Assembly (NCBI GenBank): GCA_002269645.1
Contig: NIVC01000255.1
Location: 310,001-374,000 of the forward strand
Length of the DNA stretch: 64,000 nt
DNA from: Macrostomum lignano
Lineage: Eukaryota
Reading direction: 5' to 3'
Both the position numbers and the translations under genes were made by a program. The notes beneath the pieces were generated by a model. That model saw only the letters and a list, made by a program, of their open reading frames with translations, did not search any database and was not told the DNA's origin. This document shows, piece by piece, positions 1-64,000 of the stretch. Numbering within the stretch: position 1 is the first letter of the stretch; every line of letters begins with the position of its first letter.

Positions 1-500
1 TTTATCAACAGTACACTCAACCTGACCATTGGTAGTTGTGCAGGTTAGCCGAAAAGCCATGTCGGCGGGACTGTGCAGTGGAGCCAGGGCAACTCTTTCG
101 ATTGGCCCTTCAATGACAGGGTTCAGCCAGCCACCTTAACCTTCACTGGATAGCATCACGTGCTAGATGGTCTAAATGTACAAAGCAACGTACTTTTAGT
201 AGACACTTAAGGTCGAGGTCAGCAAGTTGCAGAAATTTTGCCGCTGCCATCACAAGCTGCCAATAGGCAGACACATAAGTCACCTCTTCAATCTTGGCCT
301 CGGAATCCGCTGAGGCTATACAGCAAATAGCATGCTTGGTGTCGAGGTAGACGCAGTTGAAAACATTTGCGTTAGCGGCTTTGTCCATGCGGGAAAAAGT
401 GCACTGTGCAGAGCACCAGCAAGTCTTCACTTGTCCTTGCGTATGTCCTAAGCAAAATCAAAGGAAATGGCTATGCTAATTTCTCATATATCTCTATAAA

Positions 501-712
501 AATCAAGTCTAAGTCGTGCATGAAACATTGCGGTATGCTTCTCTTATTCTTCTATAGCCCCCGTGAGAGTCAATGAGGATCTGAGGATCTGGGAGGCTGG
601 TGGCCCCAGAAACAGAGGATCTGGGAGACTGGTAGGCCAGGAACTGAGCTGAGGTAAGATGATCTTGGTATAGAAGAATACCGCAATGTTTCATGCACGA
701 CTGGACTTGATT
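501..712. repeat. ~45-bp inverted repeat pair enclosing ~115 bp (MITE-like/foldback); a third, direct copy of the arm lies at ~876-950
   Basis: 501-553 AATCAAGTCTAAGTCGTGCATGAAACATTGCGGTATGCTTCTC is the reverse complement of 671-712 apart from a 1-nt indel and a short duplication. No TSD is evident. Confidence 0.75.
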
Positions 713-1049
713 GTTCAGTGGCTTAATTTTGTTGTATTAATTCTGCACTACTCAAAAAAGCACTCCAGGATTTGTCCCTGGAGTCTCGGAGGGGCTCCTC
801 TCGTGACCGAGGTGCACTTATCTCCGAGCACTGCCACCTGAAACCTGCCACCTGCAGGCACGGTGGACAGCGGCTAAGCTAATTTCTCATATATCTCTAT
901 TAAAATCAAGTCTAAGTCGTGCATGAAACATTGTGGTATGCTTCTCTTCTCATGCTTCTCTATATGCTTATATAGGGAATTATATAGGGAATTCTCTATA
1001 TGCTTCTCGTCCTCATTTCCGGCGCAGCCCGTATGTAACCCGGGTCTGC

Positions 1050-1270
1050 CGCGGGCGCAGTTGGCGAACAGTGCTGCGGTTGCGGCTGCTGCTGGCGGCG
1101 CCAGTGTCCGCGGCGGCGGCACCAGTGCCCGCGGGGGCGCTGACCGCGGACCGCGGTGGCGCTGCTGCTGGTGCGGCTGCTGCTGGTGCGGCTGCTGCTG
1201 GCGTGGCGGCTGGCGACCCTAGCGGCGTGGCAGCGGGGGGTAGCGGCGTGGCGCTGTCGCTGCTGCTGTC

Positions 1271-1302
<32 letters not shown>

Positions 1303-1420
1303 CACTGCTGCTGCTGCTGCTGCTGTCGCCATTGCCGCCGTCGTCTTCATTCGCGCCGCCGCCGCCGCCGCCGACAGCAACGTCTCGATGACGGCGGTGG
1401 CGGCGTCGATCGCGAGCTGC
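1050..1420. repeat. GC-rich (GCT)n/(GCC)n trinucleotide low-complexity tract
   Basis: Long CTG/GCG runs. The overlapping ORFs are poly-A/C/L/R artefacts. Confidence 0.85.
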
Positions 1421-1876
1421 CAGCGCGGCCGCCCAAAAATGACCGGCGTCAGAGCTGCCTGCACAGCCGCTTTAAACGCCTTTAAACGACAAAAAGTCCA
1501 TGGATATATTGAAGTCCGGCGATGTAGTACAGAACCTACAACGGTGTAAAGCAGATAAAAGAATGGAGCATTTATTTAAAACTACCCGAGTCACGATTCT
1601 TATCCCCATAATCTCACGATTCTGCCCAGAATCTCACCAAGAGTCACCCAGAATCTCATCCTAGAATCTCTTCCCAAAACCTCTTCCCAGAATATCCCCA
1701 GAATCAGACGATTCTTGCCCCAGATTCGCCGGGGTTCAACACTGTTTTGAAGCCTAAAATCTCAACTTTCTTTCAGTATTTTTAATTTTTCCCTTATCAT
1801 CAAATAACTACTTTTAGTAGTTTTTAAGCTATATATCTATGCGATTCTACAGACTCCAAAAACAAATTTTATAAGT

Positions 1877-2167
1877 TTATAAAACATGCAACCTACGGCA
1901 TGATTCCGAGCATATTTCATGCCCTGCGGAATGTTCTGCGGCGGACCTAGCGGTCCATGGGGTTTTAGCAAAATCCAGCTGAATTGCCAGCGCTTTTCGA
2001 AGACTGTCTGAGTTCATTTCCGAAGCTGTGCCTTGCAATTGATCCGCCATAGCCGAAAAGAAGCAGTTTCCATCACCTGGGATACGCTTCAACCAGCAGG
2101 CAGACAAAGGCACCCATTGTGGGGCACGGCCAACTTGGACCGTCGCTCGGTCCTCTGTGTCATTTAC
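1877..2167 (-). pseudogene. OTU-like cysteine protease/deubiquitinase exon fragment
   Basis: Translation contains LKRIPGDGNCFFSAMADQL, the OTU Cys-box (D-G-N-C) followed by the typical helix. The frame stays open upstream to a possible acceptor near 2167. No His-box is visible in this exon. Confidence 0.7.
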
Positions 2168-3100
2168 CTTTAAAGGTTAAAATACATATACTTTTTGTAT
2201 TCAAGAATTGGATCAGCTTGCCTTGGTCTGCCTTTACAGCACTATAGTGCTAGTGCTTTACAACCCTCAAAAAACTTATATCTGCAGTGACTTAAGTGAC
2301 TACCGAAAACCTCACTTTCAAAACTAAAACTACTAATCTTAATTTTCCATAAAAAACCCACCCAACCAGCAAAAAGTCCTCCAACGAGATTGGTTTAAAA
2401 ATGGCGCTTTAAATATTGGTGAAAGAATATTCCTTGCTCGAACCATGACCTTTCAAGATTGCTCCTCCCCTAAGTCTTAAACCTAGACTGTAAAAAACGT
2501 CAGTCGAACCAAATAAAGGACATCACAATACTGCATTGACGAAATACAAAGTAACAGTTGTGGAATGTCTCTATTGAGAAATCTAAGATATGGCCAAACA
2601 TCCCAGAAATTCTTGAATAACAGTTGTGTCACTTGTAGATTCTAATATCAGCTTTAATCTTTATTTAAAAAGCTATATACCCATAATAGACAGTAAACTA
2701 AGGCATGGCTTACCGTCAGTGTGGCAAAAACCTGCTTTAAGTGCAGCAGCTTAGTCCAATTCAGCTTGTTGTCTTGTTAGTTCATCCGTAGTAGACACGA
2801 CAACAAGAATTTGGCACTCTAAAGCACATTACGGCGAGTATACTAAGTTATTAGCTTATAATTCAAGCATATAGATTGCAATAGCGTTCTAAACTTTATC
2901 ATCCATGTTATGAATCCATGTTATGTTATGAAATCTTATGAAATGAAATAAAGTTTTATGAAATAGTCGTTTTATGAATCCAACTATTCGTACAATTGGC
3001 GTACAATTAAATTAGTTCCTTTACAACCTATTTGTCCGTAAAATTGGCAATTGCAAGAAGTAACACTAACCACGAGTGTCGTTCCAGAATTCACACTCCC

Positions 3101-3367
3101 CTAAGGCAGCAGCAGCATTGCGCAATTCGCAGTCCACAGTCGCATCTCCTTTAAGATAGATGCATCAGCAGCAGCAGCAACCATGAAACTCGTAACTTCC
3201 GACGCTACAGTAGCGACAGCAGGAGTGTTTGTTTCGGCCTCAGGAGCAGCAGCAGCAGAAGGTTTGCCTGTCTTGCAATCAATAGCGGCGGCGGGCTTCT
3301 TTTTAGACTCGAATGGACGCCCGAAGGTAACGCGCCTAGCCTTCCTTCCAGGTCTTTTCGGCGGCAT
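3101..3367 (-). pseudogene. Probable 5' exon of a decayed gene (basic N-terminus MPPKRPGRK), possibly the same gene as the OTU exon
   Basis: ATG-initiated, GC-rich ORF in AT-rich surroundings. A splice-like exon with a GTAAG donor at ~2712 lies between it and the OTU exon. Confidence 0.35.
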
Positions 3368-3959
3368 ACTCCTTAATAATTGTTTAAAGTTTTATGAAGT
3401 AGTAAAGTGTTATGAAGTAAATAAGATTTAAACCTAAACAACTTTTGCTTTTCTGTTTTGAAACAAAACAAGGCAACAAGGCAAGAGTTAAAGAAAAATT
3501 TAGACTATATCGGTAGCAATAAAATTCCTTAAATATTATAAATAGGCAACAGCTACAGACTACAAATAAAATAGGCGATACTTGAGGAATGACAAACTAT
3601 TTATTTAATTAAAAACCAGTGTTCACTACAAATATGTCTACAAATAGAACTGCAAGTACAAACAACAAAAAGTAAATAATATATGCAGGAGAAAATGAAG
3701 CAGATATCAATAATACAAACAATAAAATGAAAATGTTGATTCTGCAATGCAAATGCGAAATGTATTAGCCAATTACAGATATTTCAATTTTCAATGTTTG
3801 AAGAAGATAGGGTTAGTTTCTTTTCATTCGAAGTCGTTTAATTCCAGGATTGCGCGCTGCTGTCTTCTTTTAACAGAATATTTTATTACTATTTTATTTA
3901 GTTCTACATTTTGACTTAATCTAACTTCAGCTATTGCTTAGCAACTGAATATTTAGCTA

Positions 3960-4061
3960 AGCATGTCATCAATGCATTAAGTGCATACATAAAAAAACAA
4001 ATTTTATTGTTACAGACATTGTCAGACCCGGATTTAGATATATAATTTTTAGTATATAGGA
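3960..4061 (-). mobile_element. 5' end of a Lep1-like non-autonomous Helitron (3' end not located; start coordinate arbitrary)
   Basis: Minus strand reads A|TCCTATATACTAAAAAT, the same terminus as the complete copies at 14508 and 44387. Confidence 0.55.
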
Positions 4062-4089
4062 TCTGTAAAAACTAGTGACAAAAGTTCTA

Positions 4090-4680
4090 CAGATTATGGC
4101 AGGGGGGCGCCAAGTATAAAATATCGGTACATAGCGCCCCGCTGCCAACGGTACCTTGGCCACCGGTAACAAGCGGAACGGATGAAGGGCTGCTGCGGCT
4201 GCCAGCGTATGATGAGCCTTTGTGCGCTCTGCCAGTCCGGTCGAGCACTCATCAGGCGCGAGGCTGAGGCGAATACAAGTACAGGCATTGAGGCAGAAGC
4301 AAACCAAACGTTGTGTCAGCCGTCGCAGTCATCTTGCGGCCCTTTTCTTTGACAGGAAAGCTTTCCTGAATGAAAGCAAGTTCCTCGCAGCTAATTTGCT
4401 CAGGGTCGGGTCATAATTCAAACTGTGGCTGAGTCCTACCAGCAGCTAGTGCTGCTGCAGCCGCTGTCGGAGGTGGCGCTGGCGGGTTCGGCACATTGGC
4501 TGATGCTGCTGCAGACGTTGCAGGTGGCGGGGGCGGCTGAGGTACATCCGAAAATTGGACGTCCTCTAATACTCCCACAACGTCAAACTGCGTGTTGTCA
4601 GGGTCATCATCACTATCGCCGTAGGGCATAAGGCCGAAACCAGGCAAAGAGGATGACCTTCGACTCTGCACAGGCCTTGC
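4090..4680 (-). pseudogene. Decayed coding segment of unknown family (acidic/Pro-Ala region, then Cys/His-containing region)
   Basis: GC-rich overlapping ORFs (4411-4671, 3969-4307, 4094-4288) linked by stops and frameshifts. Confidence 0.3.
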
Positions 4681-4789
4681 CTTTTCGGCCAGCAGGGGTG
4701 TTTAGAGCTGCTGAGGCCTCGCTAGCCCGCATTCAAAGCAATGTCTTGCTCGGACAGCCAGCTGGCCGCGATCTCTGCCAACTGCAGAC

Positions 4790-5020
4790 CGAAGACCGAA
4801 GAGAGAGGATAGGGAATAGAGAGGAGAACTACGAGCGTAGGAGAGGCGAAGGAATAAAGAAGAAGAGAGAAGAAGAGAGAAGAAGAGAGATGGATGACGA
4901 GAGGAGAGACGGAATAAGAGAGGAGAGGAAAGGAGAGAGGAGGGAAGGGAGAAGAGAATAGAGAGGAAAAAGGAGAAGAGAGCGGTGAGGAGAGGGGAGA
5001 GGAGAGGAGAGTAGAGACGA
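4790..5020. repeat. GA-rich low-complexity tract
   Basis: Almost pure A/G sequence on the + strand. Confidence 0.9.
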
Positions 5021-5437
5021 TAGTCATTTGCTTAAGGTGGGATTTCGGCTATTAACTTTATAGCTCTATTAAGTACATGTATAATACTAGAATAAAATGT
5101 GATACGCCGTGGCGGAGAAAAGACCAAAGATTGGGGGGGGGGTGGTTTTGGGCCGAAACCCCCAAATTAGTCCGAAATTTAAACACCCACCTATAATTAT
5201 TGCTATAATAGGTGACTGAATGTCCTTTCACTTTGCATTAGACCCACGATCGAACACAAAGTTCTATAGTTACTTAATTTACGTTTTGAACAAATGACTG
5301 GGGCATAGCTGTCGACTAAGAGAGTAAATTCACACATCGACTTGACTTCCTTTAGTTCCATGTATAAAAGTTAAAATATATTCAGTTTAAATCTTTACGG
5401 ATTGTATTTATATGAATGAATACGCTATAATAAGCCA

Positions 5438-5804
5438 GGCTGCTGGGGTGCTGGAATTGAACTTAATTGGTTGCATTGAACAGCAGTCCTAAGTAATATT
5501 TTTTAAATGTAAATCGGAACAGTGTGCAATGCTTTTTTACTGATTACAACCTGCCAAGCTTATACTATGGTATGATCAATAAATAAGGAAGAAATTAAAG
5601 GCCAAGATTTTCAATTCAAAAAGTGGGCTGGGCAGATCCCTCAGGGCGAACCATTTTATTTAAAACAAAAAATATAATGCACAACAAACCATTTCGCCCC
5701 GAGGGTTCATATCTGATTGTAGGGAAAGTTCTCGGAATTGTCTGTCCGTCTGTCCTTCTGTATGTCTGTCTGTATCGGTCTGTCTGCCTGTCTGTCCTTC
5801 TGTA

Positions 5805-5836
<32 letters not shown>

Positions 5837-6141
5837 CTTCTGTATGTCTGCCTGTCTCTCGGCCTGTCTGTCTGTCTGTCCATCCGTCTGCCTGCTAGCC
5901 TGTCTGTCTGTTTTAATCACAGACAGTGATTTTTTGTGAATTGGTATTATTCTTACCTTAGGGACATCTGTTTAAAAATGTTAAAAAATTCCGAAAACTT
6001 TCCCCACAATCAGATAGCCCAGCCCACCCAGCGCAATTTGTCACAGCCGCAGGCCGCTGCTGCGGAGGCGCCCACCCAGCGCAATTTGTCACAGCCGCAG
6101 GCCGCTGCTGCGGAGGCGCCGAATGCGGCGCCGAGGCAGCG

Positions 6142-6172
<31 letters not shown>

Positions 6173-6242
6173 GGGCGCTAGATCCATCTGGAAAAGAAAC
6201 CAGAGTTGAGTGAAAAGGATCATTTTTCGCACCATCTTGAAA
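5438..6242. mobile_element. Interspersed repeat, copy 1 (DINE-1/HINE-like layout: inverted subterminal repeats around a (CTGT)n microsatellite, then a GC-rich tail)
   Basis: Near-identical to 8309-9361. Internal inverted pair TGATTGTAGGGAAAGTTCTCGGAATT (~5713) / AATTCCGAAAACTTTCCCCACAATCA (~5986), plus GTGGGCTGGGC / GCCCAGCCCAC further out. Confidence 0.7.
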
Positions 6243-6879
6243 ACTGTTGCTTTCGGGTATTCCCTCCCTCAAGCACTGCAGAGGAAAAGTAGCAAATATA
6301 TCTGATTCGCGATCCACTCTGCAAGATCTCTTTTAACCTGAGTTCTTTTGTTAAGAGTTGCTGCGATAACTCCAGTGCCAATGGATCAGTGTGGCGAGAT
6401 CAAGCGCCACCCAAAGACAGCACTCCCAAATACAGCGCCCCCATGGAAGGGCAGTGTGTTCTCGCGCAGTGTGTTTGTTGCATAGATTAATTTGCTATAG
6501 CAAATTTCCTCTGGTGACCAGTCCAGTAATGTGTATTGACAGTCGCAAAGTCATTCGCTATGCCCATAAAACACGATTCTACCTTTCATATCCTTTTTGC
6601 ACTACTTAGTAGTGCGGCTGAAGTACGCGAGGTAAAATAATTTCTTAGCAGCCAAAAATAACAGTCTAAAGAGAAAAAAGAATAAATTATTCTTCTTAGA
6701 CAGTTTGCGCTATGCGCATAAAACACGATTCTGAACGTATATAACTTTGCCAATTAGTTTTTAATTAGCAGGTTGGCAAGCCAAGAACTATACAGGCAGC
6801 AAGTTTAACGGAAAACCAATTTAAGTATTTTTGCACTTTCTGCAGTCCGTCTAGACTGTGTTGTTTATTGCAAAGGCAT

Positions 6880-7340
6880 GCTAGTCTAAATAACGGCGGC
6901 AAGGAATGAGTAAGTTAGTATTCCTGAAGTACAAGTACGTAGCAAGGTTTTACAAATTGAAGATACATCTAGACTGCGCATATCTCTAATTCCCCAATCC
7001 GGTATGTTCTGAAGTTCTGTCCCAGTATACAGGTGGTATACAGTTACTACAGCAATCGTTAGGTAAGTACATGTAAGTGACTGCAGCAAGGTTTTTTAAT
7101 GTTTTCAGTATGCCATTTGTTGTATTCCCGAATGCAACAAAATCAGTTTTAGCGCCGCAGGCACTCATTTTAGCACCGCAGGCACTCATTTTAGCGCCGC
7201 AGGCACTCCTTTTAGCTCCACAGGCACTCATTTTAGCACTAAAAGTAAGCACTGGTATTTGGGCCTTAGAAAAGAATACCGACAGGCAACTCATTTTTAT
7301 TAAATAAGATACAGACAACTCATTTTTAGGATATATAGGA
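6880..7340 (-). mobile_element. Lep1-like Helitron 5' end with internal 21-bp tandem repeat (3' end uncertain)
   Basis: Minus strand A|TCCTATATATCCTAAAAATGAG at 7340; about five copies of TTTTAGCGCCGCAGGCACTCA at 7146-7250. Confidence 0.5.
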
Positions 7341-8308
7341 TGCCCGGCGCTTCAGCTTGGCCGGCTCTTACGCCACTATGTATTATTGTATTTCAAATAT
7401 TTTTACAGTATTGGTTACAGTTTGTATATAATGGTGTGCGAGTAATAAAGCAGTGCATCAATATAAATAAATCGAAGTACAGTACAAAATAGATCGAATA
7501 AAAGTAGAGAATTGATATTTGAAAACTGATATGTATTGAATTGTAAAATAGGATTTGACATTATGGAATTAAAAGATATCTCAGTTATTAGGCAATAAAA
7601 TATTGATTACTATTGTGATGGATTTAAGTAGTAAAAAATAGTTTACAGGTATTGTCATGGATACAGAGTAATAAGTGACTGTGGATATCAGTTAATTGCT
7701 CATTAATTGGTAACGTATGTAAACAGTCAACATTCAGTGTAAATTTATAGCGTAGCATGACTAGAGAGCTTTATGGTAGCTATAGCGAAGATATTAAAAT
7801 TGTCAATGTTAGTCAGTTAATTCCGTTTTCACTGAACTAAAGTTACTAAACCAATAATTAAACTGGTTTAAAATAAGCATTCATATGCTTCTCACTTTCA
7901 ACTCGTCTTGCTATGGTGACAAAAGTATCCAGGTATCCAGGTGCAGATTTGTGGTGCCCCTATGGCATCGCAGCGGCCAGGCCATAGGCGTTGAATATCC
8001 TGGGCCCCAGGTCCGGCTAGATTAAAAAGCCGGCAGCCCAGAGCTCCGGCAACGGCAGAGCGCGCTCGAAGCCCTCGTAGCGATCGGGCAGAATCTGAAT
8101 GAGAGTGCAAAATGTTTTTAACTGGTTAGTTTTGTCTTCGTTACATATTGCTGAAGACCCAGGGTGGATTCTGGAGGGTATTTGCTTAAGACGAACGAGT
8201 CAATTGTGGATGGAATGTACTTATCTGTTGTAGTAGGATGCAATAACTCGTAGGATGGTAGGATGCAGTGCCGCCAAGTATCAGAACGTAGCCGAGTGGC
8301 CAAACCAA

Positions 8309-8705
8309 GGCTGCTGGGGTGCTGGAATTGAACTTAATTGGTTGCATTGAACAGCAGTCCTAAGTAATATTTTTTTAAATGTAAATCGTAACAGTGTGCA
8401 ATGCTTTTTTACTGATTACAACTTGCCAAGCTTATACTATGGTATGATCAATAAATAAGGAAGAAATTAAAGGCCAAGATTTTCAATTCAAAAAGTGGGC
8501 TGGGCAGAACCCTCTGGGCAAACCATTTTATTTTATCTTATCTTTACTTTATCTTACATTTTACATACATACATAACACAACAAACCATTTCGCCCTGAG
8601 GGTTCATATCTGATTGTAGGGAAAGTTCTCGGAATTGTCTCTCTGTCTGTCCTTCTGTCTGTCTGTCTGTCTGTCTGTCTTAGTGTCTGTCTGTCTGTCT
8701 GTCTT

Positions 8706-8739
<34 letters not shown>

Positions 8740-8741
8740 CT

Positions 8742-8780
<39 letters not shown>

Positions 8781-8809
8781 TAGTGTCTGTCTGTCTGTCT
8801 GTCTGTCTG

Positions 8810-8850
<41 letters not shown>

Positions 8851-8857
8851 TTCTTAG

Positions 8858-8890
<33 letters not shown>

Positions 8891-8929
8891 TTCTGTCTGT
8901 CTGTCTGTCTTAGTGTCTGTCTGTCTTAG

Positions 8930-8969
<40 letters not shown>

Positions 8970-9429
8970 ATTCTGTATGTCTGTCTGTCTCTCGGCCTGT
9001 CTGTCTGTCTAAAAATGTCTGTCCGTTTAAAAATGTTGAAAAATTCCGAAAACTTTCCCCACAATCATATAGCCCAGCCCACCCAGCGCAATGCGCAATT
9101 TGACAAATGCGCAAATCACGAAATCAGTCCGTCAGCCGAAATCAGTCCGTCAGCCGCAGGCCGCTGCTGCGGAGGCGCCGAATTCGGCGCCGAGGCAGCG
9201 GCGGCGGTGGTGGACGCGGCGGCGGCGGTGGTGGCGGCGGCGGTGGTGGACGCGGCGGCGGCGGTGGTGGCGGCGGCGGCGGTGGTGGCGGTGGCGCTTG
9301 ATCCATCTGGAAAAGAAACCAGAGTTGAGTGAAAAAAACCATTTTTCGCACCATCTTGAAACCATAATGATGAATTGCGTCACTTAAAACATGATGCTAG
9401 TGTATGTCTAGAAACCATAGTGCACATGT
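8309..9429. mobile_element. Interspersed repeat, copy 2 (same family as 5438-6242) with an expanded (CTGT)n at 8635-9020
   Basis: Direct sequence identity with copy 1. The 3' part also matches 20390-20593. Confidence 0.75.
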
Positions 9430-9839
9430 CCTCCTCATACTACTTTTAGTAGCCTACTCTTCCTAGTTGTCTCGCAGGTCACTCAGATACTCAGGGTGAA
9501 CCTCCTGGATTTAAAGGTCTGTGTTCAGTATATTGCTTGTGTATAGGAAAAATTTGTGTGCTTTGGGAGCACTAGAAACGGTGGGAAAGAGAAAAGTGGA
9601 TGGCTATGTAATCCTACTAAATTAGTTACGCCATGAAGATTTTAACATTAGGATTCGCATAAGGTTTTTTAATTTTTTAATTTCAATTTTTTTAATCTAA
9701 ATGGCCTCCTCATAGAAACCAGATTTCCTTGGTTGTTACACTGCCGCAGACTGTGATGGAGCTGGAGATACACAAATTCCTCTTAGGGCTGCTGATTGAT
9801 TAGTTTCAATATTTAAGTTTTAATTTCAAGTTGAAATAG

Positions 9840-10415
9840 GAAGTTTCAACTCTGTAACTCAACCGAAAAAGAAACTGTAAGCATGTGAAGTTTGTCTGCT
9901 TTTGCTGTTGTTTTTGCCACTCACTCGCTCATTCCCCCAGCCCAGATGAAGGGTCAGGCGATAGGGCTGAATGTACATAGCAAATTTTTTTAGAATAACT
10001 TTTTAATAGCCTTCTGTGTACCCCCGCGCGTGGAAAGGCTACGTTTAGCCATGACAGTTTAGTGAGAAATTCTAACCACTGTCCTCTGTATTGGCAAACT
10101 CTACAGCAGTTTAACAGTGGATTGCAAATCGAGGGAATTCAGCATGGTTTGTAAAAGCGAAAGATTTATGAAAAGGCGATGCAATGCAATACAACCCTAC
10201 TAAATTAGTCACACCATGGAAATTTTAGGTTTCTCTTAAAAGTACTTTGAATTTTAAATTTCCTCCTAAGAAATGCGTATTTCCTTTGTTGTTAGACTGC
10301 TGCAGACTGCAGTGGAGATGAAAATACACAAATTCCTTTCAGGACTGCAAATTGGCAAGAAAGAAGACGTGATCAAAGCATGAGAACAGCCATGAGAGTA
10401 CTAAGAGAGGAAAGA
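9840..10415 (+). repeat. Interspersed repeat family; other copies at 48058-48630 (+) and ~11620-11940 and ~12020-12400 (-)
   Basis: Shared blocks such as TTTCAACTCTGTAACTCAACCGAAAAAGAAACTGTAAGCATGTGAAGTTTGTCTGC and GATCAAAGCATGAGAACAGCCATGAGAGTACTA. Confidence 0.85.
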
Positions 10416-12119
10416 AGACGGGAGAGAGAGCAGAGGAGAGACAACGGGAGAGAAGTGGAGTAAGACAGACACTAAGAAAGACATTGGGACAGACACTAAG
10501 ATAGACACTAGGATAGATAACAGATATGACAGAAATAACTATATATAGCTTATTACTAAATATATATATATAGCTTATTATGAACTGTAAATATTTACCT
10601 ATAATAAATGTCTAAGTCTGTTATAACTAAATGCGCATAGCTTAAAACTCACTATATATGCTTATAACTAAGCAAATATTGGTTATTATAAAGCGTATTA
10701 TCAAAGTAAGACTCTAGGAAGTCGAACAATTTTATAGTTCAAAATGCCATCCACAATTTTTGCAAGCGAAAATCACAATAAAAAACTTGGCGCCAAGTCT
10801 TATGACGCTCGTTGAAAGAATAATCTAATATATTCCATTGAAAAAACTTGATATCGTGCGCTTGCAGCAAAACTGAATTTTACTAAGAATTATTCAAACA
10901 GTGGCATTTTTGCTTTAAAATTATTCGATTCCTTGAACTTACCTGTATTTAAAGACAAATTAAAAATAACCAAGTATAGCCGTTAGGCTTGCGCTCAAAT
11001 ATTTATACTCTATGCAGGCCTATGCTTAAAATGAGACAAGGATAGAATTTTCTTTCCAGCTCTTTATATAAGCTCCTTGATACTGGTGAATAAAGCCACA
11101 AATTAACTTACACCGTGGGTGGTGGCCGTCGTTGAATCAAAAAGCGAGAGGCTCATTAATCAAAGGGAGGGGTTGGCTTGCCTAACTCACCGTGGGAGAA
11201 TTCTCATTGGCCTGCGTGCTCAGTTTTGGGGTGGGTGTAGAACGGTGGCCCTCTCTCAATGTACGATAACTCCTAGTATGCTGCTTGCAAGTCAGCGTTC
11301 AAACTTTTATGGGAAAACTATTCGACTATATATAATATACTAGAATTTAGAATTAGAATTTATAATGTATATTAGTACATATAGAATATATACGAGCGTA
11401 TGGTCAGACACACAAGACAGACAAATCTGCTGGCTCATCAGTTCAAGTGCTTGGAAGGTCAGTTTGTCATTGTGGGGGGACAGAATACTCTCAAGTCGCA
11501 ATCAGATAGCTCGTAGTAGGACAGTAGTTGAATTCCTTACTGTACTGTCATGGCTTAACGTTACCAGAGAAGGCTATAAAAAATTATTTCAACTTTCCCT
11601 CACAGTTATCCCTATCACCTGATCCTTGTCTGGGGGAATGAGTGAGTGCAGTAGCACAAACAACAAAAAGCAGACAAACTTCACATGCCTACAGTTTCTG
11701 TTCTAACTGAAGTACAAAGTTGAGACTTTATATTTAGACAGAGAATGAGTCAATAAAGAATTGTATAAAGTTTGAAGTCAATCGCTGTATACGTGGAGCA
11801 AACTTGTGTCAGCTGAAAGTTATTCAATTTTAAACCCCTTTCACACATCTGTCTAGTGGCCAGGAAGGAGAGAGACGGAGGTTGGGGTGGCTGTCTCGCT
11901 GACGAAAAGCAGACTAACTTTAAAAGTACACAGTGCCGTTCATAATTAACTTAGAGACTCGAAACTTTATACGATTGTGTCAAAATAGTTGTTCAAATAG
12001 TTGTGTCAAAAAGTACAAAGTTTGGACTTTATATTTCGACAAATAATAAGTCATTGAAGAATTGTATAAAGTTTGAAGTCAATGGCTGTATACGTGGAGC
12101 AAACTTGAATTGAATTCAA

Positions 12120-12250
12120 TTGAATCTGGAATCTGAGATCTGGAATCTGAAATCTGAGATTTAAGATCTGAGATCTGGGATCTGGAATCTGAGATCTGGG
12201 ATCTGGAACCTGAAAACTGGGATCTGAGATCTGGGATCTGGAATCTGAAA
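12120..12250. repeat. TCTGAGA/TCTGGAA/TCTGGGA short tandem repeat (also 14035-14115 and 18110-18215)
   Basis: Visible 7-bp periodicity. Confidence 0.85.
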
Positions 12251-12399
12251 TATACGTGGAGCATACTTGTGTCAGCTGAAAGTTAGTCAATTTTAAACCC
12301 CTTTCACACATCTGTCTAGTGGCCAGGAAGGAGAGAGACGGAGGTTGGGGTGGCTGTCTTGCTGACAAAAAGCAGACTAACTTTAAAAGCTTTAAAAGC

Positions 12400-12790
12400 G
12401 CGGGAAAGCTCGAATTGGCGCCGGAAGCTAAATTTGGCGCCAGGATCCCCAAATTGGCGCCAGGATCGCCGAATCAGCGCTGAAATGCTGAAATCAGCGC
12501 GAGAGGACCCAAACTAGCCCTGGAAAGCTCAAAATAGCGCTGGAAAGCTCAAATTGGCGCGGGAAAGCTCGAATTGGCGCCGGAAGCTAAATTTGGCGCC
12601 AGGATCCCCAAATTGGCGCCAGGAACCCCAAATCAACTCAAGAAGGCCCAAACCAGCCCTAGGAAGCTCAAACTAGCCCTGGAAAGCTCAAACTAGCACT
12701 GGAAAGCTCAAATTGGCGCGGGAAAGCTCGAATTGGCGCCGGAAGCTAAATTTGGCGCCAGGATCCCCAAATTGGCGCCAGGATCGCCGA
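12400..12790. repeat. ~20-bp minisatellite (AAATTGGCGCC...GGAAAGCTC variants)
   Basis: Tandem units with a higher-order repetition. Confidence 0.85.
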
Positions 12791-13409
12791 ATCTGTCTGT
12801 CTGCCCGTTTATCTGTCCTTCTCCGTGTTTTTCTGTCTCTCTGTGTGTCTGTACAGGTGTCTGGACTGTACATGTATGTGTCCAAAAAATTAAATTTTGT
12901 GTGTTGAAAAACAAATGGTGTCCTATGGCAACTTACCAATGATGGAAGGGCTGGCCGCCTCGCCCTCGTCCCCCGCCTCGCCCTCCGCCCCGCAAGCCGA
13001 ATCCAGTATTCTGTAAAGTTCAAAAGTCGCAATGTAAGTTTTTTTGAGAGGCGCGCAATTTGTTCTATCAAGATATTTCGGGTGGGGCGGGGATGGGACG
13101 TGAATAAGGTCTCTGATAGCGAGAACATTAGAACCAGAGAACAAGTGTAAGTTTTACTCTGAGAACTGTTGTTTATTTCATTTATAGTAAATTGCTTATT
13201 AACTCTAAACTGCTCAGCTTTTGATGCACAGAGACGTTATACATAAACTATAGTTGTGTTGTGTATGAGGCTATTCTGAGATTAACATGAGGAAATCAGA
13301 TAGGAAGATATGACATTCAGGGATAAGGATGTGAGAATCAGGAAATCTGGAGATTCGGGGATGCCTTCTCTGACCAGCTACTCCAAGTAGACAGCTACGA
13401 AATGTGTCG

Positions 13410-14448
13410 ATTTTAGATTTTAGATTTTGGGTTCTGAAGGGGCATCCACTGAAGGATCTGAGGGTGCACCCACTGAAGGACCTGAGGGACCAGCCAGTGC
13501 AGCCACTGAAGGAACTGCTGGGCATCTAGAAGGTGTTTGACAGTGCTGAGAATTAATGAGGTCTTTAGCATAGAGGGGGAGGGATTTTACACCTGAAAAT
13601 CTGAAATCTCCTACGATCTGCCAGCAGCTTCACTTCTGATCCCTGCAGCCCTATAGCCTTCTTTTGCTAGCCTGCATATGTATAAGGTATCACCCCATGG
13701 ACTGATTTATCTGGACCACATACAAGACTGAGGACTGTGTTGATGGGCCGAGACGAAGCCGATCTAGTTACGATTTAAATCGTAAATGAAAGAAATTAGA
13801 CTGCATATTTAGGAGTATACATTTTAGCATTCAATATTTGAAAAATATCTTACCCAGCCAGCTGGGCCAGCAGCTGGGCTTGCAGCAGCTGCAAGCGGGC
13901 GACGGTTTGCATCTGGAAATAAATTAATATTTACACAAATAAGCTTGCTGAATTTAATTCTGTGTAATGTAATGCCCTAGTGCCTGACCATCAATCTGAA
14001 AGCTCAGTAAAGCTTATTCTAACTTGAGACTGTGTCTGGAATCTGAGATCTGGAACCTGAAATCTGGAATCTGAGATCTGGGATCTGGAACCTGAAATCT
14101 GGAATCTGAGATCTAGATAGCAAAGATATATATAGAAATGATTTAGGCAGCAAATGCACGTACTAATGTGTCTCTTTTGCGGACGCGGGCCCAGCGGCGG
14201 CCCGCCCGCCGTCTGGCAGCCGCCTCCGCCGGTGCTGCCTCCGCCGGAGCCGCCGGTGCTGCCTCCGCCGGTGCTGCCTCCGCCGGAGCCGCCGGAGCCG
14301 CCGCCGGAGCCGCCGGAGCCGCCGCCGGAGCTGCCGGCGCTGCCTCCGCCGGAGCCGCCGCCGGAGCTGCCTCCGCCGCAGCCTCCGACTCGGCGGCCCA
14401 GTCAACAGGGCCCCTTTTTGGGGCCCTCTTTTTATTTCTTTTTGCCAT
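13410..14448 (-). pseudogene. Putative small multi-exon orphan gene, decayed (Ala/Pro-rich first exon, 59-nt exon 13912-13854, last exon ~13770-13410 with one stop)
   Basis: ATG ORF MAKRNKKRAPKRGP. The exon at 13912-13854 is bounded by CCAG| and |GTAAG. The downstream frame is open for ~110 codons except for one TAG. Confidence 0.3.
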
Positions 14449-15089
14449 TGCTGCAAATGATTACAGAAATTCTATTATATAAAATTCTAATCCTTTCGAA
14501 ATTTATATCCTATATACTAAAAATGAAATGTCTGTAACTAACTAGCTATGCGATAGATTTCAGAAAAAATGGCTCAACCGATTTTCTTCAAACTTGCACC
14601 ATTCGATCAGAAATTTTCCTGGGACGGTACATGCATCCTGGCTAAGAAATTGCTCAATTTTAAAGGGATTAAATATTCGAAAAACATGCTTTTTTGCAAA
14701 GGTCAAGCAGCTCTTTCGACCTGGAATGCATTGTAAGAATGCTAGAGAAAAAACTGACTGGCTCAATTCCGATTGTGATAAAGATTGCATCACAACAATT
14801 TGAAAACAGTGTCGATGAAATGCACACCCGACTTGATTAAAATTGCGTAACTATATTGCTAACTTAAATTGAGACTGATACTGGCTGACTGAGAAATTGA
14901 TTATGTCATAACTTTCTACTCCAATTGACTTGCTGTAAGAATTGAATTATAAGGGCCACAATTCATGTTCTCCAAATGAAAAGAGATAGCCCAGATGCGA
15001 ACAGACTGGGATGCTAATGTAGTGACCTGGGTTCGAATCTTAGTAGTGCAAAAATATTTTTTTATTAAAACATTAAAAACACAAAACTG

Positions 15090-17340
15090 CTAAACATAAA
15101 AGAACCACAATGTCAAACATAGAAGAGCCACCATGTTGAACATTAAAGAGCCACCATGTCGAAAATTAAAGAGCCACCATGTCAAGCATAAAAGAGCCAC
15201 CATGTTGAACATTAAAGAGCCAACATGTCAAACATTAAAGAGCCACCATGTAAAGCATATATGTGACTCCATGTCAAACATATACGTGACTCCATGTCAA
15301 ACAAAAAAGAGCCACGATGTAAAACATATACTTATGACTCTTTGTCGAACATAAAGAGCCACCATGTAAAGCATATACGTGACTCCATGTCAAACACATA
15401 CGTGACTCCATGTCAAACATTAAAGAGCCACCAAGAAAAAAATTAAAAGCCACTATGTCAAACATTAAAGAGCCACCATGTCAAACATTAAAGAGCCACC
15501 ATATCGAACACTAAAGAGCCACCATGTCAAACATATAAGTGACTCCATGTCAAATATATACGTGACTCCATGTCACACATAAAAGAGCCACCATGTAAAA
15601 CATATACATATGACTCCATAACAAACATTAAACAGCCACCATGTCGAACATTAAAGAGCCACCATGTCAAACATAAAAGAGCCACCATGTCAAACACTAA
15701 AAAGCCACCATGTCAAACAATAAAGAGCCACCATGTCAAACATATACGTGACTACATGTCAAACATATACGTGACTCCATGTCAAACATAAAAGAGCCAC
15801 CATGTAAAACATATACTTATGACTCTTTGTCGAACATAAAGAGCCACCATGTAAAGCATTTACGTGACTCCAGGCCAAATATATACATGACTCCATGCCA
15901 AACACATACATGACTCCATGTCAAACATTAAAGAGCCACCATGTCACACATTAAAGAGCCAACATGTCAAACATTAAAGAGCCACCATGTAAAGCATATA
16001 TGTGACTCCATGCCAAATATATACATGACTCCATGTCTAACACATACGTGACTCCATGTCAAACATTAAAGAGCCACCATGTCGAACGTTAAAGAGCCAC
16101 CATGTCGAACATTAAAGAGCCACAATGTAGAACATTAAAGAGCCACAATGTAGAACATTAAAGAGCCACCATGTCGAACGTTAAAGAGCCACCATGTCGA
16201 ACATTAAAGAGCCACAATGTAGAACATTAAAGAGCCACCATGTCGAACATTAAAGAGTCACAATATTTAGAACATTAAAGAGCCACAATGTCAAACATTA
16301 AAGAGCCACCATGTCAAACATTAAAGAGCCACCATGTCAAACATTAAAGAGCCACCATGTCAAACATATATGTGACTCCATGTCAAATATATACGTGACT
16401 CCATGTCACACATAAAAGAGCCACCATGTAAAACATATACATATGACTCAATAACAAACATTAAACAGCCACCATGTCGAACATTAAAGAGCCATCATGT
16501 CAAACATTAAAGAGCCACTATGTCAAACATTAAAGAGCCACTATGTCAAACATTAAAGAGCCACCATGTAAAGCATATATGTGACTCCATGCCAAATATA
16601 TACATGACTCCATGTCTAACACATACGTGACTCCATGTCAAACATTAAAGAGCCACCCTGTCGAACGTTAAAGAGCCACCATATCGAACATTAAAGAGCC
16701 ACAATTTAGAACAATAAAGAGCCACCATGTCGAACATTAAAGAGCCACCATGTCTAACATTAAAGAGCCACCATGTCGATTATTAAAGAGCCATCATGTC
16801 AAACAATAAAGAGCCACCATGTTGAACATTAAAGAGCCACCATGTCAAATATTAAAGAGCCACAATGTAGAACATTAAAGAACCACCATGTAGAACATTA
16901 AAAAGCCACCATGTCAAACATTAAGGAGCAAAAATGTAGAAAATTAAAGAGCCACAATGTAGAACATTAAACAGCCACAATGTCGAGCATTAAAGAGCCA
17001 CCATGTCGAACATTAAAAAGCCACCATGTCAAACATTAGAGAGCCACCATGTTGAACATTAAAGAGCCACCATGTCAAACATTAAAGAGCCACCCTGTCG
17101 AACATTAAAGAGCCACCATGTCGAACATTAAAGAGCCACCATGTCGAACATTAAAGTACTGCCATGTCGAACGTTAAAGAGCCACCATGTCGAACATTAA
17201 CGAGCCACGATGTCAAACATAAATGAGCTACCAAGTTAGACATAGAAGAGCCACCATGTGAAACATATATGTGACTCCATGTCAAACATTAAAGAGCCAC
17301 CGCTTCTAACATTACTGAGCCACCATGACAAACATAAAAC
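15090..17340. repeat. 23-bp satellite A (GAACATTAAAGAGCCACCATGTC) with variant units
   Basis: About 95 tandem units, with the interspersed variant CATATACGTGACTCCATGTCAAA. Confidence 0.95.
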
Positions 17341-17457
17341 TGGCACGATGTCATAACACAGGAGAGACATTTTCAAACGTAATAAGAAGCGTCATGCCAA
17401 TCATAAAGCAGCCACTAGAAAGCTAAGGAAATGTTGCACTATATACTTTTTGTCTGG

Positions 17458-17650
17458 TGGATGCTTGCTATTTAAGGATAGATACTTGCTATCAATTGGA
17501 TGCTTGCTATCTGGGGGTTCTTTCTATCTGGGGTGCTTGCTATATGAGGGATGCTTGCTATCTGGGGGTGCTTGCTATCTGGGGTGCTTGCTATCTGAGG
17601 GTACTTGCTATCTGGGGGGGGGGGGAGGGGATGCTTGCTGTCTTGGGATG
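17458..17650. repeat. 18-bp satellite GATGCTTGCTATCTGGGG
   Basis: Tandem units; the same satellite occurs at 21440-21565 and 32020-32410. Confidence 0.9.
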
Positions 17651-18543
17651 TTTTATTTTTGCATTGTGCTTCATTTGAGCAGTTTTTCTGTTGTCTTTGT
17701 GAAGACTCTATTTGGCTGTCTTTTTGTTACTTGTAGAGAACAGAAGTTCTATCCAGATGTCCCCCATCGGGGGGCGAAGATTGCTAGTTTTTATATACTA
17801 AATATGGGAGAAATGGAAGAAGTGACAGATAGGGTGAATAGGGAAAAATGGGAGAGAAGTGACCTATAGGGTGAATAGGGAAAAGAAATGGGAGAGAAGT
17901 GAGAGCTGGGGTGCATTGGGAGATGGGAGAGAGATGATACACGATAGAGGAGGGAGTCAGTAGAAAGAAAGAGGAGACAGAGAAGAGAAGAGGGAGTTGG
18001 AGTCGTGGGAGTTCTAATACACAGGTATTTTCATGAGAAAACAAGACATTAAGAATATATGCACAATATAGGTAATGACTGTTGTATTTTGTATATTTAA
18101 AAGTTTAGAATCCCGGGATCTGGGATCTGAAATCTGAGACTGGGATCTGAGATCTGAAATCTGGGATCTGAGATCTGATATATGAAATCTGAGATCTGAA
18201 ATCTGGGAGATCTGGCATTTAACTAGCTATATACTAACTGTGATTGTTAGCCAACCGTGTTTTTGTGAACAGGGTTGTTGCCTCTCCTGCACCACGCAGA
18301 GGTCATCACAACGCAGGAGTGGGGATCTGGATGTATGCAAAGTGACAATAATTACCCCAGCAAAGTATACAGAATTGATTTGCAAAGTGGGCAAAGTCAC
18401 AGCAGTGAACCAGATCTTCTGCCACAGCATTTTCTGCAAAGCGGCCAGTCTTGCAAAGAGACTGAGGATTGCTTTACTGAGTATAACATCAGTTAAGTTT
18501 AAAACAGACAGTTTTTTGGCTCTTAATTCGAATAGATGCATGC

Positions 18544-19587
18544 TTAACTATAGCGAAAAGCAGCCGAGCGGCCAAATAAACTGATAGTAGTCGGATTGGC
18601 TCTCGTCTCTATAGCTGAATGAGACATACCTGTTTGATTACTGTTAACAATTGAGACGCAGGCGTTAGTCAGTACAATAGCAGCTCCCTGCGGCTGCGCT
18701 TGCACTGTTGCACTGCTGTCTTCCATGTGAAAAAATTCTCGATAAGCACTGATTCCAGGTCCAAGCTCGTAGTTATCAAACTCATCAGGTTTGTCTGCCG
18801 GGATGTTCACTTCAGCACTCGTGGCTGGTGTTGCAGTAGCCGTGGCAGGTGTTGCAGTTGCAGCGGCCGTGGCAGGTGTAGCAGTTGCAGCGGCCGTGGC
18901 AGGTGTAGCAGTTGCAGCGGCCGTGGCAGGTGTAGCGGCGCTCGAATGCCCTGCACTTTCAATAAGATCAGAATGTTGGTAATTGACAAATACCAGATCC
19001 GTATTTTCCAACTTTTCAACCAACTGAACACATTCCGCCCTGTTTAAATGATGGGGTGACTTGAAATCGAGAGAAAATCTTCCGCGTGCAAATCTGGTTT
19101 TGTTTCGCTTGTCACTCTTCATTTGCTTCCATGGAATCGGGCCTCTGTTTCCAGCTCTCTTGAAAGCAGTCGTTGCTTTCTCCTGGATTGACAGTCTCAG
19201 CTTCTTCACATCACGAAAAGCGTTGGAAGGTCCGGTAGCTTCAGCTCGAACTGATGCTTCTGTCGTAGCTTCCATTCGGGCTTGAGAGGCGATTTTTTCT
19301 TCTCGATAATATTCCTCTCCTTTCTTGATGATATCAGAAAGCTGTTTCACCGCTGCAGTTAATTCCTCTTGAACTCGGGAAGATACTTTATCAGAAACAT
19401 AACATTCGGGCTTATCTGTTGGTATGGATGGAGAAATAACGACGCAGAAAGATTTTTAAGCTCGTTTCAAGTCGACCAGAATGCTGCTTTTAAAATCTCT
19501 CGGACGATCTTTAGCCCTCTGCCTAAGAGCGTTTTTCTCGTCCTGTGTAAGAGCCTGGTATTCAGCCTTAAGAGCAGGTGTCCATTC
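18544..19587 (-). pseudogene. Large exon of an unknown gene, starting with an HMG-like helix, with one in-frame TAA at 19456-19458
   Basis: Acceptor TTACTTTTAG| at 19588. WTPALKAEYQALTQDEKNALRQRAK...LKRA* reads in frame through 35 codons into the 268-aa ORF 18544-19350, which has internal ATPATAAAT repeats. Confidence 0.45.
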
Positions 19588-19639
19588 TAAAAGTAATTGT
19601 GGGATGTAAGGGATATACAGAAATCGGAGATTCAGATTC

Positions 19640-19649
19640 AAACAGATAA

Positions 19650-19692
<43 letters not shown>

Positions 19693-20330
19693 CAGACAGA
19701 CACTAAGACATAGAAAGACACACAGACAGACGCTAAGACACAGACAGACAGACAGATAGACAGACACACTAAGACACAGACAGGCAGACACAGACAGACA
19801 GACAGAAACTAAGACACAGACGGACATACAGACACTAAGACAGACAGACAGGCAGACAGACAGACAGACACACAGACAGACAGACATACAGACAGACAGG
19901 CAGACAGACAGACAGACAAACACACTAGGACGCAGACAGACAGACAGACTGACAGACAGAAACTAAGACACAGACAGACAGACAGACACTAAGACATACT
20001 AAGACAGACAAAGACAGACACTGAGACACTAAGACACAGACAAGTTAGTCTAAGACTAGGCTAGTTTAAGACAGACAGACACTAAGACATAGAAAGACCC
20101 ACAGACAGACGCTAAGACACAGACAGACAGACATACACACTAAGACACAGACAGACAGACAGTCAGACACTAAGACACAGACAGACAGACAGTCAGACAC
20201 TAAGACACAGACAGGCAGACAGACAGACAGACAGAAACTAAGACACAGACAGACACTAAGACAGACAGACACTAAGACATACTAAGACAGACACTGAGAC
20301 ACTAAGACACAGACAAGTTAGTCTGAGAGC
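19640..20330. repeat. (GACA)n-based microsatellite
   Basis: Direct inspection. Confidence 0.95.
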
Positions 20331-20389
20331 AAACAAAAGCAAATTGTTAGCGTCAGTCTAACTTTAACTAATTGTCAGCCTTAGACCAC

Positions 20390-20593
20390 TGCTTCCTAGG
20401 CGCCGAATGCGGCGGCGGCGGCGGCGGCGGCGGCGACGGCGGTGGCGACGGTGGCGCTGTATCCATCTGGAAAAGAAACCAGAGGTGTGAGTGGAAAGGG
20501 ACCATTTTTTCGCGCCATCTTAAAACTATAATGATGAATTTCGTCCCCTTAAACATGATGCTAGTGTATGTCTAGAAACCATAGTGCACATGT
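20390..20593. repeat. Partial copy 3 of the 5438/8309 interspersed repeat
   Basis: Matches ~9175-9429 up to TGCACATGT. Confidence 0.8.
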
Positions 20594-21599
20594 TCCACTA
20601 TGACAAACATATACGGTACTCCATGTCAAAAATTAAAGAGCCATCATGTCAAACATAACAGAGCCACCATGGCGAACATTAAAGAGCCACCATGTCAGAC
20701 ATTAAAGAGCCACCATGTCGAACATTAAAGAGCCACCATGTCGAACATTAAAGAGCCACCATGTCGAACATTAAAGAGCCACCATGTCGAACATTAAAGA
20801 GCCACCATGTCAAACATTAAAGAGCCACCATTTCAAACATAAAAGAGCCACTATGTAAAACATATATGCGACTCTACATCAAACATATACGTGACTTCAT
20901 GTCGAACATTAAAAAGCCACCATGTGAAACATATATGTGACTCCATGTCGAACATTAAAGAGCCACCATGTCAAACATATAAGAGACTTTATTTCAAATA
21001 TAAAAAAGCTACCATGTAAAACATAAAAACGACAATTTTGAACATTAAAGAGCCACCATGTCGAACATAAAGGAGCCACCATGTCGAACATAGAAGAGCC
21101 ACTATGTTGAACATTAAAGAGCCACCATATCAAACATTAAAGAGCCACCATGTCGAACATAAAGGAGCCACCATGTCGAACATAAAAGAACCACCATTTA
21201 GAACATAAAAGAGCCACCATGTCTAATATAAAAGAGCCACCATGTCGAACATAAAAGAGCCACCATGTTTAAAATTAAAGAGCCAACCTGTAAAACATTA
21301 AAAAAATTCACCATGTCAAACATATAAGTGACTTCATTTCAAACATAAAAGAGCCACCATGTCAAACGTAAAAGTGAGCGAATTTTAAAGGAGCCACTAT
21401 AATGCTAAGGAAACTGTCGCACTAGCTACTTATTATCTGGTGGATGCTTGCTATCTGGGGGATGCTTGCTATCTGGGGATGCTTGCTATCTGGGGGATGC
21501 TTGCTATCTGGGGGATGCTTGCTATCTGGGGGATGCTTGCTATCTGGGGATGCTTGCTATTTGGGTAACCCGGTTGAAAAAAATACTGGATTAGCCCAT

Positions 21600-22360
21600 T
21601 GAAATTGGCCCGCTCATCGGCCACTTCGTGTCAGAAAAGCCCGCTCTAAAAGCCCGCTCATTTTTCCAAATCAACGAGTCTCTCAAATCCGCCCGTTCCA
21701 CGGCCCGCTTCTGGGCCCGCTGGCTGGCCCGCTCACTGGCCCGTTCTAAACCGGCCCGCTGGCTGGCCCGTTGTTTGGCCCGCTGGCTGGCCCGTTGGTT
21801 GGCCCGCTCACTGGCCCACTCATTGACCCGTTCTAAACCGGCCTGCTGGCTGGCCCGCTGATTGGCCCCCTCATTGGCCCGTTCTAAACCGGCCCGCTGG
21901 TTGGCCCGTTGGTTGGCCCGCTGATTGGCCCGTTCTTAACCGGCCCGCTGGTTGGCCCGTTGGTTGGCCCGCTCATTGGCCCACTCATTGACCCGTTGTA
22001 AACCGGCCTGCTGGCTGGCCCGCTCATTGGCCCGTTCTAAACCAGCCCGCTGGCTGGCCCGTTGGTTGGCCCGCTGGTTGGCCCGTTCTAAACCGGCCCG
22101 CTGGTTGGCCCGTTGGTTGGCCCGCTGGTTGGCCCGCTCACTGGCCCACTCATTGACCCGTTGTAAACCGGCCTGCTGGCTGGCCCGCTCATTGGCCCGT
22201 TCTAAACCAGCCCGCTCATTGGCCCGTTCTAAACCGGCCCGCTCATTGGCCCGTTCTAAACCGGCCCGCTAATTGGCCCGTTCTAAACCGGCCCGCTGGC
22301 TGTCCTGTTGGTTGGCCCGCTGGTTGGCCCGTTCTAAACCGGCCCTCTGGTTGGCCCGCT
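21600..22360. repeat. Left subterminal repeat array (TGGCCCGCT / TGGCCCGTTCTAAACCGGCCCGC units)
   Basis: Reverse complement of the array at 31182-32000. Confidence 0.92.
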
Positions 22361-22682
22361 GAACGAACAAAAAAAATAAGTAAAGAAGCAAAATAAGCAT
22401 GAGATTTCTAAGTCAGACCGATGAGCCGTACAATTAGCTTTTTTATAAAAACCGGGAATATACTTCATCGGATCTGGTAAAAACAAAGAGATGTTAAGGT
22501 TAAAATTGAATACTAGTATTTTTTCATGGTGGCACGAATAGCTAAAAGAGCTAATATAGCTAATAGAGCTAAAAGAGCTAATATATAAAAGAGCAACCCT
22601 AGCCTCAGAGTCTATTCTCAACCCAAAGTAATGTTTGTCAGCATAGTGAAAAATTGTCACCACAATCGAGGCCTAGTCTCTA

Positions 22683-24353
22683 CTACTCGCTTTCCTCTTC
22701 ATTTTCTGCGCAGGCGCCACTTTTCGCAGACGAACTCTCCCGATCCCGTACGGTCCTGGCTGTACGGCGGAAGACCTCGCCGAGTTCGGCGTCTGTGAAT
22801 AGTTTTTTGTCCTCCTCTGAGACCAGTTTACTGGCCAGGTAGGACCGTATGGCCGCCTTCTTGGAGCTATCCAGCTCAACCCGGTTGGCCGCTTTCTCTC
22901 CTTTCACCTGTCGACCAGCCCAAGATGCGGTTCGCAGGTCTTGCTCAGGGCACACAGCAAGTATGACTAGCCGAACGGCTCGTCTGCGAATCTTGTTATT
23001 GTTTGCGGCTTTTCGCATTTCAACTGCTGCGGCTTCCAATTTTGTCAGGGCCAACGGACAAACCGTGACACCGGGAAATGCAGCTATCAGCGGCACACGT
23101 TTCGACGACTGGTTGCCCATCATGGAGGTCGATATATTTGCGATTGCCGTCGCAATGGCGTGGCTCACAAATCCACTGGTAAGCTGCGATGACGTCGAGC
23201 CACTTGGCTCGGCATCGATGCCGATATCGGCAGCAGCTGATGACGACTCTCCGGGTGCAGTACTCGAACCAGCGACCAACGTTTCGTAGTCACTAATAGA
23301 GCGCACCAGACTTTCGAGGTGGCTGCATGATTCTGTAGTTCTACGTGCCACCTCGTTGGCCGACCGCGCCTGCGCCGTGACGAACCGTAGCGTCTCAAGT
23401 ATCTGAGAATTCGCATGCATGGAACTTGCAAGACGGGTGTCATACTTTTGCAGCACGTCATCTTTCTGTGCCAGTTCCTGTTTCAGCTGCTCATTCTCAG
23501 ACCGAATGGCCTCATTCTCAATCTTCAGGTTGGCTGCATCAGTTTCAGCAGCCCCCCGCTTGTCCGTCTCTTCTCGATTTGCCTCACGTAGGTCACGACA
23601 TTCGATGTCGAGGTTCCGGCAGCGCGGGCATCCGGCATCAGGGTGATTTATAACGGGTTGCACGCGCCTATAGGCGCCTGCAGAGCCCGACCCCATTAAA
23701 GTTGCCAATTTGGCCAGGTTGTCCCGGGCAGCGTAGGCGGACTTCCTATCCGGAAAAGGCCCGGCTGTCAGGAAAGCGTCGAAAGTTTTTGCACTCGGGC
23801 TATGGCCAGTCCGTACTTGTACTTTAACGCCGACTGTTCGTGTTACGGGGTCCGGGTCGACGATGCACTTTTGGTCGATGGCCATAACTTTGCCGGTGTT
23901 AGTGTACGTGAGCACCCACCAAATAGCTTTGTGGATGACCATGACACGGGGCGCCTTAGCCTTTGGTGGTCCACCGGCCCTATTGCGATGCCGCATCTCC
24001 TTTCTCGACTCTAGATCTGGCTCGCTCGATGAGTCAGATAGAGATTCGCGATGCCGATGCCTATCGGCATTGGCTTCGGCTTTCCGTTTTGTAGTAGAGC
24101 CGGTCGGCTCCGCGGACACGGCCGTGCTCATATCGGAGCCGATTAGCGCCGTTGAAGTGGCGTCGTGGGCTTTAGGGAGCGTCGTGGGCTCATCTCTGCC
24201 GTCGCCATTCAGCTCAGCAGGATTTTCCTGGACGTCAGCAGCTGCAGTTGTTAGGCCAGTATTGGCATCTTTATCTTTCCGCTTCTCTTTTTCGGCCCGA
24301 TTCTCGTGATCCCTCTTCTTATTCATTCTATCTGTCTTCTTTCCGTCTCCCAT
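22683..24353 (-). CDS. Transposon accessory protein: low-complexity N-terminus, small beta-rich domain, CxxC + coiled coil, C-terminal BEN-like DNA-binding domain
   Basis: The 581-codon ORF (to 24428) is intact. The likely ATG at 24353 follows acceptor TCTCATTGCAG|AATA. The C-terminus AVRLVILAVCPEQDLRTASWAG...RVELDSSKKAAIRSYL...LGEVFRRTARTVR fits the BEN pattern. Confidence 0.7.
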   Translation of the reverse strand: MGDGKKTDRMNKKRDHENRAEKEKRKDKDANTGLTTAAADVQENPAELNGDGRDEPTTLPKAHDATSTALIGSDMSTAVSAEPTGSTTKRKAEANADRHRHRESLSDSSSEPDLESRKEMRHRNRAGGPPKAKAPRVMVIHKAIWWVLTYTNTGKVMAIDQKCIVDPDPVTRTVGVKVQVRTGHSPSAKTFDAFLTAGPFPDRKSAYAARDNLAKLATLMGSGSAGAYRRVQPVINHPDAGCPRCRNLDIECRDLREANREETDKRGAAETDAANLKIENEAIRSENEQLKQELAQKDDVLQKYDTRLASSMHANSQILETLRFVTAQARSANEVARRTTESCSHLESLVRSISDYETLVAGSSTAPGESSSAAADIGIDAEPSGSTSSQLTSGFVSHAIATAIANISTSMMGNQSSKRVPLIAAFPGVTVCPLALTKLEAAAVEMRKAANNNKIRRRAVRLVILAVCPEQDLRTASWAGRQVKGEKAANRVELDSSKKAAIRSYLASKLVSEEDKKLFTDAELGEVFRRTARTVRDRESSSAKSGACAENEEESE

Positions 24354-24744
24354 TATTCTGCAATGAGAGCGGGAAAGGTTTCTTTCTAAATGCGGTTTCA
24401 TATGACATGCGTCATATGACGCAAGCATGCGTCAGTGTCATGCTAATGAAAGTAAGGAAGGATATTGAATTCCATAACGAAAAATGCAACGCCTGTGCAT
24501 CTTCTATGTGCAATCGACGCTGACAAGTCGACGCAAGTATACTTTAGCTATGAGACGTTGATGGCATGGAAGCTGGCAAGCTACTGCTGGGAGAAGCGCT
24601 ACTATAGTAGTACTCGCTACACTACTCATGACATTGAGCCGGCTGGCTCGACTAGAAGTATTTATATAAATAGATCTAGATCTAATAGAGTAGTTACAGT
24701 ACAATATTGTCAATTATTTAACAGTGACGTACAGCCTATGCTGC

Positions 24745-25560
24745 CTACAGCTTCTTATCCCGTGTGTTAGACGGCCCGGCGCTAGCACCCGTCAGTGGAC
24801 GCATGCGCCTCTTGCCTAACCTCATGGCCTCAAAGGGCGCTTCTGGCTGAGTGTCAGGCATTTCGATTTTAAAAAAGTTGGGGTCGCGCTTCTGCTGAGG
24901 CTGATTACTGCGGTGCCGCCCGTGCTCTTGCAGCCGTCTCTGCTTTGTACGAGGTGACAAATTCGAAAACCAGGCCTCACAGTCAGGGCAGCAGTGCGGG
25001 TCCAGTTCCTGCCGATCCGCCCGTTTTCGAACAACGCGTACGCAAGCGTAATTCTTTTGATTCGGCGGGTCAGGCATGCGGTTATACTCCGCGCGCAGTT
25101 TGTTCAAGTTCTCAGCCGGCTCGTAGTCTCGCGCCGCGGGCTGATCGTCACTGGCGACGTTCGCAGTCGAGCCAGCCGGCTCAATGTCGTTAAACAGAGA
25201 CGGCGAACCGAGCTGGGTCTCGGCGTTGTAGCGAAGCTGATCGTCGTTGGCGTCGTTCGCAGTCGAGCCAGCCGGCTCAATGTCGTCAAACAGAGACGGC
25301 GAACCGAGCTGGGTCTCGGCGTTGTAGCGAAGCTGATCGTCGTTGGCGTCGTTCGCAGTCGAGCCAGCCGGCTCAATGTCGTCAAACAGAGACGGCGAAC
25401 CGAGCTGGGTCTCGGCGTTGTAGCGAAGCTGATCGTCAGGCGTCGTTCGCAGTCGAACCAGCCGGTAACCGGTAACCGATCAGGTCGACAAGAGTCGGCG
25501 ACATAGTTCGCGCCACGTCTCGAAGGAGGTCATCCTCTAGGGCTCAGGTCGTTCGACATG
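24745..25560 (-). pseudogene. CtIP/Sae2/Ctp1 C-terminal-domain protein with three 32-aa N-terminal repeats; frameshift at ~25438
   Basis: Positions 25053-24847 encode NYACVRVVRKRADRQELDPHCCPDCE...HGRHR...PNFFKIEMPDTQ, which aligns without gaps to the recalled human CtIP C-terminus. The frame is open from ~25437 to 24745. A 2-nt loss relative to the repeat consensus disrupts the 5' part. Confidence 0.8.
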
Positions 25561-25908
25561 TCTGAAAAGCAAGTATATGTCGTCTGTTATGCACACGCAA
25601 GTTTGTCCGACACACATCTGAGCTTGGAGTATCAATACCATGCTGCTGGGCTGTGCAGTGGGAAATTGTTAACTATTTATTACTATTACGTTACTAGTAA
25701 GTAGAGACGCTTGACAAACTTGATTAGTGAACGAACGATGATTGACCTGATTGGCCTGTATACGCCACAAATCGTATATATATATATGTATATATGAGCA
25801 AAATAAGCAATATAAACTAAATAAGCAGTGCGAAAGCAATATAATCAATACAAAGGCAATGTAAGCAATATAAGCAGTATTGGCAATATGAGCAATATAA
25901 GCAATATG

Positions 25909-25967
25909 AGCAAAACACAGTTGAAGAAGGCATGCTGGAAAAGAGCAATTATGGCATATCCCGTCCC
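25909..25967 (-). promoter_or_regulatory. 59-bp intergenic module, copy 1 (identical to 27706-27764)
   Basis: Exact direct repeat 234 nt downstream of the 26201 stop. The minus strand contains TTGCTCTTTTCCAG, an acceptor-like sequence. Confidence 0.6.
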
Positions 25968-26003
25968 CTTTGAAATCGAGCCGACTGGCTCGATTTCAAA
26001 GGG
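25966..26003. other. Perfect 17-bp-arm hairpin CCCTTTGAAATCGAGCC-GACT-GGCTCGATTTCAAAGGG
   Basis: Direct inspection. Its core is the element-wide GAGCC-N4-GGCTC palindrome. Confidence 0.9.
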
Positions 26004-26200
26004 CCAATTTGTCCAATTTCTCCAAATTGCCGTGCTCTTTCTAAAACGTGGCGGTCTTTGTACGGTTTAAGCGGAATCTAATCAGATTCAATAAACTCTA
26101 TATTCTGTTATACTCTCTTAATTGTGGTGGGCAGAAACGACTAGTGATTGAAGCTGCGGCTAACTACACGTTCCGGAATTACTAACGTGGCCTACATTAA

Positions 26201-27379
26201 TTACTTAAACCGCACATAGGCCGCCCACGTCCCTACAATGGCGACGGCCAGAGTCATGTATAGGACATTCGATTTATGTCCTAAGTACACCAGCCGGTAC
26301 TCCTGGGCAGCTCGACCGCGTCGCCTTGACTTTTTCAGCACATTGACCCGATTTTGCACCGGTGGCGTGACACCGGCGGATCCGGCGTGCTCATTAACGG
26401 TGCTCACGGCTCGGTCGAAGATGGCCTGGGCGTCGAGCGACAACTCGGTCTTCGCGCCAGCCGGCGCGTCTACGATTCCGCTGTCTCTGAGGTGCGAATA
26501 CAACGTGCGGACTGCATTAGTCCAGCACGTTGTTTCGCATCCCCGGGACCACAGAAAGATAAAGACACAAACTAGTGTCAAGATGGCATTGCCCATGCTG
26601 TCCGAAAATAGTATGCTGTGTTCAGACTCATACTGCCGTAGTTTGTAAGAAGCAGCAGTCATGAACGTCTGCATATCTGTATGCCAGCAGTATGGCCAGT
26701 TTTTTCCATTCGCGTACAGCTCTCTGCACCGACCGCAAATGCCAGAGTAATTTCCCGTCGCGCCGAGGGTGCCTTCGGCCTGCTGAGCGGAATCGCTCAG
26801 AGGCTCGTTGTACAACGACATGTCGCGAAGCTGTTTGACTACTCCTGTGGCAGCAGACGCAGCTGGGACACAGGTCGAGCCGGTTGGCTCGACACGACCC
26901 GTCGCGCCGAGGGTGCCTTCGGCCTGCTGAGCGGAATCGCTCAGAGGCTCGTTGTACAACGACATGTCGCGAAGCTGTTTGACTACTCCTGTGGCAGCAG
27001 ACGCAGCTGGGACACAGGTCGAGCCGGTTGGCTCGACACGACCCGTCGCGCCGAGGGTGCCTTCGGCCTGCTGAGCGGAATCGCTCAGAGGCTCGTTGTA
27101 CAACGACATGTCGCGAAGCTGTTTGACTACTCCTGTGGCAGCAGACGCAGGAACACAGCTCGAGCCGACTGGCTCAACTGTAGCTCCGGCGTCGTCACTA
27201 CAGTCGTCGTCCCAGTTGCTGCAGGCGCGCGATTTAACTAGCCGTTGCTGCTCGGCATGGGCTGCGTGGATGTCATCCTCACAGTCGTCGCAGTGAGAGG
27301 AGCGACAAAAAAAACAATAGTCGGCGAACGCGAAGTATTCCCGCGAATTGCATTTGGGGCATGGTTGCTGGTCCGGCAT
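26201..27379 (-). CDS. 392-aa transposon accessory protein: N-terminal Cys/His Zn-finger, three 47-48-aa repeats, unknown C-terminal domain
   Basis: Intact ATG ORF with CPKC..CFFC..HCDDC...H..H, and 141-144-bp in-frame repeats at ~26760-27190. Confidence 0.7.
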   Translation of the reverse strand: MPDQQPCPKCNSREYFAFADYCFFCRSSHCDDCEDDIHAAHAEQQRLVKSRACSNWDDDCSDDAGATVEPVGSSCVPASAATGVVKQLRDMSLYNEPLSDSAQQAEGTLGATGRVEPTGSTCVPAASAATGVVKQLRDMSLYNEPLSDSAQQAEGTLGATGRVEPTGSTCVPAASAATGVVKQLRDMSLYNEPLSDSAQQAEGTLGATGNYSGICGRCRELYANGKNWPYCWHTDMQTFMTAASYKLRQYESEHSILFSDSMGNAILTLVCVFIFLWSRGCETTCWTNAVRTLYSHLRDSGIVDAPAGAKTELSLDAQAIFDRAVSTVNEHAGSAGVTPPVQNRVNVLKKSRRRGRAAQEYRLVYLGHKSNVLYMTLAVAIVGTWAAYVRFK

Positions 27380-27705
27380 TGTGATGTCTTAATCTTAATT
27401 TGTTTATTTGTCCTTAATTTGTACAAATTAATTTCTTTTGCTGGTACTTCTTTGTCAGTGGGTCGACTGAAATTAATGCGAAGTAGGTGCACGATTATTG
27501 GAACAAAAGGACAGCTGCGTACCGGTTGTAACCTACTATATTGTCAGGTAGAAATAAAGGCGTAAAGGAAGGCAACATATGGATATAGACGTCATGTGAC
27601 CGACGTTTGTTACTAAATATAAATATAATTTTTTATGACACCACATAGCAATGTGCAGTAGTAAGCAGTATAAGCAATATATATATTATATATAAAAGCA
27701 ATAAA

Positions 27706-27764
27706 AGCAAAACACAGTTGAAGAAGGCATGCTGGAAAAGAGCAATTATGGCATATCCCGTCCC
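27706..27764 (-). promoter_or_regulatory. 59-bp intergenic module, copy 2
   Basis: Identical to 25909-25967 and 230 nt downstream of the transposase stop. Confidence 0.6.
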
Positions 27765-27993
27765 GTTTGAGCGAGGGTGTCCTCTAGCCCTCACCCCTTG
27801 TTGTAAACTGTAGTCATAAGTTTTGAATGAACAGGTGACATTTCTACTCAATTTAAAAAGCTTTAGAACTTTCGAATGTTTACTTACTATAGTGATGTGA
27901 GTTCTAAGAAATTATATTGTTTTACCAGAAAGCCTGTGCAACGATTTTTCCTTCTTATTGGGACACCCTACGTACAATGAGTACATACAATTC

Positions 27994-30774
27994 TCACGCT
28001 GCGTAAGAAAACTGAATATGGGGGAGGAATGCTACATAGCGGTCGTTCACACAACACGTAGCGAGTACGTCGTTAGCAGGGATTTCGAAGTAGTATTTGT
28101 CAACTGCGCAAAATGGATTGGCACGCAGGCGCCGAACGTGTGCGACTGAGCATCCGCCGTGGTCCGGTTCGCCAGTCAAGCGGTACAACGGATGATTGTC
28201 CTCGTGCGGCTCCACAGTCAGAAGGCGGCGTAGGCGAACCCATGCGCAATTGTCCCGGAGTTGAATTTCCTCAATTCGTGCGAATTCAAACGGCTGACGA
28301 CAGTTAGGGATGAGGACAGTAACAAAGCACGAGGCGGCGCGCTGGTGGATCAGGCGAGGCAAGAATATTTCAATGCGTAGCCCGCTGGTCAGTACTGCTT
28401 TGCCATACCGTGTGTCACCGCCCGCCAATTGGCGGCGAATAGGATTGCGCAGTCGCACACCATCCGGCAGTCGAACCTCACCATTTGGTGGTCCCTCGCT
28501 GAAGATGTTGGGGAGTTGCAATTCGGCCATCATTTGCCTTCGCGCCAATTGGCGCTGTAGGAGGCCGGCAACTTCGGTGTCAACATTCCTGGAGCCGTGA
28601 ATTTTGGTGCGAAGATTCGCATGCGACGACTCAAACAAGCCCGCAGACATCCTCCACATTGGCCCGTATAAAGTTACGTACGATACAAAGTGCTCACAAA
28701 CTTGGTGTGCATTGTACGTAAGGGCCATGTTGGAGTACATCTGAGGCAGCTGACTGTAAAAGTAGTGCAGAAGCCGGCTGGCTTTCATCACTTCCATTAG
28801 AGGCGCTCCATCCAATGTAAGCCAGAACATGGCCGTGGACAGTAGCTGAAGGTGCCAGTAGTAGCGGTCGGGCAGGATGCCTTACATCACCATAGGGCCG
28901 TAGACGATTAACCATGCCTCAAGTTCGTGGCCCCGAAACATGCCGAATTCATGGAAACTTCGGGGAGCACGTTGATGAGACAGGGGTACGTGAATCCGCG
29001 AAGAGGCAAGGTCCACATCTGCACGTCGCGAAACTAGATTGGGGTTATGCGCGTGGTACATGTCTGGTTTCTTAGGATGAAACAGCTGTTTCAAAATCCA
29101 GTGAACGAGTCCAAGATAGCACTGATGAAGCAGACACGGTGGACACCCATGCATGTAGTCGAAACCGTTTAACTGGTCCAACACTGACACGCACATAACG
29201 CCCAGATAGTTGTCCTTGCCGACCGGGATGTTGTGCGCCAGTAGGCGCGTGTCTCGCAAGCTACGAGCGTGCGGTGTAATACAACCGACTGCGGTTGCCA
29301 GCGCAACCGCCTCTTCTTTGCCACTGACTGGGTACCGATTGGCACCCAATGATCTCTGCGTCTTCACATAGCAGTTGTCGCAGCCGAACTCTGCATTGTG
29401 ACGCTTTAGACCGACAACCTCAGCTCTCTGTGGGGCATCCAAGACGAATAGGTACGGGTGCAGTCGAAGAAGACCAGGCGCGTCGCCTTCAGTGCCACCA
29501 CCTGTGCTGTAGGTGATCCCGATAGACCGGAGCTCATTCAGCTCTCTAACAAGGCCGGGAAGGAAGGTGGATGTCTTGACTTTCGACTTTGCAGCCCAGA
29601 AACCACATACGACGATGAAACGCGATTTCATTGCTTCGTGTACTTCGTTGATACTCAAGTACACTGGGCACATTTCCATCAGCGCGTCTGCAAATACTGG
29701 AAAGCCGTCGATGTTCACAGTATACGACAGATCTTGCTTCAAGTGTAGCCGAACTGAACGCTTGAAATGCCGATACTCGTCGCAACTGGATACTGAGACA
29801 AAATTACGATCTTCAGATGACAAATCGACAGGGAAAGTTACGCTCTGTAGAAGCCGGCACTGTTCAATTAACTGTCTGATTTGCAATTTAAAGTCGGTGG
29901 TATAAAACTTGGATACGCCGGCCGGCGACAGTTCCTTGTTACAATAAGTGCAATTTTCACGGTTCTGAGCCTGTGCTGACGTGACCTCAGCACTACAGGA
30001 GGAACAGAACAGTCGGGGTGGCGATGTAAAGTCGTTCGCGAATGCCTGGACTGTTTTCCGTAGTAAATATACACTACCAGGCAGGTTGCTACCGACTGGC
30101 ACAGCTGCATGGAAGAGGCGAAGCAGGTCAGCTATGCCTTTCCTTGGCAGAGACTGGCGCTCGCTGAACAAATGCACATAGGCCGCAAACGAATCGTAGG
30201 TCAACGGAGAGTCTAGGAAAAGTGCGGCTCCATTTCTCCTACGCGGCTGCATATCCATAGCTTCTGGGTTATGGGTGGCTCCATTGCCAACACACGGTAC
30301 ATCCTCATCCTCTGGTGGGCGGTCATCTTCAGTGAAGTCCTCACAATCGTCGCACTGCTCGATGGCGTCCAGCGCCATTGGAGCGCCACTCCAATAGTCG
30401 TCATCTGGAGCTTCTTCGCCTGGTTCCTCAACGATAGATCTAGAAGATACGTCCTCATCGTCGTTGTCTGAATACTGCGAGCCGGTAGGCTCGACGACCA
30501 TGGGAGTCTGGACGCCACTGCTACATCCACCTGTTGCCAATGCTGGCTGCCAGCTGCTGCCAACACTGGCTACACTGTTGCTTGTTTGCGCGTCATGAGT
30601 GGTTGGTACGTCATGAGTGGTCCGAGTTGCAGTTAGTAAATGGCTCACTGAAGCTTCTGCTCGTGTCGGACGGGCTGTCGCCGCAACTGTCTGTCTGAGT
30701 GATTCTTTGAGTCGACTGAAGTGCCGTGCGATGGCAACTGACTTCTTGTCGAGCTCTTTTAGTCGTTCAAGTGA
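27994..30774 (-). pseudogene. EnSpm/CACTA-type DDE transposase (Transposase_21/Tnp2-like), ~925 codons, single in-frame TAA at 28882-28884
   Basis: Motifs NIDGFPVF, LDAPQRA...HNAEFGCDNC, CLLH (C/DxxH) QCYLGLV, RAPRS...GHELEAWL, TYNAHQ...YGPMW...FES. The two called ORFs are joined in frame by GILPDRYYWHLQLLSTA. The frame is open upstream to an acceptor at ~30774. Confidence 0.9.
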
Positions 30775-31181
30775 CTGAAAATAAAGAAATTGAATACCTG
30801 TGTGACTAGGAGAGAATCCGTACTAAAATTGTTAATTAACAAATACCATCATTCTACTATCAGTTTGAATCAGTTTGCTATCTTAGCCCAAGAGCCAACA
30901 AAGGGCGAAGCAATGGTTTCACACTAAACTGGGTGATATCTGAAGTACATACGTCACAACGTAGCGCGATATACAAATTGCTGTGGGCGTATAAGGCGAT
31001 AAAAATAAATAAAATTGACACACTCATTGTACATGTCATCATGAAATTTGTGTATGCACAGTTTATTGGACAGCATTAGTGCTCTACAAATCAAATAATT
31101 GCCCGAGCGCCAAGACACCGCAAAAGTTTACACGTACAAGTTTATACACCATTTGATAAGATTATCACGTTCACAACAAGT

Positions 31182-32000
31182 CAGCGGGCCGGTTTAGAAC
31201 GGGCCAGTGAGGGGGCCAACCAGCGGGCCAACCAGCGGGCCGGTTTAGAACGGGCCAACCAGCGGGCCAACCAGCGGGCCGGTTTAGAACGGGCCAACCA
31301 GCGGGCCAACCAGCGGGCCGGTTTAGAACGGGCCAACCAGCGGGCCAACCAGCGGGCCGGTTTAGAACGGGCCAACCAGCGGGCCAACCAGCGGGCCAAC
31401 TAGTGGGCCGAGCAGCGGGCCGGTTTAGATCGGGCCAGTGAGCGGGCCAACCAGCGGGCCGTGCAGCGGGCCGGTTTAGAACGGACCATTGAGCGGGCCA
31501 ACCAGCGGGCCAACCAGCGGGCCGGTTTAGAACGGGCCAGTGAGCGGGCCAACTAGTGGGCCGAGCAGCTGGCCGGTTTAGAACGGACCATTGAGCGGGC
31601 CAACCAGCGGGCCAACCAGCGGGCCGGTTTAGAACGGGCCAACCAGCGGGCCAGTGAGCGGGCCAACTAGTGGGCCGAGCAGCTGGCCGGTTTAGAACGG
31701 GCCATTGAGCGGGCCAACCAACGGGCCAACCAGCGGGCCGGTTTAGAACAGGCCAACCAGCGGGCCAACCAGTGGGCCGCGCAGCGGGCCGGTTTAGAAC
31801 GGGCCAGTGAGCGGGCCAACCAGCGGGCTAATCAGCGGGCCGATCTGCGGATCGGTTTCGAGCGGGCCATTAGCGGGCTAATCAGCGGGCTTCAGAGCAG
31901 GCCGGGTTTCAGCGGGCCAATTTGTTGTAAAAGGCCTGTAATACGGGCCGATTCGCTTCGGCCCGCTAATGGCCCGCTCAAAAGCCCACTGAGGCCCGCT
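31182..32000. repeat. Right subterminal repeat array (AGCGGGCCA / GCGGGCCGGTTTAGAACGGGCCA)
   Basis: Inverted relative to the left array. Confidence 0.92.
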
Positions 32001-32619
32001 AAGTTTTTCAACCGGGTAATGCTTGCCATCTGGGGGATGCTTGCTATCTGGGGGATGCTTGCTATCTGGGGGATGCTTGCTATCTGGGGGATGCTTGCTA
32101 TCTTGGGATGCTTGCTATTTGGGTGATGCTTGCTATCTGGGGGATGCTTACTATCTGGGGGATGCTTGCTATCTGGGGATGCTTGCTAGCTGGGGGTGCT
32201 TGCTATTTGGGTGATGCTTGCTATCTGGGGGATGCTTGCTATCTGGGGAATGCTTGCTTTTTTGGGTAATGCTTGCTATCTGGGGGACGCTTGCTATCTG
32301 GGGGATGCTTGCTATTTGGGTGATGCTTGCTATCTGGGGATGCTTGCTATCTGGGGGATGCTTGCAATCTGGGGGATGCTTGCAATCTGGGGGATGCTTG
32401 CTGTCTTGGGATGATTTCTTTTTGCATTGCACTTCATTTCAGTAGTTTGTCTATTTTCTTTGTGAAAGCTTTATTTGGCTATCTTCTTTTACTTGTAGAG
32501 AACAGAGATTCTATACAGATGTCCCCCAACGGGGGGCGAAGATTGCTAGTCAATATAGCTAAGTTGATGTAACTAACATTCTAAATATTTTTGCCCAAGA
32601 TCGCAGGATTTTTACTAGA

Positions 32620-35222
32620 GAGGAGAGATAAGACAGGACAGTGGAGAGCAGCCGATTAAAGCGCTCAGTCTCCTCATAAATTGCCCGCATTGGCTGGTTC
32701 TTAAGCGGGTGCAGCACGTCGCCGTTGGGGAAGCGCTTAAGACAGCCATGGTAGAAGCAGTCATGAAACTGGAGTGGAGCACTGTCATAGTCTCCCGGTC
32801 GAAACCGTCCACCTTACGGCCCATGGCGAAAGCCTCGCCGCCAGAGTCGGCTGTCAGCAGACTGCCGCCAAATTCGGTTGCATTCAAATGTGCAAGCCAG
32901 CACCGCGCATTGTACGACTGCTCATCTGACCGGCGGGAAATCACCCCAAGAGTGTTTATTGGGCTCCATAAACTTTTGTGAATACTGCCATGGCCAAGCC
33001 CGCAATGGTGTTGGATTGGGCAAATGCGTCCAGTCCGCAAATGTTCTTAATCAGGCGGGTGTATTTAAGACAGCGTTCCCGCAAAATTAGAGTTTCCTGC
33101 AGGCAGTAGTCCAGGTACTCCTTGTTGAAATTAAACACTTGGCCCTCCTGCTTGGCCAGCCAGTCTGCGATGGAGTCGTGCTGCTTATTCTTCTTCCCGC
33201 CGTACATTTCAATCGAGCAGTAAGGCCCCACGTAGCCCCAGTTTTGCGGCTGGTTAAACACATGCGGGAAATTTCCTTTGGTTAGTTGGGTGCCAAAACC
33301 AAGCGCCTTTGGGATTTGCGCCAGACCAATAGGGATGAATTTGAGGCTGTCCTTGAATAAAATCTTATTGCTCTTCATGTACATTAGGCGGCTATTTTGG
33401 AAGATCACTTGCGGCTTCTTCTTGGCCAGTCCGTTGAGTAGGGCTCCGAGCAGGAGGAATGCGTCATACGCAGAGCCATTGTGTGCAATAGCAATAGCGC
33501 CCTGCTTGAACATACTAGTCAGCCAGCAGTAAAAGGCGTCAATTCAGTGCGGCCCAACTGAAACAAACTCTCGCATCCCGCAAGCACAGTCATTGTGGGA
33601 GACAGGCAGTAAAATCTCGTGCCAGATCGCGCCCCGCAATGCAATTGGCTGAGCTGTGCAACCCCCTACACGCGCAACAGCGGGGCCTAGGGAAGAGTTT
33701 GGGACACGCCTCACACGGATGTGGCTGCTGTGACCAAGTGTACCCGGTGCTGCTTGTCAGAGTCAACGTACGTCTCGAAATCTTAGTAAACTCTTAGACT
33801 CGCTAGACTCTTAAGCTTTAGGCGGGGTGACAAAGCACTCGTGGGTGGCAGTTTCATCGTACTGCTTGCAGACTGGGCACTTAACGTGACCACACTGATT
33901 CTCTGGGGCCTGGCCTACTTTTAGCTCTTCTAGATAGCCACACGTGCCGCAAACGTAGACTGAATCACAGCGAGATCTACCCGCCTTATTCTTGCGCTTG
34001 TGATTTTCTAGACACTGAGCATTATAACAATTTAGCCCGCAATCATGGCATCTCACATATACGCGGTTAGCCTTGCAGTTGGCACCTGTAGTCTTGCATG
34101 TGCTGCAGGCGTCGGCGCACTTGTGCTCGGGTTTGGTGCAGTCGTAGGCCATCTCGCACTTGGAGCAGTAGTGCATGGAGCCGAAAAACGCTGGCAACCG
34201 GGTGACCAGATTGAAGTGCTGCTCAACCAGGTGTAGGTGCAGAATCTCAGTGCCGGGCAGGTTGAAGATGCACGTGTTGGCCTCCTCTGCCCTGTACACC
34301 CGTACACCAAAATCGTGGCCAGGATGCAAGCGGTTCAGGGCCAGGATCGCCTCGGGCAGTACGTCCACCCCGAAAGGGCCGGTCTGCGAGACAGTTTGAA
34401 GAGTCTGTGTAGGGGGGGGGGGTAAGGCAATTCTTTTAGTAATCCCTGATATGTATAAAAGTATATTAGTAATCCATAAAATGGTTCTTTTAGTAATCCC
34501 TGATACTATGCATATTAGTTAAAATTCCTATCCGAAAATGGTTCTTTTAGTATTCCATGATACTGTGTAAAAATTATTTGAAATTCTCTTCAGAGTATGA
34601 TTTTTTAGTAATCCTTATGGTAAAAATTCCATGAAAATCAGTGCATAACTTATCGTGTAGAGGCCTGCTTCAATTTGGAGCTCTGTAGCTAGATTAGTCT
34701 GGGCGGACGAATTGGCCTTGATTGTTTGCCACACTTTCTTGGTGATCGCCTTGGCCACAAGTTGGAGATAGGCGCAGCCCACGACCAGAGCTCGCAGCAG
34801 GCAGCTCTTGTCCGTGTTGGTGATGCGGACATAGTGGCGCGAGAAAGCATGGCGCTCCTCCAGATGCTTGTTCTCGAGGGCGCAGCCACCTCGAGGCACC
34901 CAGGCCTTGAGCAGACGGATGGAAAAGTTGCTCGTCAGGACAGTGGCATCCGACTGCACAATCTTGTCAATGTGCTTGAACAGCAATTCCGCCGTCATGC
35001 GGGCTGCACGCACCGGAGGAGTATGCGCCGCTTTAAGCATGTTGTCGTTCTCAAACTTTGCAGCCATAAAATCATCCCCCGCCAAATCCTGCTTAAACAC
35101 CTCGAGAATACTAGCGAATGTCTCGCGTAAATCACTGTGTCGTCTAACTTCACCACATATTCAACGCCCTTTGCCCTAAACTTTGGCAGCTCCCGCTGGT
35201 TATCCAGCCGGGCCGTAAAACC
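32620..35222 (-). pseudogene. polB: Polinton/Maverick protein-primed DNA polymerase B, N-terminal, Zn-finger and exonuclease part; fragmented and 3'-truncated
   Basis: KIVQS...VPRGG...ITNTDKSCLLRALVV; Cys-rich cluster YCSKC...HKC..C..C; ExoI DFETY (~33780); ExoII AHNGSAYD; FKDSL..P..L..IPK..KGNFPHVFN..N..YVGPY; ExoIII-like YCLQET; WLAHL...GE...VDGFD. Several frameshifts are present. Confidence 0.88.
34413..34654. other. AT-rich insertion within pPolB, with internal repeats and flanked by GTGTAG direct repeats
   Basis: GTGTAG at 34407-12 and 34655-60; internal repeats of TTCTTTTAGTAATCCCTGAT. Confidence 0.5.
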
Positions 35223-36426
35223 TGCAGGGAATGAATGGGAGTGAGTCAGCCCGTGGGTCTGTCTGGAGAATGGGGGGCTAGATAACTCACCCGGTCCGGT
35301 AACAGATTCTGGCTGTACAGGCGGGGCAAATGCGTCTGAAAAAACACAAGGAGATAAAAAAAACCAGAAGAATCTGTCAATTCCTTAGACCCCTGCCCCA
35401 GCGTGTTTCCCCGCTCCCTCCAACTCTCGCAGCCGGCTCTGGAGTTTCCGCCAGCCCCTCCGTATGCAGCTGTCACAGCACTGCTAACCTCTTGTGCACG
35501 AGCCTGCAATTTTTTAACCCCCTGTCGCCGCACCCTAGCAGCAATTTCTTATCAATAACCTAATCCAACAGCAGCAGCGCTAGCCTCCCAGCAACTCTAG
35601 TCTAGACAGCGCTAAACCCTGGCAGCTCTTTGTAGCAGCACCCCTACCCGCGGCAGAATCTTATCAGTCTTTGTTTGCGCCAAGCCTCTGCTGCACCCCT
35701 CCTGCTTCGCCAATTCCCACAGACCCTGCAGCTGTTGCTGCTAACCCTGCTGAAACATGTCTAGTCCTCCCCAGCAACTCTGTCACCGCACCCCAACGAT
35801 TATCTGTTTTTGCTAAAGACCCCGCCAATTTCTTATTAACAGCATACCCCCCAGCTGAAACTTGTCCAGACAACCCCCTCGCTAACCCTTGCAGCTCGCA
35901 TTCTTTATCACCGCACCCTAGCAGCAGCTCAAGCAAGTCTTTGTTAGCCCGCGCGCAGCAGCATATCGGCGCTAGCCCTAGCAACTCTAGTCTAGTCAGC
36001 GCGAAACCCTGCAGCTGTCGCAGCAGCTCACCCCTACCAATTCTAAACGGTACCCCACCCCAGCAACCCGAAACCCGTCTAGACTGATAAACAACTGGCC
36101 AGATGTTAATTAAAACTTACCATAAAGACGCTGCCTTTTGTCAGCCAGGAAAGCAGTTGGTGCTGCGCTGCGTTTTGACATTTTTGCAAACAGAGAGCGT
36201 GAGAGAGCGGAGAGAGAAGGATTATCTCTCTATCCTTGTTCTGGGGGTTTGTATATATACTAAAGAAACCTGCTCAGCTAGCCTGTTATTGGTCAAATCG
36301 CCAGGAACCAACCAAAATCATCAAAAATCACCCCCAAAATCACCACCCACATACCTCCATCCGGGGGTATATAAGGCGCTGCACGGCTGTCAGAGAGCTC
36401 TCTGCTGCTGCTGCTACTGCTAAATC

Positions 36427-36753
36427 ATGTCTTCTATCTTTCTATACGAAAAATTTGTGGCGCGGAAGCCCACATTTGAAACCGAACACAACTTAATTGA
36501 AATTCGGCGGCTCTACACCAACGAGGCTGGGGTCGTGCTAGGCAATTTCCAGGCAGTCGAGGCTTCGCGAGGGAGGATTCGTTTGCGGCGCAATTGGCTC
36601 AACGTGGATCCAAAGTTTAATTGGCGCTACACGATTGAATTCACGCCTGAACTGTGGCGCGTGATGTTTGCCTCCCGTTTGGACAAGCTCTTCAAGCCGG
36701 CACCCGAGGCCCCACCACCTGCCAAGCGAGCCAAGACTGAGGAAAATCTGTAG
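36427..36753 (+). CDS. 108-aa protein, candidate PC4-like ssDNA-binding protein with C-terminal NLS-like motif, divergent from pPolB
   Basis: Intact ATG ORF. LIEIRRLYTNEAG and IEFTPELWRVM resemble PC4 IDIREYW.D..G and ISL.PEQW..L. It ends in PPAKRAK. Confidence 0.45.
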   Translation: MSSIFLYEKFVARKPTFETEHNLIEIRRLYTNEAGVVLGNFQAVEASRGRIRLRRNWLNVDPKFNWRYTIEFTPELWRVMFASRLDKLFKPAPEAPPPAKRAKTEENL

Positions 36754-37519
36754 GACTGCCTTGACAGCATCAAACCCTACCCTTGGGGAAATCTGTTTGA
36801 CGAGGGTTGCTAATTGAGGCATGCTGCATCCATACAACGCGAACCTGATTTTGGTAAGCTTAATTTCATATACGAGCGTATATTGCATATAATCATATAA
36901 ATTACATATAATATGTCTTTATTGAATGCTGATATTGTTTACTTTGACAGATGTTTCGAGAGCGCTGAAGAGGAGGTGGCCTACTGCCCTGGCTGAAGAT
37001 CGAGCTCGAGTTTGACTGATAAGGGAATTTCTCTTTGTACTCTATTACTCTCTGCGTGCACTGTACTTTGGCCTCGCAACACACTGAACACACTGGGGAT
37101 CCCTCAACTTGGACTCTACTTGGAGAGCTACCCTCTGGGGATCCACTAAAACTCTCATTTGGGGGCTTGGGGTGGGAGCTGAGGTAAAGTTTGACTGGAA
37201 TTTTCTTTGTATGCGGTCTGTTACTCTACCTCCACTGTACATTAGGGCGGGATCCCTTCAAGTGTTGACACCCATTTGACACCTCAACCCCGTAGCGCAC
37301 TGTACATTGGGGCGGTCTCTATTGCTCTGTTACTCCTCTCTGCCTACACTGTACTAGGGGTCCCTTGCATAAAACCTCGGGAGGAAAATAGTCAATGCTC
37401 CTCTGCGTGTGTGCAGTCTCTGCCCGCACTGTACTTGGTCTCCGCTGTCCGGTGTCCCCTTGGTCGCGGCGCTGGGGAGGAATGCCTTCATGCGGGGGCG
37501 TATCTCTTACTATTGTCCT

Positions 37520-37860
37520 GGGGCGGTAATCATAGTTTTCCTGCATTATACTTAATTTGCACCTACAGTGTGTGTATTTTAGCCTATGCACCGATATTTA
37601 CTTTGTGCCTCTATTGCGGGTTAATTTGCAAAAATGTATCGCAATATGCTTAAAATGCGCCTACATTATATCAATATATGCTATGTATTATAATTTTCCT
37701 GCATTATACTTAATTTGTACCTACATTGTGTGTATTTTAGCACCTACATAATTTGAATCTACAGTGTGTGCATATGCACCTGCATTATACTTGTATCTAC
37801 TGTGCGTATGTGTATTTTAACCTATGTTTAATTTGCCTGCATTATACTAGCATCTACAAG
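37520..37860. repeat. Diverged ~50-bp tandem repeats (CCTGCATTATACTTAATTTGCACCTACAGTGTGTG)
   Basis: About 4-5 units visible. Confidence 0.7.
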
Positions 37861-39247
37861 CACATACTACACTAATAAAGCGATACAGCTTCGGCCTCGG
37901 CTTCGGCTTCGTAGGCTTGGACGGCCGTGGCTGCCGCTTGCCACATACGAAAACAGTGTCTGCGCAAAATATGACATGGTGTGCGTGTTAGATATTACAC
38001 ATATTATTGATAGCAAGTTTTTGCGACGATATATAGAATAGAAGACGAAGACACGAAACTTACGTCACTTATGTACGTAAGTACGTAAGTACGTAAGTAA
38101 GTACGTACTTACTTAAGTACGTAAACTTACGTCACTTATGTGATTTGCGGACGGCCACGACCGTCTAGTTCTATTATGTCGTTGCTCATTCTAAATGTTT
38201 TTAATAAAAATGTATACCGTGTATTATTAGCGTTTGTGATTGTATGCGATACTGATAACACGACAAAGAGAGTAAAAGAAGAGCGAGTAAAGATTCGAAG
38301 AGAATCGGGAGAGAGAGAGAGAGAGAGAGAGAGATATAGATTGTTGTAACCCGGGTCGGTTTGGGTGCCCAGTCCCGAGTACAATATATATTATACGTAA
38401 GATACAGGCGTAGTGACGCTCTGTCTGTACTTTTATGGATACGAGCAGGCGTGACGACGCTCTGCGATAATAGTTCTATCCCTCTGGTGTTGTGACACTC
38501 AGAGTTCACGCTGCGACTCGGGGTGTGGTGACACTTTCGAGTGCTTCTAGTCTCAATACTGTAGATTGTACACACCATATAGAGTAGACGGTACAGTACT
38601 ACAAAAAGCTATATGATCTCCCGGCGTTATGACGCTCTGTCAAGAACTCAGCCTAACAAGCTCCCAGAAAAGAACGAACTCAAGCAGCAGGCGGCTTACC
38701 AGTGGCCAAATCGCCGTTCGTACGTTTATTGCTCGTAGGTCTCAAGCGCAGGTTCGCACGTTTGTTGATTGGCTCTGAGGTCTCAAGCCGGATTCTAATT
38801 TCTTCTCAATTCTCAGACTCTTTTCAAAGACTGACTTCTCAGTTGAGCTCTCGGGTTTCTGTTATCGTAGGTAGCTAATGTCGCTGTTTCTTACTCAAGT
38901 CAAGTCTCGCGCTTGCTATTTCGGAGCCCACAAAAACGAAAAGCACAAACAGAACAAACAGAGCGAAGGGCGTGAGCAAGGCCCAGAGCCGCATTAAATA
39001 ATAATCAAACCCTAGGGCAGATGGCCCCACCGGCTAAGCCCACCCAAACAAGCTACCCCAACAAAAAAGAGACTGGCCGCGCCGGCCAACCAGCCAACCA
39101 GCCCTGAGCACGGGGCAGGGGCACGGCTGGGGAGGGGCACGCGCAAAGCTCGGCCGGCGGCCAGACCCTGCCACGCCCGCCAACCCCCCCAACCAGCCCC
39201 AAAGTGCAACGCGCCCCGCCAACTGACAAGGGCGCATGCACTACAAG

Positions 39248-39249
39248 AT

Positions 39250-39327
<78 letters not shown>

Positions 39328-39330
39328 AAG
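39248..39330. repeat. (GATA)n(GACA)n microsatellite
   Basis: Direct inspection. Confidence 0.95.
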
Positions 39331-40149
39331 ACAGATTAACCGACGGGCAGATAGATAAACAGTCGGTCTGTAACGTGTAAACATTCAAATAAAAAACATT
39401 GAAATGCGTGTAATACATTCAAATGCGTTTGCATATTTAATATGCTGAGTTAAGCGAGTTTGAATATGCAGTTCAGCCAGACGATTGTGTAATTAACGAT
39501 TTCGTGCGTAATTAAAAGATTATAAAAAATATCATTAAAAGATTCAATACTTTATAGTATCGAGTCTGTTCCTCCGGTGTCTTATCAGATCCGCTGGGAC
39601 AAGATAAGGTCATCTATTGTCATATAGTCTGTTTGTGCGACATTTCCTTCGTGTTGACGATACGGCCAACGGTAAGTCGCAATCGGTTGCGATTGGTATA
39701 TCAACTGCGCCATACTCGGCATCGAATCTCTGTGCTCCACGGTAAGCCCGATGTTCACCGGTGACGGTTGTGCAATAATGCATTCAACATTGGCTCTGCC
39801 GGTGCGCGCGCTCACGACGTGTCCGATTGTCGCTGAAGTGTAAATTGTGCGATAATTTCTTGTATTAACATTTTAGTATTTTTTTAAATAATATGCTGTC
39901 TCTAATAGCAAATTGGTCAAGAAACTCATTAAGAAATGTTATTATATAGTATAGTTATATATAGTATAAGTATTAATTCATCTATCTGATAGTCGCGGTT
40001 GCCAATTTTCACATATAAAATACAGTCTATGTAATAGCACTTGGTTCAGTTTGATTATTTTATTTTATGCTATCGGTTATGTCACGTAATATCTATCATA
40101 CGTGATATTATAATATCTATCCACGTAATATCCACTGAGGAGATATTTT

Positions 40150-40412
40150 TAATCGAAGCTTTCTGACAGGACTATTACATCACGTGTGCCTATCACATAG
40201 GTTTGACAGCGGATCTGACATGCCAGAGGTGCGGTAACGATTCAGAGAACCTCCATCACGTCCTTATCGACTGTTCGGCAACGGAAGTGGACCGCCGTAC
40301 TCTCGGCATCGCGTCCTTCGCGGACCTCGAAAAGATGACAGTAGAATGCCGACAGCTCTGGCATAACTTTCTCAGGCATCGTAAAGCAATACCAATCGTT
40401 AAGCTATTATAG
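40150..40412 (+). mobile_element. 5'-truncated non-LTR retrotransposon (LINE) remnant: ORF2 C-terminal CCHC zinc knuckle plus AT-rich 3' region
   Basis: HIGLTADLTCQRCGNDSENLHHVLIDC fits the C-x2-C-x7-H-x4-C motif at the end of LINE ORF2. Confidence 0.7.
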
Positions 40413-40680
40413 CATTAGAGATTTAGCTCGTAGTATATGGTGGGTGTGTGAATATGTGAAATAGAATGAAAGGAATAGTGTATATGATTGGCTGTGTAAT
40501 TGAGCTGGTCATGTGTCACATGTTATACTATAGCATACAAATCGATGGACAATTATATTATGATAAGTATGCGTATGTGCATGTGTACATATATATAAGA
40601 CATGATTATGTTAATTATTCAAAATATTGTTTATCATTTTACTTTATAATATAATTAGTAAATATTATAAACACAATTAT

Positions 40681-40714
<34 letters not shown>

Positions 40715-41131
40715 ACTATGTATATGACTTTTACCTTTATGCCAGTATGTATAGCATAGAAAAATTTATTGAATTACTTTATCTATGACATATAAGACTT
40801 GATGCATAAGGCTTATGTTGTAGTGTAAATTTCAATCATATAAAATCATATATGCCTTTATCTGTCTATTATGGCTCTGTGTGGCCATATCAGTGAGGCA
40901 AAATATTTACGTTTAATTAAAAAAAGGATAGCTTATTCTTTGTCCAGTGTTGCAGATTGATCGCTGACACTCAGATGGAGTTTCGCGTTGACTTCGCATC
41001 TGGCAACATACTATGTATCTATGTCATTTACCTGTTGTTCTTCTATATAACTTAAAATACATGGAGAAGTGGGTATTGAGAATGGATATTGTGTATTAAA
41101 AATATATTGTGTATTAATACACCGACAAATA

Positions 41132-41696
41132 TACTCAGCAACAGCTAACCCCCCCCAACTCACGCTGTCACACGGGCACAAAAGTTAAGCAATGTCTTTA
41201 CTTCTGGTCTCAGTATCGTGTGTAGGAACCACGAGCATGCAAAAGTGCCGTGACTCGTCGTGGCATCCTGATCACCAGCCGGTTGATGAACTCTTGGGGC
41301 AGCTGCTGCCAGGCATTCAGCACCGCCAGTCGCAACTGTTCAGCATTCTGTGTGGCATCCTGCTGAACTCTTCGCTTTATAAAGTCCCGGACATGCTCGA
41401 TGGGGTTCATGTCTAGAGACTTTGACGGCAAGTTCAATGTACGAATGCCGAGCTGCTCCTTCAGCAGCTGCACGTGTGCTGTTCGATGTGGCGCAGCGTT
41501 GTCGTCTTGAAGAATGCAGTTCTGCGGGCCGCCAAAGGTTGTCGTCGCAAATGGCAGAAACTGCTGCTGTAGCAGCTCTGCATAGGTCTGCCCAGTCTTC
41601 ACAGCCTTTACACATTTCTGAGTCACCGATGGCATACAAAACTTTTGGGCCGTGTGACAGCGTGAGTTGGGGGGGGGGGTTAGCTGTTGCTGAGTA
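41132..41696 (-). mobile_element. Internally deleted Tc1/mariner element (DD34E) with ~55-bp TIRs and TA target
   Basis: TIR TACTCAGCAACAGCTAACCCCCCC..CAACTCACGCTGTCACACGG..CAAAAGTT at both ends, with TATA at each junction. The fragment reads QDDNAAPH-(34 aa D to E)-MNPIEH...MPRRVTALLHARGSYTRY. Confidence 0.92.
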
Positions 41697-42039
41697 TACA
41701 ACTTTGTTCAGTCGGCAGTCAGTGCAGCCAGCGCCGGCCACCCCCTCTATATATAAGGCACAGGTGTGTGTTTTTACCAGTGTGTTAGAAACAAGTGTGT
41801 TTTTATAGAGGTATACTAGCAATCTACGCCCCCCGTTGGGGAGCCAAAGAAATGCAATACACGTTTTTTTAATAAGCTACATGTATCCTTGAAATCTTAA
41901 AAAATCTCCTGTCAAACCTTGTAAGCCTCGACATGTCAGTAATTCCCCCCCACAAGCTTTAACATATCAACTTCCCCCTTGACATCTCAGCAATGCCCCC
42001 AATAAGCCTTGGAAATCTAAAAATATCTGTCAACCTTCT

Positions 42040-42098
42040 AACCCTAACCCTAGCCTAAGCCTAACCCTAACCCTAACCCTAACCCTAACCTAACCCTA
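42040..42098. repeat. Interstitial (CCCTAA)n telomere-like repeat (also degenerate at 42480-42530, and at 45906-45928)
   Basis: Direct inspection. Confidence 0.85.
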
Positions 42099-42919
42099 AA
42101 GCATTGAAATTTCAGTAATTCTCTCTAAGAGTCATTATAGCACTACTACAGCATTATAGCGATTCCCTGCAAGCCTCGACATCGTAGGGATTCCCAAATG
42201 AGTCTTTTAACTTCGACATGAAGCTTCTTTTATTTTTTACATTACGCTTTTTCTATCAGCGATCCCTCCCCAGAGGAGGCATCAAATAATGTAATAAAAA
42301 GTTTTCAATAAACTACATGTAGCTTCTGACTTTAGCCTTGAAATCTCATTTATACCCCCGTGAACCTTGCCATCTCAGCTATTCCCCCCGTAAGCCTTAA
42401 CATGTCAGCGATGGCCCCCATAAACCTTCTAATCTAAAAAAATCCCCTGTTATTCTGTTAACCTTGAAACCCGCTAAAATATAACCCTCAACCCACACCT
42501 GACCTAAACCTAACTTTAACCCAACCTAAAGCCTTGAAATCTCAGCAATTCTTCTCCCCTAAGCCTTGACATTTTAGTGATTCCTTCTTTAAGAATCACA
42601 GCACTATAACGATTTCCACCAAGCTTTGACATCGTAGCAATTCCCAAATGAATCTTTTAACTTCGACATGACTTTTCTTTTATGTATACGTAGTGCTACT
42701 TTTATTTTTTACATGACTCTTCTTCTATCAGCGCCCCCCCGTGGCGAGCCAACAAAGAATGCAATAAAAAATTGAGTAAAGTACATGAACTTTGAAGTAG
42801 CTTCTGACTTTTGCTTTGACATCTCAGAAACAACCCCTCCCGTAATCTCAGTTATTCTCTGAGAGCCTTTACGTCTCAGTTTTTCTCCCCAGCACAGCAT
42901 TATAGCTGCATTTAATTTT

Positions 42920-43780
42920 TACATGACACCCTTCATGTCTGACATGATGCTTCTTTTATTGTACCATGATGCTTCTTAATTTTTAAATGACACTTTCATT
43001 AGTTTTTAAATGAGGCTTCTATGATTTTTATATGACGCTTCTATGATTGTTTACATGACGCTTCTATGATTTTTACATGACGCTTCTATAATTTTTACAT
43101 GACGCTTCTATGATTGTTTACATGGCGCTTCTATGATTTTTTACATGACGCTTCTATGATTGTTTACATGACGCTTCTATGATTGTTTACATGGCGCTTC
43201 TATGATTTTTTACATGACGCTTCTATGATTGTTTACATGACGCTTCTATGATTTTTTACATGACGCTTCTATGATTGTTTACATGACGCTTCTATGATTT
43301 TTTACATGACGCTTCTATGATTGTTTACATGACGCTTCTATGATTGTTTACATGACGCTTCTATGATTGTTTACATGGCGCTTCTATGATTGTTTACATG
43401 ACGCTTCTATGATTTTTTACATGACGCTTCTATGATTTTTTACATGACGCTTCTATTATTGTTTACATGACGCTTCTATGATTGTTTACATGACGCTTCT
43501 ATGATTGTTTACATGACGCTTCTATGATTTTTTACATGACGCTTCTATGATTGTTTACATGACGCTTCTATGATTGTTTACATGGCGCTTCTATGATTGT
43601 TTACATGACGCTTCTATGATTGTTTACATGACGCTTCTATGATTTTTTACATGACGCTTCTATGATTGTTTACATGACGCTTCTATGATTTTTTACATGA
43701 CGCTTCTATGATTTTGTAAATGACGCATCTATGATTTTTATATGACGCTTTTTTCTGATATTTTACATGATGCTTCTTTT
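42920..43780. repeat. 23-bp satellite B (CATGACGCTTCTATGATTGTTTA)
   Basis: About 33 highly homogeneous units at 43010-43750. Confidence 0.95.
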
Positions 43781-44387
43781 TAAAAAGTATTTTAGTTTTC
43801 CTGACGTTGAAAAGTTTTAATTAAAAAAATTGTACTCTATGAAAATTCGAACCATCGTCGCTGCATTTAGCAGTTCAGTTTGTTCACCTCTAGGCTAGCT
43901 CTCATCGTTTTGATAACATCAAATTTTGCACTTATATAATTCAACACTTTAAAATCCAAGCATAGAGTAAATCACACGAAGCAGTTATGACATAATCAGT
44001 TTCTCAGTCAGTCAGTATCAGTTAACAATATGGTTACGCAATTTAAATCAAGTCTGGTGCTACGCTTCCACACTGCATTTTCAATTCAAGTCGGAGTTAC
44101 AATTCAGTTATGATGCAATCTATTTCAGAATCAGAATTCAACCAGTCAGTTTTTTCTCTAGCATTCTTACAATGCATTTCAAGTCGAAAAGTTTGCTTGA
44201 CCTTTGCAAAAAAGCATGTTTTTCGAATATTTAATGCCTTTAGCATCGAGAAATTTCTTAGCCACGATGCATGTACAGTCACGGGAAAATTTCTGATCGA
44301 ACAGTGCAAGTTCGAACAAAATCGGTCCAGCCATTTTTTCTCTAATCGATCACATAGACACAGACAGACCATTTTTAGTATATAGGA

Positions 44388-44731
44388 CTAGCTAATTAGA
44401 GCTGGCTGCCAGCAGCCAGAATAATTTTTTTATTGCCCCCTTTAAGTGGAGCGGAGTGAGTTTTCTTATCAGTTGGCTCTGGCGCAATCAATTAAGATTG
44501 ACTGTGAAGTTTCTCGCTGATAAAATTTGCATTGAATTCGCCCATTTAAAACTGTTTTTCGAATATTTAATCCCTTTAGCATTGAATCAGATACAAGAAA
44601 TTTTAACTGTCTTCTTTCCAGACAATTTTGCATCTTTTGGCGAAAACACGATCAAAATCGGTGAAGAATTGCAATCTGTAGAGCGTTATGGACATTCAAG
44701 CATACAAACCTTAGAGATTTAGTATATTTAG
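44388..44731 (-). mobile_element. 344-bp non-autonomous Helitron inserted at the 5' junction of the 41816-44387 element
   Basis: Minus strand A|TCTAATATACTAAATCTC ... hairpin CTGGCTGCTGGCAGCCAG ... CTAG, immediately followed by TCCTATA of the next element. Confidence 0.8.
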
Positions 44732-45919
44732 ATTAGATGATGCATTGCAAGTGAGACACTAATGTAATTTACATTGGCAAGTTGTGACGTGACAAGCGAG
44801 CCTTGTAGCCAGCTGCTACCGTTAGTCAAGCTCAAGCGCGACCCGTCTCACCGGCTGACGCTGGACGCTATACCGAATGCACTCTATGAGAATGAGATTG
44901 TGTACAGAGTGTTGAATAGGCATGCGCCGACTATACGTAAGCCTGGCAGCCCATCTTCCCAATATACTAAAACTGACGCGATGTTTGTGTGTATGTATGT
45001 TGTAAGTGAACTCCTACAATTCTGCCAAGTCAGCGTCGAAACTTATATGGGAAAACTGAAAATTTTCCGGAGCAGGCTTTAGGCTATTTTAATTTTTGAT
45101 TTTCACATTTTAACATCCCTAAAAAAAGCAAAAAACTGCTTTTTTAACCCCCAATAACCTTCTTTGGCCACTCTGACTGGGGCTGCAGCCAGTTTGTAAA
45201 AATAGCCACCCCTACCTCCGCCCGCGGGCCGCTGTGTATTGAGGGGTGGTGGGTGCGCGTGTTCTGCGTTCAATGCAAATAAAACCCCCCGCGTATTGGG
45301 GGGTCAAGTTAAATTTAATGCTTCCCCCAGAACGGGGGTTGGGCTTGGGCTGAGTGTACATAGCAGTTGTACAGTGTCAATAGATAGGACTGTGTCGAGA
45401 TTCAATTAGTTTTATTATTGGCGCCTTTTTTCTCCATAGGCAGCCCTGTGTATTAGCTTAGCAGTGAAATTCAATGAATTGTGAGCTTCTTTAGCAAGCA
45501 GTCGGGAAATCGGTAAATTTCAAACGCTAACTGTTCCTCGAGTTTTAGACTTTGAGAGGAGAAACTTATATTGCTGGAAAGATCTTGCAACGCAGAGTTC
45601 GGGGATATAAGTTGTTTGCTTTAAATATGAAAAGAAAAATCACCGCATTTAAAAAAACTATTTCCATACTTTTAACTTTCTGCAAAAATTGTAATCAGTT
45701 TTGCGAGACGTAATAGATAAAGTTAGGGGAGGGTTCAACTTCTCACTGCTGCTGTGTATTAGAGGTTTGATTTAGATTGCGCAATGTTTTTGTTAACTTT
45801 AACTTAGACTGATACTGACTGACTGTGAAATCGTTTGCGCAATGAATTGATTCAATTAGTTCAGTATTTTATCACTGCCTTTTAACACGAAGCTGTGCGT
45901 AGTTCTAACCCTAACCCTA

Positions 45920-46310
45920 ACCCTAACCAATGAATCCGGAGAGTTGAGTTGTTTGACGAAAAAATTCGATTGAGTCCAGTTTAGCGGAGACGATTTCAAT
46001 GTTTTAATTTTGACGGAGAGAATTTCTGTTTCGTGGAGAGGATTTCGATGGTGTTCAGTTTCACGGAGAGGTTTCGATGATGTTCAGCTTCACGGAGAGG
46101 ATTTCGATGATGTTCAGCTTCACGGAGAGGATTTCTGTTTCGGGGAGATAATTTATGATTGATTTCTGTTTTATGGAGACGATTTTGATGAATTTAAGTT
46201 TCAAGGAGATGATTTCGAAGGAGTCCAGTTTCACGGAGAGGATTTCGATGGTTTTCAGCTGCACGGACAGGATTTCTGCTTCGCGGAGAGGATCTTGATG
46301 GATTTGGAAT
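45920..46310. repeat. 30-bp minisatellite (GTTCAGCTTCACGGAGAGGATTTCGATGAT)
   Basis: Tandem diverged units. Confidence 0.8.
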
Positions 46311-46319
46311 CTTCAATCA

Positions 46320-47310
46320 GTCACAGAAGAGAGTAAAGAGAAAAATGAAAATAGAAGAGGGATGAGATGATAGAAAACAGAGTAGAAATGAGTGGAGAGA
46401 TTAGACATGACAGAAGGGAGAGAAGAGGGGAGTAAGGCGGGAACGGAGAGAGAAGAGAAGAGAAGAGAAGAGCGGAGATACGAGGGGAGATATGAGATAG
46501 CAGAGAGGAGACAGGAGAGATAAGAGGAGAGAGAAGAGAGGAGGGATAAGAGCGTACAGAGGAAATAGAAGAGGAGAGAGTAGAGGAGAAAGAAAAGAGT
46601 ACAGATGAGAGATGAGAGAGGAGAGGAGGGAGGAGATGAAGGGAGAGGATATGAGAGAGGAGATATGAGATAGCAGAGAGGAGACAGGAGAGAGAAGAAA
46701 GGAGGGATAAGAGCGTACAGAGGCAATAGAAGAGAGGAGAGAGGTGAGAGGTGAGAGGAGAGAGATGAAAGATCGGAGATCAGAGATTTAAGAGAAGAAA
46801 GTAGTGAGGAGAAAGAAAAGGGCAAAGATGAGAGTGCAGAGAGGAGAGAAACGTAAGGAGACAGGTGGTAGAAAGGAGTGTAAAAAACAGGAGATAAGAA
46901 AGGAGAGGGTGAGAGTGAGAGCATATAGGAAAGTGTAAAAGGGGAGCAGAGGAGAGAGAATAGATAAGTGAGTAGAGAAGAGATATGAGAGAGGAAAGAC
47001 GAGGGGAGAGAGGAGACAGGAGAGAGTAAATTTTAAAGACCTGGGAGAAGAGATAAATAAGATAGTACAGATGAAAGGAGAGAGAGGAGAGATTAGAGAT
47101 GCAATTAGAAAAGAGATAAGTGAGAAAAGAGAGATAGAGATTTGAGAAGAGAGGAGAGAAGATGAGAGGAGAAAGGAAAGGAGAGAAGAGAGAATGGAGA
47201 GGAGAGAAAAGAGAGAAGACAGGAGACGGTAGTAAGGAGGGCAGAAAGATAAAAGATAAGAAAGGAGAGGGTGATATGAGAGATATGAGATATGAGAAAT
47301 GAGAGCAGAG
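46320..47310. repeat. GA-rich low-complexity tract
   Basis: Composition; the antisense L/S/P/F ORFs are artefacts. Confidence 0.9.
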
Positions 47311-47521
47311 ACATGACAGTCCGAGTCTGGACAATGCCAGTGAGTTTTGCAAATAGGGAAAACAAGATATCCGGTAATTGAAATGCATTGTAAAGGATTT
47401 GGAGATGATTTGGAAGATGGGATTCAAGTCATGGAATTTCAGCTGATGGGAGTTCTTCCCCTTCAGAATTCCGTTGATGGAAGTTCTTCCCCTCTCTTTT
47501 CCGAAGGAGGAGTTCCACTCG

Positions 47522-47870
47522 TCTACATATAAAAATCTAAACTGTGCGTGTGTCTGTGTGTGGACAATTTTGATCCCTATGGACTCCCAAACCGCTCAAC
47601 CAAATTACACCAAACTTTACACCCACCCTAAACTCACTACGGAGAATGTCTTAGGCTACCTTTAAATTTCCTAGACTCAAGTCTTCCTACCTAAAAGTAT
47701 AAAAAACTGCTCAAAATGCGCGATTTTTTCACTAAATCCTCCATATCGCCGCTCCAGTTTTACCAATCCTCTTCCAACTTGACACGAACAATCTTCAACT
47801 ATTTTGACACAATCGTGTAAAATTTCGAGTCTCAAAGTTAATCCTGAGCGGTGCTGTGCACTTTTAAAGT
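47522..47870 (+). mobile_element. Lep1-like Helitron fragment
   Basis: TCTACATATAAAAATC...TGTGCGTGTGTCTGTGTGTG...AAACCGCTCAACCAAATTACACCAAACTT resembles the other 5' ends. Confidence 0.5.
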
Positions 47871-48699
47871 TAGGCTGCTTTTTTCAGCGAGACAGCCACC
47901 CCAACCTCCGCCCGCCTGCCTCTCTTTCCCGATCTGGGCCCAGATGTGTAAAAGGGGTTTCACTTTCAGCTGCCATAAGTTTGCTCCACGTAAAGCGATT
48001 GACTTTAAACTTGACACAATTCTTCATTAACTCATTTTTCTCTATCTAAATGTAGAGTTTCAACTCTGTAACTCAACCGAAAAAGAAACTGTAAGCATGT
48101 GAAGTTTGTCTGCTTTTTCTGTTGTTTGTGCCACTCACTCACTCACTCGCTCATTCCCCCAGAGCCAGACCAAGGGTCAGGCGATAGGGCTGAATGTACA
48201 TGGCAATGTACAGTGGTATGGAATAGCTTTGTTTATGGCCTTCTCTGCACCCCCGTGGAGAGGCTACGTTTAGCCATCCATAACAGTTTAGTGAGAAATT
48301 CTAACCACTGTCCTGTATAGGCAAACTCTGCAGCAGTTTAACAGTAGATGGCAAATCAAGGTAATCCAGCATGGTTTGTAAAAGCGAAAGATTTATGAAA
48401 AGGCGAGGCAATGCACTACAACCCTACTAAATTAGGCACACCATGGAAATTAAAGGTTTCTCTTAAAGGTACTTTAAAATTTAAATGGCCTCCTAAGAAA
48501 TGCGTATTTCCTTTGTTGTTAGACTGATGCAGACTGCAGCGGAGCTGAAGATACACAAATTCTTTTCAGGGCTGCAAATTGGCAAGAAAGATAACATGAT
48601 CAAAGCATGAGAACAGCCATGAGAGTACTATGTCCCACAAACTGGCTTTCCAAGCAGGAATGGGCAGACTTTTACCTCAAAGGCCAGAAAAGAATCTAG

Positions 48700-50270
48700 C
48701 TTATGGCTGAGGGGGCAGTTGAGAGTGGAGAGAAGGAATAGAGTATTCGAAAAGAGAGGACAGGTGAGAGAGGGAATAAGAGAAATGATAAAAGGTAATA
48801 GGAGAGATGTATGAGTGAGGACGATGAGAGGAGAGAGTAGAGAGGAGCGAGTAGAGAGGAGAAAGTAGAGGAGCGAGTAGAGATGAGAGAGTAGATGAGC
48901 GAGTAGAGAAGCGAGTAGAGGAGAGAGTAGAGAGTAGAGTAGCGAGTGGAGAGGAGAGAGTAAAGAGGAGCGGGTAGAGAGGAGCGAGTAGAAGAGCGAG
49001 TAGAGAGGAGAGGAGAGAGGAGAGAGTAGAAGAGCGAGTAGAGAGTAGAGGAGCGAGTAGAGAGGAGAGAGTAGAGAGCTGCAGATGAGAGGAGAGCAGA
49101 GAGAAGAGCAGAGAGGAGTTAGTAAAGGGGAGAAAATAGAGATAAGAGAGTACATGGAAGAGAGAAGAGATAGGTTGTACAGATAAGAGAGGTGTAAAGA
49201 GAGATGAGAGATAAAGGAGGAGAGTGGAGAGAGAACAAACGAGACAAGAGAGGTAGAGAATATATAGAAGAGGGAAGAGAAGAGAAGAGAAGAAAGGAGA
49301 AAGGAAAGTGAGGAGACAAAAGAGAGGAAAGAAAAGAGTACAGAGGACAGAATGAGACATATAAGACAGTAAAGATGACAGATGAAAGAGGGGGATGAGC
49401 TGAGAGCAGAGACGAAAATGAACAGACGACAGATGGGAGAGTAGAGAGAACAGAGGAGAGATAAGAGAGAAGAGATTACAGAGACAAGAGGAGAGACAAA
49501 GGGAGAGAGAAGTGAATGAGGCGAGAGGAGAGAAAAGAGGAGAATGGGGGGAGAGAGTAGAGGGGAGAAGAAAGATGGGAGAGGAGAGATAAGAGAGAGG
49601 GGGAAGCAGAGAGAGAGGGGGGAACCAGAGAGAGAGAGGGGGGAACCAGAGAGAGAGGGGGAAGCAGAGAGAGGGAGGCAGCAGAGAGAAATGAAAAGAG
49701 GTAAAAGAGAAGAGATAGAAGAGAAAGGAGAGATCAGAGAGCAAATAAAGACGAGAGAGAAGAGAAGTAAAGGAAAAGACGAGAGAAGATTGGGAGGAGA
49801 GGAAAGAGAATAGAAGAGAAAAGAAGATAAAAGATAAAGGAGAGAAAAGAGGAGAATAGAGGGGAGAGAGTAGAGAGAAGAAAGATGGGAGAGGAGAGAT
49901 AAGAGAGAGGGGGGAAGCAGAGAGAGAGAGGGGGAAGTAGAGAGGGAGGAAGCAGAGAGAAATGAAAAGAGATAAAAGAGAAGAGAGAGAAGAGAAAGGA
50001 GAGATCAGAGAGCAAATAAAGACGAGAGAGAAGAGAGGTGAAGCAAAAGACGAGAGAAGAGCTAATAGGAAAGAGAAAAGAAGATTAAAGAAGATAAAAG
50101 AGATGAGATAAGAGAGATTAAAAAGAAGAGAAATGAGGGAAGATACGAGAGAAGAGGGGAGAGAGGAAAAAGAGAAGAGAGGAGAGGAGAGAGAGCAGAG
50201 AGGAGAGACGAGGGACGAGAGAGAGAAGAGAGGAAACAGAAGAGAAGATAGAAGTTTCAAAGGATCCAAG
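48700..50270. repeat. GA-rich low-complexity tract with internal duplications
   Basis: Composition; 49540-49800 is repeated at 49860-50070. Confidence 0.9.
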
Positions 50271-53099
50271 GGACGTAGTGAGAGTCAGAGGCAGAGGCCA
50301 GAGTTTGCCAATACATGTTTTAGGGTCAGACAGACATTAATTGCCTATTTAAAGTAAAAAGCACCCTAGCCAACAATATCAATGTTTGCCTCAAATCCTA
50401 ATTGTACGCGAATGTACTCCATTTTGTTTACCTCTATCCTACTAACTAACTATTAACAGGTTTTTGATTCAGTATGGGCTCAGATTTCAGAATACATGCA
50501 AAAATAGTTCCGGAGATTGGAATTCCCCGGGTTCAAATTCCGCGGGTTTCAACAGCTTGTCTATTATATTTGCACATATTCACCAGACGACCGGTCATCA
50601 ACTGTACACATTTTTGCATCAGATACTGTCGAACGAACCTATTCGCAGACTTGTAAATCATATTTTAATCGTTTTGCCATTATAGAATATATTATACAAT
50701 CATTTTGCGAATATATTTGGCAACAGTTGTCACGTATGAATATAATGACCGTGTATTAAAATTTGATTCGGTACGGATATCATATTAATTGCTGTTGTTG
50801 GTTGTGTACGTCATTTTCTAATTTATGCAAACATTCTTCAATTGTATAACAGACACGTTACATGTAAAGTTTATTAATCGCTTTATGTATTTTCGGCGGA
50901 AGGGATTTACGCATTTTAAAATTTATAATTCCCACATTATATGTGATGGTATAATATGGGGTTTATATATTTGGCTTACAAGATTCGAGCCAAAACTTTA
51001 TAATCAATGTATTTGTTGAAACAACCCAGGTGTGTGTGTGGCCCATAAAATATGTAAAAATATGTACATGTGTGCATATAATGTGCTAATTTATACAAGT
51101 GTCCTTAAAATTTACCATTACACATAACGCATACAAAGGTTAATTATTTTGTTTAAAATGGACAATGGTTGCCTAAATGTGGCCTCCAAAGTTACACGAT
51201 TTGGCTTTTATTCTAACAATATAGTGTTATAATCTTCTATATAATAGTAGTAGGTATGAAATTTATATATATTGTATATTCGCTTAGAATATACATTTAT
51301 ACTAATGATATTAATTATGATGAACATTAGAAAGATTATATGGTTATATATGGAAGACTATATGGAAGGAATGCCTATTACTATTTCAATCCACATATAC
51401 TAAATGCCTAAGATCTGTCTGAGATCTGTCTGTAAGAGCCAATCCAAAATTATTTGAACTCAATTTAATCACAACTATACGACATACCAATATCAATTTC
51501 TATGGTGACGAAAAAGTCGCAGAGCAATAGAAAAAAGTCCCGTTCCATGAATGTTGGCTCTTTGACTAGCGGCTAATTCTACGGTCTAATTCAATCCCGC
51601 TGCTAATTCTGTAGCCATGAAATTTACAAAATTTAGCAATTAATTGCATATCATTGACAGTAAAAGTGATGCTGCCCTTGTCAATGAGCTGAGCAGTGTA
51701 CTGACTGCAATGCACTGCAGCGAGTGCAGCGAGCTAAATTTTTATAATTTTTCCAGGTTGGCCAACTACATCCGCTAGTGCCATCAAGCTGCTCATTTTA
51801 TCGAGCCAATTGACATCAGATATGTTCTACTGAGCCAGCAATAGCAACAGCAGCATCCAGCTCCAATATTGTTAATTCAAAACTAAATTTACCCAATTTA
51901 TATATAACATAAGTCCATATTATTTAACTAAATCATGCCTTATCCTGTAGACATTCAAAATGACACAGTGCATGACATCATCCGTGTGCACAAATTCGTT
52001 GAGCTCAACATGGACAGGCCACAGTTTCATTGGCTCAGGCAACTCAAGTAGTTAGACCTAACAGAATTTGTATAGCCATATTTACTTTGAGCACTCTCTC
52101 GAGTGGGTGGGTATTGTGTATGACATATTATGTGCAGAGTGGCATCATCCTGTATTGCATTGATTGATTTGTTGATTGGTTGATTGCAGTTATTTTATAA
52201 AGAGATATATGTTTCACTAGTCAATATTTTGAGTAGCACTATATACATTTTGGTCATTGAGCCCATTGCTATGTAATTTGGGCTTCTATGTAATATGATT
52301 ATATTAATAAATTTATCTACTTGAGACAATCACGGCTACCTATTGTCACATATGAATAGAATGACTGTTTAATAGATTTTGGTTTGGTACAGATATCATA
52401 TGTATCAGATATCATTTCATACCAAGATCGGATTTAAAAGATTTGTGTATATATGTACATGTAATGTGGTAATTTATACAAATATTCTTGAAATTTATAA
52501 TTACACACAATGCATATAAAGGTTGATCGACAAGCGACAAGGTCATATGCCTTAAACTGTCTATTTTAGTGATTATAAATTTTGTTATGAACCTGTAAAA
52601 ATTACGGGTTTTTTGGAAAAGGGACAGTTGACACTGTCTTTAATTTTCGTTTTTCGTTTTCGATATAGGGGTCAATTAAATTGTGTTTTGAGCATGTCTA
52701 TAGTTTTCGGTTTTCGTCTTTCGTTTTTCGCTTTCGATGAAGCATCATTTATGTATAATAGGGACGAATCAGGGATTCCCCGAATCAGGAATTAGATTTC
52801 CGGTGGTCCAACTCATCTTTCTCTTTGTCATGGTCAGCGGTATTGCTAGGAATCGGGCAATAACGCCCTCGCTTGCGTATCGCAGTTTGCTACATCTATA
52901 TTATTGCTTTGACGTTGACGTCGTTGACGTCAGTTTTGCTCCGAATACCACAACTTTCGATGGACTTTTCTTCGCGCAAAGTCTAAACATTCGATTATTA
53001 TTCTCTTATACGCCTAAAAGACGGCTATTATCATTCGATATCTGTGCCGATAGTGAGCAGTGTATAATAAGCTAATTGCCCCGATTTAGCATCTGCTGC

Positions 53100-53877
53100 A
53101 AGGCCAACAGATGCTGAAAATTGTTGAAAATTTCCTGCAGCTGGCTGCGGTATTGTGGCTAGCTTGCTGCAGCTGCAGCAAGTTGATTTATGGCAGCTTG
53201 CTGCTGCCATACCATACCATACTGCCACTGAAACAACAGAGCCTGCTGCTGCTGAACCTGCTGCTGCTGAGCCTGCTGCTGCTGCTGAGCCTGCTGCTGC
53301 TGCTGAGCCTGCTGCTGCTGCTGCTGCTGTTACTGAGCTTTATAATGCCGCGTCGCCAGGCCACGTCCGCACGGCACTACCTGGCGCGTGCCGGGCTGTC
53401 GGCGTTGAGAACGTTGAGCACTTTGCGCTGCCGCTGCTGACGCTGATAGCGCAGCGTTAGAAAGCCAGCAGTTGTGCTTCGGCCGGATTGGCTGGCCTGC
53501 TCACCATCATGCAGCAGCCTCTTGGCTTCTTGCACAGCAACTTTAAAGTTGGCCTTGCGCTTGAGCGCCGTGCTCGGCAACGTTGGAGTAACACCTTTGG
53601 TCAAGTCCTCCTTGGCCCTCTGTGTTTCCTTTGAACGTCGCCGATAACGACGCTTTTTGGATTTCGAGGCAGGGGACTACGCCTCGGTGGATTGCTCCGC
53701 GGGAACAATAGCATCAGTCTTGGCGCTTGCCATAACCTCGGCCATAGCCTCAGTCTCTAGTCTGAGACTGGCCATAGTCTCAGCCATAGCCGTGGCGGAT
53801 TGCTATTATCGGCACAGATATCATTAAAAGCGTCGATGTATACAACATCAACTTCATTATTCAAAGAAGACATAATG
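53100..53877 (-). pseudogene. Decayed orphan ORF (MSSLNNEVD..., basic NLS-like stretch, Gln/Ala-rich tail)
   Basis: Readable through one frameshift (~53790) and two TAG stops: AMAETMASLRLE...EA*SPASKSKKRRYRRRSK...ARAR*. Confidence 0.4.
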
Positions 53878-54344
53878 AGGCAAGTAGACAAACAAACAAA
53901 CAAACAAACAAAACAAGACAAGACAAACAAAAATAAACAAGTAGACAAACAAATAAATTTTATAATAAATAATAAGCAAGCTTGTTTTAGTTGATTTAAT
54001 TACAAATCAAGTCAACTAAAATAAAAAAATGAACTCAAGCGATAAACAAGAATAGTATATTCAGGCATATACAGGCATAGCTCCATTTTTCATCTGCGCA
54101 CTCGTTTATATAGCCCATGTCTATCGTCTGTGGTCTATAGTCTATGGCTCGCAAACCCCCTATGCCCGAATAAGCGTAAACAACTGTCTATGGCTCCCAA
54201 ACCCCCTATGCCATAGACTGTCTATGGCTTCCAAAACTCCTATTCCCGAATAAGCGAAAACAACTGTCTAGAAGCCTGCTCTCCCAGACCTAAACCGTTA
54301 CAATTTTTCCAGACTTATGAGACTTTCCTCATTATATTTGTAAC

Positions 54345-54910
54345 TATGAAAGATGATACTGCTTCCCTTACTTCTTGGTTTTTGGATAAATTTGGCCCTG
54401 CTCTGTCTACTGTGCCCGACATCGCTATGAATTTTGAGGTGTCCGACGCGCCTGATTCTGTGCCCGACATCGCTATGAATGTCGGCTGATCAGGTGCCCA
54501 TGCTTCATGTATCTGAGGTGTTTGAGGTGCCCACGATCTGTCACATCGTCAAGGCGCAAGATTCTACCCTAGCTCGCGTGCCCTACTTGGAAGCACTCAC
54601 AGTCGATCTCGATCTGTCGGCTGACGATGTGCCCATAACTACTAACGCGCCGCCCGGTAATATGGTGAAAGGTGGGTTTCTGGAGCAATTATTTGAGGAA
54701 GGTGCTCCTAACTTGTCGGACCCACCTTGTGTGATTTTTATTGCTGTCTCAGAAGGCATGTATCCAGAATTGAGACAAATATTAGATTATTTTTTCCCTA
54801 AGAATCAGGAAATTGCTGCCACGTCCTCGAGAGGTGAGGTAAGCGCGGAGGTCACGGTGCAATACGCACATGCCCGCTCTGCTCTTTCAAAGTTCGGGGG
54901 GATAGAATAG
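54345..54910 (+). pseudogene. Decayed orphan ORF, divergent from the preceding one
   Basis: MKDDTASLTSWFLDKFGP... is joined by one frameshift to the 143-aa ORF 54479-54910. Confidence 0.4.
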
Positions 54911-55969
54911 TGCAGCATTGTCAGTCAGTACATAACCTAAGTGCGAAGTAAGGATAAAAGCGATCAAATTGCTTACTCTGTATGAGGCTAAAGCCAGTAC
55001 AACTCGCGGAAAAGGAAATCTAGGGATCCTTTTGTGCCCATTTTGCCATAATATGTCAGTGAAAAGAGCTTGAAAAAGCATCTTATTAAGAAGCATAGGG
55101 GGCTATAAGGAGCTATAAGACACCCACACAAGGGCAGTCGACAGCCGATCCACTTTTGCGGCTACCACTGCTGCTGGCCACATCGGCGAGCCTCACCTGC
55201 CTCAGCCTGCGGACAGAGATGCAGGACATGCTGCCCAAACCTGCGGTAGCTTCGTCTTCACGGCTTCAGCAAAAAGACGCTGTCAGCCAAATCACTGAGC
55301 AGTCTGCTGGCACGTGTTTTGCAAAGATTTCATCTTGCATCTGTTTTTCATGGCGATGGCTTTGATGGCTTGGATTGAGGTACATGTAGATATCTTATAT
55401 TGCATATAACTGCGTACTATATTTTTTTCCAGATGCTCACACAGTTACAATCCTGGTGCGAGTCAACTTTTTTCAGTAAAATATCACCCAATATCGGATA
55501 TAAGAAAGTTTATAGTAATGTGGTAGGAAACTGGAAAACATCCTATTTTTAGCCTTTTGGCTTAATGCGTTATAAAAAGTTAATGATTTTCAGACAATGA
55601 TGTGTGACCTACCTTCAACGAATATTTTACGTTGCTTCTTTTCTACTTCACGCGTATTATTGAACTAGCAAAATGATGACTGGGCAGGTGGCCGTTTCGC
55701 ATGCTGAAAGTTCGATTTCTAGCCAGGCCGGACACGGTTCTACGAGTACGAGAATTGCTCAGCCCTAAGGATTATGCAAAAATTAATTACAATATCAACG
55801 AAGACAGGCTGGATTGAATAGATTTGCCAAGGTAATTTTCGCAACGTTAGCGCAACTGCAAAATATTATAGTGCTGAAACGCTAGCTGAAAAATATTACA
55901 GCTGTAAATCGCGATTCCCCCATCATGAAAATATTTTCCGTTTTACCATGCGATTAATAAAATTCACAA

Positions 55970-56287
55970 TTAGTCATCAGTGCCAAAACAAAATACAGTT
56001 AGAAGTACAGTTGTTTTACAAGTATGTTTTACATGTTTTACATGATCACACCAGAGGCTTTTTGGTGCAGAATAAATATTGCTGAAAGTGAATTGAGAAA
56101 GCGGGTGGGAACGTTTTATGATCTGAGGATCGGGATCTGGGAAACTCACTCTTTTTCGATTTGATGCAGCACCTGGCTGAAACCCGCAGATGAGGCGGCT
56201 GTCGCGGCTGGCTAGTGTAAGGCACTGCTGCATCCAGCAGCTCAGCATGTTCATCGTGTTGATCGGAGCCTGAAAGTTGTCAGCCAT
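55970..56287 (-). CDS. 105-aa orphan ORF containing KRVSF (RVxF-like)
   Basis: ATG ORF that is GC-rich relative to its flanks; no family recognised. Confidence 0.3.
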   Translation of the reverse strand: MADNFQAPINTMNMLSCWMQQCLTLASRDSRLICGFQPGAASNRKRVSFPDPDPQIIKRSHPLSQFTFSNIYSAPKSLWCDHVKHVKHTCKTTVLLTVFCFGTDD

Positions 56288-56558
56288 CGCCCTGATGGTT
56301 GGTAGTGAAAATTCAATTAAACAATCTGTATTTAAATATCAAAATTGTATTGGTCCATGTATTTTAAAACTAGGGAATGTGTAGTGACCTTCGCGAAAGT
56401 TCGATGCATTAGGAATTATTTAAATTTCCCCGTAGAGTACAAATTAAATTCTAAAAAGTTCTCTTACATTAACTAATTTCAATGCTCGCATTTATGAATA
56501 TTGAATGTATTATTTATTACAGTAAGGCAGTACTACAATAATGCAAATCTAATAGGAA

Positions 56559-57035
56559 TCAATAGTTAATATTTGTTTTGTTATAATGCTCAGAATGTTC
56601 TAGAAGTTTCCGTCGATGCTCCTGGTGGCTATAAATAAACGGTGCCCACCTCGGATAATCTTTACTGCGTCGGCGTCGCTTGCGATCTCCAGCAGCAGCG
56701 TCGGTAACAGCAGCAGCAGCAGGTTTGGCTGACGATGCTCGCTGAAGTACCAGCTTGTCGACGGTGGCTTGAATGACCGTCCGATTGTTCAGCATGGCGT
56801 TGGCCCGAGGTTTCAAACAGCGCCGCTGACTGATCAACCAACTCCGGCCGCCCGCCAGCCACAATGTCCAGCTTGGAGCTCCGAAATATATTCGGGCAGA
56901 CGCCGGAACGACAAAGTATCGTTTTGGCGTGATTTTGGCGCAAACGCCTGGCTGAAGGTGAAAACCGACATCCGTTTTCCTCGGTTGGTGCACAGCTAAA
57001 CCGGCGAGTTGGCGACGCCGACGATGCCGTTGCAA
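56559..57035 (-). pseudogene. Orphan ORF(s), probably frameshifted
   Basis: GC-rich coding-like segment with a basic RKRRRRSK stretch, followed by AT-rich 3' sequence. Confidence 0.35.
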
Positions 57036-57112
57036 TGACGGCCGTTTTGCCAGGTGAGCAGCAGCGACCTCATGAATGAGGTCGGCACTGTAAGAACGCT
57101 GCAGCCAACAGA

Positions 57113-58100
57113 CTATATTTTCTTATGACTAACCTCGCGACCATTCAGCTGGATGGTCGAATAGCCATTGTCAGGATTGTTGCACCGACTGGCGCTACTC
57201 GGCCGGAGGTGAGCTATGCGGAGACCGCGCCATGGCCGGACGCGCAGCAGATGCATCGCAGTGGCGTGCGAAGCAAATCTGTTACGCATCTTTACAAAGC
57301 TGTCCTCGTTGGTTGGACCAGTAGAGGCGACCAGTGCGGCGCAGTCGTCCAGGATGATGCACCACTCCACCTTGGTTAGCAGCGTCTCTTTTTTAATCGT
57401 GATGCAGCTTCGCATCCAGCCTATACTCAAAGTCGTGGCGCTGGCAAATAGTTGTGAGCCGCTTCTGAAACAACCTGCGTCTGTTTTCCAGATCGGTAAC
57501 TCAACGTCGGTAATAACGTCGGCCTGCAGTTGCATGCGCTCCACCAGAGATTGAAGATGCGCGCGGTCGTGCTCAACATAGGCTAGCATGTACTGCATGC
57601 ATTTTATTAGTGCTTGCGCCCTGTTTATAACTGTGCTGGTGGCTCGAACCTCCGTTGCGGCGGTCGTTGGGTTGGCTAAGCAGAAGACTAAATCTCGCGG
57701 CTCGACGACTGGACAGCTCTTAGCGGCGGCGGCAGCGGCGGCTGCTGCTGCTGTCATCTTTGAGCTGACCGACAAGATCAGCAAAAAGGTGTCAATGAGG
57801 GCGTCAAGATGGCCGTCAGGCTGGGTTGCGCACGTTTGTTGCATCATTCCAATACAAAGACTGGATTACACGCAGCTGCTGGACAACGGAGCATCGATCG
57901 AATAATGCGCCAATAGCGAGGAATGCCGCAGTGCATCACCCGCCGCGATCGCCTCCTCAGCTGACATGGTTGTCGTCTTTGTCGTCGTCTCCGCTGCACC
58001 GCCGACGCTGACTGCCGCTGCCGCAGTCGAAGACGCGCTTGCTGCCGCTGCCGCCGCCGCCGCCTCCGCAGCTGCACCGCTGGCACTGTCATAACTAGGC
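57113..58100 (-). pseudogene. ~330-codon orphan ORF with one in-frame TAA (~57868)
   Basis: The Ala-rich upstream frame (...SAEEAIAAGDALRHSSLLAHYSIDAPLSSSCV*SSLCIG) is in frame with the 244-aa ORF 57113-57847. Confidence 0.45.
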
Positions 58101-60164
58101 GTTTATTTACCAATTTCATTTTGCTGTTTTTTTCTGGGAAACAAAATAATTTATATAATGCTGCGTTACTCTCATTTTTCTCTACTCTAATTTTTTACTA
58201 TATTACCATAAATCACTACGTTCTACTATTCATTACCCAGTTCCCAATTGGTAGTATTTACATTTTAATTACTATATTATCTTCTATTGCATATAACTGC
58301 GTACTATATTTTTTCCAGAGGCTGACATATAGCTCTACAATCCTGGTGCAAGTCAACCTTGCCGGAAGTGTGTTGCTAGGGAGACAACTGTGGTCCGGCA
58401 CAACCCATAGGAGAAGTTGGAAGCGCGTTGACTTGAAAATCGGCGGAATTTCGAAGCCGCTGGCTACGAAACGAGCCAATGCCTAACAGGATTTGGAGGC
58501 CGAAATAATTCCATTTCACCAAACAACAGGATAAATTAATATTCCCTAAGTGTCTATCTCTTGTTGCTCAAACTATCTAATTATATTTTATGCTATTCAC
58601 TTTCATGCTGCCCATTAATAAATTAATAAATAAATTGTTTATTGTGGCAGCCCAATCAGCAGGCAGCCAGCAATTGTGAGTACATCTGCACTGAAACCCC
58701 CTGCCCACCAAGCTGGGGGTGGGTGTACTCGGACAGACTGTCAATATGCTAAGTCGGAGGGGGGTCGTGCCACCTTTTTGGCGCACCTCCCTATGTGATC
58801 GCGAGCTTATTTATGCCTGACGCGTAAAGCTAATAAACTCTTACTTTTCTCGCTTGCAACTTCATTTTTCTGCAAGCCGCTAAATTTTATATATATTTAA
58901 AATTTAAATATTTAATACCTATATTTATTTCGTAGAGTGTTTGTATACCTTGCTTTGGCATAAGGATTAAAGAAACCTGCACGTTTCGTAATAGAATACT
59001 GAACTCTGAAATCAGCAGCTAGCTCAACTATAGTCGCAGTTTGAACAGAAGTCACGTGACAGTTGTGTCAGTCGGCAGGTGTTAATCAGCTACTTAATTT
59101 TGATTTTGATTTAGAGGGAGCTGACAGCACCCAGCCAAGGGCAGGGCCCCGGGAGGCTAGGGGAGAGGACAAGAGGATGAGACCATGATGCAACGCAGCA
59201 ACGGAAGGTCCACCGTATAGAGGTCTATTATTTCGCAAGGCCCGGGCCCCTCCGGCCAGTCAGGGAGCCTCGAGGCGGTCCCTTGTCGGTGGGGATGTGC
59301 TTCGCCGGCCACTACATAAAGGCGCCACTGATGATGGGAGCTGATCGGCTGCGAGCTACACAGATTGGCATGCCTAATCGAGCCACCCAGTGTGACTTTT
59401 TTATCTACACAGCTACTTAGTAAGCCATTGTCACTAATCTGATCTCCTTTCACCCTTACATTAACCAAGATTCACTCATCCACCATCCATCATATTAAAC
59501 TGAGCCAATTGTCATAGTAATATAGAACTCACATACTGTAGAATAGTTAGAAGCTAACAACTACACGGTTTGAGAAACTCACAGCATAAACAACAATAAC
59601 CAGTATATTAAGTATTAAAAAGGCACATTAATGCAAAACAACCGTATTGTAAGAAATTTTTGCACACAGCAAATACAACGAAAATGTAAAATTATAGTGT
59701 CCTTAGATTAAACTGCGATACACAGTTAGTCAAGTGAGAGTGCTGATCAGTTCGACTGAGGGTGCCTCTCAGCGGGGCGGGTGGCGACGCGGGCCGGTGA
59801 AATAAGCCAGAAGCTTCTCACGCCTGTACCAGCAGTCACAGCAAAAGCTGTTAGATCAGGCTCTACAAAGTTTGCCCGCCGGAACTATATTAAAGTGCTT
59901 AAGTATTTTACACATGACCCTTCATTTCACCGGAAACGTGTACCTTAACAAAATTATCTTCTTAAACGGGGGTGAAAAGCCAGGGGCTTGCCGCGGATCA
60001 GCCCGAAAGGGGGCTCTACCGCAGGGATCTATCAGTGGGCCATACTGCCAGGGGCATGTAGCCCGAGAGGCCACGATTGGGACCAGAGCTCAGGACTCTG
60101 GTGAGAGCAAGTGTATTGGTGCTACTAGCCCAAACCTACGGTACAAGACACCGCCAACCCAATA

Positions 60165-60638
60165 TTGGTGGAATCAGGGACGGTTCTAGGACCGAGTCCA
60201 CCCAGGCCACCACCCAGCAAACAAGTCCTCGGGAGTGCGCAGAAAAAATTGGAAAAAGCGAAAAAAGCTTGGGTTCTACTGAAAGAGGTCCGAGAGCGGG
60301 GAAACCCCGAAGTCTACGGAAATGGCTTAACTATTGGAGTGAGTCTGGAAGGCTTGTTTCCGAGGGCGAGTCTCCTATCAGGCAGGATATTGCTACTACC
60401 TATGGGGCTGCAAGCCACAAGGGTATCACTATATTGGAGGCCAGTCCAAGGGGTCGGGAAGGGGCACAATGAGCAAGAGGACCCGGACTCAGCCGGTATC
60501 CCCGATTCGGGACGAACTCATTCCCCAGGACACCAATCCACTGTCAGGATGGACCAAGGACAGCAGGATGGACCGGGCAGGGAGGGCAGAGCTCATAACT
60601 CCGGAAGATTAAAGCGGCATTTAAAGGCCTTACATTAA
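60165..60638 (+). CDS. Unknown ORF antisense to and downstream of the Gypsy pol (5' end missing or frameshifted)
   Basis: 157 open codons of ordinary complexity; AATAAA directly after the stop (60639-60644); no ATG. Confidence 0.35.
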   Translation: MVESGTVLGPSPPRPPPSKQVLGSAQKKLEKAKKAWVLLKEVRERGNPEVYGNGLTIGVSLEGLFPRASLLSGRILLLPMGLQATRVSLYWRPVQGVGKGHNEQEDPDSAGIPDSGRTHSPGHQSTVRMDQGQQDGPGREGRAHNSGRLKRHLKALH

Positions 60639-60754
60639 AATAAAACTGATAAAAACTGGGGATAAAAACAGGACGGAGGAGCACCTGAACCCTACTAGCA
60701 GGTGGGGGACCCTGCTACCCGGGGCTTAGCCTCAGGGCTGGCATCAACTGGGCT

Positions 60755-63700
60755 CTACCGTACACCTTCGTGAATGGTCATTCTTTTCTGCAGGGCGGGT
60801 ACGACCGGGGGGCTCAAGTCCCGTTCTAGCCACACTGCAGTCCAGAGTACACACTCACTCCAGGTACACCCCCCTAAACCAAGGCCGAGGGCCGAAATAA
60901 TTGGAATGAGAAATAGGGTTATTTTTAGAATGGGCACAGCCCCTCCGGGGCGACCCTTAGAAATTCGGCTAGCCGAAGCCAGGCCAATCGGAATGCGCAC
61001 AACCCTTAGACAAGCTACCAGAGAGGCAGCCAGGGTAAAAACAGATCTGGGTTCCGCGGCCGGGGCTGATGGGCCAACTTCCGGTGCGGCGACTGGGTTC
61101 GCAATAGGTTCGGGTGGCTCTATTGGCTCGGAGGCCGGCAGGGAAGAGTCCCCTAGGGAAGCTGTGTGGGGCGATTCCGAGCTATCTTGGCTGTGGCTGG
61201 TGTCAGTGTCGGTTCTGTCAGCGCTGGCTTGTCCTTCAATGGCTACAGCATCGCCGGCTTCGGCGATTGGCTGTCCCTCCCCAGCTCCAGCTCCCGCCTC
61301 TCCTCAGAAGCGCCTGAAGCTGGCGATAGTGGCTTAGGCCCTGACTCTCTGCTTGGGCTTCCTGGCCGGGCAGAGGGAGGTTGGGGAATGGTCACGAAGC
61401 TGGGCTCGTTTGTGGATTTGCTGTAGCTGGAGGAGCTGTCACTAGGTGATAAAGATCTTGCACGGGCTGCTTCACCATACATGTCAATCACATCTTGGTA
61501 GGTGGGCTGTCTGATGCACGGCTTGAGACGGTCAATATTGTAAATGTTGTGGCGTGGATTTGGCACCCGATCTGCTGGGTTTAGGAGGCCATACTCAGGG
61601 ACCAAGCGGTAGGTCCGCTCTGAGCAGCGCTGCACTACTCGGTATGGCCCCAACCACACAGCGGGTTCAATGCCCTTGTGATTTGGGTTTAAGACCCAGA
61701 CTAATTCCCCTTCGTGAAACTCAGCGCGGAGTGCGTGGCCGTCGTAATATCTCTTCTGCCTTTCTTGAACTTTGCCCCTAGTGCGTCGGGCTAAGGCAGA
61801 GACTTCGACTAAGGTGCGATGCAATTGGTGGGCATACCTCTCCGGCTGATACCAGTAGTACTTGTTGGCTGGTGGATTGTGACAAAGCTCTAATGGCAAT
61901 TCAAACTCACGGCCGAAGAAAAGCTTGGCTGGCGTAAACCCTGTGGACTCTGCCACTGTGGCACGAACTGACATGGCGGCCAGGCGGCTGGCAAGAGGCC
62001 AATCGCATTTCCTTTCAAGACAGATGGCCCTGATCTGTGCCTTCACCGTCTGAATCATTCTATCAGCCTTGCCATTAGCCTGAGGACGGCGTGCTGTGAT
62101 CCGGCCCATATCAACTTGTAAGAGCCTAGTCAGTTCTGCCATAGTGCTATTGATGAAGGCTGTCCCGTTGTCAGATACCAGCTGCTCCATCACACCATAC
62201 CGGGCTACCCATTCCGTCAGGATGGTAGTGGCGGTGGTCTCAGCACCGACATCGGGGACAGGAGTGACCTCGACAAACCCGGTGAACCGGTCGATCATGA
62301 CCAGCAGGTACTTGTACCCATCACATTCCTCGAATGGGCCTGCATGGTCCACATGAACAACCTGATTCGGGTAGCCGGACAGTTCTGGTCTTGAGCTTGC
62401 ACTTTGATTTCTTCGTCTTGGCGCAGACAGTGCACTCAGCAAGAACCCCTTTGACAATGGTATTTAAGTCGGAAATCGCGAAGCGTTCTTTCAGGGCGGA
62501 CATCGTCTTGGTGATGCCGCAGCGATTTAGCTGGCCTGATATTGGAGGACTAGGTGGCTGACATCCGCAGTTTCGGGCACTACTAGACGTCTGTTGGCTG
62601 TCTTGGCTTTTGTAGGCTTGACTAGGCACATGAGGCCTTCGATAACTTTGAGGTCGTAGAATCGAGCCCAGAGGGAGCGCATTTCTCGGCTGCAGCTCTG
62701 CAGCTCGGCCTTGGACAATGGCTCGGCCTTACGCTGGACACTGGCGAGTAAGCGCGCCATGTCAATGCAGGAGTCCTGGGCATTTTGGGCCCAGATGAGT
62801 TCAGGTGGTACTTGAGATTCTAATTCAGGTTCGAGGGATTCAGTCCTTGGACTGGGAACAGCACTACTAACAGCAGCGCGGGCATTTGTCGGCGGCTTGG
62901 CCAAAGTGACTTTTGGCGCCTCCTTGGGCACCGGGGTTGGCTTTGGACTGGCTGGCTGTGATGGTGGGAGGCTGCTATCGGCGTCCGTCTGGCACGCGAC
63001 ACTTTTGCCCGTGTTCTTGACGCTCACCTGTCGCAATTCCCCAGTTGGCGAGTTTCGACGCGACGCGCCTTAGGGTCTTGATCCAGGAATTTCCTCTTGA
63101 ATTACGGAATTTGACTACACGTCGGGCAGTTGAAGTGGTCAGCTCTGAATTTTGGTAGCCTACTGAGAGCGTTAGCCGGCACATAATCAACGCCTGGACG
63201 GTACTGGACTGTGAAATCATACTCTGGGATTCGTTCCAGAGTGGACTGTTGGACTTTCAGTGGGTAGAGCTCGATAGTGGCAAGCCATTGGGCCAGCATA
63301 CCGGTGGCATGCTTCTTTGCGTGCAGCCATTTGAGCGCAGCTGCGTCTACCCGGACAGTAAAAGGCTTATCCAGCAGATAAGGACGGAAGTGTTCCAGCA
63401 TTAGGACGAGCCCTATCAACTCCCTCATGGTGGCGCAGTAGTTTCTCTGACTACTATTGAATTTCTTGGAAGCGTAGGCTATGACTTGCTCTTGGCCATC
63501 TGTCCCCAGCTGATACAGCACACCCCCTGTGCCATCTAGCGAGCTATCGCAATCCAAGATAAATTCGCAACCCTTGGCAGAGAGGTCTGGATATGCCAGT
63601 GGCCTCAGCAAGGCTATCAAAGGATTCCTCGATGAGTGGCAGAGGGAAGCTTCACGGCTTGATGAGCTTGTTGACAGCCCTGTAGTCTATGCAAAGGCGT

Positions 63701-64000
63701 TGAGTGCCATCCTTCTTTTTGACTAGAACGATGGGCTACACCCAGTCGGAGTCACATTCTTCGATGACCCCCTGCTCGAGCATCTGGGCTACATGTTGAT
63801 CTAGAAACTCCTTTTGAGCTGCTTTTGAAGGCAGGTCCTTGCGGGGAGAGTTTTACTCTCGGCAGCAGGGTCGACGTAAAGAATAGAGGTGCGAGTCACT
63901 GAGGATTTCTTATCAGGCATCTCCCTTCCTAGCACTTCCATTCTGCACAGACGCCCGTCCGTGTCACTGCACCCTGCCAGTGTAGTGTCTTAGGGTTGTT
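60755..64000 (-). mobile_element. pol: Ty3/Gypsy LTR-retrotransposon pol pseudogene: RT N-terminus, RNase H, Zn-finger/integrase, long C-terminal tail; LTRs not located
   Basis: RT: QMLEQGVIE...PIVLVKKKDGTQRLCIDYRAVNK...FPLPLIEE. RNase H: LAYPD..FILDCDSS..G.GGVLYQ..VIAYAS..QRNY..RE. Integrase: VHVDHAGP..LLVMIDRFT..LVSDNG..PQANGKADR. Stops and frameshifts are present. Confidence 0.92.

Follow-up and report, generated by a model that had tools for sequence, protein, structure and literature searches.

How DNA transposons influence the repair of their own breaks is a long-standing question, and the answer decides whether cut-and-paste elements gain copies. The known effects of transposons on repair consist mostly of the recruitment of host factors. 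A locus of Macrostomum lignano raised the question whether a transposon can carry a repair factor of its own. Within a window of 64 kb (the whole stretch of DNA that was analysed), an earlier note had described a CACTA-like element with intact ends and four genes, encoding a transposase, a Zn-finger protein, a CtIP/Sae2-like protein and a BEN protein, in a combination that it proposed as a candidate for a new system. If true, an element-encoded, MRN-activating CtIP domain would be a direct and testable case of a transposon steering the choice of repair pathway.

Positions 21569-32016 of the window were found to be a 10.4-kb cut-and-paste DNA transposon and are its exact ends. The borders were composed as follows.

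21566..21568: left target site duplication TAA, the same trinucleotide as at 32017-32019
21569..21581, plus strand: left terminal inverted repeat CCCGGTTGAAAAA, 13 bp, one of two exact matches in the window
21607..22360, plus strand: left subterminal array, about 48 GGCCCGYT-type motifs at a spacing of 12 or 15 bp
31183..31993, minus strand: right subterminal array with about 48 copies of the motif, most of them in the orientation opposite to those on the left
32004..32016, minus strand: right terminal inverted repeat, inverted CCCGGTTGAAAAA, 13 bp, perfect match
32017..32019: right target site duplication TAA, paired with the left TAA

A third site for CCCGGTTGAAAAA was absent from the 64-kb window with up to two mismatches allowed. 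After removal of the element and one TAA in silico, the register of an 18-bp host minisatellite was restored. The TAA at both borders, together with this reconstructed empty site, supports a true 3-bp target site duplication, read from one insertion (n=1) and the minisatellite register. Thus the intact ends and duplication reported before were reproduced. All occurrences of GGCCCG[CT]T in the window lay within the element, whose subterminal 12-mers read GGCCCGCT and whose termini read CCCGGTTG…CAACCGGG, i.e. CCCG…CGGG.

The interior held four minus-strand ORFs, all in the same orientation, as the earlier note had stated, and so exceeded the canonical number of two. Gene models were drawn from the ORFs, and the element was examined in a single DNA copy.

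27994..30501, minus strand: DDE transposase of the CMC superfamily, 835 codons when counted from its first ATG
28882..28884, minus strand: in-frame TAA at codon 540 of the transposase, upstream of the catalytic E624
27683..27770, minus strand: intergenic module, copy 2, upstream of the Cys/His-rich gene
26201..27379, minus strand: Cys/His-rich ("ZnF") protein, 392 aa
25886..25973, minus strand: intergenic module, copy 1, upstream of the CtIP-like ORF, followed by (TTGCTTATA)n
24745..25479, minus strand: CtIP/Sae2-like open frame, 244 codons, 96-bp repeats followed by a Sae2-like C-terminal domain
24847..24945, minus strand: match to Pfam SAE2 (PF08573) that covers positions 77-109 of the 110 in the profile
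22683..24428, minus strand: accessory gene, 581 aa, collinear with the accessory proteins of five related elements (L001-L005)
22716..23114, minus strand: BEN-like domain of the 581-aa protein (residues 439-571), from profile, fold search and paralogue

Superfamily placement was based on the transposase. Its residues D265, D355 and E624, its C(2)C motif (C374/C377), its H(4)H motif (H599/H604) and the pair L458-H459 were invariant in an alignment with 11 homologues; the motif definition of CMC transposases was taken from PMC4079192 and PMC12730594. A protein database search returned 4927 homologues at E<=1e-3. The element transposase itself had no Pfam match, and its link to Transposase_21 is transitive, through homologues that match it at E values of about 1e-36 to 1e-43: insect homologues with 20-23% identity (MAFFT) match this family, the cut-off of 28.6 bits being reached by three of five (P0009, P0022, P0034) and the other two falling just below. 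The short target site duplication of CMC elements (2-5 bp; 3 bp in EnSpm and Chapaev) was found in the TAA/TAA of the single insertion. The termini 5'-CA…TG-3' (CAC…GTG, and CACTA in CACTA proper) were not found, since the element has CCCG…CGGG; such termini are given for CMC "in most cases" (PMC12730594) and their lack is, by that wording, atypical and not disqualifying. CACTA sensu stricto was rejected on the same termini. The "CACTA-like" label of the earlier note therefore holds for the superfamily, by motifs and homologues, and not for the ends.

The in-frame TAA at 28882-28884 lies in a conserved block without gaps in the homologues and was therefore read as a nonsense codon; an intron was rejected at this position, since the homologues align through it without a gap. 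Because the stop precedes E624, a full-length transposase is impossible from this copy, which, judged from its reading frame, is probably unable to mobilise itself. The copy is thus not fully intact. It is a young, nearly intact and slightly damaged CMC-superfamily cut-and-paste transposon.

As in En/Spm of maize and other CMC elements, the DDE transposase is a homologue of TnpD (Transposase_21) and contains C(2)C and H(3-4)H motifs, the target site duplication measures 3 bp, the terminal inverted repeats are short, and long subterminal arrays repeat a motif of about 12 bp in both orientations, as is characteristic of CACTA / En-Spm. Also in common is a second gene in the same orientation, whose accessory product is predicted here to bind DNA. 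In contrast to En/Spm, the termini (CCCGGTTG…) are neither CACTA nor CAC…GTG, two further genes are present and the host is a flatworm. The accessory protein also differs in having CxxC, coiled-coil and BEN-like parts; no match to Transposase_24 or a similar plant TnpA family, nor any other Pfam transposase-associated match, was obtained for the 581-aa protein. With Chapaev3 the element shares an animal host and the motifs C(2)C, LH and H(4)H, and its 3-bp duplication TAA fits the TWA of that group (PMC4079192). Chapaev termini are, however, invariably 5'-CAC…GTG-3', and the Chapaev element described in PMC4079192 has about 2.3 kb and one 556-aa transposase, whereas the present element has 10.4 kb and several genes. 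The Chapaev3 context A-TWA…TWA-T is matched on one of two flanks (g-TAA…TAA-t, n=1).

Five related elements, L001-L005, were compared, giving six families with the present one.

L001: terminal inverted repeat CCCGATTGAAAATC, GTCGGCACT arrays, transposase, F-box/LRR ORFs, accessory gene
L002: transposase, and accessory gene with Cys cluster and BEN-like domain
L003: complete 9.95-kb element, 33-nt terminal inverted repeat starting CCCGCTGAAAAAA, transposase, two-exon accessory gene
L004, L005: transposase, then accessory gene

The transposases of this clade were 34-41% identical in the alignment, and the sources were M. lignano and environmental metagenomes, one of them marine. The termini were of the type CCCG-x-TGAAAA, with dense arrays of 12-bp subterminal motifs, each family having its own; CCCGATTG and CCCGCTG were found among the relatives, and the terminus of L003, CCCGCTGAAAAAATCG, is related to CCCGGTTGAAAAA. 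No matching target site duplication was found at L001 and L003. The core genes of the clade encode the DDE transposase and an accessory protein with coiled coil and BEN-like domain, adjacent to each other in all five relatives, which marks the latter as the standard second gene of the clade and not an add-on. A CtIP-like gene and a separate ZnF gene were both absent from all five. The CtIP-like gene is thus family-specific cargo, and neither gene is required for transposition in the clade. The slot corresponding to this cargo is occupied in L001 by the F-box/LRR ORFs, and the accessory protein of L002 contains a loosely similar, fused Cys cluster (BLASTP E=0.23 against the ZnF protein). Together these elements delimit a CMC clade of animals whose termini are not CAC and whose second gene is BEN-like.

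The accessory protein of 581 aa comprises an N-terminal beta-rich domain, a CxxC motif (C267/C270), a coiled coil at about 268-386 and a C-terminal BEN-like helical domain. A profile of this domain from the six families had the BEN domain of NAC1 (8yzs) as top PDB match (E=0.029). An AF2 model of the domain (pLDDT 78, pTM 0.72) was compared with the PDB by Foldseek; BEN domains made up five of the top eight matches (NACC1 twice, Bsg25A twice, Insv), and BANP was found at rank 8. These BEN matches had TM values of 0.45-0.60 and weak E-values of 0.12-2.6, the top match being NACC1 (probability 0.99, TM 0.49). In the paralogous L002/P0005 family, Pfam BEN was matched at E=0.018 with 14.6-15.7 bits against a cut-off of 23.2, and in the 581-aa protein itself Pfam BEN (PF10523) was not found even at E<=10. 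The support is below threshold in each individual test and remote, and all of it agrees, so that the domain is termed BEN-like from profile and predicted fold, and the "BEN protein" of the earlier note is kept in this qualified form. This C-terminal domain, about 120 aa in size, is predicted to be all-helical like the BEN domains of NAC1/NACC1, Insensitive, Bsg25A/Elba and BANP, which are its best match by predicted fold and profile; unlike them, it stays below the Pfam threshold and is joined to a beta-rich domain at the N-terminus, a CxxC motif and a long coiled coil. BEN proteins bind specific sequences, often palindromic sites, as dimers. By analogy, we infer that the BEN-like protein may serve as a transposon accessory factor, and its gene is presumed, from position and likely role, to be the clade counterpart of the TnpA-type second gene. 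The clade would then give the BEN domain a transposon-accessory role and point to a route along which BEN proteins may spread.

The presence of a CtIP/Sae2-like domain was confirmed: the SAE2 profile was matched with 27.7-27.8 bits (Pfam cut-off 19.8; E=6e-6). The frame has a GC content of about 50%. Ahead of the Sae2-like domain it contains 3.4 copies of a 96-bp (32-aa) repeat carrying an EPxGS motif. Its first in-frame ATG, at 25077, gives a product of 110 aa; no ATG was found ahead of the repeat region, and an upstream segment with an ATG is offset by 2 nt, the frame apparently breaking where the first degenerate repeat lies. As in CtIP, Sae2, Ctp1 and COM1, the domain keeps a basic VVRK, CxxC, RHR, P-N-F-F (versus P-E-N-F-W) and a PI3KK-type TQ site (T86-Q87). 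Asp-Pro (D75-P76) stands at the expected position of the CDK S/T-P site; D75 presumably corresponds to T847 of human CtIP. No S/T-P was present in residues 60-90, and D75-P76 and T86-Q87 are 11 residues apart. In human and yeast, the CDK site (T847 and S267, respectively) and the PI3KK TQ site are spaced 12 residues apart, and phospho-T847 CtIP binds NBS1 at its FHA/BRCT domains (PMC10706839).

In contrast to cellular CtIP, the element protein is transposon-encoded, has the CDK Ser/Thr-Pro replaced by Asp-Pro, has 32-aa tandem repeats in front, and lacks the internal region and the N-terminal tetramerisation/coiled-coil domain, so that the C-terminal third only is represented. The tetramerisation domain was found neither in the ORF nor upstream, where only the 32-aa repeats occur and, farther upstream, all frames are closed; a spliced exon upstream is conceivable. 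Full-length CtIP normally requires this domain for function. A search of 5.8 billion database proteins returned nothing closely related to the CtIP-like sequence, and this speaks against its having been captured recently from a host gene that is annotated. Judged by profile and motifs, this is a genuine Sae2/CtIP C-terminal domain encoded within a transposon, which is unusual. A search of the accessible literature yielded no description of a transposon-borne CtIP/Sae2 domain. The gene combination proposed as unusual is so with regard to this domain and not to the BEN-like gene. A precedent for a host-derived enzyme or regulator gene beside the transposase is provided by fungal DNA transposons of CMC and other types (EnSpm, Plavaka, KDZ and others), which stably carry a TET/JBP gene (PMC12730594). 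Their cargo is, however, a DNA-demethylation enzyme documented over many families and copies, whereas here a domain of a DSB-resection cofactor is found in a single family.

The protein encoded between the transposase and the CtIP-like frame had been called a Zn-finger protein, which was not upheld beyond a Cys/His cluster. Its N-terminal cluster, of the form CxxC…CxxC…HCxxC…H…H, is followed by three repeats of 144 bp (48 aa) and a C-terminal region; no significant family or PDB match was obtained, B-box scoring E=2.7. In both cargo genes the internal repeats (96 and 144 bp) have lengths divisible by three. The two copies of the intergenic module share 91% identity across 88 nt, including a core of about 60 nt without differences in the alignment, and a 34-nt probe from the module matched both copies exactly.

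The element-wide palindrome claimed before, (TC)GAGCC-N4-GGCTC(GA), was recovered in 11 copies, eight of them distinct, between 23197 and 30492 (expected, 0.04). Within the 64-kb window, GAGCC-N4-GGCTC was found only inside the element.

23197, 24097, 24636, 25169, 25265, 25361, 25978, 26877, 27021, 27162, 30479: palindrome starts

In all four ORFs the palindrome encodes E-P-x-G-S in frame. The copy at 25978 is also the centre of a 38-nt hairpin palindrome.

Several explanations of these findings were weighed. Plant CACTA and Pack-type elements pick up fragments of host genes, and the ZnF and CtIP-like ORFs could be such transduplicated fragments, without a role in transposition or repair. This would fit the lack of both genes in the relatives, the unrelated F-box/LRR ORFs of L001 in the same slot, which suggest that the slot tolerates arbitrary cargo, the retention of just the C-terminal third of a CtIP-type protein, and the missing ATG and apparent frame break. 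The earlier note had named the absence of the accessory genes from other family members as evidence against its reading; between families, the BEN-like gene was kept in five of five and the CtIP-like gene in none, a pattern of lineage-specific cargo that at this level speaks in part against that reading. The open frame of 244 codons at this GC content, however, the retention of Sae2 motifs despite a divergence beyond word-sharing matches in the whole protein collection, the repeat units in multiples of three, the family-specific in-frame palindrome in cargo and core genes, and the upstream module common to the two cargo genes suggest a long co-residence and organisation of the cargo and not a recent accident. 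Passive cargo is a possible though doubtful explanation; were it correct, the finding would shrink to ordinary annotation work on a new flatworm transposon family. The truncated CtIP could also act as a dominant-negative decoy which occupies MRN/NBS1 and blocks resection, leading to end joining at donor sites or to end protection. The absence of the oligomerisation domain and a product of possibly just 110 aa agree with this, and with an acidic residue at the CDK position NBS1 would be bound constitutively; the 32-aa repeats could, on the other hand, supply multivalency in place of tetramerisation. Such a decoy is considered unlikely.

That the ZnF and CtIP-like segment is a second transposon nested within a two-gene element would account for its absence (~24.4-28.0 kb) from the relatives and for its own repeated upstream module, but neither inverted repeats nor a duplication surround this segment, no second transposase, integrase or reverse transcriptase was matched in it, and the palindrome extends into the flanking transposase and BEN-like genes; this is very improbable. 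An assignment outside CMC was effectively refuted. The TAA duplication would fit the TWA of PIF/Harbinger, and termini starting with CCC, as in piggyBac-like elements, differ from the CAC…GTG of CACTA/Chapaev. No ORF, however, matched a DDE_Tnp_4, Plant_tran or piggyBac transposase, and the thousands of CMC-type homologues, the match of relatives to Transposase_21 and the motifs C(2)C and H(4)H speak for CMC, in which the Chapaev3 group likewise makes TWA duplications (PMC4079192). PIF/Harbinger was rejected because DDE_Tnp_4-type transposase and Myb-like Pfam matches were lacking in the element ORFs.

On balance, we favour with modest confidence a CMC copy from a clade with two core genes, in a family which gained the ZnF and CtIP-like cargo and whose CtIP-like module engages MRN at the breaks made by the element. 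TnpA brings the ends of En/Spm together. The accessory protein would likewise dimerise via its coiled coil, bind the subterminal motifs or the internal palindromes and join both ends for the transposase. Two cargo genes would have been gained between the core genes, one for a protein rich in Cys and one for a Sae2/CtIP C-terminal module that stands alone. Most likely, this module would serve to engage MRE11-RAD50-NBS1 where the transposase has made breaks, whatever the stage of the cell cycle. Donor ends that are hairpinned or blocked by protein would thereby be opened, and repair would be biased to homology-directed copying from the sister chromatid, by which the donor copy would be restored. 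The cargo is tied to the element by the in-frame palindrome common to the four genes and by the duplicated module common to both cargo genes. The self-contained system of the earlier note, which cuts, regulates itself and steers the repair of its own breaks, is conjecture, within which the steering of repair is plausible; the missing CDK switch site would make the case more pointed. The CtIP-like module could serve as a compact natural tool to promote resection, and tests are practical because M. lignano is transformable.

A bolder form of the favoured reading appears rather unlikely. It holds that the MRN-activating end of CtIP has been domesticated as a small factor that does not depend on CDK, Asp taking the place of phospho-threonine, and that would force resection and homology-directed repair at excision breaks and make transposition effectively replicative; the palindrome (V-E-P-x-G-S-T) would be both a DNA site for a dimeric binder and a peptide tag gathering the four proteins.

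With its stop at codon 540, the present copy would rely on transposase supplied in trans. The only close database protein is a chimeric prediction from M. lignano, with 99.8% identity over 542 aa, which speaks for this flatworm as the host and for a young family. Its host-derived N-terminus is absent from the window, and the prediction therefore represents a second locus.

The earlier note had placed the element at 21569-32016, and these coordinates are its exact ends, each formed by a perfect 13-bp terminal inverted repeat (TIR). The TIR sequence, CCCGGTTGAAAAA, has just two matches across the 64-kb window when up to 2 mismatches are allowed. The host site is an 18-bp minisatellite (unit ATGCTTGCTATCTGGGGG), of which ~7 units lie on the left (21434-21565) and ~22 units on the right (32019-32415). 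When the element and one TAA were removed in silico, the 18-nt unit was restored, whereas removal of the element alone left a 3-nt register shift in the array. This register, together with the TAA on both sides, favours a true 3-bp target-site duplication (TSD) over a 1-in-64 chance, and the TSD is intact as claimed. A second minisatellite (23 bp, ~33 units, 20621-21374) is located just upstream of the 18-bp array. Each end of the element carries a subterminal array of ~700-800 bp with ~48 GGCCCGYT-type motifs at a spacing of 12 or 15 bp; the left and right arrays are mutually inverted, and the motif occurs nowhere in the 64-kb window outside the element. The interior holds four long open reading frames (ORFs), all on the minus strand, in agreement with the claim of four co-oriented genes.

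Features of the element and its borders
21566-21568 and 32017-32019, TAA flanks
21569-21581, TIR, 13 bp, perfect, CCCGGTTGAAAAA; inverted copy at 32004-32016
24428-22683, minus strand, accessory (BEN-like) ORF, 581 aa
25479-24745, minus strand, CtIP-like open frame
25886-25973 and 27683-27770, duplicated 88-nt module, 91% identical, with an identical core of ~60 nt
27379-26201, minus strand, Cys/His-rich (ZnF) ORF, 392 aa
30648-28882 and 28830-27994, minus strand, transposase ORF pieces in a single frame, broken by one TAA
28882-28884, minus strand, nonsense TAA, codon 540 counted from the first ATG at 30501

An exhaustive HMMER search yielded 4927 homologues of the transposase at E<=1e-3. The nearest are proteins of other M. 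lignano families and of metagenomes (37-43% identity), followed by insect and fish proteins with 24-27% identity in HMMER and 20-23% in the MAFFT alignment. Several insect and fish homologues match Pfam Transposase_21, the family of En/Spm TnpD (tnp2); one of them additionally matches Plavaka. D265, D355 and E624 are invariant in the alignment, and the alignment motifs, these residues included, correspond to the signature of the CACTA/Mirage/Chapaev (CMC) superfamily (PMC4079192, PMC12730594). The transposase is of the CMC type, and the 3-bp duplication fits the TWA pattern that Chapaev3 also produces. PIF/Harbinger or piggyBac identity was rejected because a transposase of either type is absent. 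The designation 'CACTA-like' is thus correct at the superfamily level and fails for the termini, which are CCCG…CGGG and neither CAC…GTG nor CACTA. In the literature searched, mentions of the EnSpm-like lineage 'Lanisha' are confined to PMC12730594 and papers on the moss Ceratodon purpureus.

Five related loci were used for comparison.

Related elements
L001, M. lignano, 13.85 kb: GTCGGCACT subterminal arrays, transposase, F-box/LRR ORFs, then an accessory-type gene
L002, M. lignano: transposase, then a gene with Cys cluster, CxxC, coiled coil and helical C-terminus
L003, marine (Tara Oceans) metagenome contig, 97-10043: complete element of 9.95 kb with 33-nt TIRs
L004 and L005, one further metagenome: transposase, then directly one gene

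CCCG-type termini are a feature of the clade, shared by the ends of L001 (CCCGATTGAAAATC) and L003 (CCCGCTGAAAAAATCG). The subterminal motif differs family by family and is of the TCCGGTTTTT type in L003, which encodes an intact transposase of 863 aa and one downstream gene with two exons; its flanks show no matching TSD. The F-box and LRR ORFs of L001 are located at 15177-17371 on the plus strand, between the transposase and accessory genes (F-box-like, E=5e-5).

The TAA in the transposase of the window copy falls within a conserved block without gaps, which reads GPLVLPHVLHGEYERY in P0005, a homologue of the L002 family, and GPMVM*GILPDRYY in the window. Two introns were considered at this stop and rejected: GTAAG…CAG is 40 nt long and out of frame, and across GT…AG (45 nt, in frame) the homologues align ungapped. 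On the ungapped alignment, the TAA at 28882-28884 is a nonsense mutation and not part of an intron. As a product cut at codon 540 would lack E624, the window copy is probably non-autonomous. The transposase frame is open for ~90 codons 5' of the first ATG (30776-30501, minus strand), back to an acceptor-like tttattttcag. The gene model P0001 splices from the subterminal repeats into this point, resulting in a host-transposon chimeric prediction.

P0001, a UniRef entry of M. lignano, is the sole close database protein and joins the transposase of the element to translated subterminal repeats and to a host part that resembles guanylate cyclase. Its transposon part is 99.8% identical to the window over 542 aa. 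Since the host part is missing from the window, the entry represents a second locus, and this identity between two loci marks the family, as judged from sequence, as young. The assembly index contained no exact match to P0001 or to any of the three ORFs queried (581, 278 and 392 aa), and no second family copy with DNA was obtained by these look-ups. A six-sequence transposase profile returned zero confirmed loci from metagenomes.

The 'BEN protein' is the regular second gene of the clade, since collinear genes lie downstream of the transposase in the relatives; it is positioned like TnpA in En/Spm. Six downstream proteins are collinear with the 581-aa protein in the alignment, and all six combine a CxxC and a long coiled coil with a C-terminal helical domain (~120 aa). 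An N-terminal beta-rich region (YWVV…GPFE) is present in 5 of the 6 and is replaced by a Cys cluster in the L002 family. Pairwise BLASTP of the 581-aa protein with its L001 counterpart gave E=3e-6. No Pfam BEN match was obtained for the 581-aa protein, even at E<=10; profile, paralogue and fold signals, each of them weak, point to BEN. The L002/P0005 paralogue matches Pfam BEN at E=0.018-0.04, and the best match of the six-family profile in the PDB was the NAC1 BEN domain (E=0.029, 85 residues aligned). The C-terminal 133 residues were modelled with AF2 from a two-row alignment (pLDDT 78, pTM 0.72), and the model was compared to the PDB with Foldseek. The best match was the NACC1 BEN-DNA complex (prob 0.99), and the top eight also included the BEN domains of Bsg25A, Insv and BANP, with TM values of 0.45-0.60 and weak E-values of 0.12-2.6. 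Because these three independent signals agree, the C-terminal domain is probably a divergent BEN domain. AF2 on the whole 581-aa protein as single sequence was poor (pLDDT 52), Foldseek against viral structures was uninformative, a word-indexed homology search gave zero matches, and the protein sequence retrieved nothing useful from the PDB. In the literature searched, CMC elements with a BEN-domain protein as accessory factor were not found.

The CtIP/Sae2-like protein was confirmed by a Pfam SAE2 (PF08573) match of 27.7 bits, above the cut-off of 19.8. The sequence (…VRVVRKRADRQELDPHCCPDCEAWF…GRHRSNQPQQKRDPNFFKIEMPDTQ…) contains a basic stretch, CxxC, RHR and a TQ site, as in the Sae2-like domain. 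In CtIP/Sae2, a CDK Ser/Thr-Pro site precedes the TQ by 12 residues (human T847/T859, yeast S267/T279), and its phosphorylation is required for triggering of MRE11-RAD50-NBS1 (MRN) clipping (PMC10706839). Residues 60-90 of the element protein, in contrast, are devoid of Ser/Thr-Pro and contain Asp75-Pro76, 11 residues before Thr86-Gln87. Asp75, the probable equivalent of human T847, may be phosphomimetic. The Sae2-like domain is preceded by 3.4 copies of a 32-aa repeat; the N-terminal domain of CtIP is absent from the frame and upstream of it. Ahead of the repeats the long frame lacks an ATG; a short segment that does carry one is 2 nt out of frame, with an apparent break near 25440. From the first in-frame ATG at 25077, a 110-aa product is predicted, essentially the Sae2-like domain by itself. 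Nothing similar to the domain was found in a word-indexed search of 5.8 billion database proteins, no locus was confirmed in metagenome contigs, and the protein sequence gave nothing useful in the PDB. The earlier note knew of no described element that combines an end-resection cofactor domain with a BEN protein and an element-wide palindrome; in the literature searched, no CtIP/Sae2 domain encoded by a transposon was found.

The N-terminus of the ZnF protein contains a CxxC…CxxC…HCxxC…H…H cluster; three 48-aa repeats and an unassigned C-terminal region make up the rest. What the earlier note called a Zn finger is this Cys/His cluster; significant family or PDB matches were absent. Homology of this N-terminus to the L002 Cys cluster was rejected because only the Cys spacing agrees (BLASTP E=0.23). 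On the coding strand, the 88-nt module precedes the ZnF ORF with its copy at 27683-27770 and the CtIP-like ORF with its copy at 25886-25973. Both copies contain an acceptor-like CTCTTTTCCAG|CATG, and 9-bp (TTGCTTATA)n repeats follow each copy. The module may be a shared promoter, 5'UTR or trans-splice site. Neither inverted repeats nor a duplication were found at the flanks of the middle segment with these two genes (~24.4-28.0 kb), which makes a nested second element unlikely, and this option was rejected. An Rfam scan of the window gave no RNA family.

The element-wide palindrome GAGCC-N4-GGCTC was verified: 11 copies (8 distinct sites) occur between 23197 and 30492, with 0.04 expected, and none in the remaining window or in L001-L003. 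It is often longer (TCGAGCC…GGCTCGA). A role as clade-wide companion of the BEN-like gene was rejected, since a dispersed palindrome of this kind is lacking in L001, L002 and L003. All 6 independent sites within the four ORFs share one frame, (V/I/A)-E-P-x-G-S-(T/S) (chance ~0.0014), transposase residues 3-8 being among them. The codons GAG, GGC and TCN are fixed (P ~4e-5 under a peptide-only model with element codon usage). On the common frame and the fixed codons, constraint seems to act at both the DNA and the peptide level; the palindrome could serve as a binding site for a dimer, encode a short peptide motif that the proteins share, or do both. A near-perfect hairpin palindrome of 38 nt (25966-26003; 17-nt arms, 4-nt loop) is centred on the copy at 25978, in the gap that separates the ZnF gene from the CtIP-like gene. 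AGTCGAGCCAGCCGGCTCAATGTC, a 24-nt unit of the 96-bp repeats of the CtIP-like gene (25165-25188, 25261-25284, 25357-25380), recurs inverted and 100% identical at 24630-24653, past the CtIP-like stop codon and ahead of the start of the BEN-like gene.

That the element is a young CMC-superfamily transposon is well supported, as is its place in a clade whose members have CCCG termini and a second gene of the BEN-like type; the same holds for the two extra genes of the family and the nonsense codon in the transposase of the window copy. In the proposed mechanism, the BEN-like coiled-coil protein would take the TnpA role; GGCCCGCT 12-mers or the palindrome may be its DNA targets. The CtIP-like module would engage MRN at excision breaks, possibly without CDK control, and thereby bias repair.

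The main rival is that the ZnF and CtIP-like genes are passive cargo. CtIP-like sequence was detectable in the DNA of none of the five relatives (L001-L005), which speaks for this rival. The F-box/LRR ORFs of L001 are other cargo in the same slot, and the start of the CtIP-like ORF is uncertain, both of which also fit passive carriage. Long open frames speak against it, as do motifs kept although divergence is deep and repeat units that are multiples of three; moreover, the palindrome is common to all four genes and the upstream module to both cargo genes. Fungal transposons with TET/JBP genes, which likewise carry extra cargo genes, are a precedent for comparable cargo (PMC12730594).

Around the element the window is rich in repeats: besides minisatellites and polypurine tracts, it holds a fragment of a Polinton-type polymerase B and the pol gene of an LTR retrotransposon. 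A 185-aa ORF at 32956-33513 (minus strand), ~1 kb beyond the right end of the element, has a match to the type B polymerases of organelles and viruses (DNA_pol_B_2, E=4e-13) and is probably the fragment of a Polinton/Maverick-type element. At 61243-63620 (minus strand), ORFs that encode an integrase core (rve) and RT-associated RNase H domains represent the pol region of an LTR retrotransposon. A 522-aa ORF without Pfam match (48701-50269, minus strand) overlaps polypurine GAGAG-type low-complexity arrays, which cause a strong GC and AT skew at 46400-49200. Comparable polypurine tracts are present in L002 at 1057-2258 and 3392-4053.

Follow-up and report, generated by a model that had tools for sequence, protein, structure and literature searches.

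Short palindromes dispersed through a CACTA/EnSpm transposon of Macrostomum lignano as candidate family-specific DNA tags

The 64,000-nucleotide window analyzed here contains a young CACTA/EnSpm element carrying dispersed short palindromes built on the core GCC-N4-GGC. Our preferred reading, held tentatively and by analogy, is that these palindromes are family-specific tags acting at the DNA level, born by fold-back and likely bound by a dimer of the BEN-like protein that the element encodes (ORF4).

The transposon and its palindromes

CACTA/EnSpm (CMC) elements are recognized by short terminal inverted repeats (TIRs) beginning CCC or CACT, a 2- to 3-bp target-site duplication (TSD), arrays of subterminal repeats, and a DDE transposase bearing the strings C(2)C, [ML]H, and H(3-4)H. 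Both ends of the element carry CCCGGTTGAAAAA as TIRs of this kind, and TIRs with a 3-bp TSD were present in 9 of 9 copies having both ends in hand. Other genomic copies are 98 to 100% identical. The insertion point is host satellite. In an unbiased PWM test, the GGCCCGC-based subterminal arrays were a motif distinct from the internal palindromes. Table 1 gives every feature.

Table 1. Coordinates of the transposon, its genes, and its palindromes in the window
Feature	Positions	Strand	Remarks
CACTA/EnSpm-type DNA transposon, full-length	21569..32016	-	TIRs, 3-bp TSD
TSD TAA, left	21566..21568	+	
TSD TAA, right	32017..32019	+	
TIR	21569..21581		begins CCCGG
TIR, opposite end	32004..32016		
Subterminal repeat array	21685..22361		GGCCCGC-based; inverted relative to other end
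Subterminal repeat array	31182..31869		
Transposase frame	27994..30822	-	premature stop 28882-28884 in window copy
ORF2, protein of no known family	26201..27379	-	Cys/His-rich N terminus, 144-bp tandem repeat, helical C-terminal domain
ORF3	24745..25560	-	96-bp tandem repeat, C-terminal SAE2/CtIP domain
ORF4	22683..24428	-	likely coiled coil, C-terminal BEN-like domain (about 22782-22970)
GA-type, arm 6, transposase N terminus	30479..30492		EPTGS; also in sister lineage
Arm 4 around N4 (perfect 12-mer)	29915..29928		S-P-A-G; missing from sister lineage
GC-type	29235..29248		T-R-L-L-A; retained in sister C1546
AA/TT-type	28771..28784		K-A-S-R-L
GC-type, center CCAATTGG	28542..28555		Q-R-Q-L-A
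CC/GG-type, center CCAATTGG	28422..28435		R-R-Q-L-A
GA-type, ORF2	27162..27175		EPVGS
GA-type, arm 8, ORF2 tandem copy	27021..27034		EPTGS
GA-type, arm 8, ORF2 tandem copy	26877..26890		EPTGS
GC-type, arm 6, ORF2	26454..26467		A-P-A-G-A
Intergenic palindrome, arms 17 bp	25966..26003		core 25978-25991
Three GA-type sites in ORF3 96-bp repeat	25169..25374		25169, 25265, 25361; EPAGS
Intergenic palindrome	24636..24649		inverted copy of ORF3 repeat site
GA-type, ORF4	24097..24110		EPTGS
AT/AT-type, ORF4	24057..24070		N-A-D-R-H
GC-type, ORF4	23664..23677		G-A-Y-R-R
GA-type, arm 6, ORF4	23197..23210		EPSGS
Arm 4, BEN-like domain start	22968..22981		R-A-V-R-L; perfect GAGCC-N4-GGCTC in sister lineage

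A first-pass annotation of this DNA had reported 11 exact matches to GAGCC-N4-GGCTC, and all 11 were present where it placed them. Shuffled sequences held 0.04 on average, and none of 100 shuffles reached 11. Also as claimed, no exact match lies elsewhere in the window, two matches (24636 and 25978) are intergenic, and the nine coding matches spell E-P-x-G-S on the minus (sense) strand. Other details required correction. The exact matches collapse into 8 contexts instead of 7 independent sites. Of two near-matches given as AAGCC-N4-GGCTT, the one at 28771 has that sequence, and the one at 22968 is TAGCC-N4-GGCTC, with one mismatch. Both near-matches are read in other frames. Enrichment held locally, at about 900-fold inside the element, and was absent genome-wide, where 889 occurrences of the 14-mer in 764 Mb represent background.

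The motif had also been drawn too narrowly, since the wider core is GCC-N4-GGC. The internal region contains 20 such cores, 17 of them independent once tandem copies are dropped (about 2 per kb), compared with a chance expectation of about 3.6. Arms reach at least 4 bp at 20 of 20 cores and at least 5 bp at 18; most are 5 bp long. Types other than GA include GCGCC/GGCGC (four times), CCGCC/GGCGG, and ATGCC/GGCAT. The palindromes occur in both orientations, and the ORF3 repeat site recurs at 24636 as a 24-bp inverted copy. Fifteen of the 17 independent sites lie in coding sequence, evenly dispersed over all four genes and divided 8/4/3 among the frames (P = 0.25 versus an even split). When the transposase and ORF4 were recoded synonymously in 2,000 runs, 0.62 sites were expected, with a maximum of 4, whereas 9 were observed.

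The spacer and arms are constrained. With a 4-nt spacer there are 17 cores, 15 of which have at least two extra pairs; ten other spacers between 0 and 10 nt together gave 2 of 39. The base beside the core varies yet is complementary at 17 of 17 sites (7.8 expected), and hetero-arm sites number 0 of 12, compared with 44% genome-wide (P = 9e-4). Moving outward from the core, symmetry falls sharply after two positions (17/17, 15/17, 6/17). The spacer consensus, D-R-Y-H, is two-fold symmetric and gives the family center CC-D-R-Y-H-GG.

These sites were compared with a sister lineage sharing about 70 to 75% DNA identity with the element. Three homologous sites are retained, and there 13 of 14 codons were identical (tallied by hand and conditional on site retention), versus 0.37 to 0.54 elsewhere; frozen codons had been proposed as the mark of DNA-level constraint, and this is what was found. 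The sister homologue of 22968 is an exact GAGCC-N4-GGCTC read as R-A-I-R-L, with synonymous codons kept. Among seven comparable sites, three are kept whole and one partly, and more than half have turned over. At 29915, seven clustered bases differ from the sister and produce the perfect 12-mer. The sister's synonymous codons, the recoding excess, and the spread of the palindromes over every frame and either orientation support the DNA-level role suggested earlier, for which the operator and mini-hairpin readings are both possible.

Encoded proteins and other CACTA lineages

The transposase frame is uninterrupted over 942 aa in six other copies, and in the intact protein the C(2)C, [ML]H, and H(3-4)H signatures fall at aa 370, 461, 480, 563, 706, and 729. 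A Pfam scan gave no direct match for it; the nearest Atlas clusters carry Transposase_21 (PF02992; scores, 0.96 to 0.98). Searches beyond the source genome found no relatives of ORF2, and distant relatives occur in two other CACTA families of the same genome. The SAE2/CtIP domain of ORF3 matches PF08573 above the cutoff (E = 6e-6). The window copy of ORF3 has 23-nt and 2-nt deletions close to its 5' end, and its 96-bp repeat has 4 to 5 units in other copies. Judged from sequence, ORF4 distantly resembles BEN proteins and is called BEN-like here. It falls with Atlas BEN clusters (score, 0.94), and a profile search retrieved the BEN structures of NAC1 (E = 0.013) and Bsg25A (E = 0.49). Alone it gave no match at the PF10523 cutoff, which one of nine scanned aligned relatives passes.

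Dispersed palindromes were present in 3 and absent in 35 of the 38 loci screened. Two other CACTA lineages, which do not group with the element, bear palindromes of their own, one GTCA-N-TGAC and the other GATC centered. The arms covary in all three families (17/17 versus 7.8 expected, 11/12 versus 4.8, and 11/11 versus 2.8; P ≤ 2e-4), compared with 31% complementarity at background cores (n = 155), and such symmetry was not seen in host DNA. A second family has an unrelated motif and a stronger frame bias, with 10 of 11 sites in V-x-D. C1602 has 17 GATC-centered sites (background, 9/1,200) with arms of 4 to 8 bp, several unrelated in sequence; these arms vary freely around GATC, and one 8-bp stem is perfect in three of four relatives though the loop differs. 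Some spacers in C1620 are 4 nt rather than 3 nt. Of 26 loci surveyed, at least 22 have a BEN-like domain, which therefore fails to predict palindromes. Profile comparison found no similarity among the extra ORFs of the three palindrome families, which argues against a common reader. An SAE2 ORF was detected in neither C1620 nor C1602, and seven palindrome-free loci possess one.

Proposed mechanism and alternatives

By analogy, a dimer of ORF4 would bind the palindromes, and binding would mark all copies of the family for regulation or for escape from silencing, as with plant VANC and TnpA. Binding of CCAATTGG palindromes by BEN homodimers has been described (PMC4281564), and two element sites contain this exact octamer. 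VANC and TnpA target family-specific, density-dependent motifs (PMC5735166; bioRxiv 10.64898/2026.08.24.746577). New sites would be symmetric from the outset, having arisen through fold-back template switching or as copies of an existing site, and selection would then keep the inner 14 bp while the outer flanks decay. Template switching has been described as creating and homogenizing inverted repeats (PMC8604942; PMC8794818). EPxGS would appear because that frame suits disordered linkers. The strict 4-nt spacer, the use of all frames, and the different cores of two other lineages count in favor of tags. Against them, a rigid duplex-binding dimer needs no matched arms, yet hetero-arm sites are missing; the sharp loss of symmetry and the few sites that the sister keeps whole point the same way. 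Against a fold-back origin, the yeast template-switch signal was weak at 7-bp arms (PMC8604942), while most arms here are shorter. At the element's own ends, the region bound by TnpA-type proteins, internal half-sites showed no enrichment.

Pairing of the arms suits the free arm variation of C1602 and the spacer changes of C1620 better than tags do. Mini-hairpins might form where DNA is single-stranded or cruciform, as in replication, resection, or transposition intermediates, and be read by an element protein, with the loop-proximal stem giving family identity and the outer pairs needing only to pair. Covariation in all three families, the unrelated GATC-centered arms, and the maintained 8-bp stem fit this account, as does local folding, which predicts hairpins for either strand of the DNA (native sequences only; mean pairing, 0.85 to 0.87). 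We nonetheless consider it unlikely: extrusion of 5-bp stems from a duplex is improbable, the families share no reader, SAE2 ORFs occur in palindrome-free families, and no clear compensatory double change was found between lineages, the two in C2948 being CpG-type changes. It is distinctly unlikely that the sites act as RNA stem-loops in the element's transcripts, in which the closing stem is conserved, the outer pairs vary, and an element or host protein binds them to govern stability, export, or small-RNA processing. Every palindrome does lie within an ORF or just 3' of one, arms covary across sites within the element, folding as RNA gave hairpins at 17 of 17 sites on the sense strand versus 12 of 17 on the antisense strand, and near-sites with one internal wobble have sense-strand G.U in about five of six cases across three families (not significant). 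However, the loop consensus is strand symmetric with sites in both orientations, sense-strand G.U is rarer than A.C beyond the perfect arms (12 versus 27), and an Rfam search returned one chance-level match and nothing else. A broader proposal, doubtful but worth stating, is that animal CACTA elements repeatedly evolved a family-specific mini-hairpin barcode in coding sequence, which an element protein, possibly with captured DNA-repair domains (CtIP/SAE2, HROB), would read as folded RNA or single-stranded DNA to recognize, protect, or repair the copies of its own family. A neutral by-product, in which template-switch hot spots or founder copying generate symmetric sites tolerated by the protein, is improbable. 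It is consistent with the common flanks and spacers of GA-type sites (two tandem-amplified and one an inverted copy), the mild general hairpin excess of several families, and the extent of turnover; it leaves unexplained the one favored core and spacer per family, the core base identity at synonymous positions in so diverged a sister, and the missing symmetry in host DNA.

Two further explanations concern suggestions of the first-pass annotation. The sites could promote internal deletions as points of cleavage or recombination, for instance where CtIP/MRN opens a hairpin. The element does encode an SAE2/CtIP domain, the 4-nt spacer of 30479 is precisely lost in two of three subfamily copies (probably one event), and one 70-bp deletion stops at the edge of 25978, where two full-length copies without the 70 bp still hold the 14-bp core. 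Both events show 2- to 4-nt microhomology, the SAE2 distribution does not follow the palindromes, and breakpoints fell within 5 nt of a core in 1 of 19 cases, with 1.0 (5.5%) expected in an author-compiled list with two ends per event; this role is very improbable. The added protein-level constraint, under which selection maintains EPxGS for USP7 docking in all four proteins and the palindrome is incidental or dual-coded, is extremely improbable. The USP7 TRAF domain docks at P/A/E-x-x-S, which EPxGS fits from within disordered, low-complexity linkers. All nine exact coding matches and six of seven independent coding sites starting GAGCC share the frame, and the sister transposase retains EPxGS as EPVGS. 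However, every EPxGS is encoded by palindrome codons and none otherwise (chance, 0.195 each and 6e-5 for six), and the antisense strand of the GA-type palindrome spells EPxGS too. Unlike a docking motif, the sites have frozen codon choice, 7 of 15 independent coding sites lie outside the EPxGS frame, and two are noncoding. P/A-x-x-S is weakly specific, matching 28 times in the four proteins. Because sites span three frames and the sister reads an exact match as RAIRL, EPxGS is a by-product, which may later have been used for docking given the six of seven sites that share its frame.

Comparison with known systems

A literature search found no description of such palindromes and no animal case of this form. 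A peptide motif recurring across transposon proteins can be the shadow of a DNA palindrome, and if the arms must pair, unusual very short hairpins would be selected inside protein-coding DNA. HIP1, the highly iterated palindrome of cyanobacteria, is an invariant octamer found genome-wide, within coding sequence in several frames. The element's motif is likewise over-represented in coding sequence across frames; it differs in being limited to one transposon family and in its variable paired arms. Drosophila Insv, Bsg25A, and Elba2, as described in PMC4281564, are BEN-solo proteins that recognize a short palindrome as homodimers. They are host transcription factors with one consensus and no arm covariation, whereas ORF4 is only distantly similar to them.

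Plant Spm/CACTA, the source of TnpA (bioRxiv 10.64898/2026.08.24.746577), belongs to the element's superfamily; both have family motifs, subterminal arrays, and an accessory gene next to the transposase. TnpA binds termini, whereas the palindromes are internal and unlike the element's own subterminal repeats, and the accessory protein is BEN-like. VANC motifs of Arabidopsis VANDAL (Mutator) elements (PMC5735166) are similarly short, family specific, dense within elements, tandem-amplified, and sporadic elsewhere; they are also nonpalindromic, clustered in the same orientation, and mainly noncoding. Clustering in noncoding or terminal regions, as with VANC and TnpA, was not found here: the element's sites are mostly in ORFs, evenly dispersed, and palindromic with covarying arms, and anti-silencing is proposed by analogy. 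Within one genome, three lineages have different palindromes, and each also encodes a BEN-like protein of its own; together they provide matched candidate protein-site pairs, with about 25 palindrome-free families available as negative controls. Sequence-specific self-recognition by transposons is already established in plants through VANC and TnpA.

Palindromic cores and the symmetry of their arms

The GCC-N4-GGC cores in the internal region of the CACTA element were all listed without using the arms as a condition, yielding 20 cores, or 17 without three tandem copies, compared with about 3.6 expected. Arms were at least 4 bp long in 20/20 cores and at least 5 bp long in 18/20. At the 17 independent sites, the first base outside the core was A/T (10 sites), C/G (6 sites), or T/A (1 site), and it was paired at every one of them, versus 7.8 with half-sites permuted (p 5e-5). 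Pairing extended to the second outer base at 15/17 sites (9.5 expected) and stood at 6/17 for the third (6.1 expected). Of 155 such cores in 528 kb of DNA from elsewhere, 31% were paired at the next base. The effect was limited to a spacer of 4 nt (15/17 cores versus 2/39 over all remaining spacer lengths of 0-10 nt). The composition of the spacer is itself symmetric, with R-Y at the center in 15/17. The ORF3 site recurs in inverted form at 24636.

The first-pass annotation had proposed an element-wide palindrome, GAGCC-N4-GGCTC (here the GA type), and all 11 exact matches that it reported were recovered in place, two of them intergenic as claimed; shuffles give 0.04. Genome-wide, the same pattern has 889 matches in 764 Mb, or about one per 860 kb, and the excess is therefore local to the element. 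The pattern read backwards gave 572 matches but is a poor control, since it contains extra CpG. Symmetric sites number 889 and 1108 genome-wide versus 1589 for the hetero-arm GAGCC-N4-GGCGC, which made up 0/12 sites in the element (p 9e-4). Two GAGCC-N4-GGCTC variants about 430 bp apart recur on many contigs (C11, C37, C42, C88, and others), and one GCGCC-N4-GGCGC variant is widely recurrent; these variants probably come from other high-copy repeats.

The sites at the DNA and protein levels

Comparison of coding sequences leads us to interpret the palindromes as a DNA-level rather than a protein-level feature. When the transposase and ORF4 were randomly recoded with synonymous codons, a mean of 0.62 sites and a maximum of 4 in 2000 runs were obtained, compared with 9 observed; the test was weaker for the exact 14-mer alone (3 observed versus 0.52, maximum 3). 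The sister lineage (contigs C13, C1546, C557, C2235, and C2582), which has about 70-75% DNA identity and consists of degenerate copies throughout, retains three homologous sites. One encodes EPVGS with four codons identical, another encodes TRLLA, and the third is an exact GAGCC-ATTC-GGCTC in the BEN region, read R-A-I-R-L. Codons at these sites were identical in 13/14 cases versus a baseline of 0.37-0.54 (binomial p 4e-4, conditional on choosing retained sites), so the synonymous positions appear frozen at the DNA level. Four other sites could be compared with the sister lineage; one is a near-match (C557) and three are absent, and therefore the sites turn over. MITE insertions were ruled out as a source, as the sites lie in frame within aligned coding sequence without indels.

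The first-pass annotation had also noted that the coding sites share a single frame, and took this to point to an added constraint on the protein. Its nine exact coding matches do spell EPxGS on the sense (minus) strand, but the 15 independent coding sites are divided 8/4/3 among the frames (p 0.25), and the plus strand likewise spells EPxGS at each of the 11 exact matches, the site being a palindrome. The DNA-level role that it proposed is supported, and the protein-level constraint is not, given these frames and the R-A-I-R-L reading in the sister lineage. For the GA type, the bias in frame is real (6/7 share one), and these sites are located in linkers rich in E, P, S, and G; in the C1620 family, another CACTA lineage with its own palindromes, the bias is comparable (10/11 share a frame, and TGA bars one of the others). 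That EPxGS is a docking motif for USP7 is the least probable of the readings weighed here.

The element and other CACTA families

The 10.4-kb element is a CACTA/EnSpm transposon with termini CCCGG...CCGGG and inverted subterminal arrays, and a 3-bp target duplication was present in 9/9 copies with both ends in hand. The transposase contains DDE and CACTA-type strings; it had no direct match in Pfam, whereas Transposase_21 is present in the Atlas clusters nearest to it. Its frame is open for 942 aa in six other copies. In the window copy, a premature stop interrupts this frame, and ORF3 carries two small deletions. ORF3 contains an SAE2/CtIP C-terminal domain, and ORF4 ends in a BEN-like domain. 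Length-limited searches found no relatives of ORF2 or ORF4 outside the genome, and two ORF2 profile matches, both to repeat proteins, look spurious. No related loci were found in metagenome and viral contigs; structure models built without alignments were unusable (mean pLDDT, 42 and 48), and the fold search returned nothing with E <0.001. Identity among copies is 98-100%, and several derivatives carry internal deletions; an older subfamily stands at 89-96%. An older non-autonomous subfamily (loci L005, L061, and L062) retains ORF3, but ORF2, the greater part of ORF4, and 1.2 kb of the transposase are missing from it. In three contigs (L078, L080, and L082), a repeated host gene cluster adjoins a sister-lineage derivative; its ORFs are presumably ankyrin, Mab-21/cGAS-like, and caspase-like. 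Judging by the presumed caspase- and ankyrin-like genes, the host is probably an animal.

Features in and around the element and in related loci (window coordinates unless a locus is named)
Feature	Location	Strand	Remarks
Tandem array	21050-21400		~22-bp units, directly left of host satellite
Host satellite	21400-21568, 32017-32430		~17-bp units; insertion site of element; very deep in the four runs
CACTA/EnSpm element	21569-32016	genes minus	
Nested palindromes	24400-24430		arms 6-9 bp; overlap ORF4 start
Inversion	24440-24485		46 bp; older non-autonomous subfamily
Captured DNA-repair domain	24748-25107		
110-bp cassette before ORF3	25861-25973		84-87% like the other cassette; directly follows a hairpin; includes pyrimidine tract-AG-C-ATG, which could be a (trans-)splice acceptor
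110-bp cassette before ORF2	27661-27770		as for the ORF3 cassette
Premature transposase stop	28882-28884		
Polinton-like fragments	32956-35100		protein-primed DNA polymerase B (PF03175, E 4e-13), split over several frames
Captured DNA-repair domain	L040:4247-4912		
676-aa ORF of C2475	L054:2851-4878	minus	weak OST-HTH/LOTUS match (E 0.0085, below cut-off)

We screened 38 CACTA loci (26 + 12; about 28-30 families, with several near-duplicates) for any core-by-spacer excess at spacers of 0-25, for which null maxima were 3-5. Three loci were positive: the window element (14, repeats masked), C1620 (12), and C1602 (8+7), a further CACTA lineage. The motif is GTCA-N-TGAC in C1620, with arms of up to 9 bp and some spacers of 4 nt, and GATC-centered in C1602, where 17 sites have arms of 4-8 bp, some very different in sequence. 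Arm covariation is present in both. The three positive lineages do not form a clade in the transposase tree (28 rows), in which C1620 is a long branch and C1546 and C13 were scored positive solely for retained homologous sites; a single origin was rejected, since three changes are required. Among the first 26 loci, at least 22 have a BEN-like domain, which is therefore not diagnostic of palindromes. A shared reader gene was likewise rejected, as SAE2 and ORF2 relatives are also present in palindrome-free families, and profile comparison of the additional ORFs from the three families that scored positive showed no similarity (probabilities of 0.5% or less).

In nearly every CACTA family sampled, the last ORF ends in a divergent BEN-like domain (alignment of 23 sequences), which exceeded the Pfam cut-off in 1/10 sequences scanned. 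Captured DNA-repair domains were also seen at L012, L047, L035, L058, L029, and L050. The SAE2/CtIP C terminus is shared by the window element (at 24748-25107) and seven other surveyed loci, and C1602 carries an HROB OB-fold (PF15072, E 4e-9). The OST-HTH/LOTUS domain, weakly matched in C2475, is linked to germline small-RNA biology.

Candidate roles and comparison with known systems

The reading that we favor, tentatively, is that the palindromes are DNA tags bound by a dimer of the element's own BEN-like protein, by analogy with VANC motifs (PMC5735166), TnpA motifs (bioRxiv 10.64898/2026.08.24.746577), and CCAATTGG, which is bound by BEN homodimers (PMC4281564). Symmetric birth of sites through template switching or copying would account for the matched arms (for template switching, PMC8604942 and PMC8794818). 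Selection would then act on the inner 14 bp, and site 29915 and arms of 8 and 17 bp would fit recent births. A neutral origin of the sites is improbable. BEN binding is weakened as an explanation by how abruptly symmetry ends, by arms that are free in C1602, and by the near universality of BEN, and hairpins therefore stay under consideration, formed either in DNA, which is unlikely, or in RNA, which is rather more doubtful. G.U pairs past the perfect arms were not favored on the sense strand (12 versus 27), although internal-wobble near-sites lean the opposite way (about 5 versus 1). Rfam gave one chance-level match. As to expression, contigs of guessed type from four runs are uninformative, since the only joints in them match genomic deletion variants.

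Cleavage or recombination at the sites, another suggestion of the first-pass annotation, is very unlikely: 1/19 collected breakpoints lay no more than 5 nt from a core, compared with an expectation of 5.5%. Two events are nonetheless suggestive, namely, the loss of the exact 4-nt spacer at site 30479 in C16 and C3783 (not in C317) and a 70-bp deletion that takes the outer arm of site 25978 and spares the core in two full-length copies; short microhomology is found at both. A link between internal palindromes and terminal repeats appeared with degenerate words hand-tuned for each family and was absent in an unbiased PWM test (6 versus 6.2, 1 versus 0.7, and 0 versus 0.3 shuffled), and subterminal half-sites were rejected accordingly.

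The literature search, with most subscription journals outside its coverage, found no CACTA/EnSpm element described as having a BEN domain, as having SAE2, or as having internal palindromes; BEN or SAE2 cargo could be documented in entries of the Repbase type. Short non-palindromic word clusters (GGAATCA, AAGGCAGA, and ATAGGGA) occur in palindrome-free L043 (C1674), L031 (C356), L047/L048 (C312), and L034 (C73). In C1674 and C356 they are intergenic, nearer to the VANC pattern. In how they would work, the palindromes may most closely resemble VANC/TnpA target motifs; however, a defining feature of those motifs is clustering in non-coding or terminal DNA, and because the palindromes lack it, we do not class them as VANC/TnpA motifs.

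Follow-up and report, generated by a model that had tools for sequence, protein, structure and literature searches.

Pack-MULEs, CACTA elements and Helitrons capture fragments of host genes, a process called transduplication. Such fragments are usually very similar in nucleotide sequence to the gene they came from, often keep its introns and decay neutrally. Host-derived domains can also be kept over long periods as accessory transposon genes; examples are the Helitron RPA-like protein, the XPG-like nuclease found in Academ and the ULP1/OTU proteases of MULEs and CACTAs. In addition, the Gam protein of Mu is an end-protection protein of a mobile element, which binds ends and modulates nuclease access. 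Our literature search for a transposon-encoded CtIP/Sae2 domain, or for PF08573 in transposons, found no report. The Macrostomum lignano locus described here, which lies in a 64-kb window (the whole stretch of DNA analyzed), resembles the Pack-MULE, CACTA and Helitron captures in that a host coding piece is enclosed by the termini of a class II element. It is also like the RPA and XPG accessory genes, since the host-derived domain comes from the DNA-repair or replication machinery. In contrast to transduplicated fragments, its synonymous sites are saturated and its protein is conserved.

Structure and copies of the element

The region 21569–32016 is a cut-and-paste DNA transposon of 10,448 bp, bounded by terminal inverted repeats (TIRs) and a TAA target-site duplication (TSD) and carrying inverted subterminal arrays. 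The features of the element are as follows.

21566–21568, plus strand: left TSD, TAA (TAA directly abuts both element ends)
21569–21581, plus strand: left TIR, 13 bp, CCCGGTTGAAAAA (13-mer count in the window)
21702–22358, plus strand: left subterminal tandem array of 12-, 27- and 51-nt units built on GGCCCG (TRF)
22686–24428, minus strand: ORF581, intact from ATG to stop, with a central coiled-coil-like stretch and two EPxGS sites (ORF analysis)
24745–25504, minus strand: SAE2-domain gene, ATG at 25504, final stop at 24747–24745
25966–26003, no strand: perfect 38-nt palindrome with 17-bp arms and a 4-nt loop, centered on GAGCC-N4-GGCTC
26204–27379, minus strand: ORF392, intact, with a Cys-rich N-terminus and three 144-nt repeats (26754–27175), one EPxGS site in each
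27997–30822, minus strand: transposase-like ORF, ~940 codons in a single frame, broken only by a TAA at 28884–28882
31182–31890, minus strand: right subterminal tandem array, corresponding to 21702–22358 in inverted orientation (TRF)
32004–32016, minus strand: right TIR, 13 bp, CCCGGTTGAAAAA (13-mer count in the window)
32017–32019, plus strand: right TSD, the copy of the left TAA

The window contains exactly two occurrences of the TIR 13-mer, in inverted orientation, against a chance expectation of 0.05. A 285-nt part of the left array is 85% complementary to 31290–31574, and the arrays as a whole are 83–85% complementary. When the element was removed and its flanks were joined, a continuous unit of an 18-mer satellite was restored, placing the insertion inside that satellite. 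The original prediction had located the domain in a transposon, and the inverted 13-bp TIRs, the TAA TSD and the restored satellite bear this out.

All four genes of the element, namely the transposase-like ORF, ORF392, the SAE2-domain gene and ORF581, lie on the minus strand. Neither the whole transposase-like ORF nor its core matched any Pfam family, even at E ≤ 10, and the lack of a match to any Pfam model counts against the function proposed below. PDB sequence searches with all four element proteins returned nothing usable, and an AlphaFold2 model of the transposase core, built from the single sequence with no alignment, reached a pLDDT of 33 and was discarded as unusable. In a protein database that includes metagenomes, the only relative of the transposase was the M. 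lignano UniRef protein P0001. The motif order DG..F / D.P...G.....C..C / D.MH in the transposase-like ORF appears to resemble that of CMC transposases. The element shares with CMC (CACTA/Mirage/Chapaev) transposons a 3-bp TSD, long inverted subterminal arrays, several ORFs and a large transposase. However, its termini are CCCGG rather than CACTA, and a match to Transposase_21/Tnp2 or any other Pfam family is absent; for these reasons we call it CMC-like, not a member of that group.

ORF581 showed no similarity to Pfam families, PDB entries or the CtIP N-terminus. The idea that its coiled coil is the missing N-terminus of CtIP was rejected, as the best that BLASTP found in P0003 and P0037 was a 16-aa coiled-coil-like match (E = 0.07). 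A motif restricted to the element, GAGCC-N4-GGCTC in DNA and EPxGS in protein, is common to all four genes and their products, and may be a tether that assembles the four element proteins. The palindrome centered on this motif is situated in the spacer upstream of the SAE2-domain gene, with a DNA folding energy of -21.7 kcal/mol (z = -7).

A second genomic copy is indicated by P0001, which is 99.8% identical to the transposase-like ORF over 542 aa; its first 330 aa represent a different gene fused on, without a coding counterpart in the window. The genome thus holds at least one further near-identical copy, the one represented by P0001. Within the 64-kb window and at the two host CtIP loci the element was not found a second time, and exact-protein look-ups with P0001, the 120-aa ORF, ORF581 and ORF392 returned nothing on record for other copies. 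These empty look-ups fit the annotation policy for M. lignano at NCBI, where transcripts overlapping repeats were deliberately removed (PMC5730564), and for the same reason absence from protein databases means little. The window copy is defective and recently inactivated: the transposase-like ORF contains the TAA, and the SAE2-domain gene has a probable frameshift of 2 nt at its codon 23.

The SAE2-domain gene and its kinship with host CtIP

The reverse-strand translation of 24847–25053 is NYACVRVVRKRADRQELDPHCCPDCEAWFSNLSPRTKQRRLQEHGRHRSNQPQQKRDPNFFKIEMPDTQ, the same peptide in which the original prediction had recognized a CtIP/Sae2 C-terminal domain; nothing comparable was found on the plus strand. 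The enclosing ORF (24745–25107, minus strand) matched Pfam PF08573 (SAE2) at profile positions 77–109 of 110, scoring 27.7 bits (E = 6e-6) where the gathering cut-off is 19.8 bits; the best stretch was 24847–24945. When 1.84 billion representative proteins were scanned exhaustively with HMMER, 35 matched at E ≤ 1e-3, the named ones being CtIP/RBBP8/Ctp1-domain proteins and the top one being the CtIP of M. lignano itself (E = 4.8e-26). Word-indexed homologue searches with the 120-aa ORF, and with a concatenation of the transposase C-terminal segment, ORF392, the SAE2 ORF and ORF581, found no matches, but these negatives are weak, since the host CtIP recovered by the exhaustive scan was missed as well. 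In a MAFFT alignment with vertebrate RBBP8, the minus-strand product is gapless from VVRK to TQ, as foreseen, with CxxC, RHR, NF(F/W) and P.TQ all present; its CPDC and GRHR fall in invariant columns. These data indicate that the peptide is a genuine CtIP/Sae2 C-terminal domain. Two regions of the gene can be distinguished.

24790–25095, minus strand: region of homology to the CtIP C-terminus, YNRMP...CxxC...RHR...NFF...PDTQ...GKRRMRPL, which contains 24847–25053
25140–25465, minus strand: tandem repeat, 96 nt × 3.4, encoding the N-terminal 32-aa units DDQLRYNAETQLGSPSLFDDIEPAGSTANDAN

The gene thus consists of transposon-specific 32-aa repeats, rich in Pro, Gly and Asp and present in 3.4 copies, fused to a segment of ~100 aa with homology to the C-terminal part of CtIP. 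The repeats carry the EPxGS motif and three TQ/SP clusters. A coiled-coil N-terminus was expected to be absent, and indeed the N-terminus of the transposon protein lacks coiled-coil-type Pfam matches, which are present in P0037 and P0003. From the ATG at 25504, 22 codons are followed by an in-frame TGA (25438–25436), because 2 nt present in the other repeat units are missing here, and the +1 frame holds 244 open codons (25479–24748). A start at Met 25077 would give a shorter form of 110 aa; in M. lignano, ATG is also the end of the spliced leader. The gene in the window copy is therefore probably frameshifted after codon 22, and this lesion, like the stop in the transposase-like ORF, counts against the function proposed below. 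Restoring the 2 nt yields a 253-aa protein, for which the Pfam SAE2 result is unchanged.

The nearest relative of the transposon domain is host CtIP, Mlig004387 (g1/g2), with 54–55% identity over ~100 aa. In a neighbor-joining tree, the two were joined as sisters in all 200 bootstraps and have branches of similar length, which provides the phylogenetic comparison that had been suggested. The domain and Mlig004387 share the derived states GRHR, NFF, HCCPDCEAWF and loss of the TP site. The Pfam SAE2 score of the transposon domain (27.7 bits) exceeds that of host CtIP (14.3 bits). Sequence features common to the transposon domain and host CtIP (RBBP8/Sae2/Ctp1) are YN(R/K)xP, VVRxR..R..L, CxxC, RHR, NFF, P.T and a GKRRxRPL tail. 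The host CtIP gene is an ordinary cellular gene, which contains introns, encodes a coiled-coil N-terminus and is found in ACAS-CtIP-EMP24 synteny in two homeologs (contigs), whereas the transposon gene is intronless, lies inside a transposon and has 32-aa repeats in place of the coiled coil. Taken together, the comparisons indicate that the transposon SAE2 module descends from a macrostomid CtIP, sister to Mlig004387.

At the CDK site (human Thr847-Pro, yeast Ser267-Pro), the transposon domain has Arg-Asp and host CtIP has Gln-Ala, while T-P is found in 85–91% of other family members. The original prediction's reading of an RDP stretch in place of TP as a possible phosphomimic conferring cell-cycle independence was rejected: in the gapless alignment the Asp aligns with Pro848 and it is Arg that stands opposite Thr847, and host CtIP is without a CDK site as well. 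Since the host gene also lacks the site, its loss is a lineage trait and not an adaptation of the transposon. Thr847-Pro is needed for MRN stimulation by human CtIP, and its absence, shared with the host, counts against the function proposed below. The ATM/ATR site (human Thr859-Gln), in turn, is kept in the transposon as PDTQ, as predicted; the host has TP where the transposon has TQ (PPTP). In PMC11260466, P848, F851, V854 and F856 of human CtIP are given as modelled RAD50 contacts. These correspond to D, F, I and M in the transposon domain and to A, F, I and M in the host, so that three of the four positions are hydrophobic in the former.

Selection on the domain and its proposed function

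Near-identity to the host gene and neutral decay had been named beforehand among the outcomes that would speak against the original prediction, and neither was found. Only 54 of 98 aa are identical to host CtIP (nucleotide identity, 59.5%), and synonymous sites are saturated (pS 0.73; 10 of 27 four-fold sites identical), with a dN of 0.40. Among 16 family columns conserved at ≥80%, the transposon domain keeps 12, the same 12 as the host. In a simulation of neutral drift, at drift yielding 53% identity, the probability of finding no stop together with 12 residues kept was 5e-5. A relative-rate test (16 transposon-unique versus 8 host-unique changes) was not significant. Neutral decay since the split is excluded, because synonymous sites are saturated, yet all family-conserved residues kept by the host are kept here. 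The combination of saturated synonymous sites, kept residues and an open frame argues for protein-level purifying selection on the domain over practically all of its descent from the host gene.

Because the element carries the old and well-conserved MRE11-activating part of CtIP, it may steer the repair of its own breaks. According to PMC11260466, residues 849–888 of human CtIP are the minimal RAD50 binder, and a 15-aa C-terminal peptide of Ctp1 stimulates MRN in vitro (Zdravkovic 2021, cited therein). The transposon stretch PNFFKIEMPDTQPEAPFEAMRLGKRRMRPL is the equivalent of both, but differs from them in having Arg at the Thr847 equivalent and Asp at the Pro848 equivalent. We propose that the transposon family retains the SAE2-domain gene because transposition benefits. 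Its protein would most likely dock on RAD50 and license the MRE11 endonuclease at the ends left by the transposase, predicted to be hairpin-capped or protein-blocked flanks; resection, homology-templated repair of the donor site and cell survival would follow. The tetramerizing N-terminus, which CtIP, Ctp1 and Sae2 need in vivo, is absent from the transposon protein, which counts against this proposal; the repeats with their TQ/SP clusters and EPxGS would stand in for the lost coiled coil by recruiting or multimerizing. That the domain, after its descent from CtIP, has been kept for its help to transposition, by docking RAD50 and licensing MRE11, is in our judgment an evenly balanced proposition. 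The fuller version, in which the family took over the RAD50-binding and MRE11-activating module of host CtIP, held it under long selection and gave it a repeat N-terminus of its own as a self-supplied end-resection cofactor, is offered tentatively, with the balance somewhat against it.

Alternative readings and implications

The SAE2 sequence might not belong to the transposon at all, but be an exon or pseudogene of host CtIP lying between repeats. Eukaryotic genes in the M. lignano genome are embedded in repeats and the SAE2 ORF has no recognizable promoter, but we find this scarcely credible: the ORF is 3.2 kb and 6.9 kb inside matching, TAA-flanked TIRs, it bears the element-restricted GAGCC-N4-GGCTC/EPxGS motif like the other three element genes, and the real host CtIP is located elsewhere, in two copies with conserved synteny. 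A more serious alternative, although we regard it as rather unlikely, is a transduplicated passenger, i.e. a captured 3′ coding end of CtIP that is useless to the element and owes its conservation to selection in the donor gene, the capture being fairly recent and having perhaps taken place in another species, from which the element later moved. Purifying selection may have acted in that donor if the element acquired the piece recently from a divergent CtIP outside the sampled set, as might happen with horizontal transfer of the element. Such a capture would agree with the presence of only the last ~100 codons of the host gene without its N-terminus, with the frameshift near the putative start in the window copy, and with the youth of the element copies (99.8% identity), which fits a recent burst or invasion. 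It also agrees with the lack of a transcript or protein for the SAE2 ORF in any database searched, but this absence is little informative, given that repeat-overlapping transcripts were dropped from the annotation (PMC5730564). On the other hand, no closer donor than the host gene, at 54% identity, emerged from the exhaustive scan, and no intron or UTR remnants were seen. The fragment is the exact conserved module up to the natural C-terminus, in frame with EPxGS-bearing repeats and with an ATG ahead. The high parental nucleotide similarity and neutral decay that mark a passive fragment are lacking at 59.5% nucleotide identity and saturated synonymous sites, although the true donor may be unsampled.

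The module could instead act as a decoy or inhibitor, a CtIP C-terminus without the tetramerization domain that would occupy the S-site of RAD50 and block host CtIP, so that excised transposon ends would be shielded from MRN clipping or donor-site repair would be pushed to end joining. The missing coiled coil, the retained RAD50-binding stretch and the absence of the activating Thr847-Pro site are in keeping with this, but the last is no sign of lost activation, because host CtIP is without the same site. Moreover, CxxC and RHR, which serve DNA binding and would be dispensable for a pure RAD50 plug, are also conserved. In PMC11260466, short motifs binding the same RAD50 surface are described as inhibiting MRN, whereas C-terminal fragments and peptides of Ctp1 are cited as stimulating, not inhibiting, it in vitro. 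A model for a decoy is provided by the telomeric MIN/iDDR motifs of Rif2, Taz1 and TRF2, described in that paper as small binders of the RAD50 surface that modulate nuclease access. These motifs and Mu Gam are unrelated in sequence to the transposon module, which is a true CtIP homologue. On these grounds we consider inhibition improbable.

If the proposed resection-promoting role is true, the element would, among known eukaryotic DNA transposons, be the first to encode a factor of DSB-repair pathway choice. Such transposon genes would have escaped notice, because repeat-overlapping transcripts are excluded from the public M. lignano annotation; the organism, which is transgenic-tractable, stem-cell-rich and neopolyploid, is well suited to a test. 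The module would also be a natural minimal CtIP, without the coiled coil or the Thr847 site, for questions about MRE11 licensing. The way in which the breaks made by cut-and-paste transposition are repaired determines the survival of the cell and also any gain in copies for the element, which comes from refilling the donor site on a homologous template. Until now this choice has been regarded as belonging to the host; a CtIP module encoded by a transposon would be a case of an element intervening directly at the MRN/CtIP commitment step.

The SAE2/CtIP domain and the transposon around it

Minus-strand translation of positions 24847-25053 gave NYACVRVVRKRADRQELDPHCCPDCEAWFSNLSPRTKQRRLQEHGRHRSNQPQQKRDPNFFKIEMPDTQ, the peptide in which the original prediction had recognized a CtIP/Sae2 C-terminal domain; no comparable peptide was found on the plus strand of this interval. 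The open reading frame (ORF) at 24745-25107 (minus strand) matched Pfam PF08573 (SAE2/CtIP C-terminus) with 27.7 bits (E = 6e-6; curated cut-off, 19.8 bits). When 1.84 billion representative proteins were scanned in full with HMMER, 35 matched at E ≤ 1e-3, and those with a name were annotated as RBBP8/CtIP or as having a "Ctp1 C-terminal domain". MAFFT alignment of 38 domains set the sequence against vertebrate RBBP8 from VVRK to TQ without internal gaps, and CxxC, RHR, NF(F/W) and P.TQ were all present. These data confirm the domain, on the minus strand, far above chance. As judged from profile, motifs and nearest relatives, the sequence belongs to the SAE2 domain family, although it lacks the CDK site. 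We rejected orthology with CtIP for the transposon gene, because the coiled coil and host synteny are both missing.

The following features delimit the element and its genes.

21434-21565, 32019-32415 and 17480-17617: 18-nt satellite ATGCTTGCTATCTGGGGG, on both element flanks in like orientation and again 4 kb upstream
21569-21581 (plus) and 32004-32016 (minus): terminal inverted repeats (TIRs), 13-mer CCCGGTTGAAAAA
21702-22358 and 31182-31890: subterminal tandem arrays just inside the ends, mutually 83-85% complementary
30822-27997 (minus): transposase-like ORF, one frame of about 940 codons, with one TAA at 28884-28882
27379-26204 (minus): ORF392
25140-25465 (minus): SAE2-gene repeat, 96 nt × 3.4 copies, encoding DDQLRYNAETQLGSPSLFDDIEPAGSTANDAN
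24428-22686 (minus): ORF581

The 13-mer occurs exactly twice in 64 kb, in inverted orientation (0.05 expected by chance), and TAA adjoins both element ends on the plus strand. Both outer flanks consist of one 18-nt satellite, and a normal satellite unit is restored when the element and one TAA are taken out. Together with the subterminal arrays, this indicates that 21569-32016 is a 10,448-bp class II transposon inserted into the satellite, which, lying on both sides in like orientation, was the insertion target. The TIR/TAA geometry surrounds the SAE2 gene, thereby bearing out the proposal that the domain is transposon-encoded.

The element's four long ORFs all lie on the minus strand, separated by spacers of 617, 699 and 316 nt. 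The domain frame of the SAE2 gene spans 244 stop-free codons (25479-24748), and its first in-frame ATG is Met-25077. Compared with the other repeat units, the first, partial unit lacks 2 nt between 25439 and 25438; in the frame used by the others, it starts at ATG 25504 and stops at TGA 25438-25436. Restoring the 2 nt yields a single 253-aa ORF, MSPTLVDLIGYRLPAGSTANDANDDQLRY...KKL. The most economical reading of this one copy is that the family gene is the 253-aa ORF and that the window copy carries a recent 2-nt deletion, which would agree with the lone nonsense codon in the same copy's transposase. Given that spliced leaders of M. lignano end in ATG (PMC8629364) and that genes spaced by under 1 kb often form operons (PMC5730564), expression of the SAE2 gene by other routes is possible. 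The N-terminal coiled coil is absent, as predicted, and the N-terminus is instead the transposon-specific repeat, each 32-aa unit of which contains one TQ and one SP.

Near-perfect in-frame tandem triplications occur in two element genes (25140-25465, 96 nt; 26754-27175, 144 nt), and each 96-nt and 144-nt unit contains one GAGCC-N4-GGCTC palindrome, the SAE2-gene unit carrying this in addition to its TQ and SP sites. The palindrome, often as TCGAGCC-N4-GGCTCGA, was present as 11 exact sites and one site with one mismatch, all within the transposon (22968-30492), and there were none in the remaining 53 kb of the window or in the host CtIP locus L001 (0.05 expected).

22968, 23197, 24097, 24636, 25169, 25265, 25361, 25978, 26877, 27021, 27162 and 30479: GAGCC-N4-GGCTC sites
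25966-26003: perfect 38-nt palindrome, 17-bp arms and 4-nt loop (DNA fold -21.7 kcal/mol, z = -7)

The exact sites in all four element genes share a reading frame that gives (V/I/A)EP(T/A/V/S)GS; five of these in-gene sites are independent and the others are tandem-repeat copies. ORF581 also holds, in another frame, the one-mismatch site at 22968, and two more sites are intergenic. The 38-nt palindrome, located between ORF392 and the SAE2 gene in their spacer, is centred on the same sequence, which could act either as DNA or as peptide.

The transposase-like ORF, a further copy and neighbouring features

The large ORF at 28882-30648 (minus strand) matches, with 100% identity, a portion of P0001, an M. 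lignano UniRef protein named "Guanylate cyclase domain-containing protein". P0001 is related to window positions 29149-31812 and is a mis-annotated chimera from another copy of the element, with about 330 aa of a host gene followed by translated subterminal array (WPAGWPVLNRP...) and the N-terminal half of the transposase. It shares 99.8% identity with the window over 542 aa, and its initial 330 residues, which come from another gene, are encoded nowhere in the 64-kb window. Hence at least one additional, very young copy lies elsewhere in the genome, fused to a host gene by public annotation. The window copy itself is not autonomous, owing to the in-frame TAA at 28882-28884.

The transposase-like ORF matched no Pfam model or PDB sequence, and its alignment-free AlphaFold model (pLDDT 33) was unusable. 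CMC (CACTA/Mirage/Chapaev) elements have a like 3-bp target site duplication (TSD) and subterminal arrays, and the motif order of the ORF (DG..F, D.P...G.....C..C, D.MH) appears to resemble theirs. However, the termini here are not CACTA, and membership, having no profile support, is not demonstrable; we therefore grade the element as CMC-like only.

Other features of the window are as follows.

32956-33513 and 33811-34368 (minus): protein-primed type B DNA polymerase fragment (PF03175, E = 4e-13) and adjoining Cys-rich ORF
61243-62457 (minus): ORF with retroviral-type integrase core (rve, PF00665, E = 1e-11)
14983-17000, 42931-43874 and 46300-50300: long tandem arrays with a 23-nt unit, and a GA-rich block of strong purine skew

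The polymerase fragment beside the satellite is probably what is left of a Maverick/Polinton-like element or one similar to it. The ORF at 61243-62457, which also scored 19.8 bits against the integrase C-terminal domain PF22938 (gathering cut-off, 27), is part of another mobile element. The GA-rich block gives long spurious ORFs, such as 48701-50269.

Origin of the domain and constraint on it

The best match of the SAE2 ORF was the M. lignano protein P0002 (108 bits, 54% identity), which corresponds to Mlig004387 g2; P0037, its mate in the 90% cluster, is Mlig004387 g1 and shows the coiled-coil-like N-terminal segment that a CtIP should have. Mlig004387 contains introns, is flanked by acetyl-CoA-synthetase-type and EMP24 genes on two contigs, and has a last exon identical between its two homeologs. 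It is the host's own CtIP. Homology with the transposon copy is confined to this last exon and reaches the natural C-terminus. Neighbour joining of 34 domains placed the transposon copy as sister to host CtIP in 200 of 200 bootstraps, and the two branches were alike in length. Derived states that other family members lack are common to both: GRHR (not SRHR), NFF (not NFW), the decapeptide HCCPDCEAWF and a lost Thr-Pro site. Sister placement and shared states thus indicate that the module is from a macrostomid CtIP, not from a distant source. The Pfam SAE2 profile is nearer to the transposon copy (27.7 bits) than to host CtIP (14.3 bits, below the 19.8 threshold; loci L001:10001-13072 and L002:10001-13315). 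No protein nearer than host CtIP was found in the exhaustive scan of 1.84 billion proteins, public protein sets omitting the transposon ORFs of the M. lignano genome by design (PMC5730564).

Over 98 aligned codons, 54 residues and 59.5% of nucleotides are identical between the transposon and host domains; pS is 0.73 (saturated), dN is 0.40, and 10 of the 27 four-fold sites are the same in both. Other CtIPs have 16 columns that are at least 80% conserved; the transposon copy retains 12 of these, the same 12 as the host, and agrees with the host in 27 of 64 poorly conserved columns. With P0003, another CtIP-family protein, as outgroup, unique changes numbered 16 in the transposon copy and 8 in the host (chi-square 2.7, not significant). 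When neutral drift was simulated from the host sequence, with its amount set to yield 53% identity, the open frame and the 12 residues were intact in 5 of 100,000 trials, and such drift would leave synonymous sites far below saturation. Saturated pS, kept residues and the simulation therefore indicate protein-level constraint along essentially the whole path between the transposon domain and the host gene. The original prediction had named a missing SAE2 profile hit, near identity to the host gene and neutral decay as outcomes against it; the score of 27.7 bits against 19.8, the divergence and the constraint are the reverse of each.

Functional residues and a possible role in repair

The human CtIP numbering of the original prediction agrees with PMC11260466. 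In the gapless alignment, the counterpart of Thr847-Pro848 is Arg-Asp in the transposon domain and Gln-Ala in host CtIP. The proposed phosphomimic, and with it cell-cycle independence, did not hold up: Arg is at Thr847 and Asp at Pro848, so that Asp lies outside the phospho-acceptor position, and the CDK site was already gone in the donor lineage. Retention of TQ was correctly predicted, since Thr859-Gln is present (Thr-Pro in the host); host CtIP thus lacks equivalents of both Thr847-Pro (QA) and Thr859-Gln (TP). The segment equivalent to human 849-888, the minimal RAD50-binding region (PMC11260466), is complete in the transposon copy, and three of the four modelled contacts (P848, F851, V854 and F856; PMC11260466) are hydrophobic (F, I, M). 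According to PMC11260466, which cites Zdravkovic et al. 2021, a 15-residue C-terminal Ctp1 peptide is enough for MRN stimulation in vitro, and by analogy activity of the N-terminally truncated transposon protein is plausible.

Whatever goes further than the domain's identity, transposon setting, origin and past constraint is inference. That the element family maintains the SAE2 gene as an MRN modulator has, in our judgment, about an even chance. The conserved C-terminus would dock on RAD50, the docked protein would license MRE11 cutting at hairpin-capped or protein-blocked transposition ends, and cutting would lead to resection and templated repair at the donor site. In yeast, repair of Ac/Ds excision sites gave zero revertants after deletion of MRE11 and SAE2 (PMC3299998), which shows that transposition intermediates of this kind depend on the MRE11/SAE2 machinery.

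Past constraint could also have been inherited from the donor by a passive fragment of fairly recent capture, a reading that we consider unlikely but not negligible. If the source was an unsampled, divergent CtIP, some of the constrained evolution may have taken place while the sequence was still a host gene, for example in another species from which the element moved later. A selection signature, together with fusion in frame to element-specific repeats, sets the sequence apart from a routine gene fragment. The same putative RAD50-docking residues would serve a decoy that blocks host CtIP by occupying the RAD50 site, as the telomeric MIN/iDDR motifs do, which we regard as improbable. A host exon with no relation to the element is excluded by the TIR/TSD geometry and by the separate host CtIP locus; we give it almost no weight.

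DNA transposons are well known to capture host coding fragments, and long-retained host-derived accessory genes include Helitron RPA-like proteins, the ULP/OTU proteases of MULE and CACTA elements, and the Academ XPG-like nuclease. No report of a transposon with a CtIP/Sae2 domain was found in the literature searched. From the single, defective copy of the SAE2 gene, known from its sequence, we tentatively suggest that this element family may encode a resection cofactor of its own, a possibility that we rate somewhat below even.
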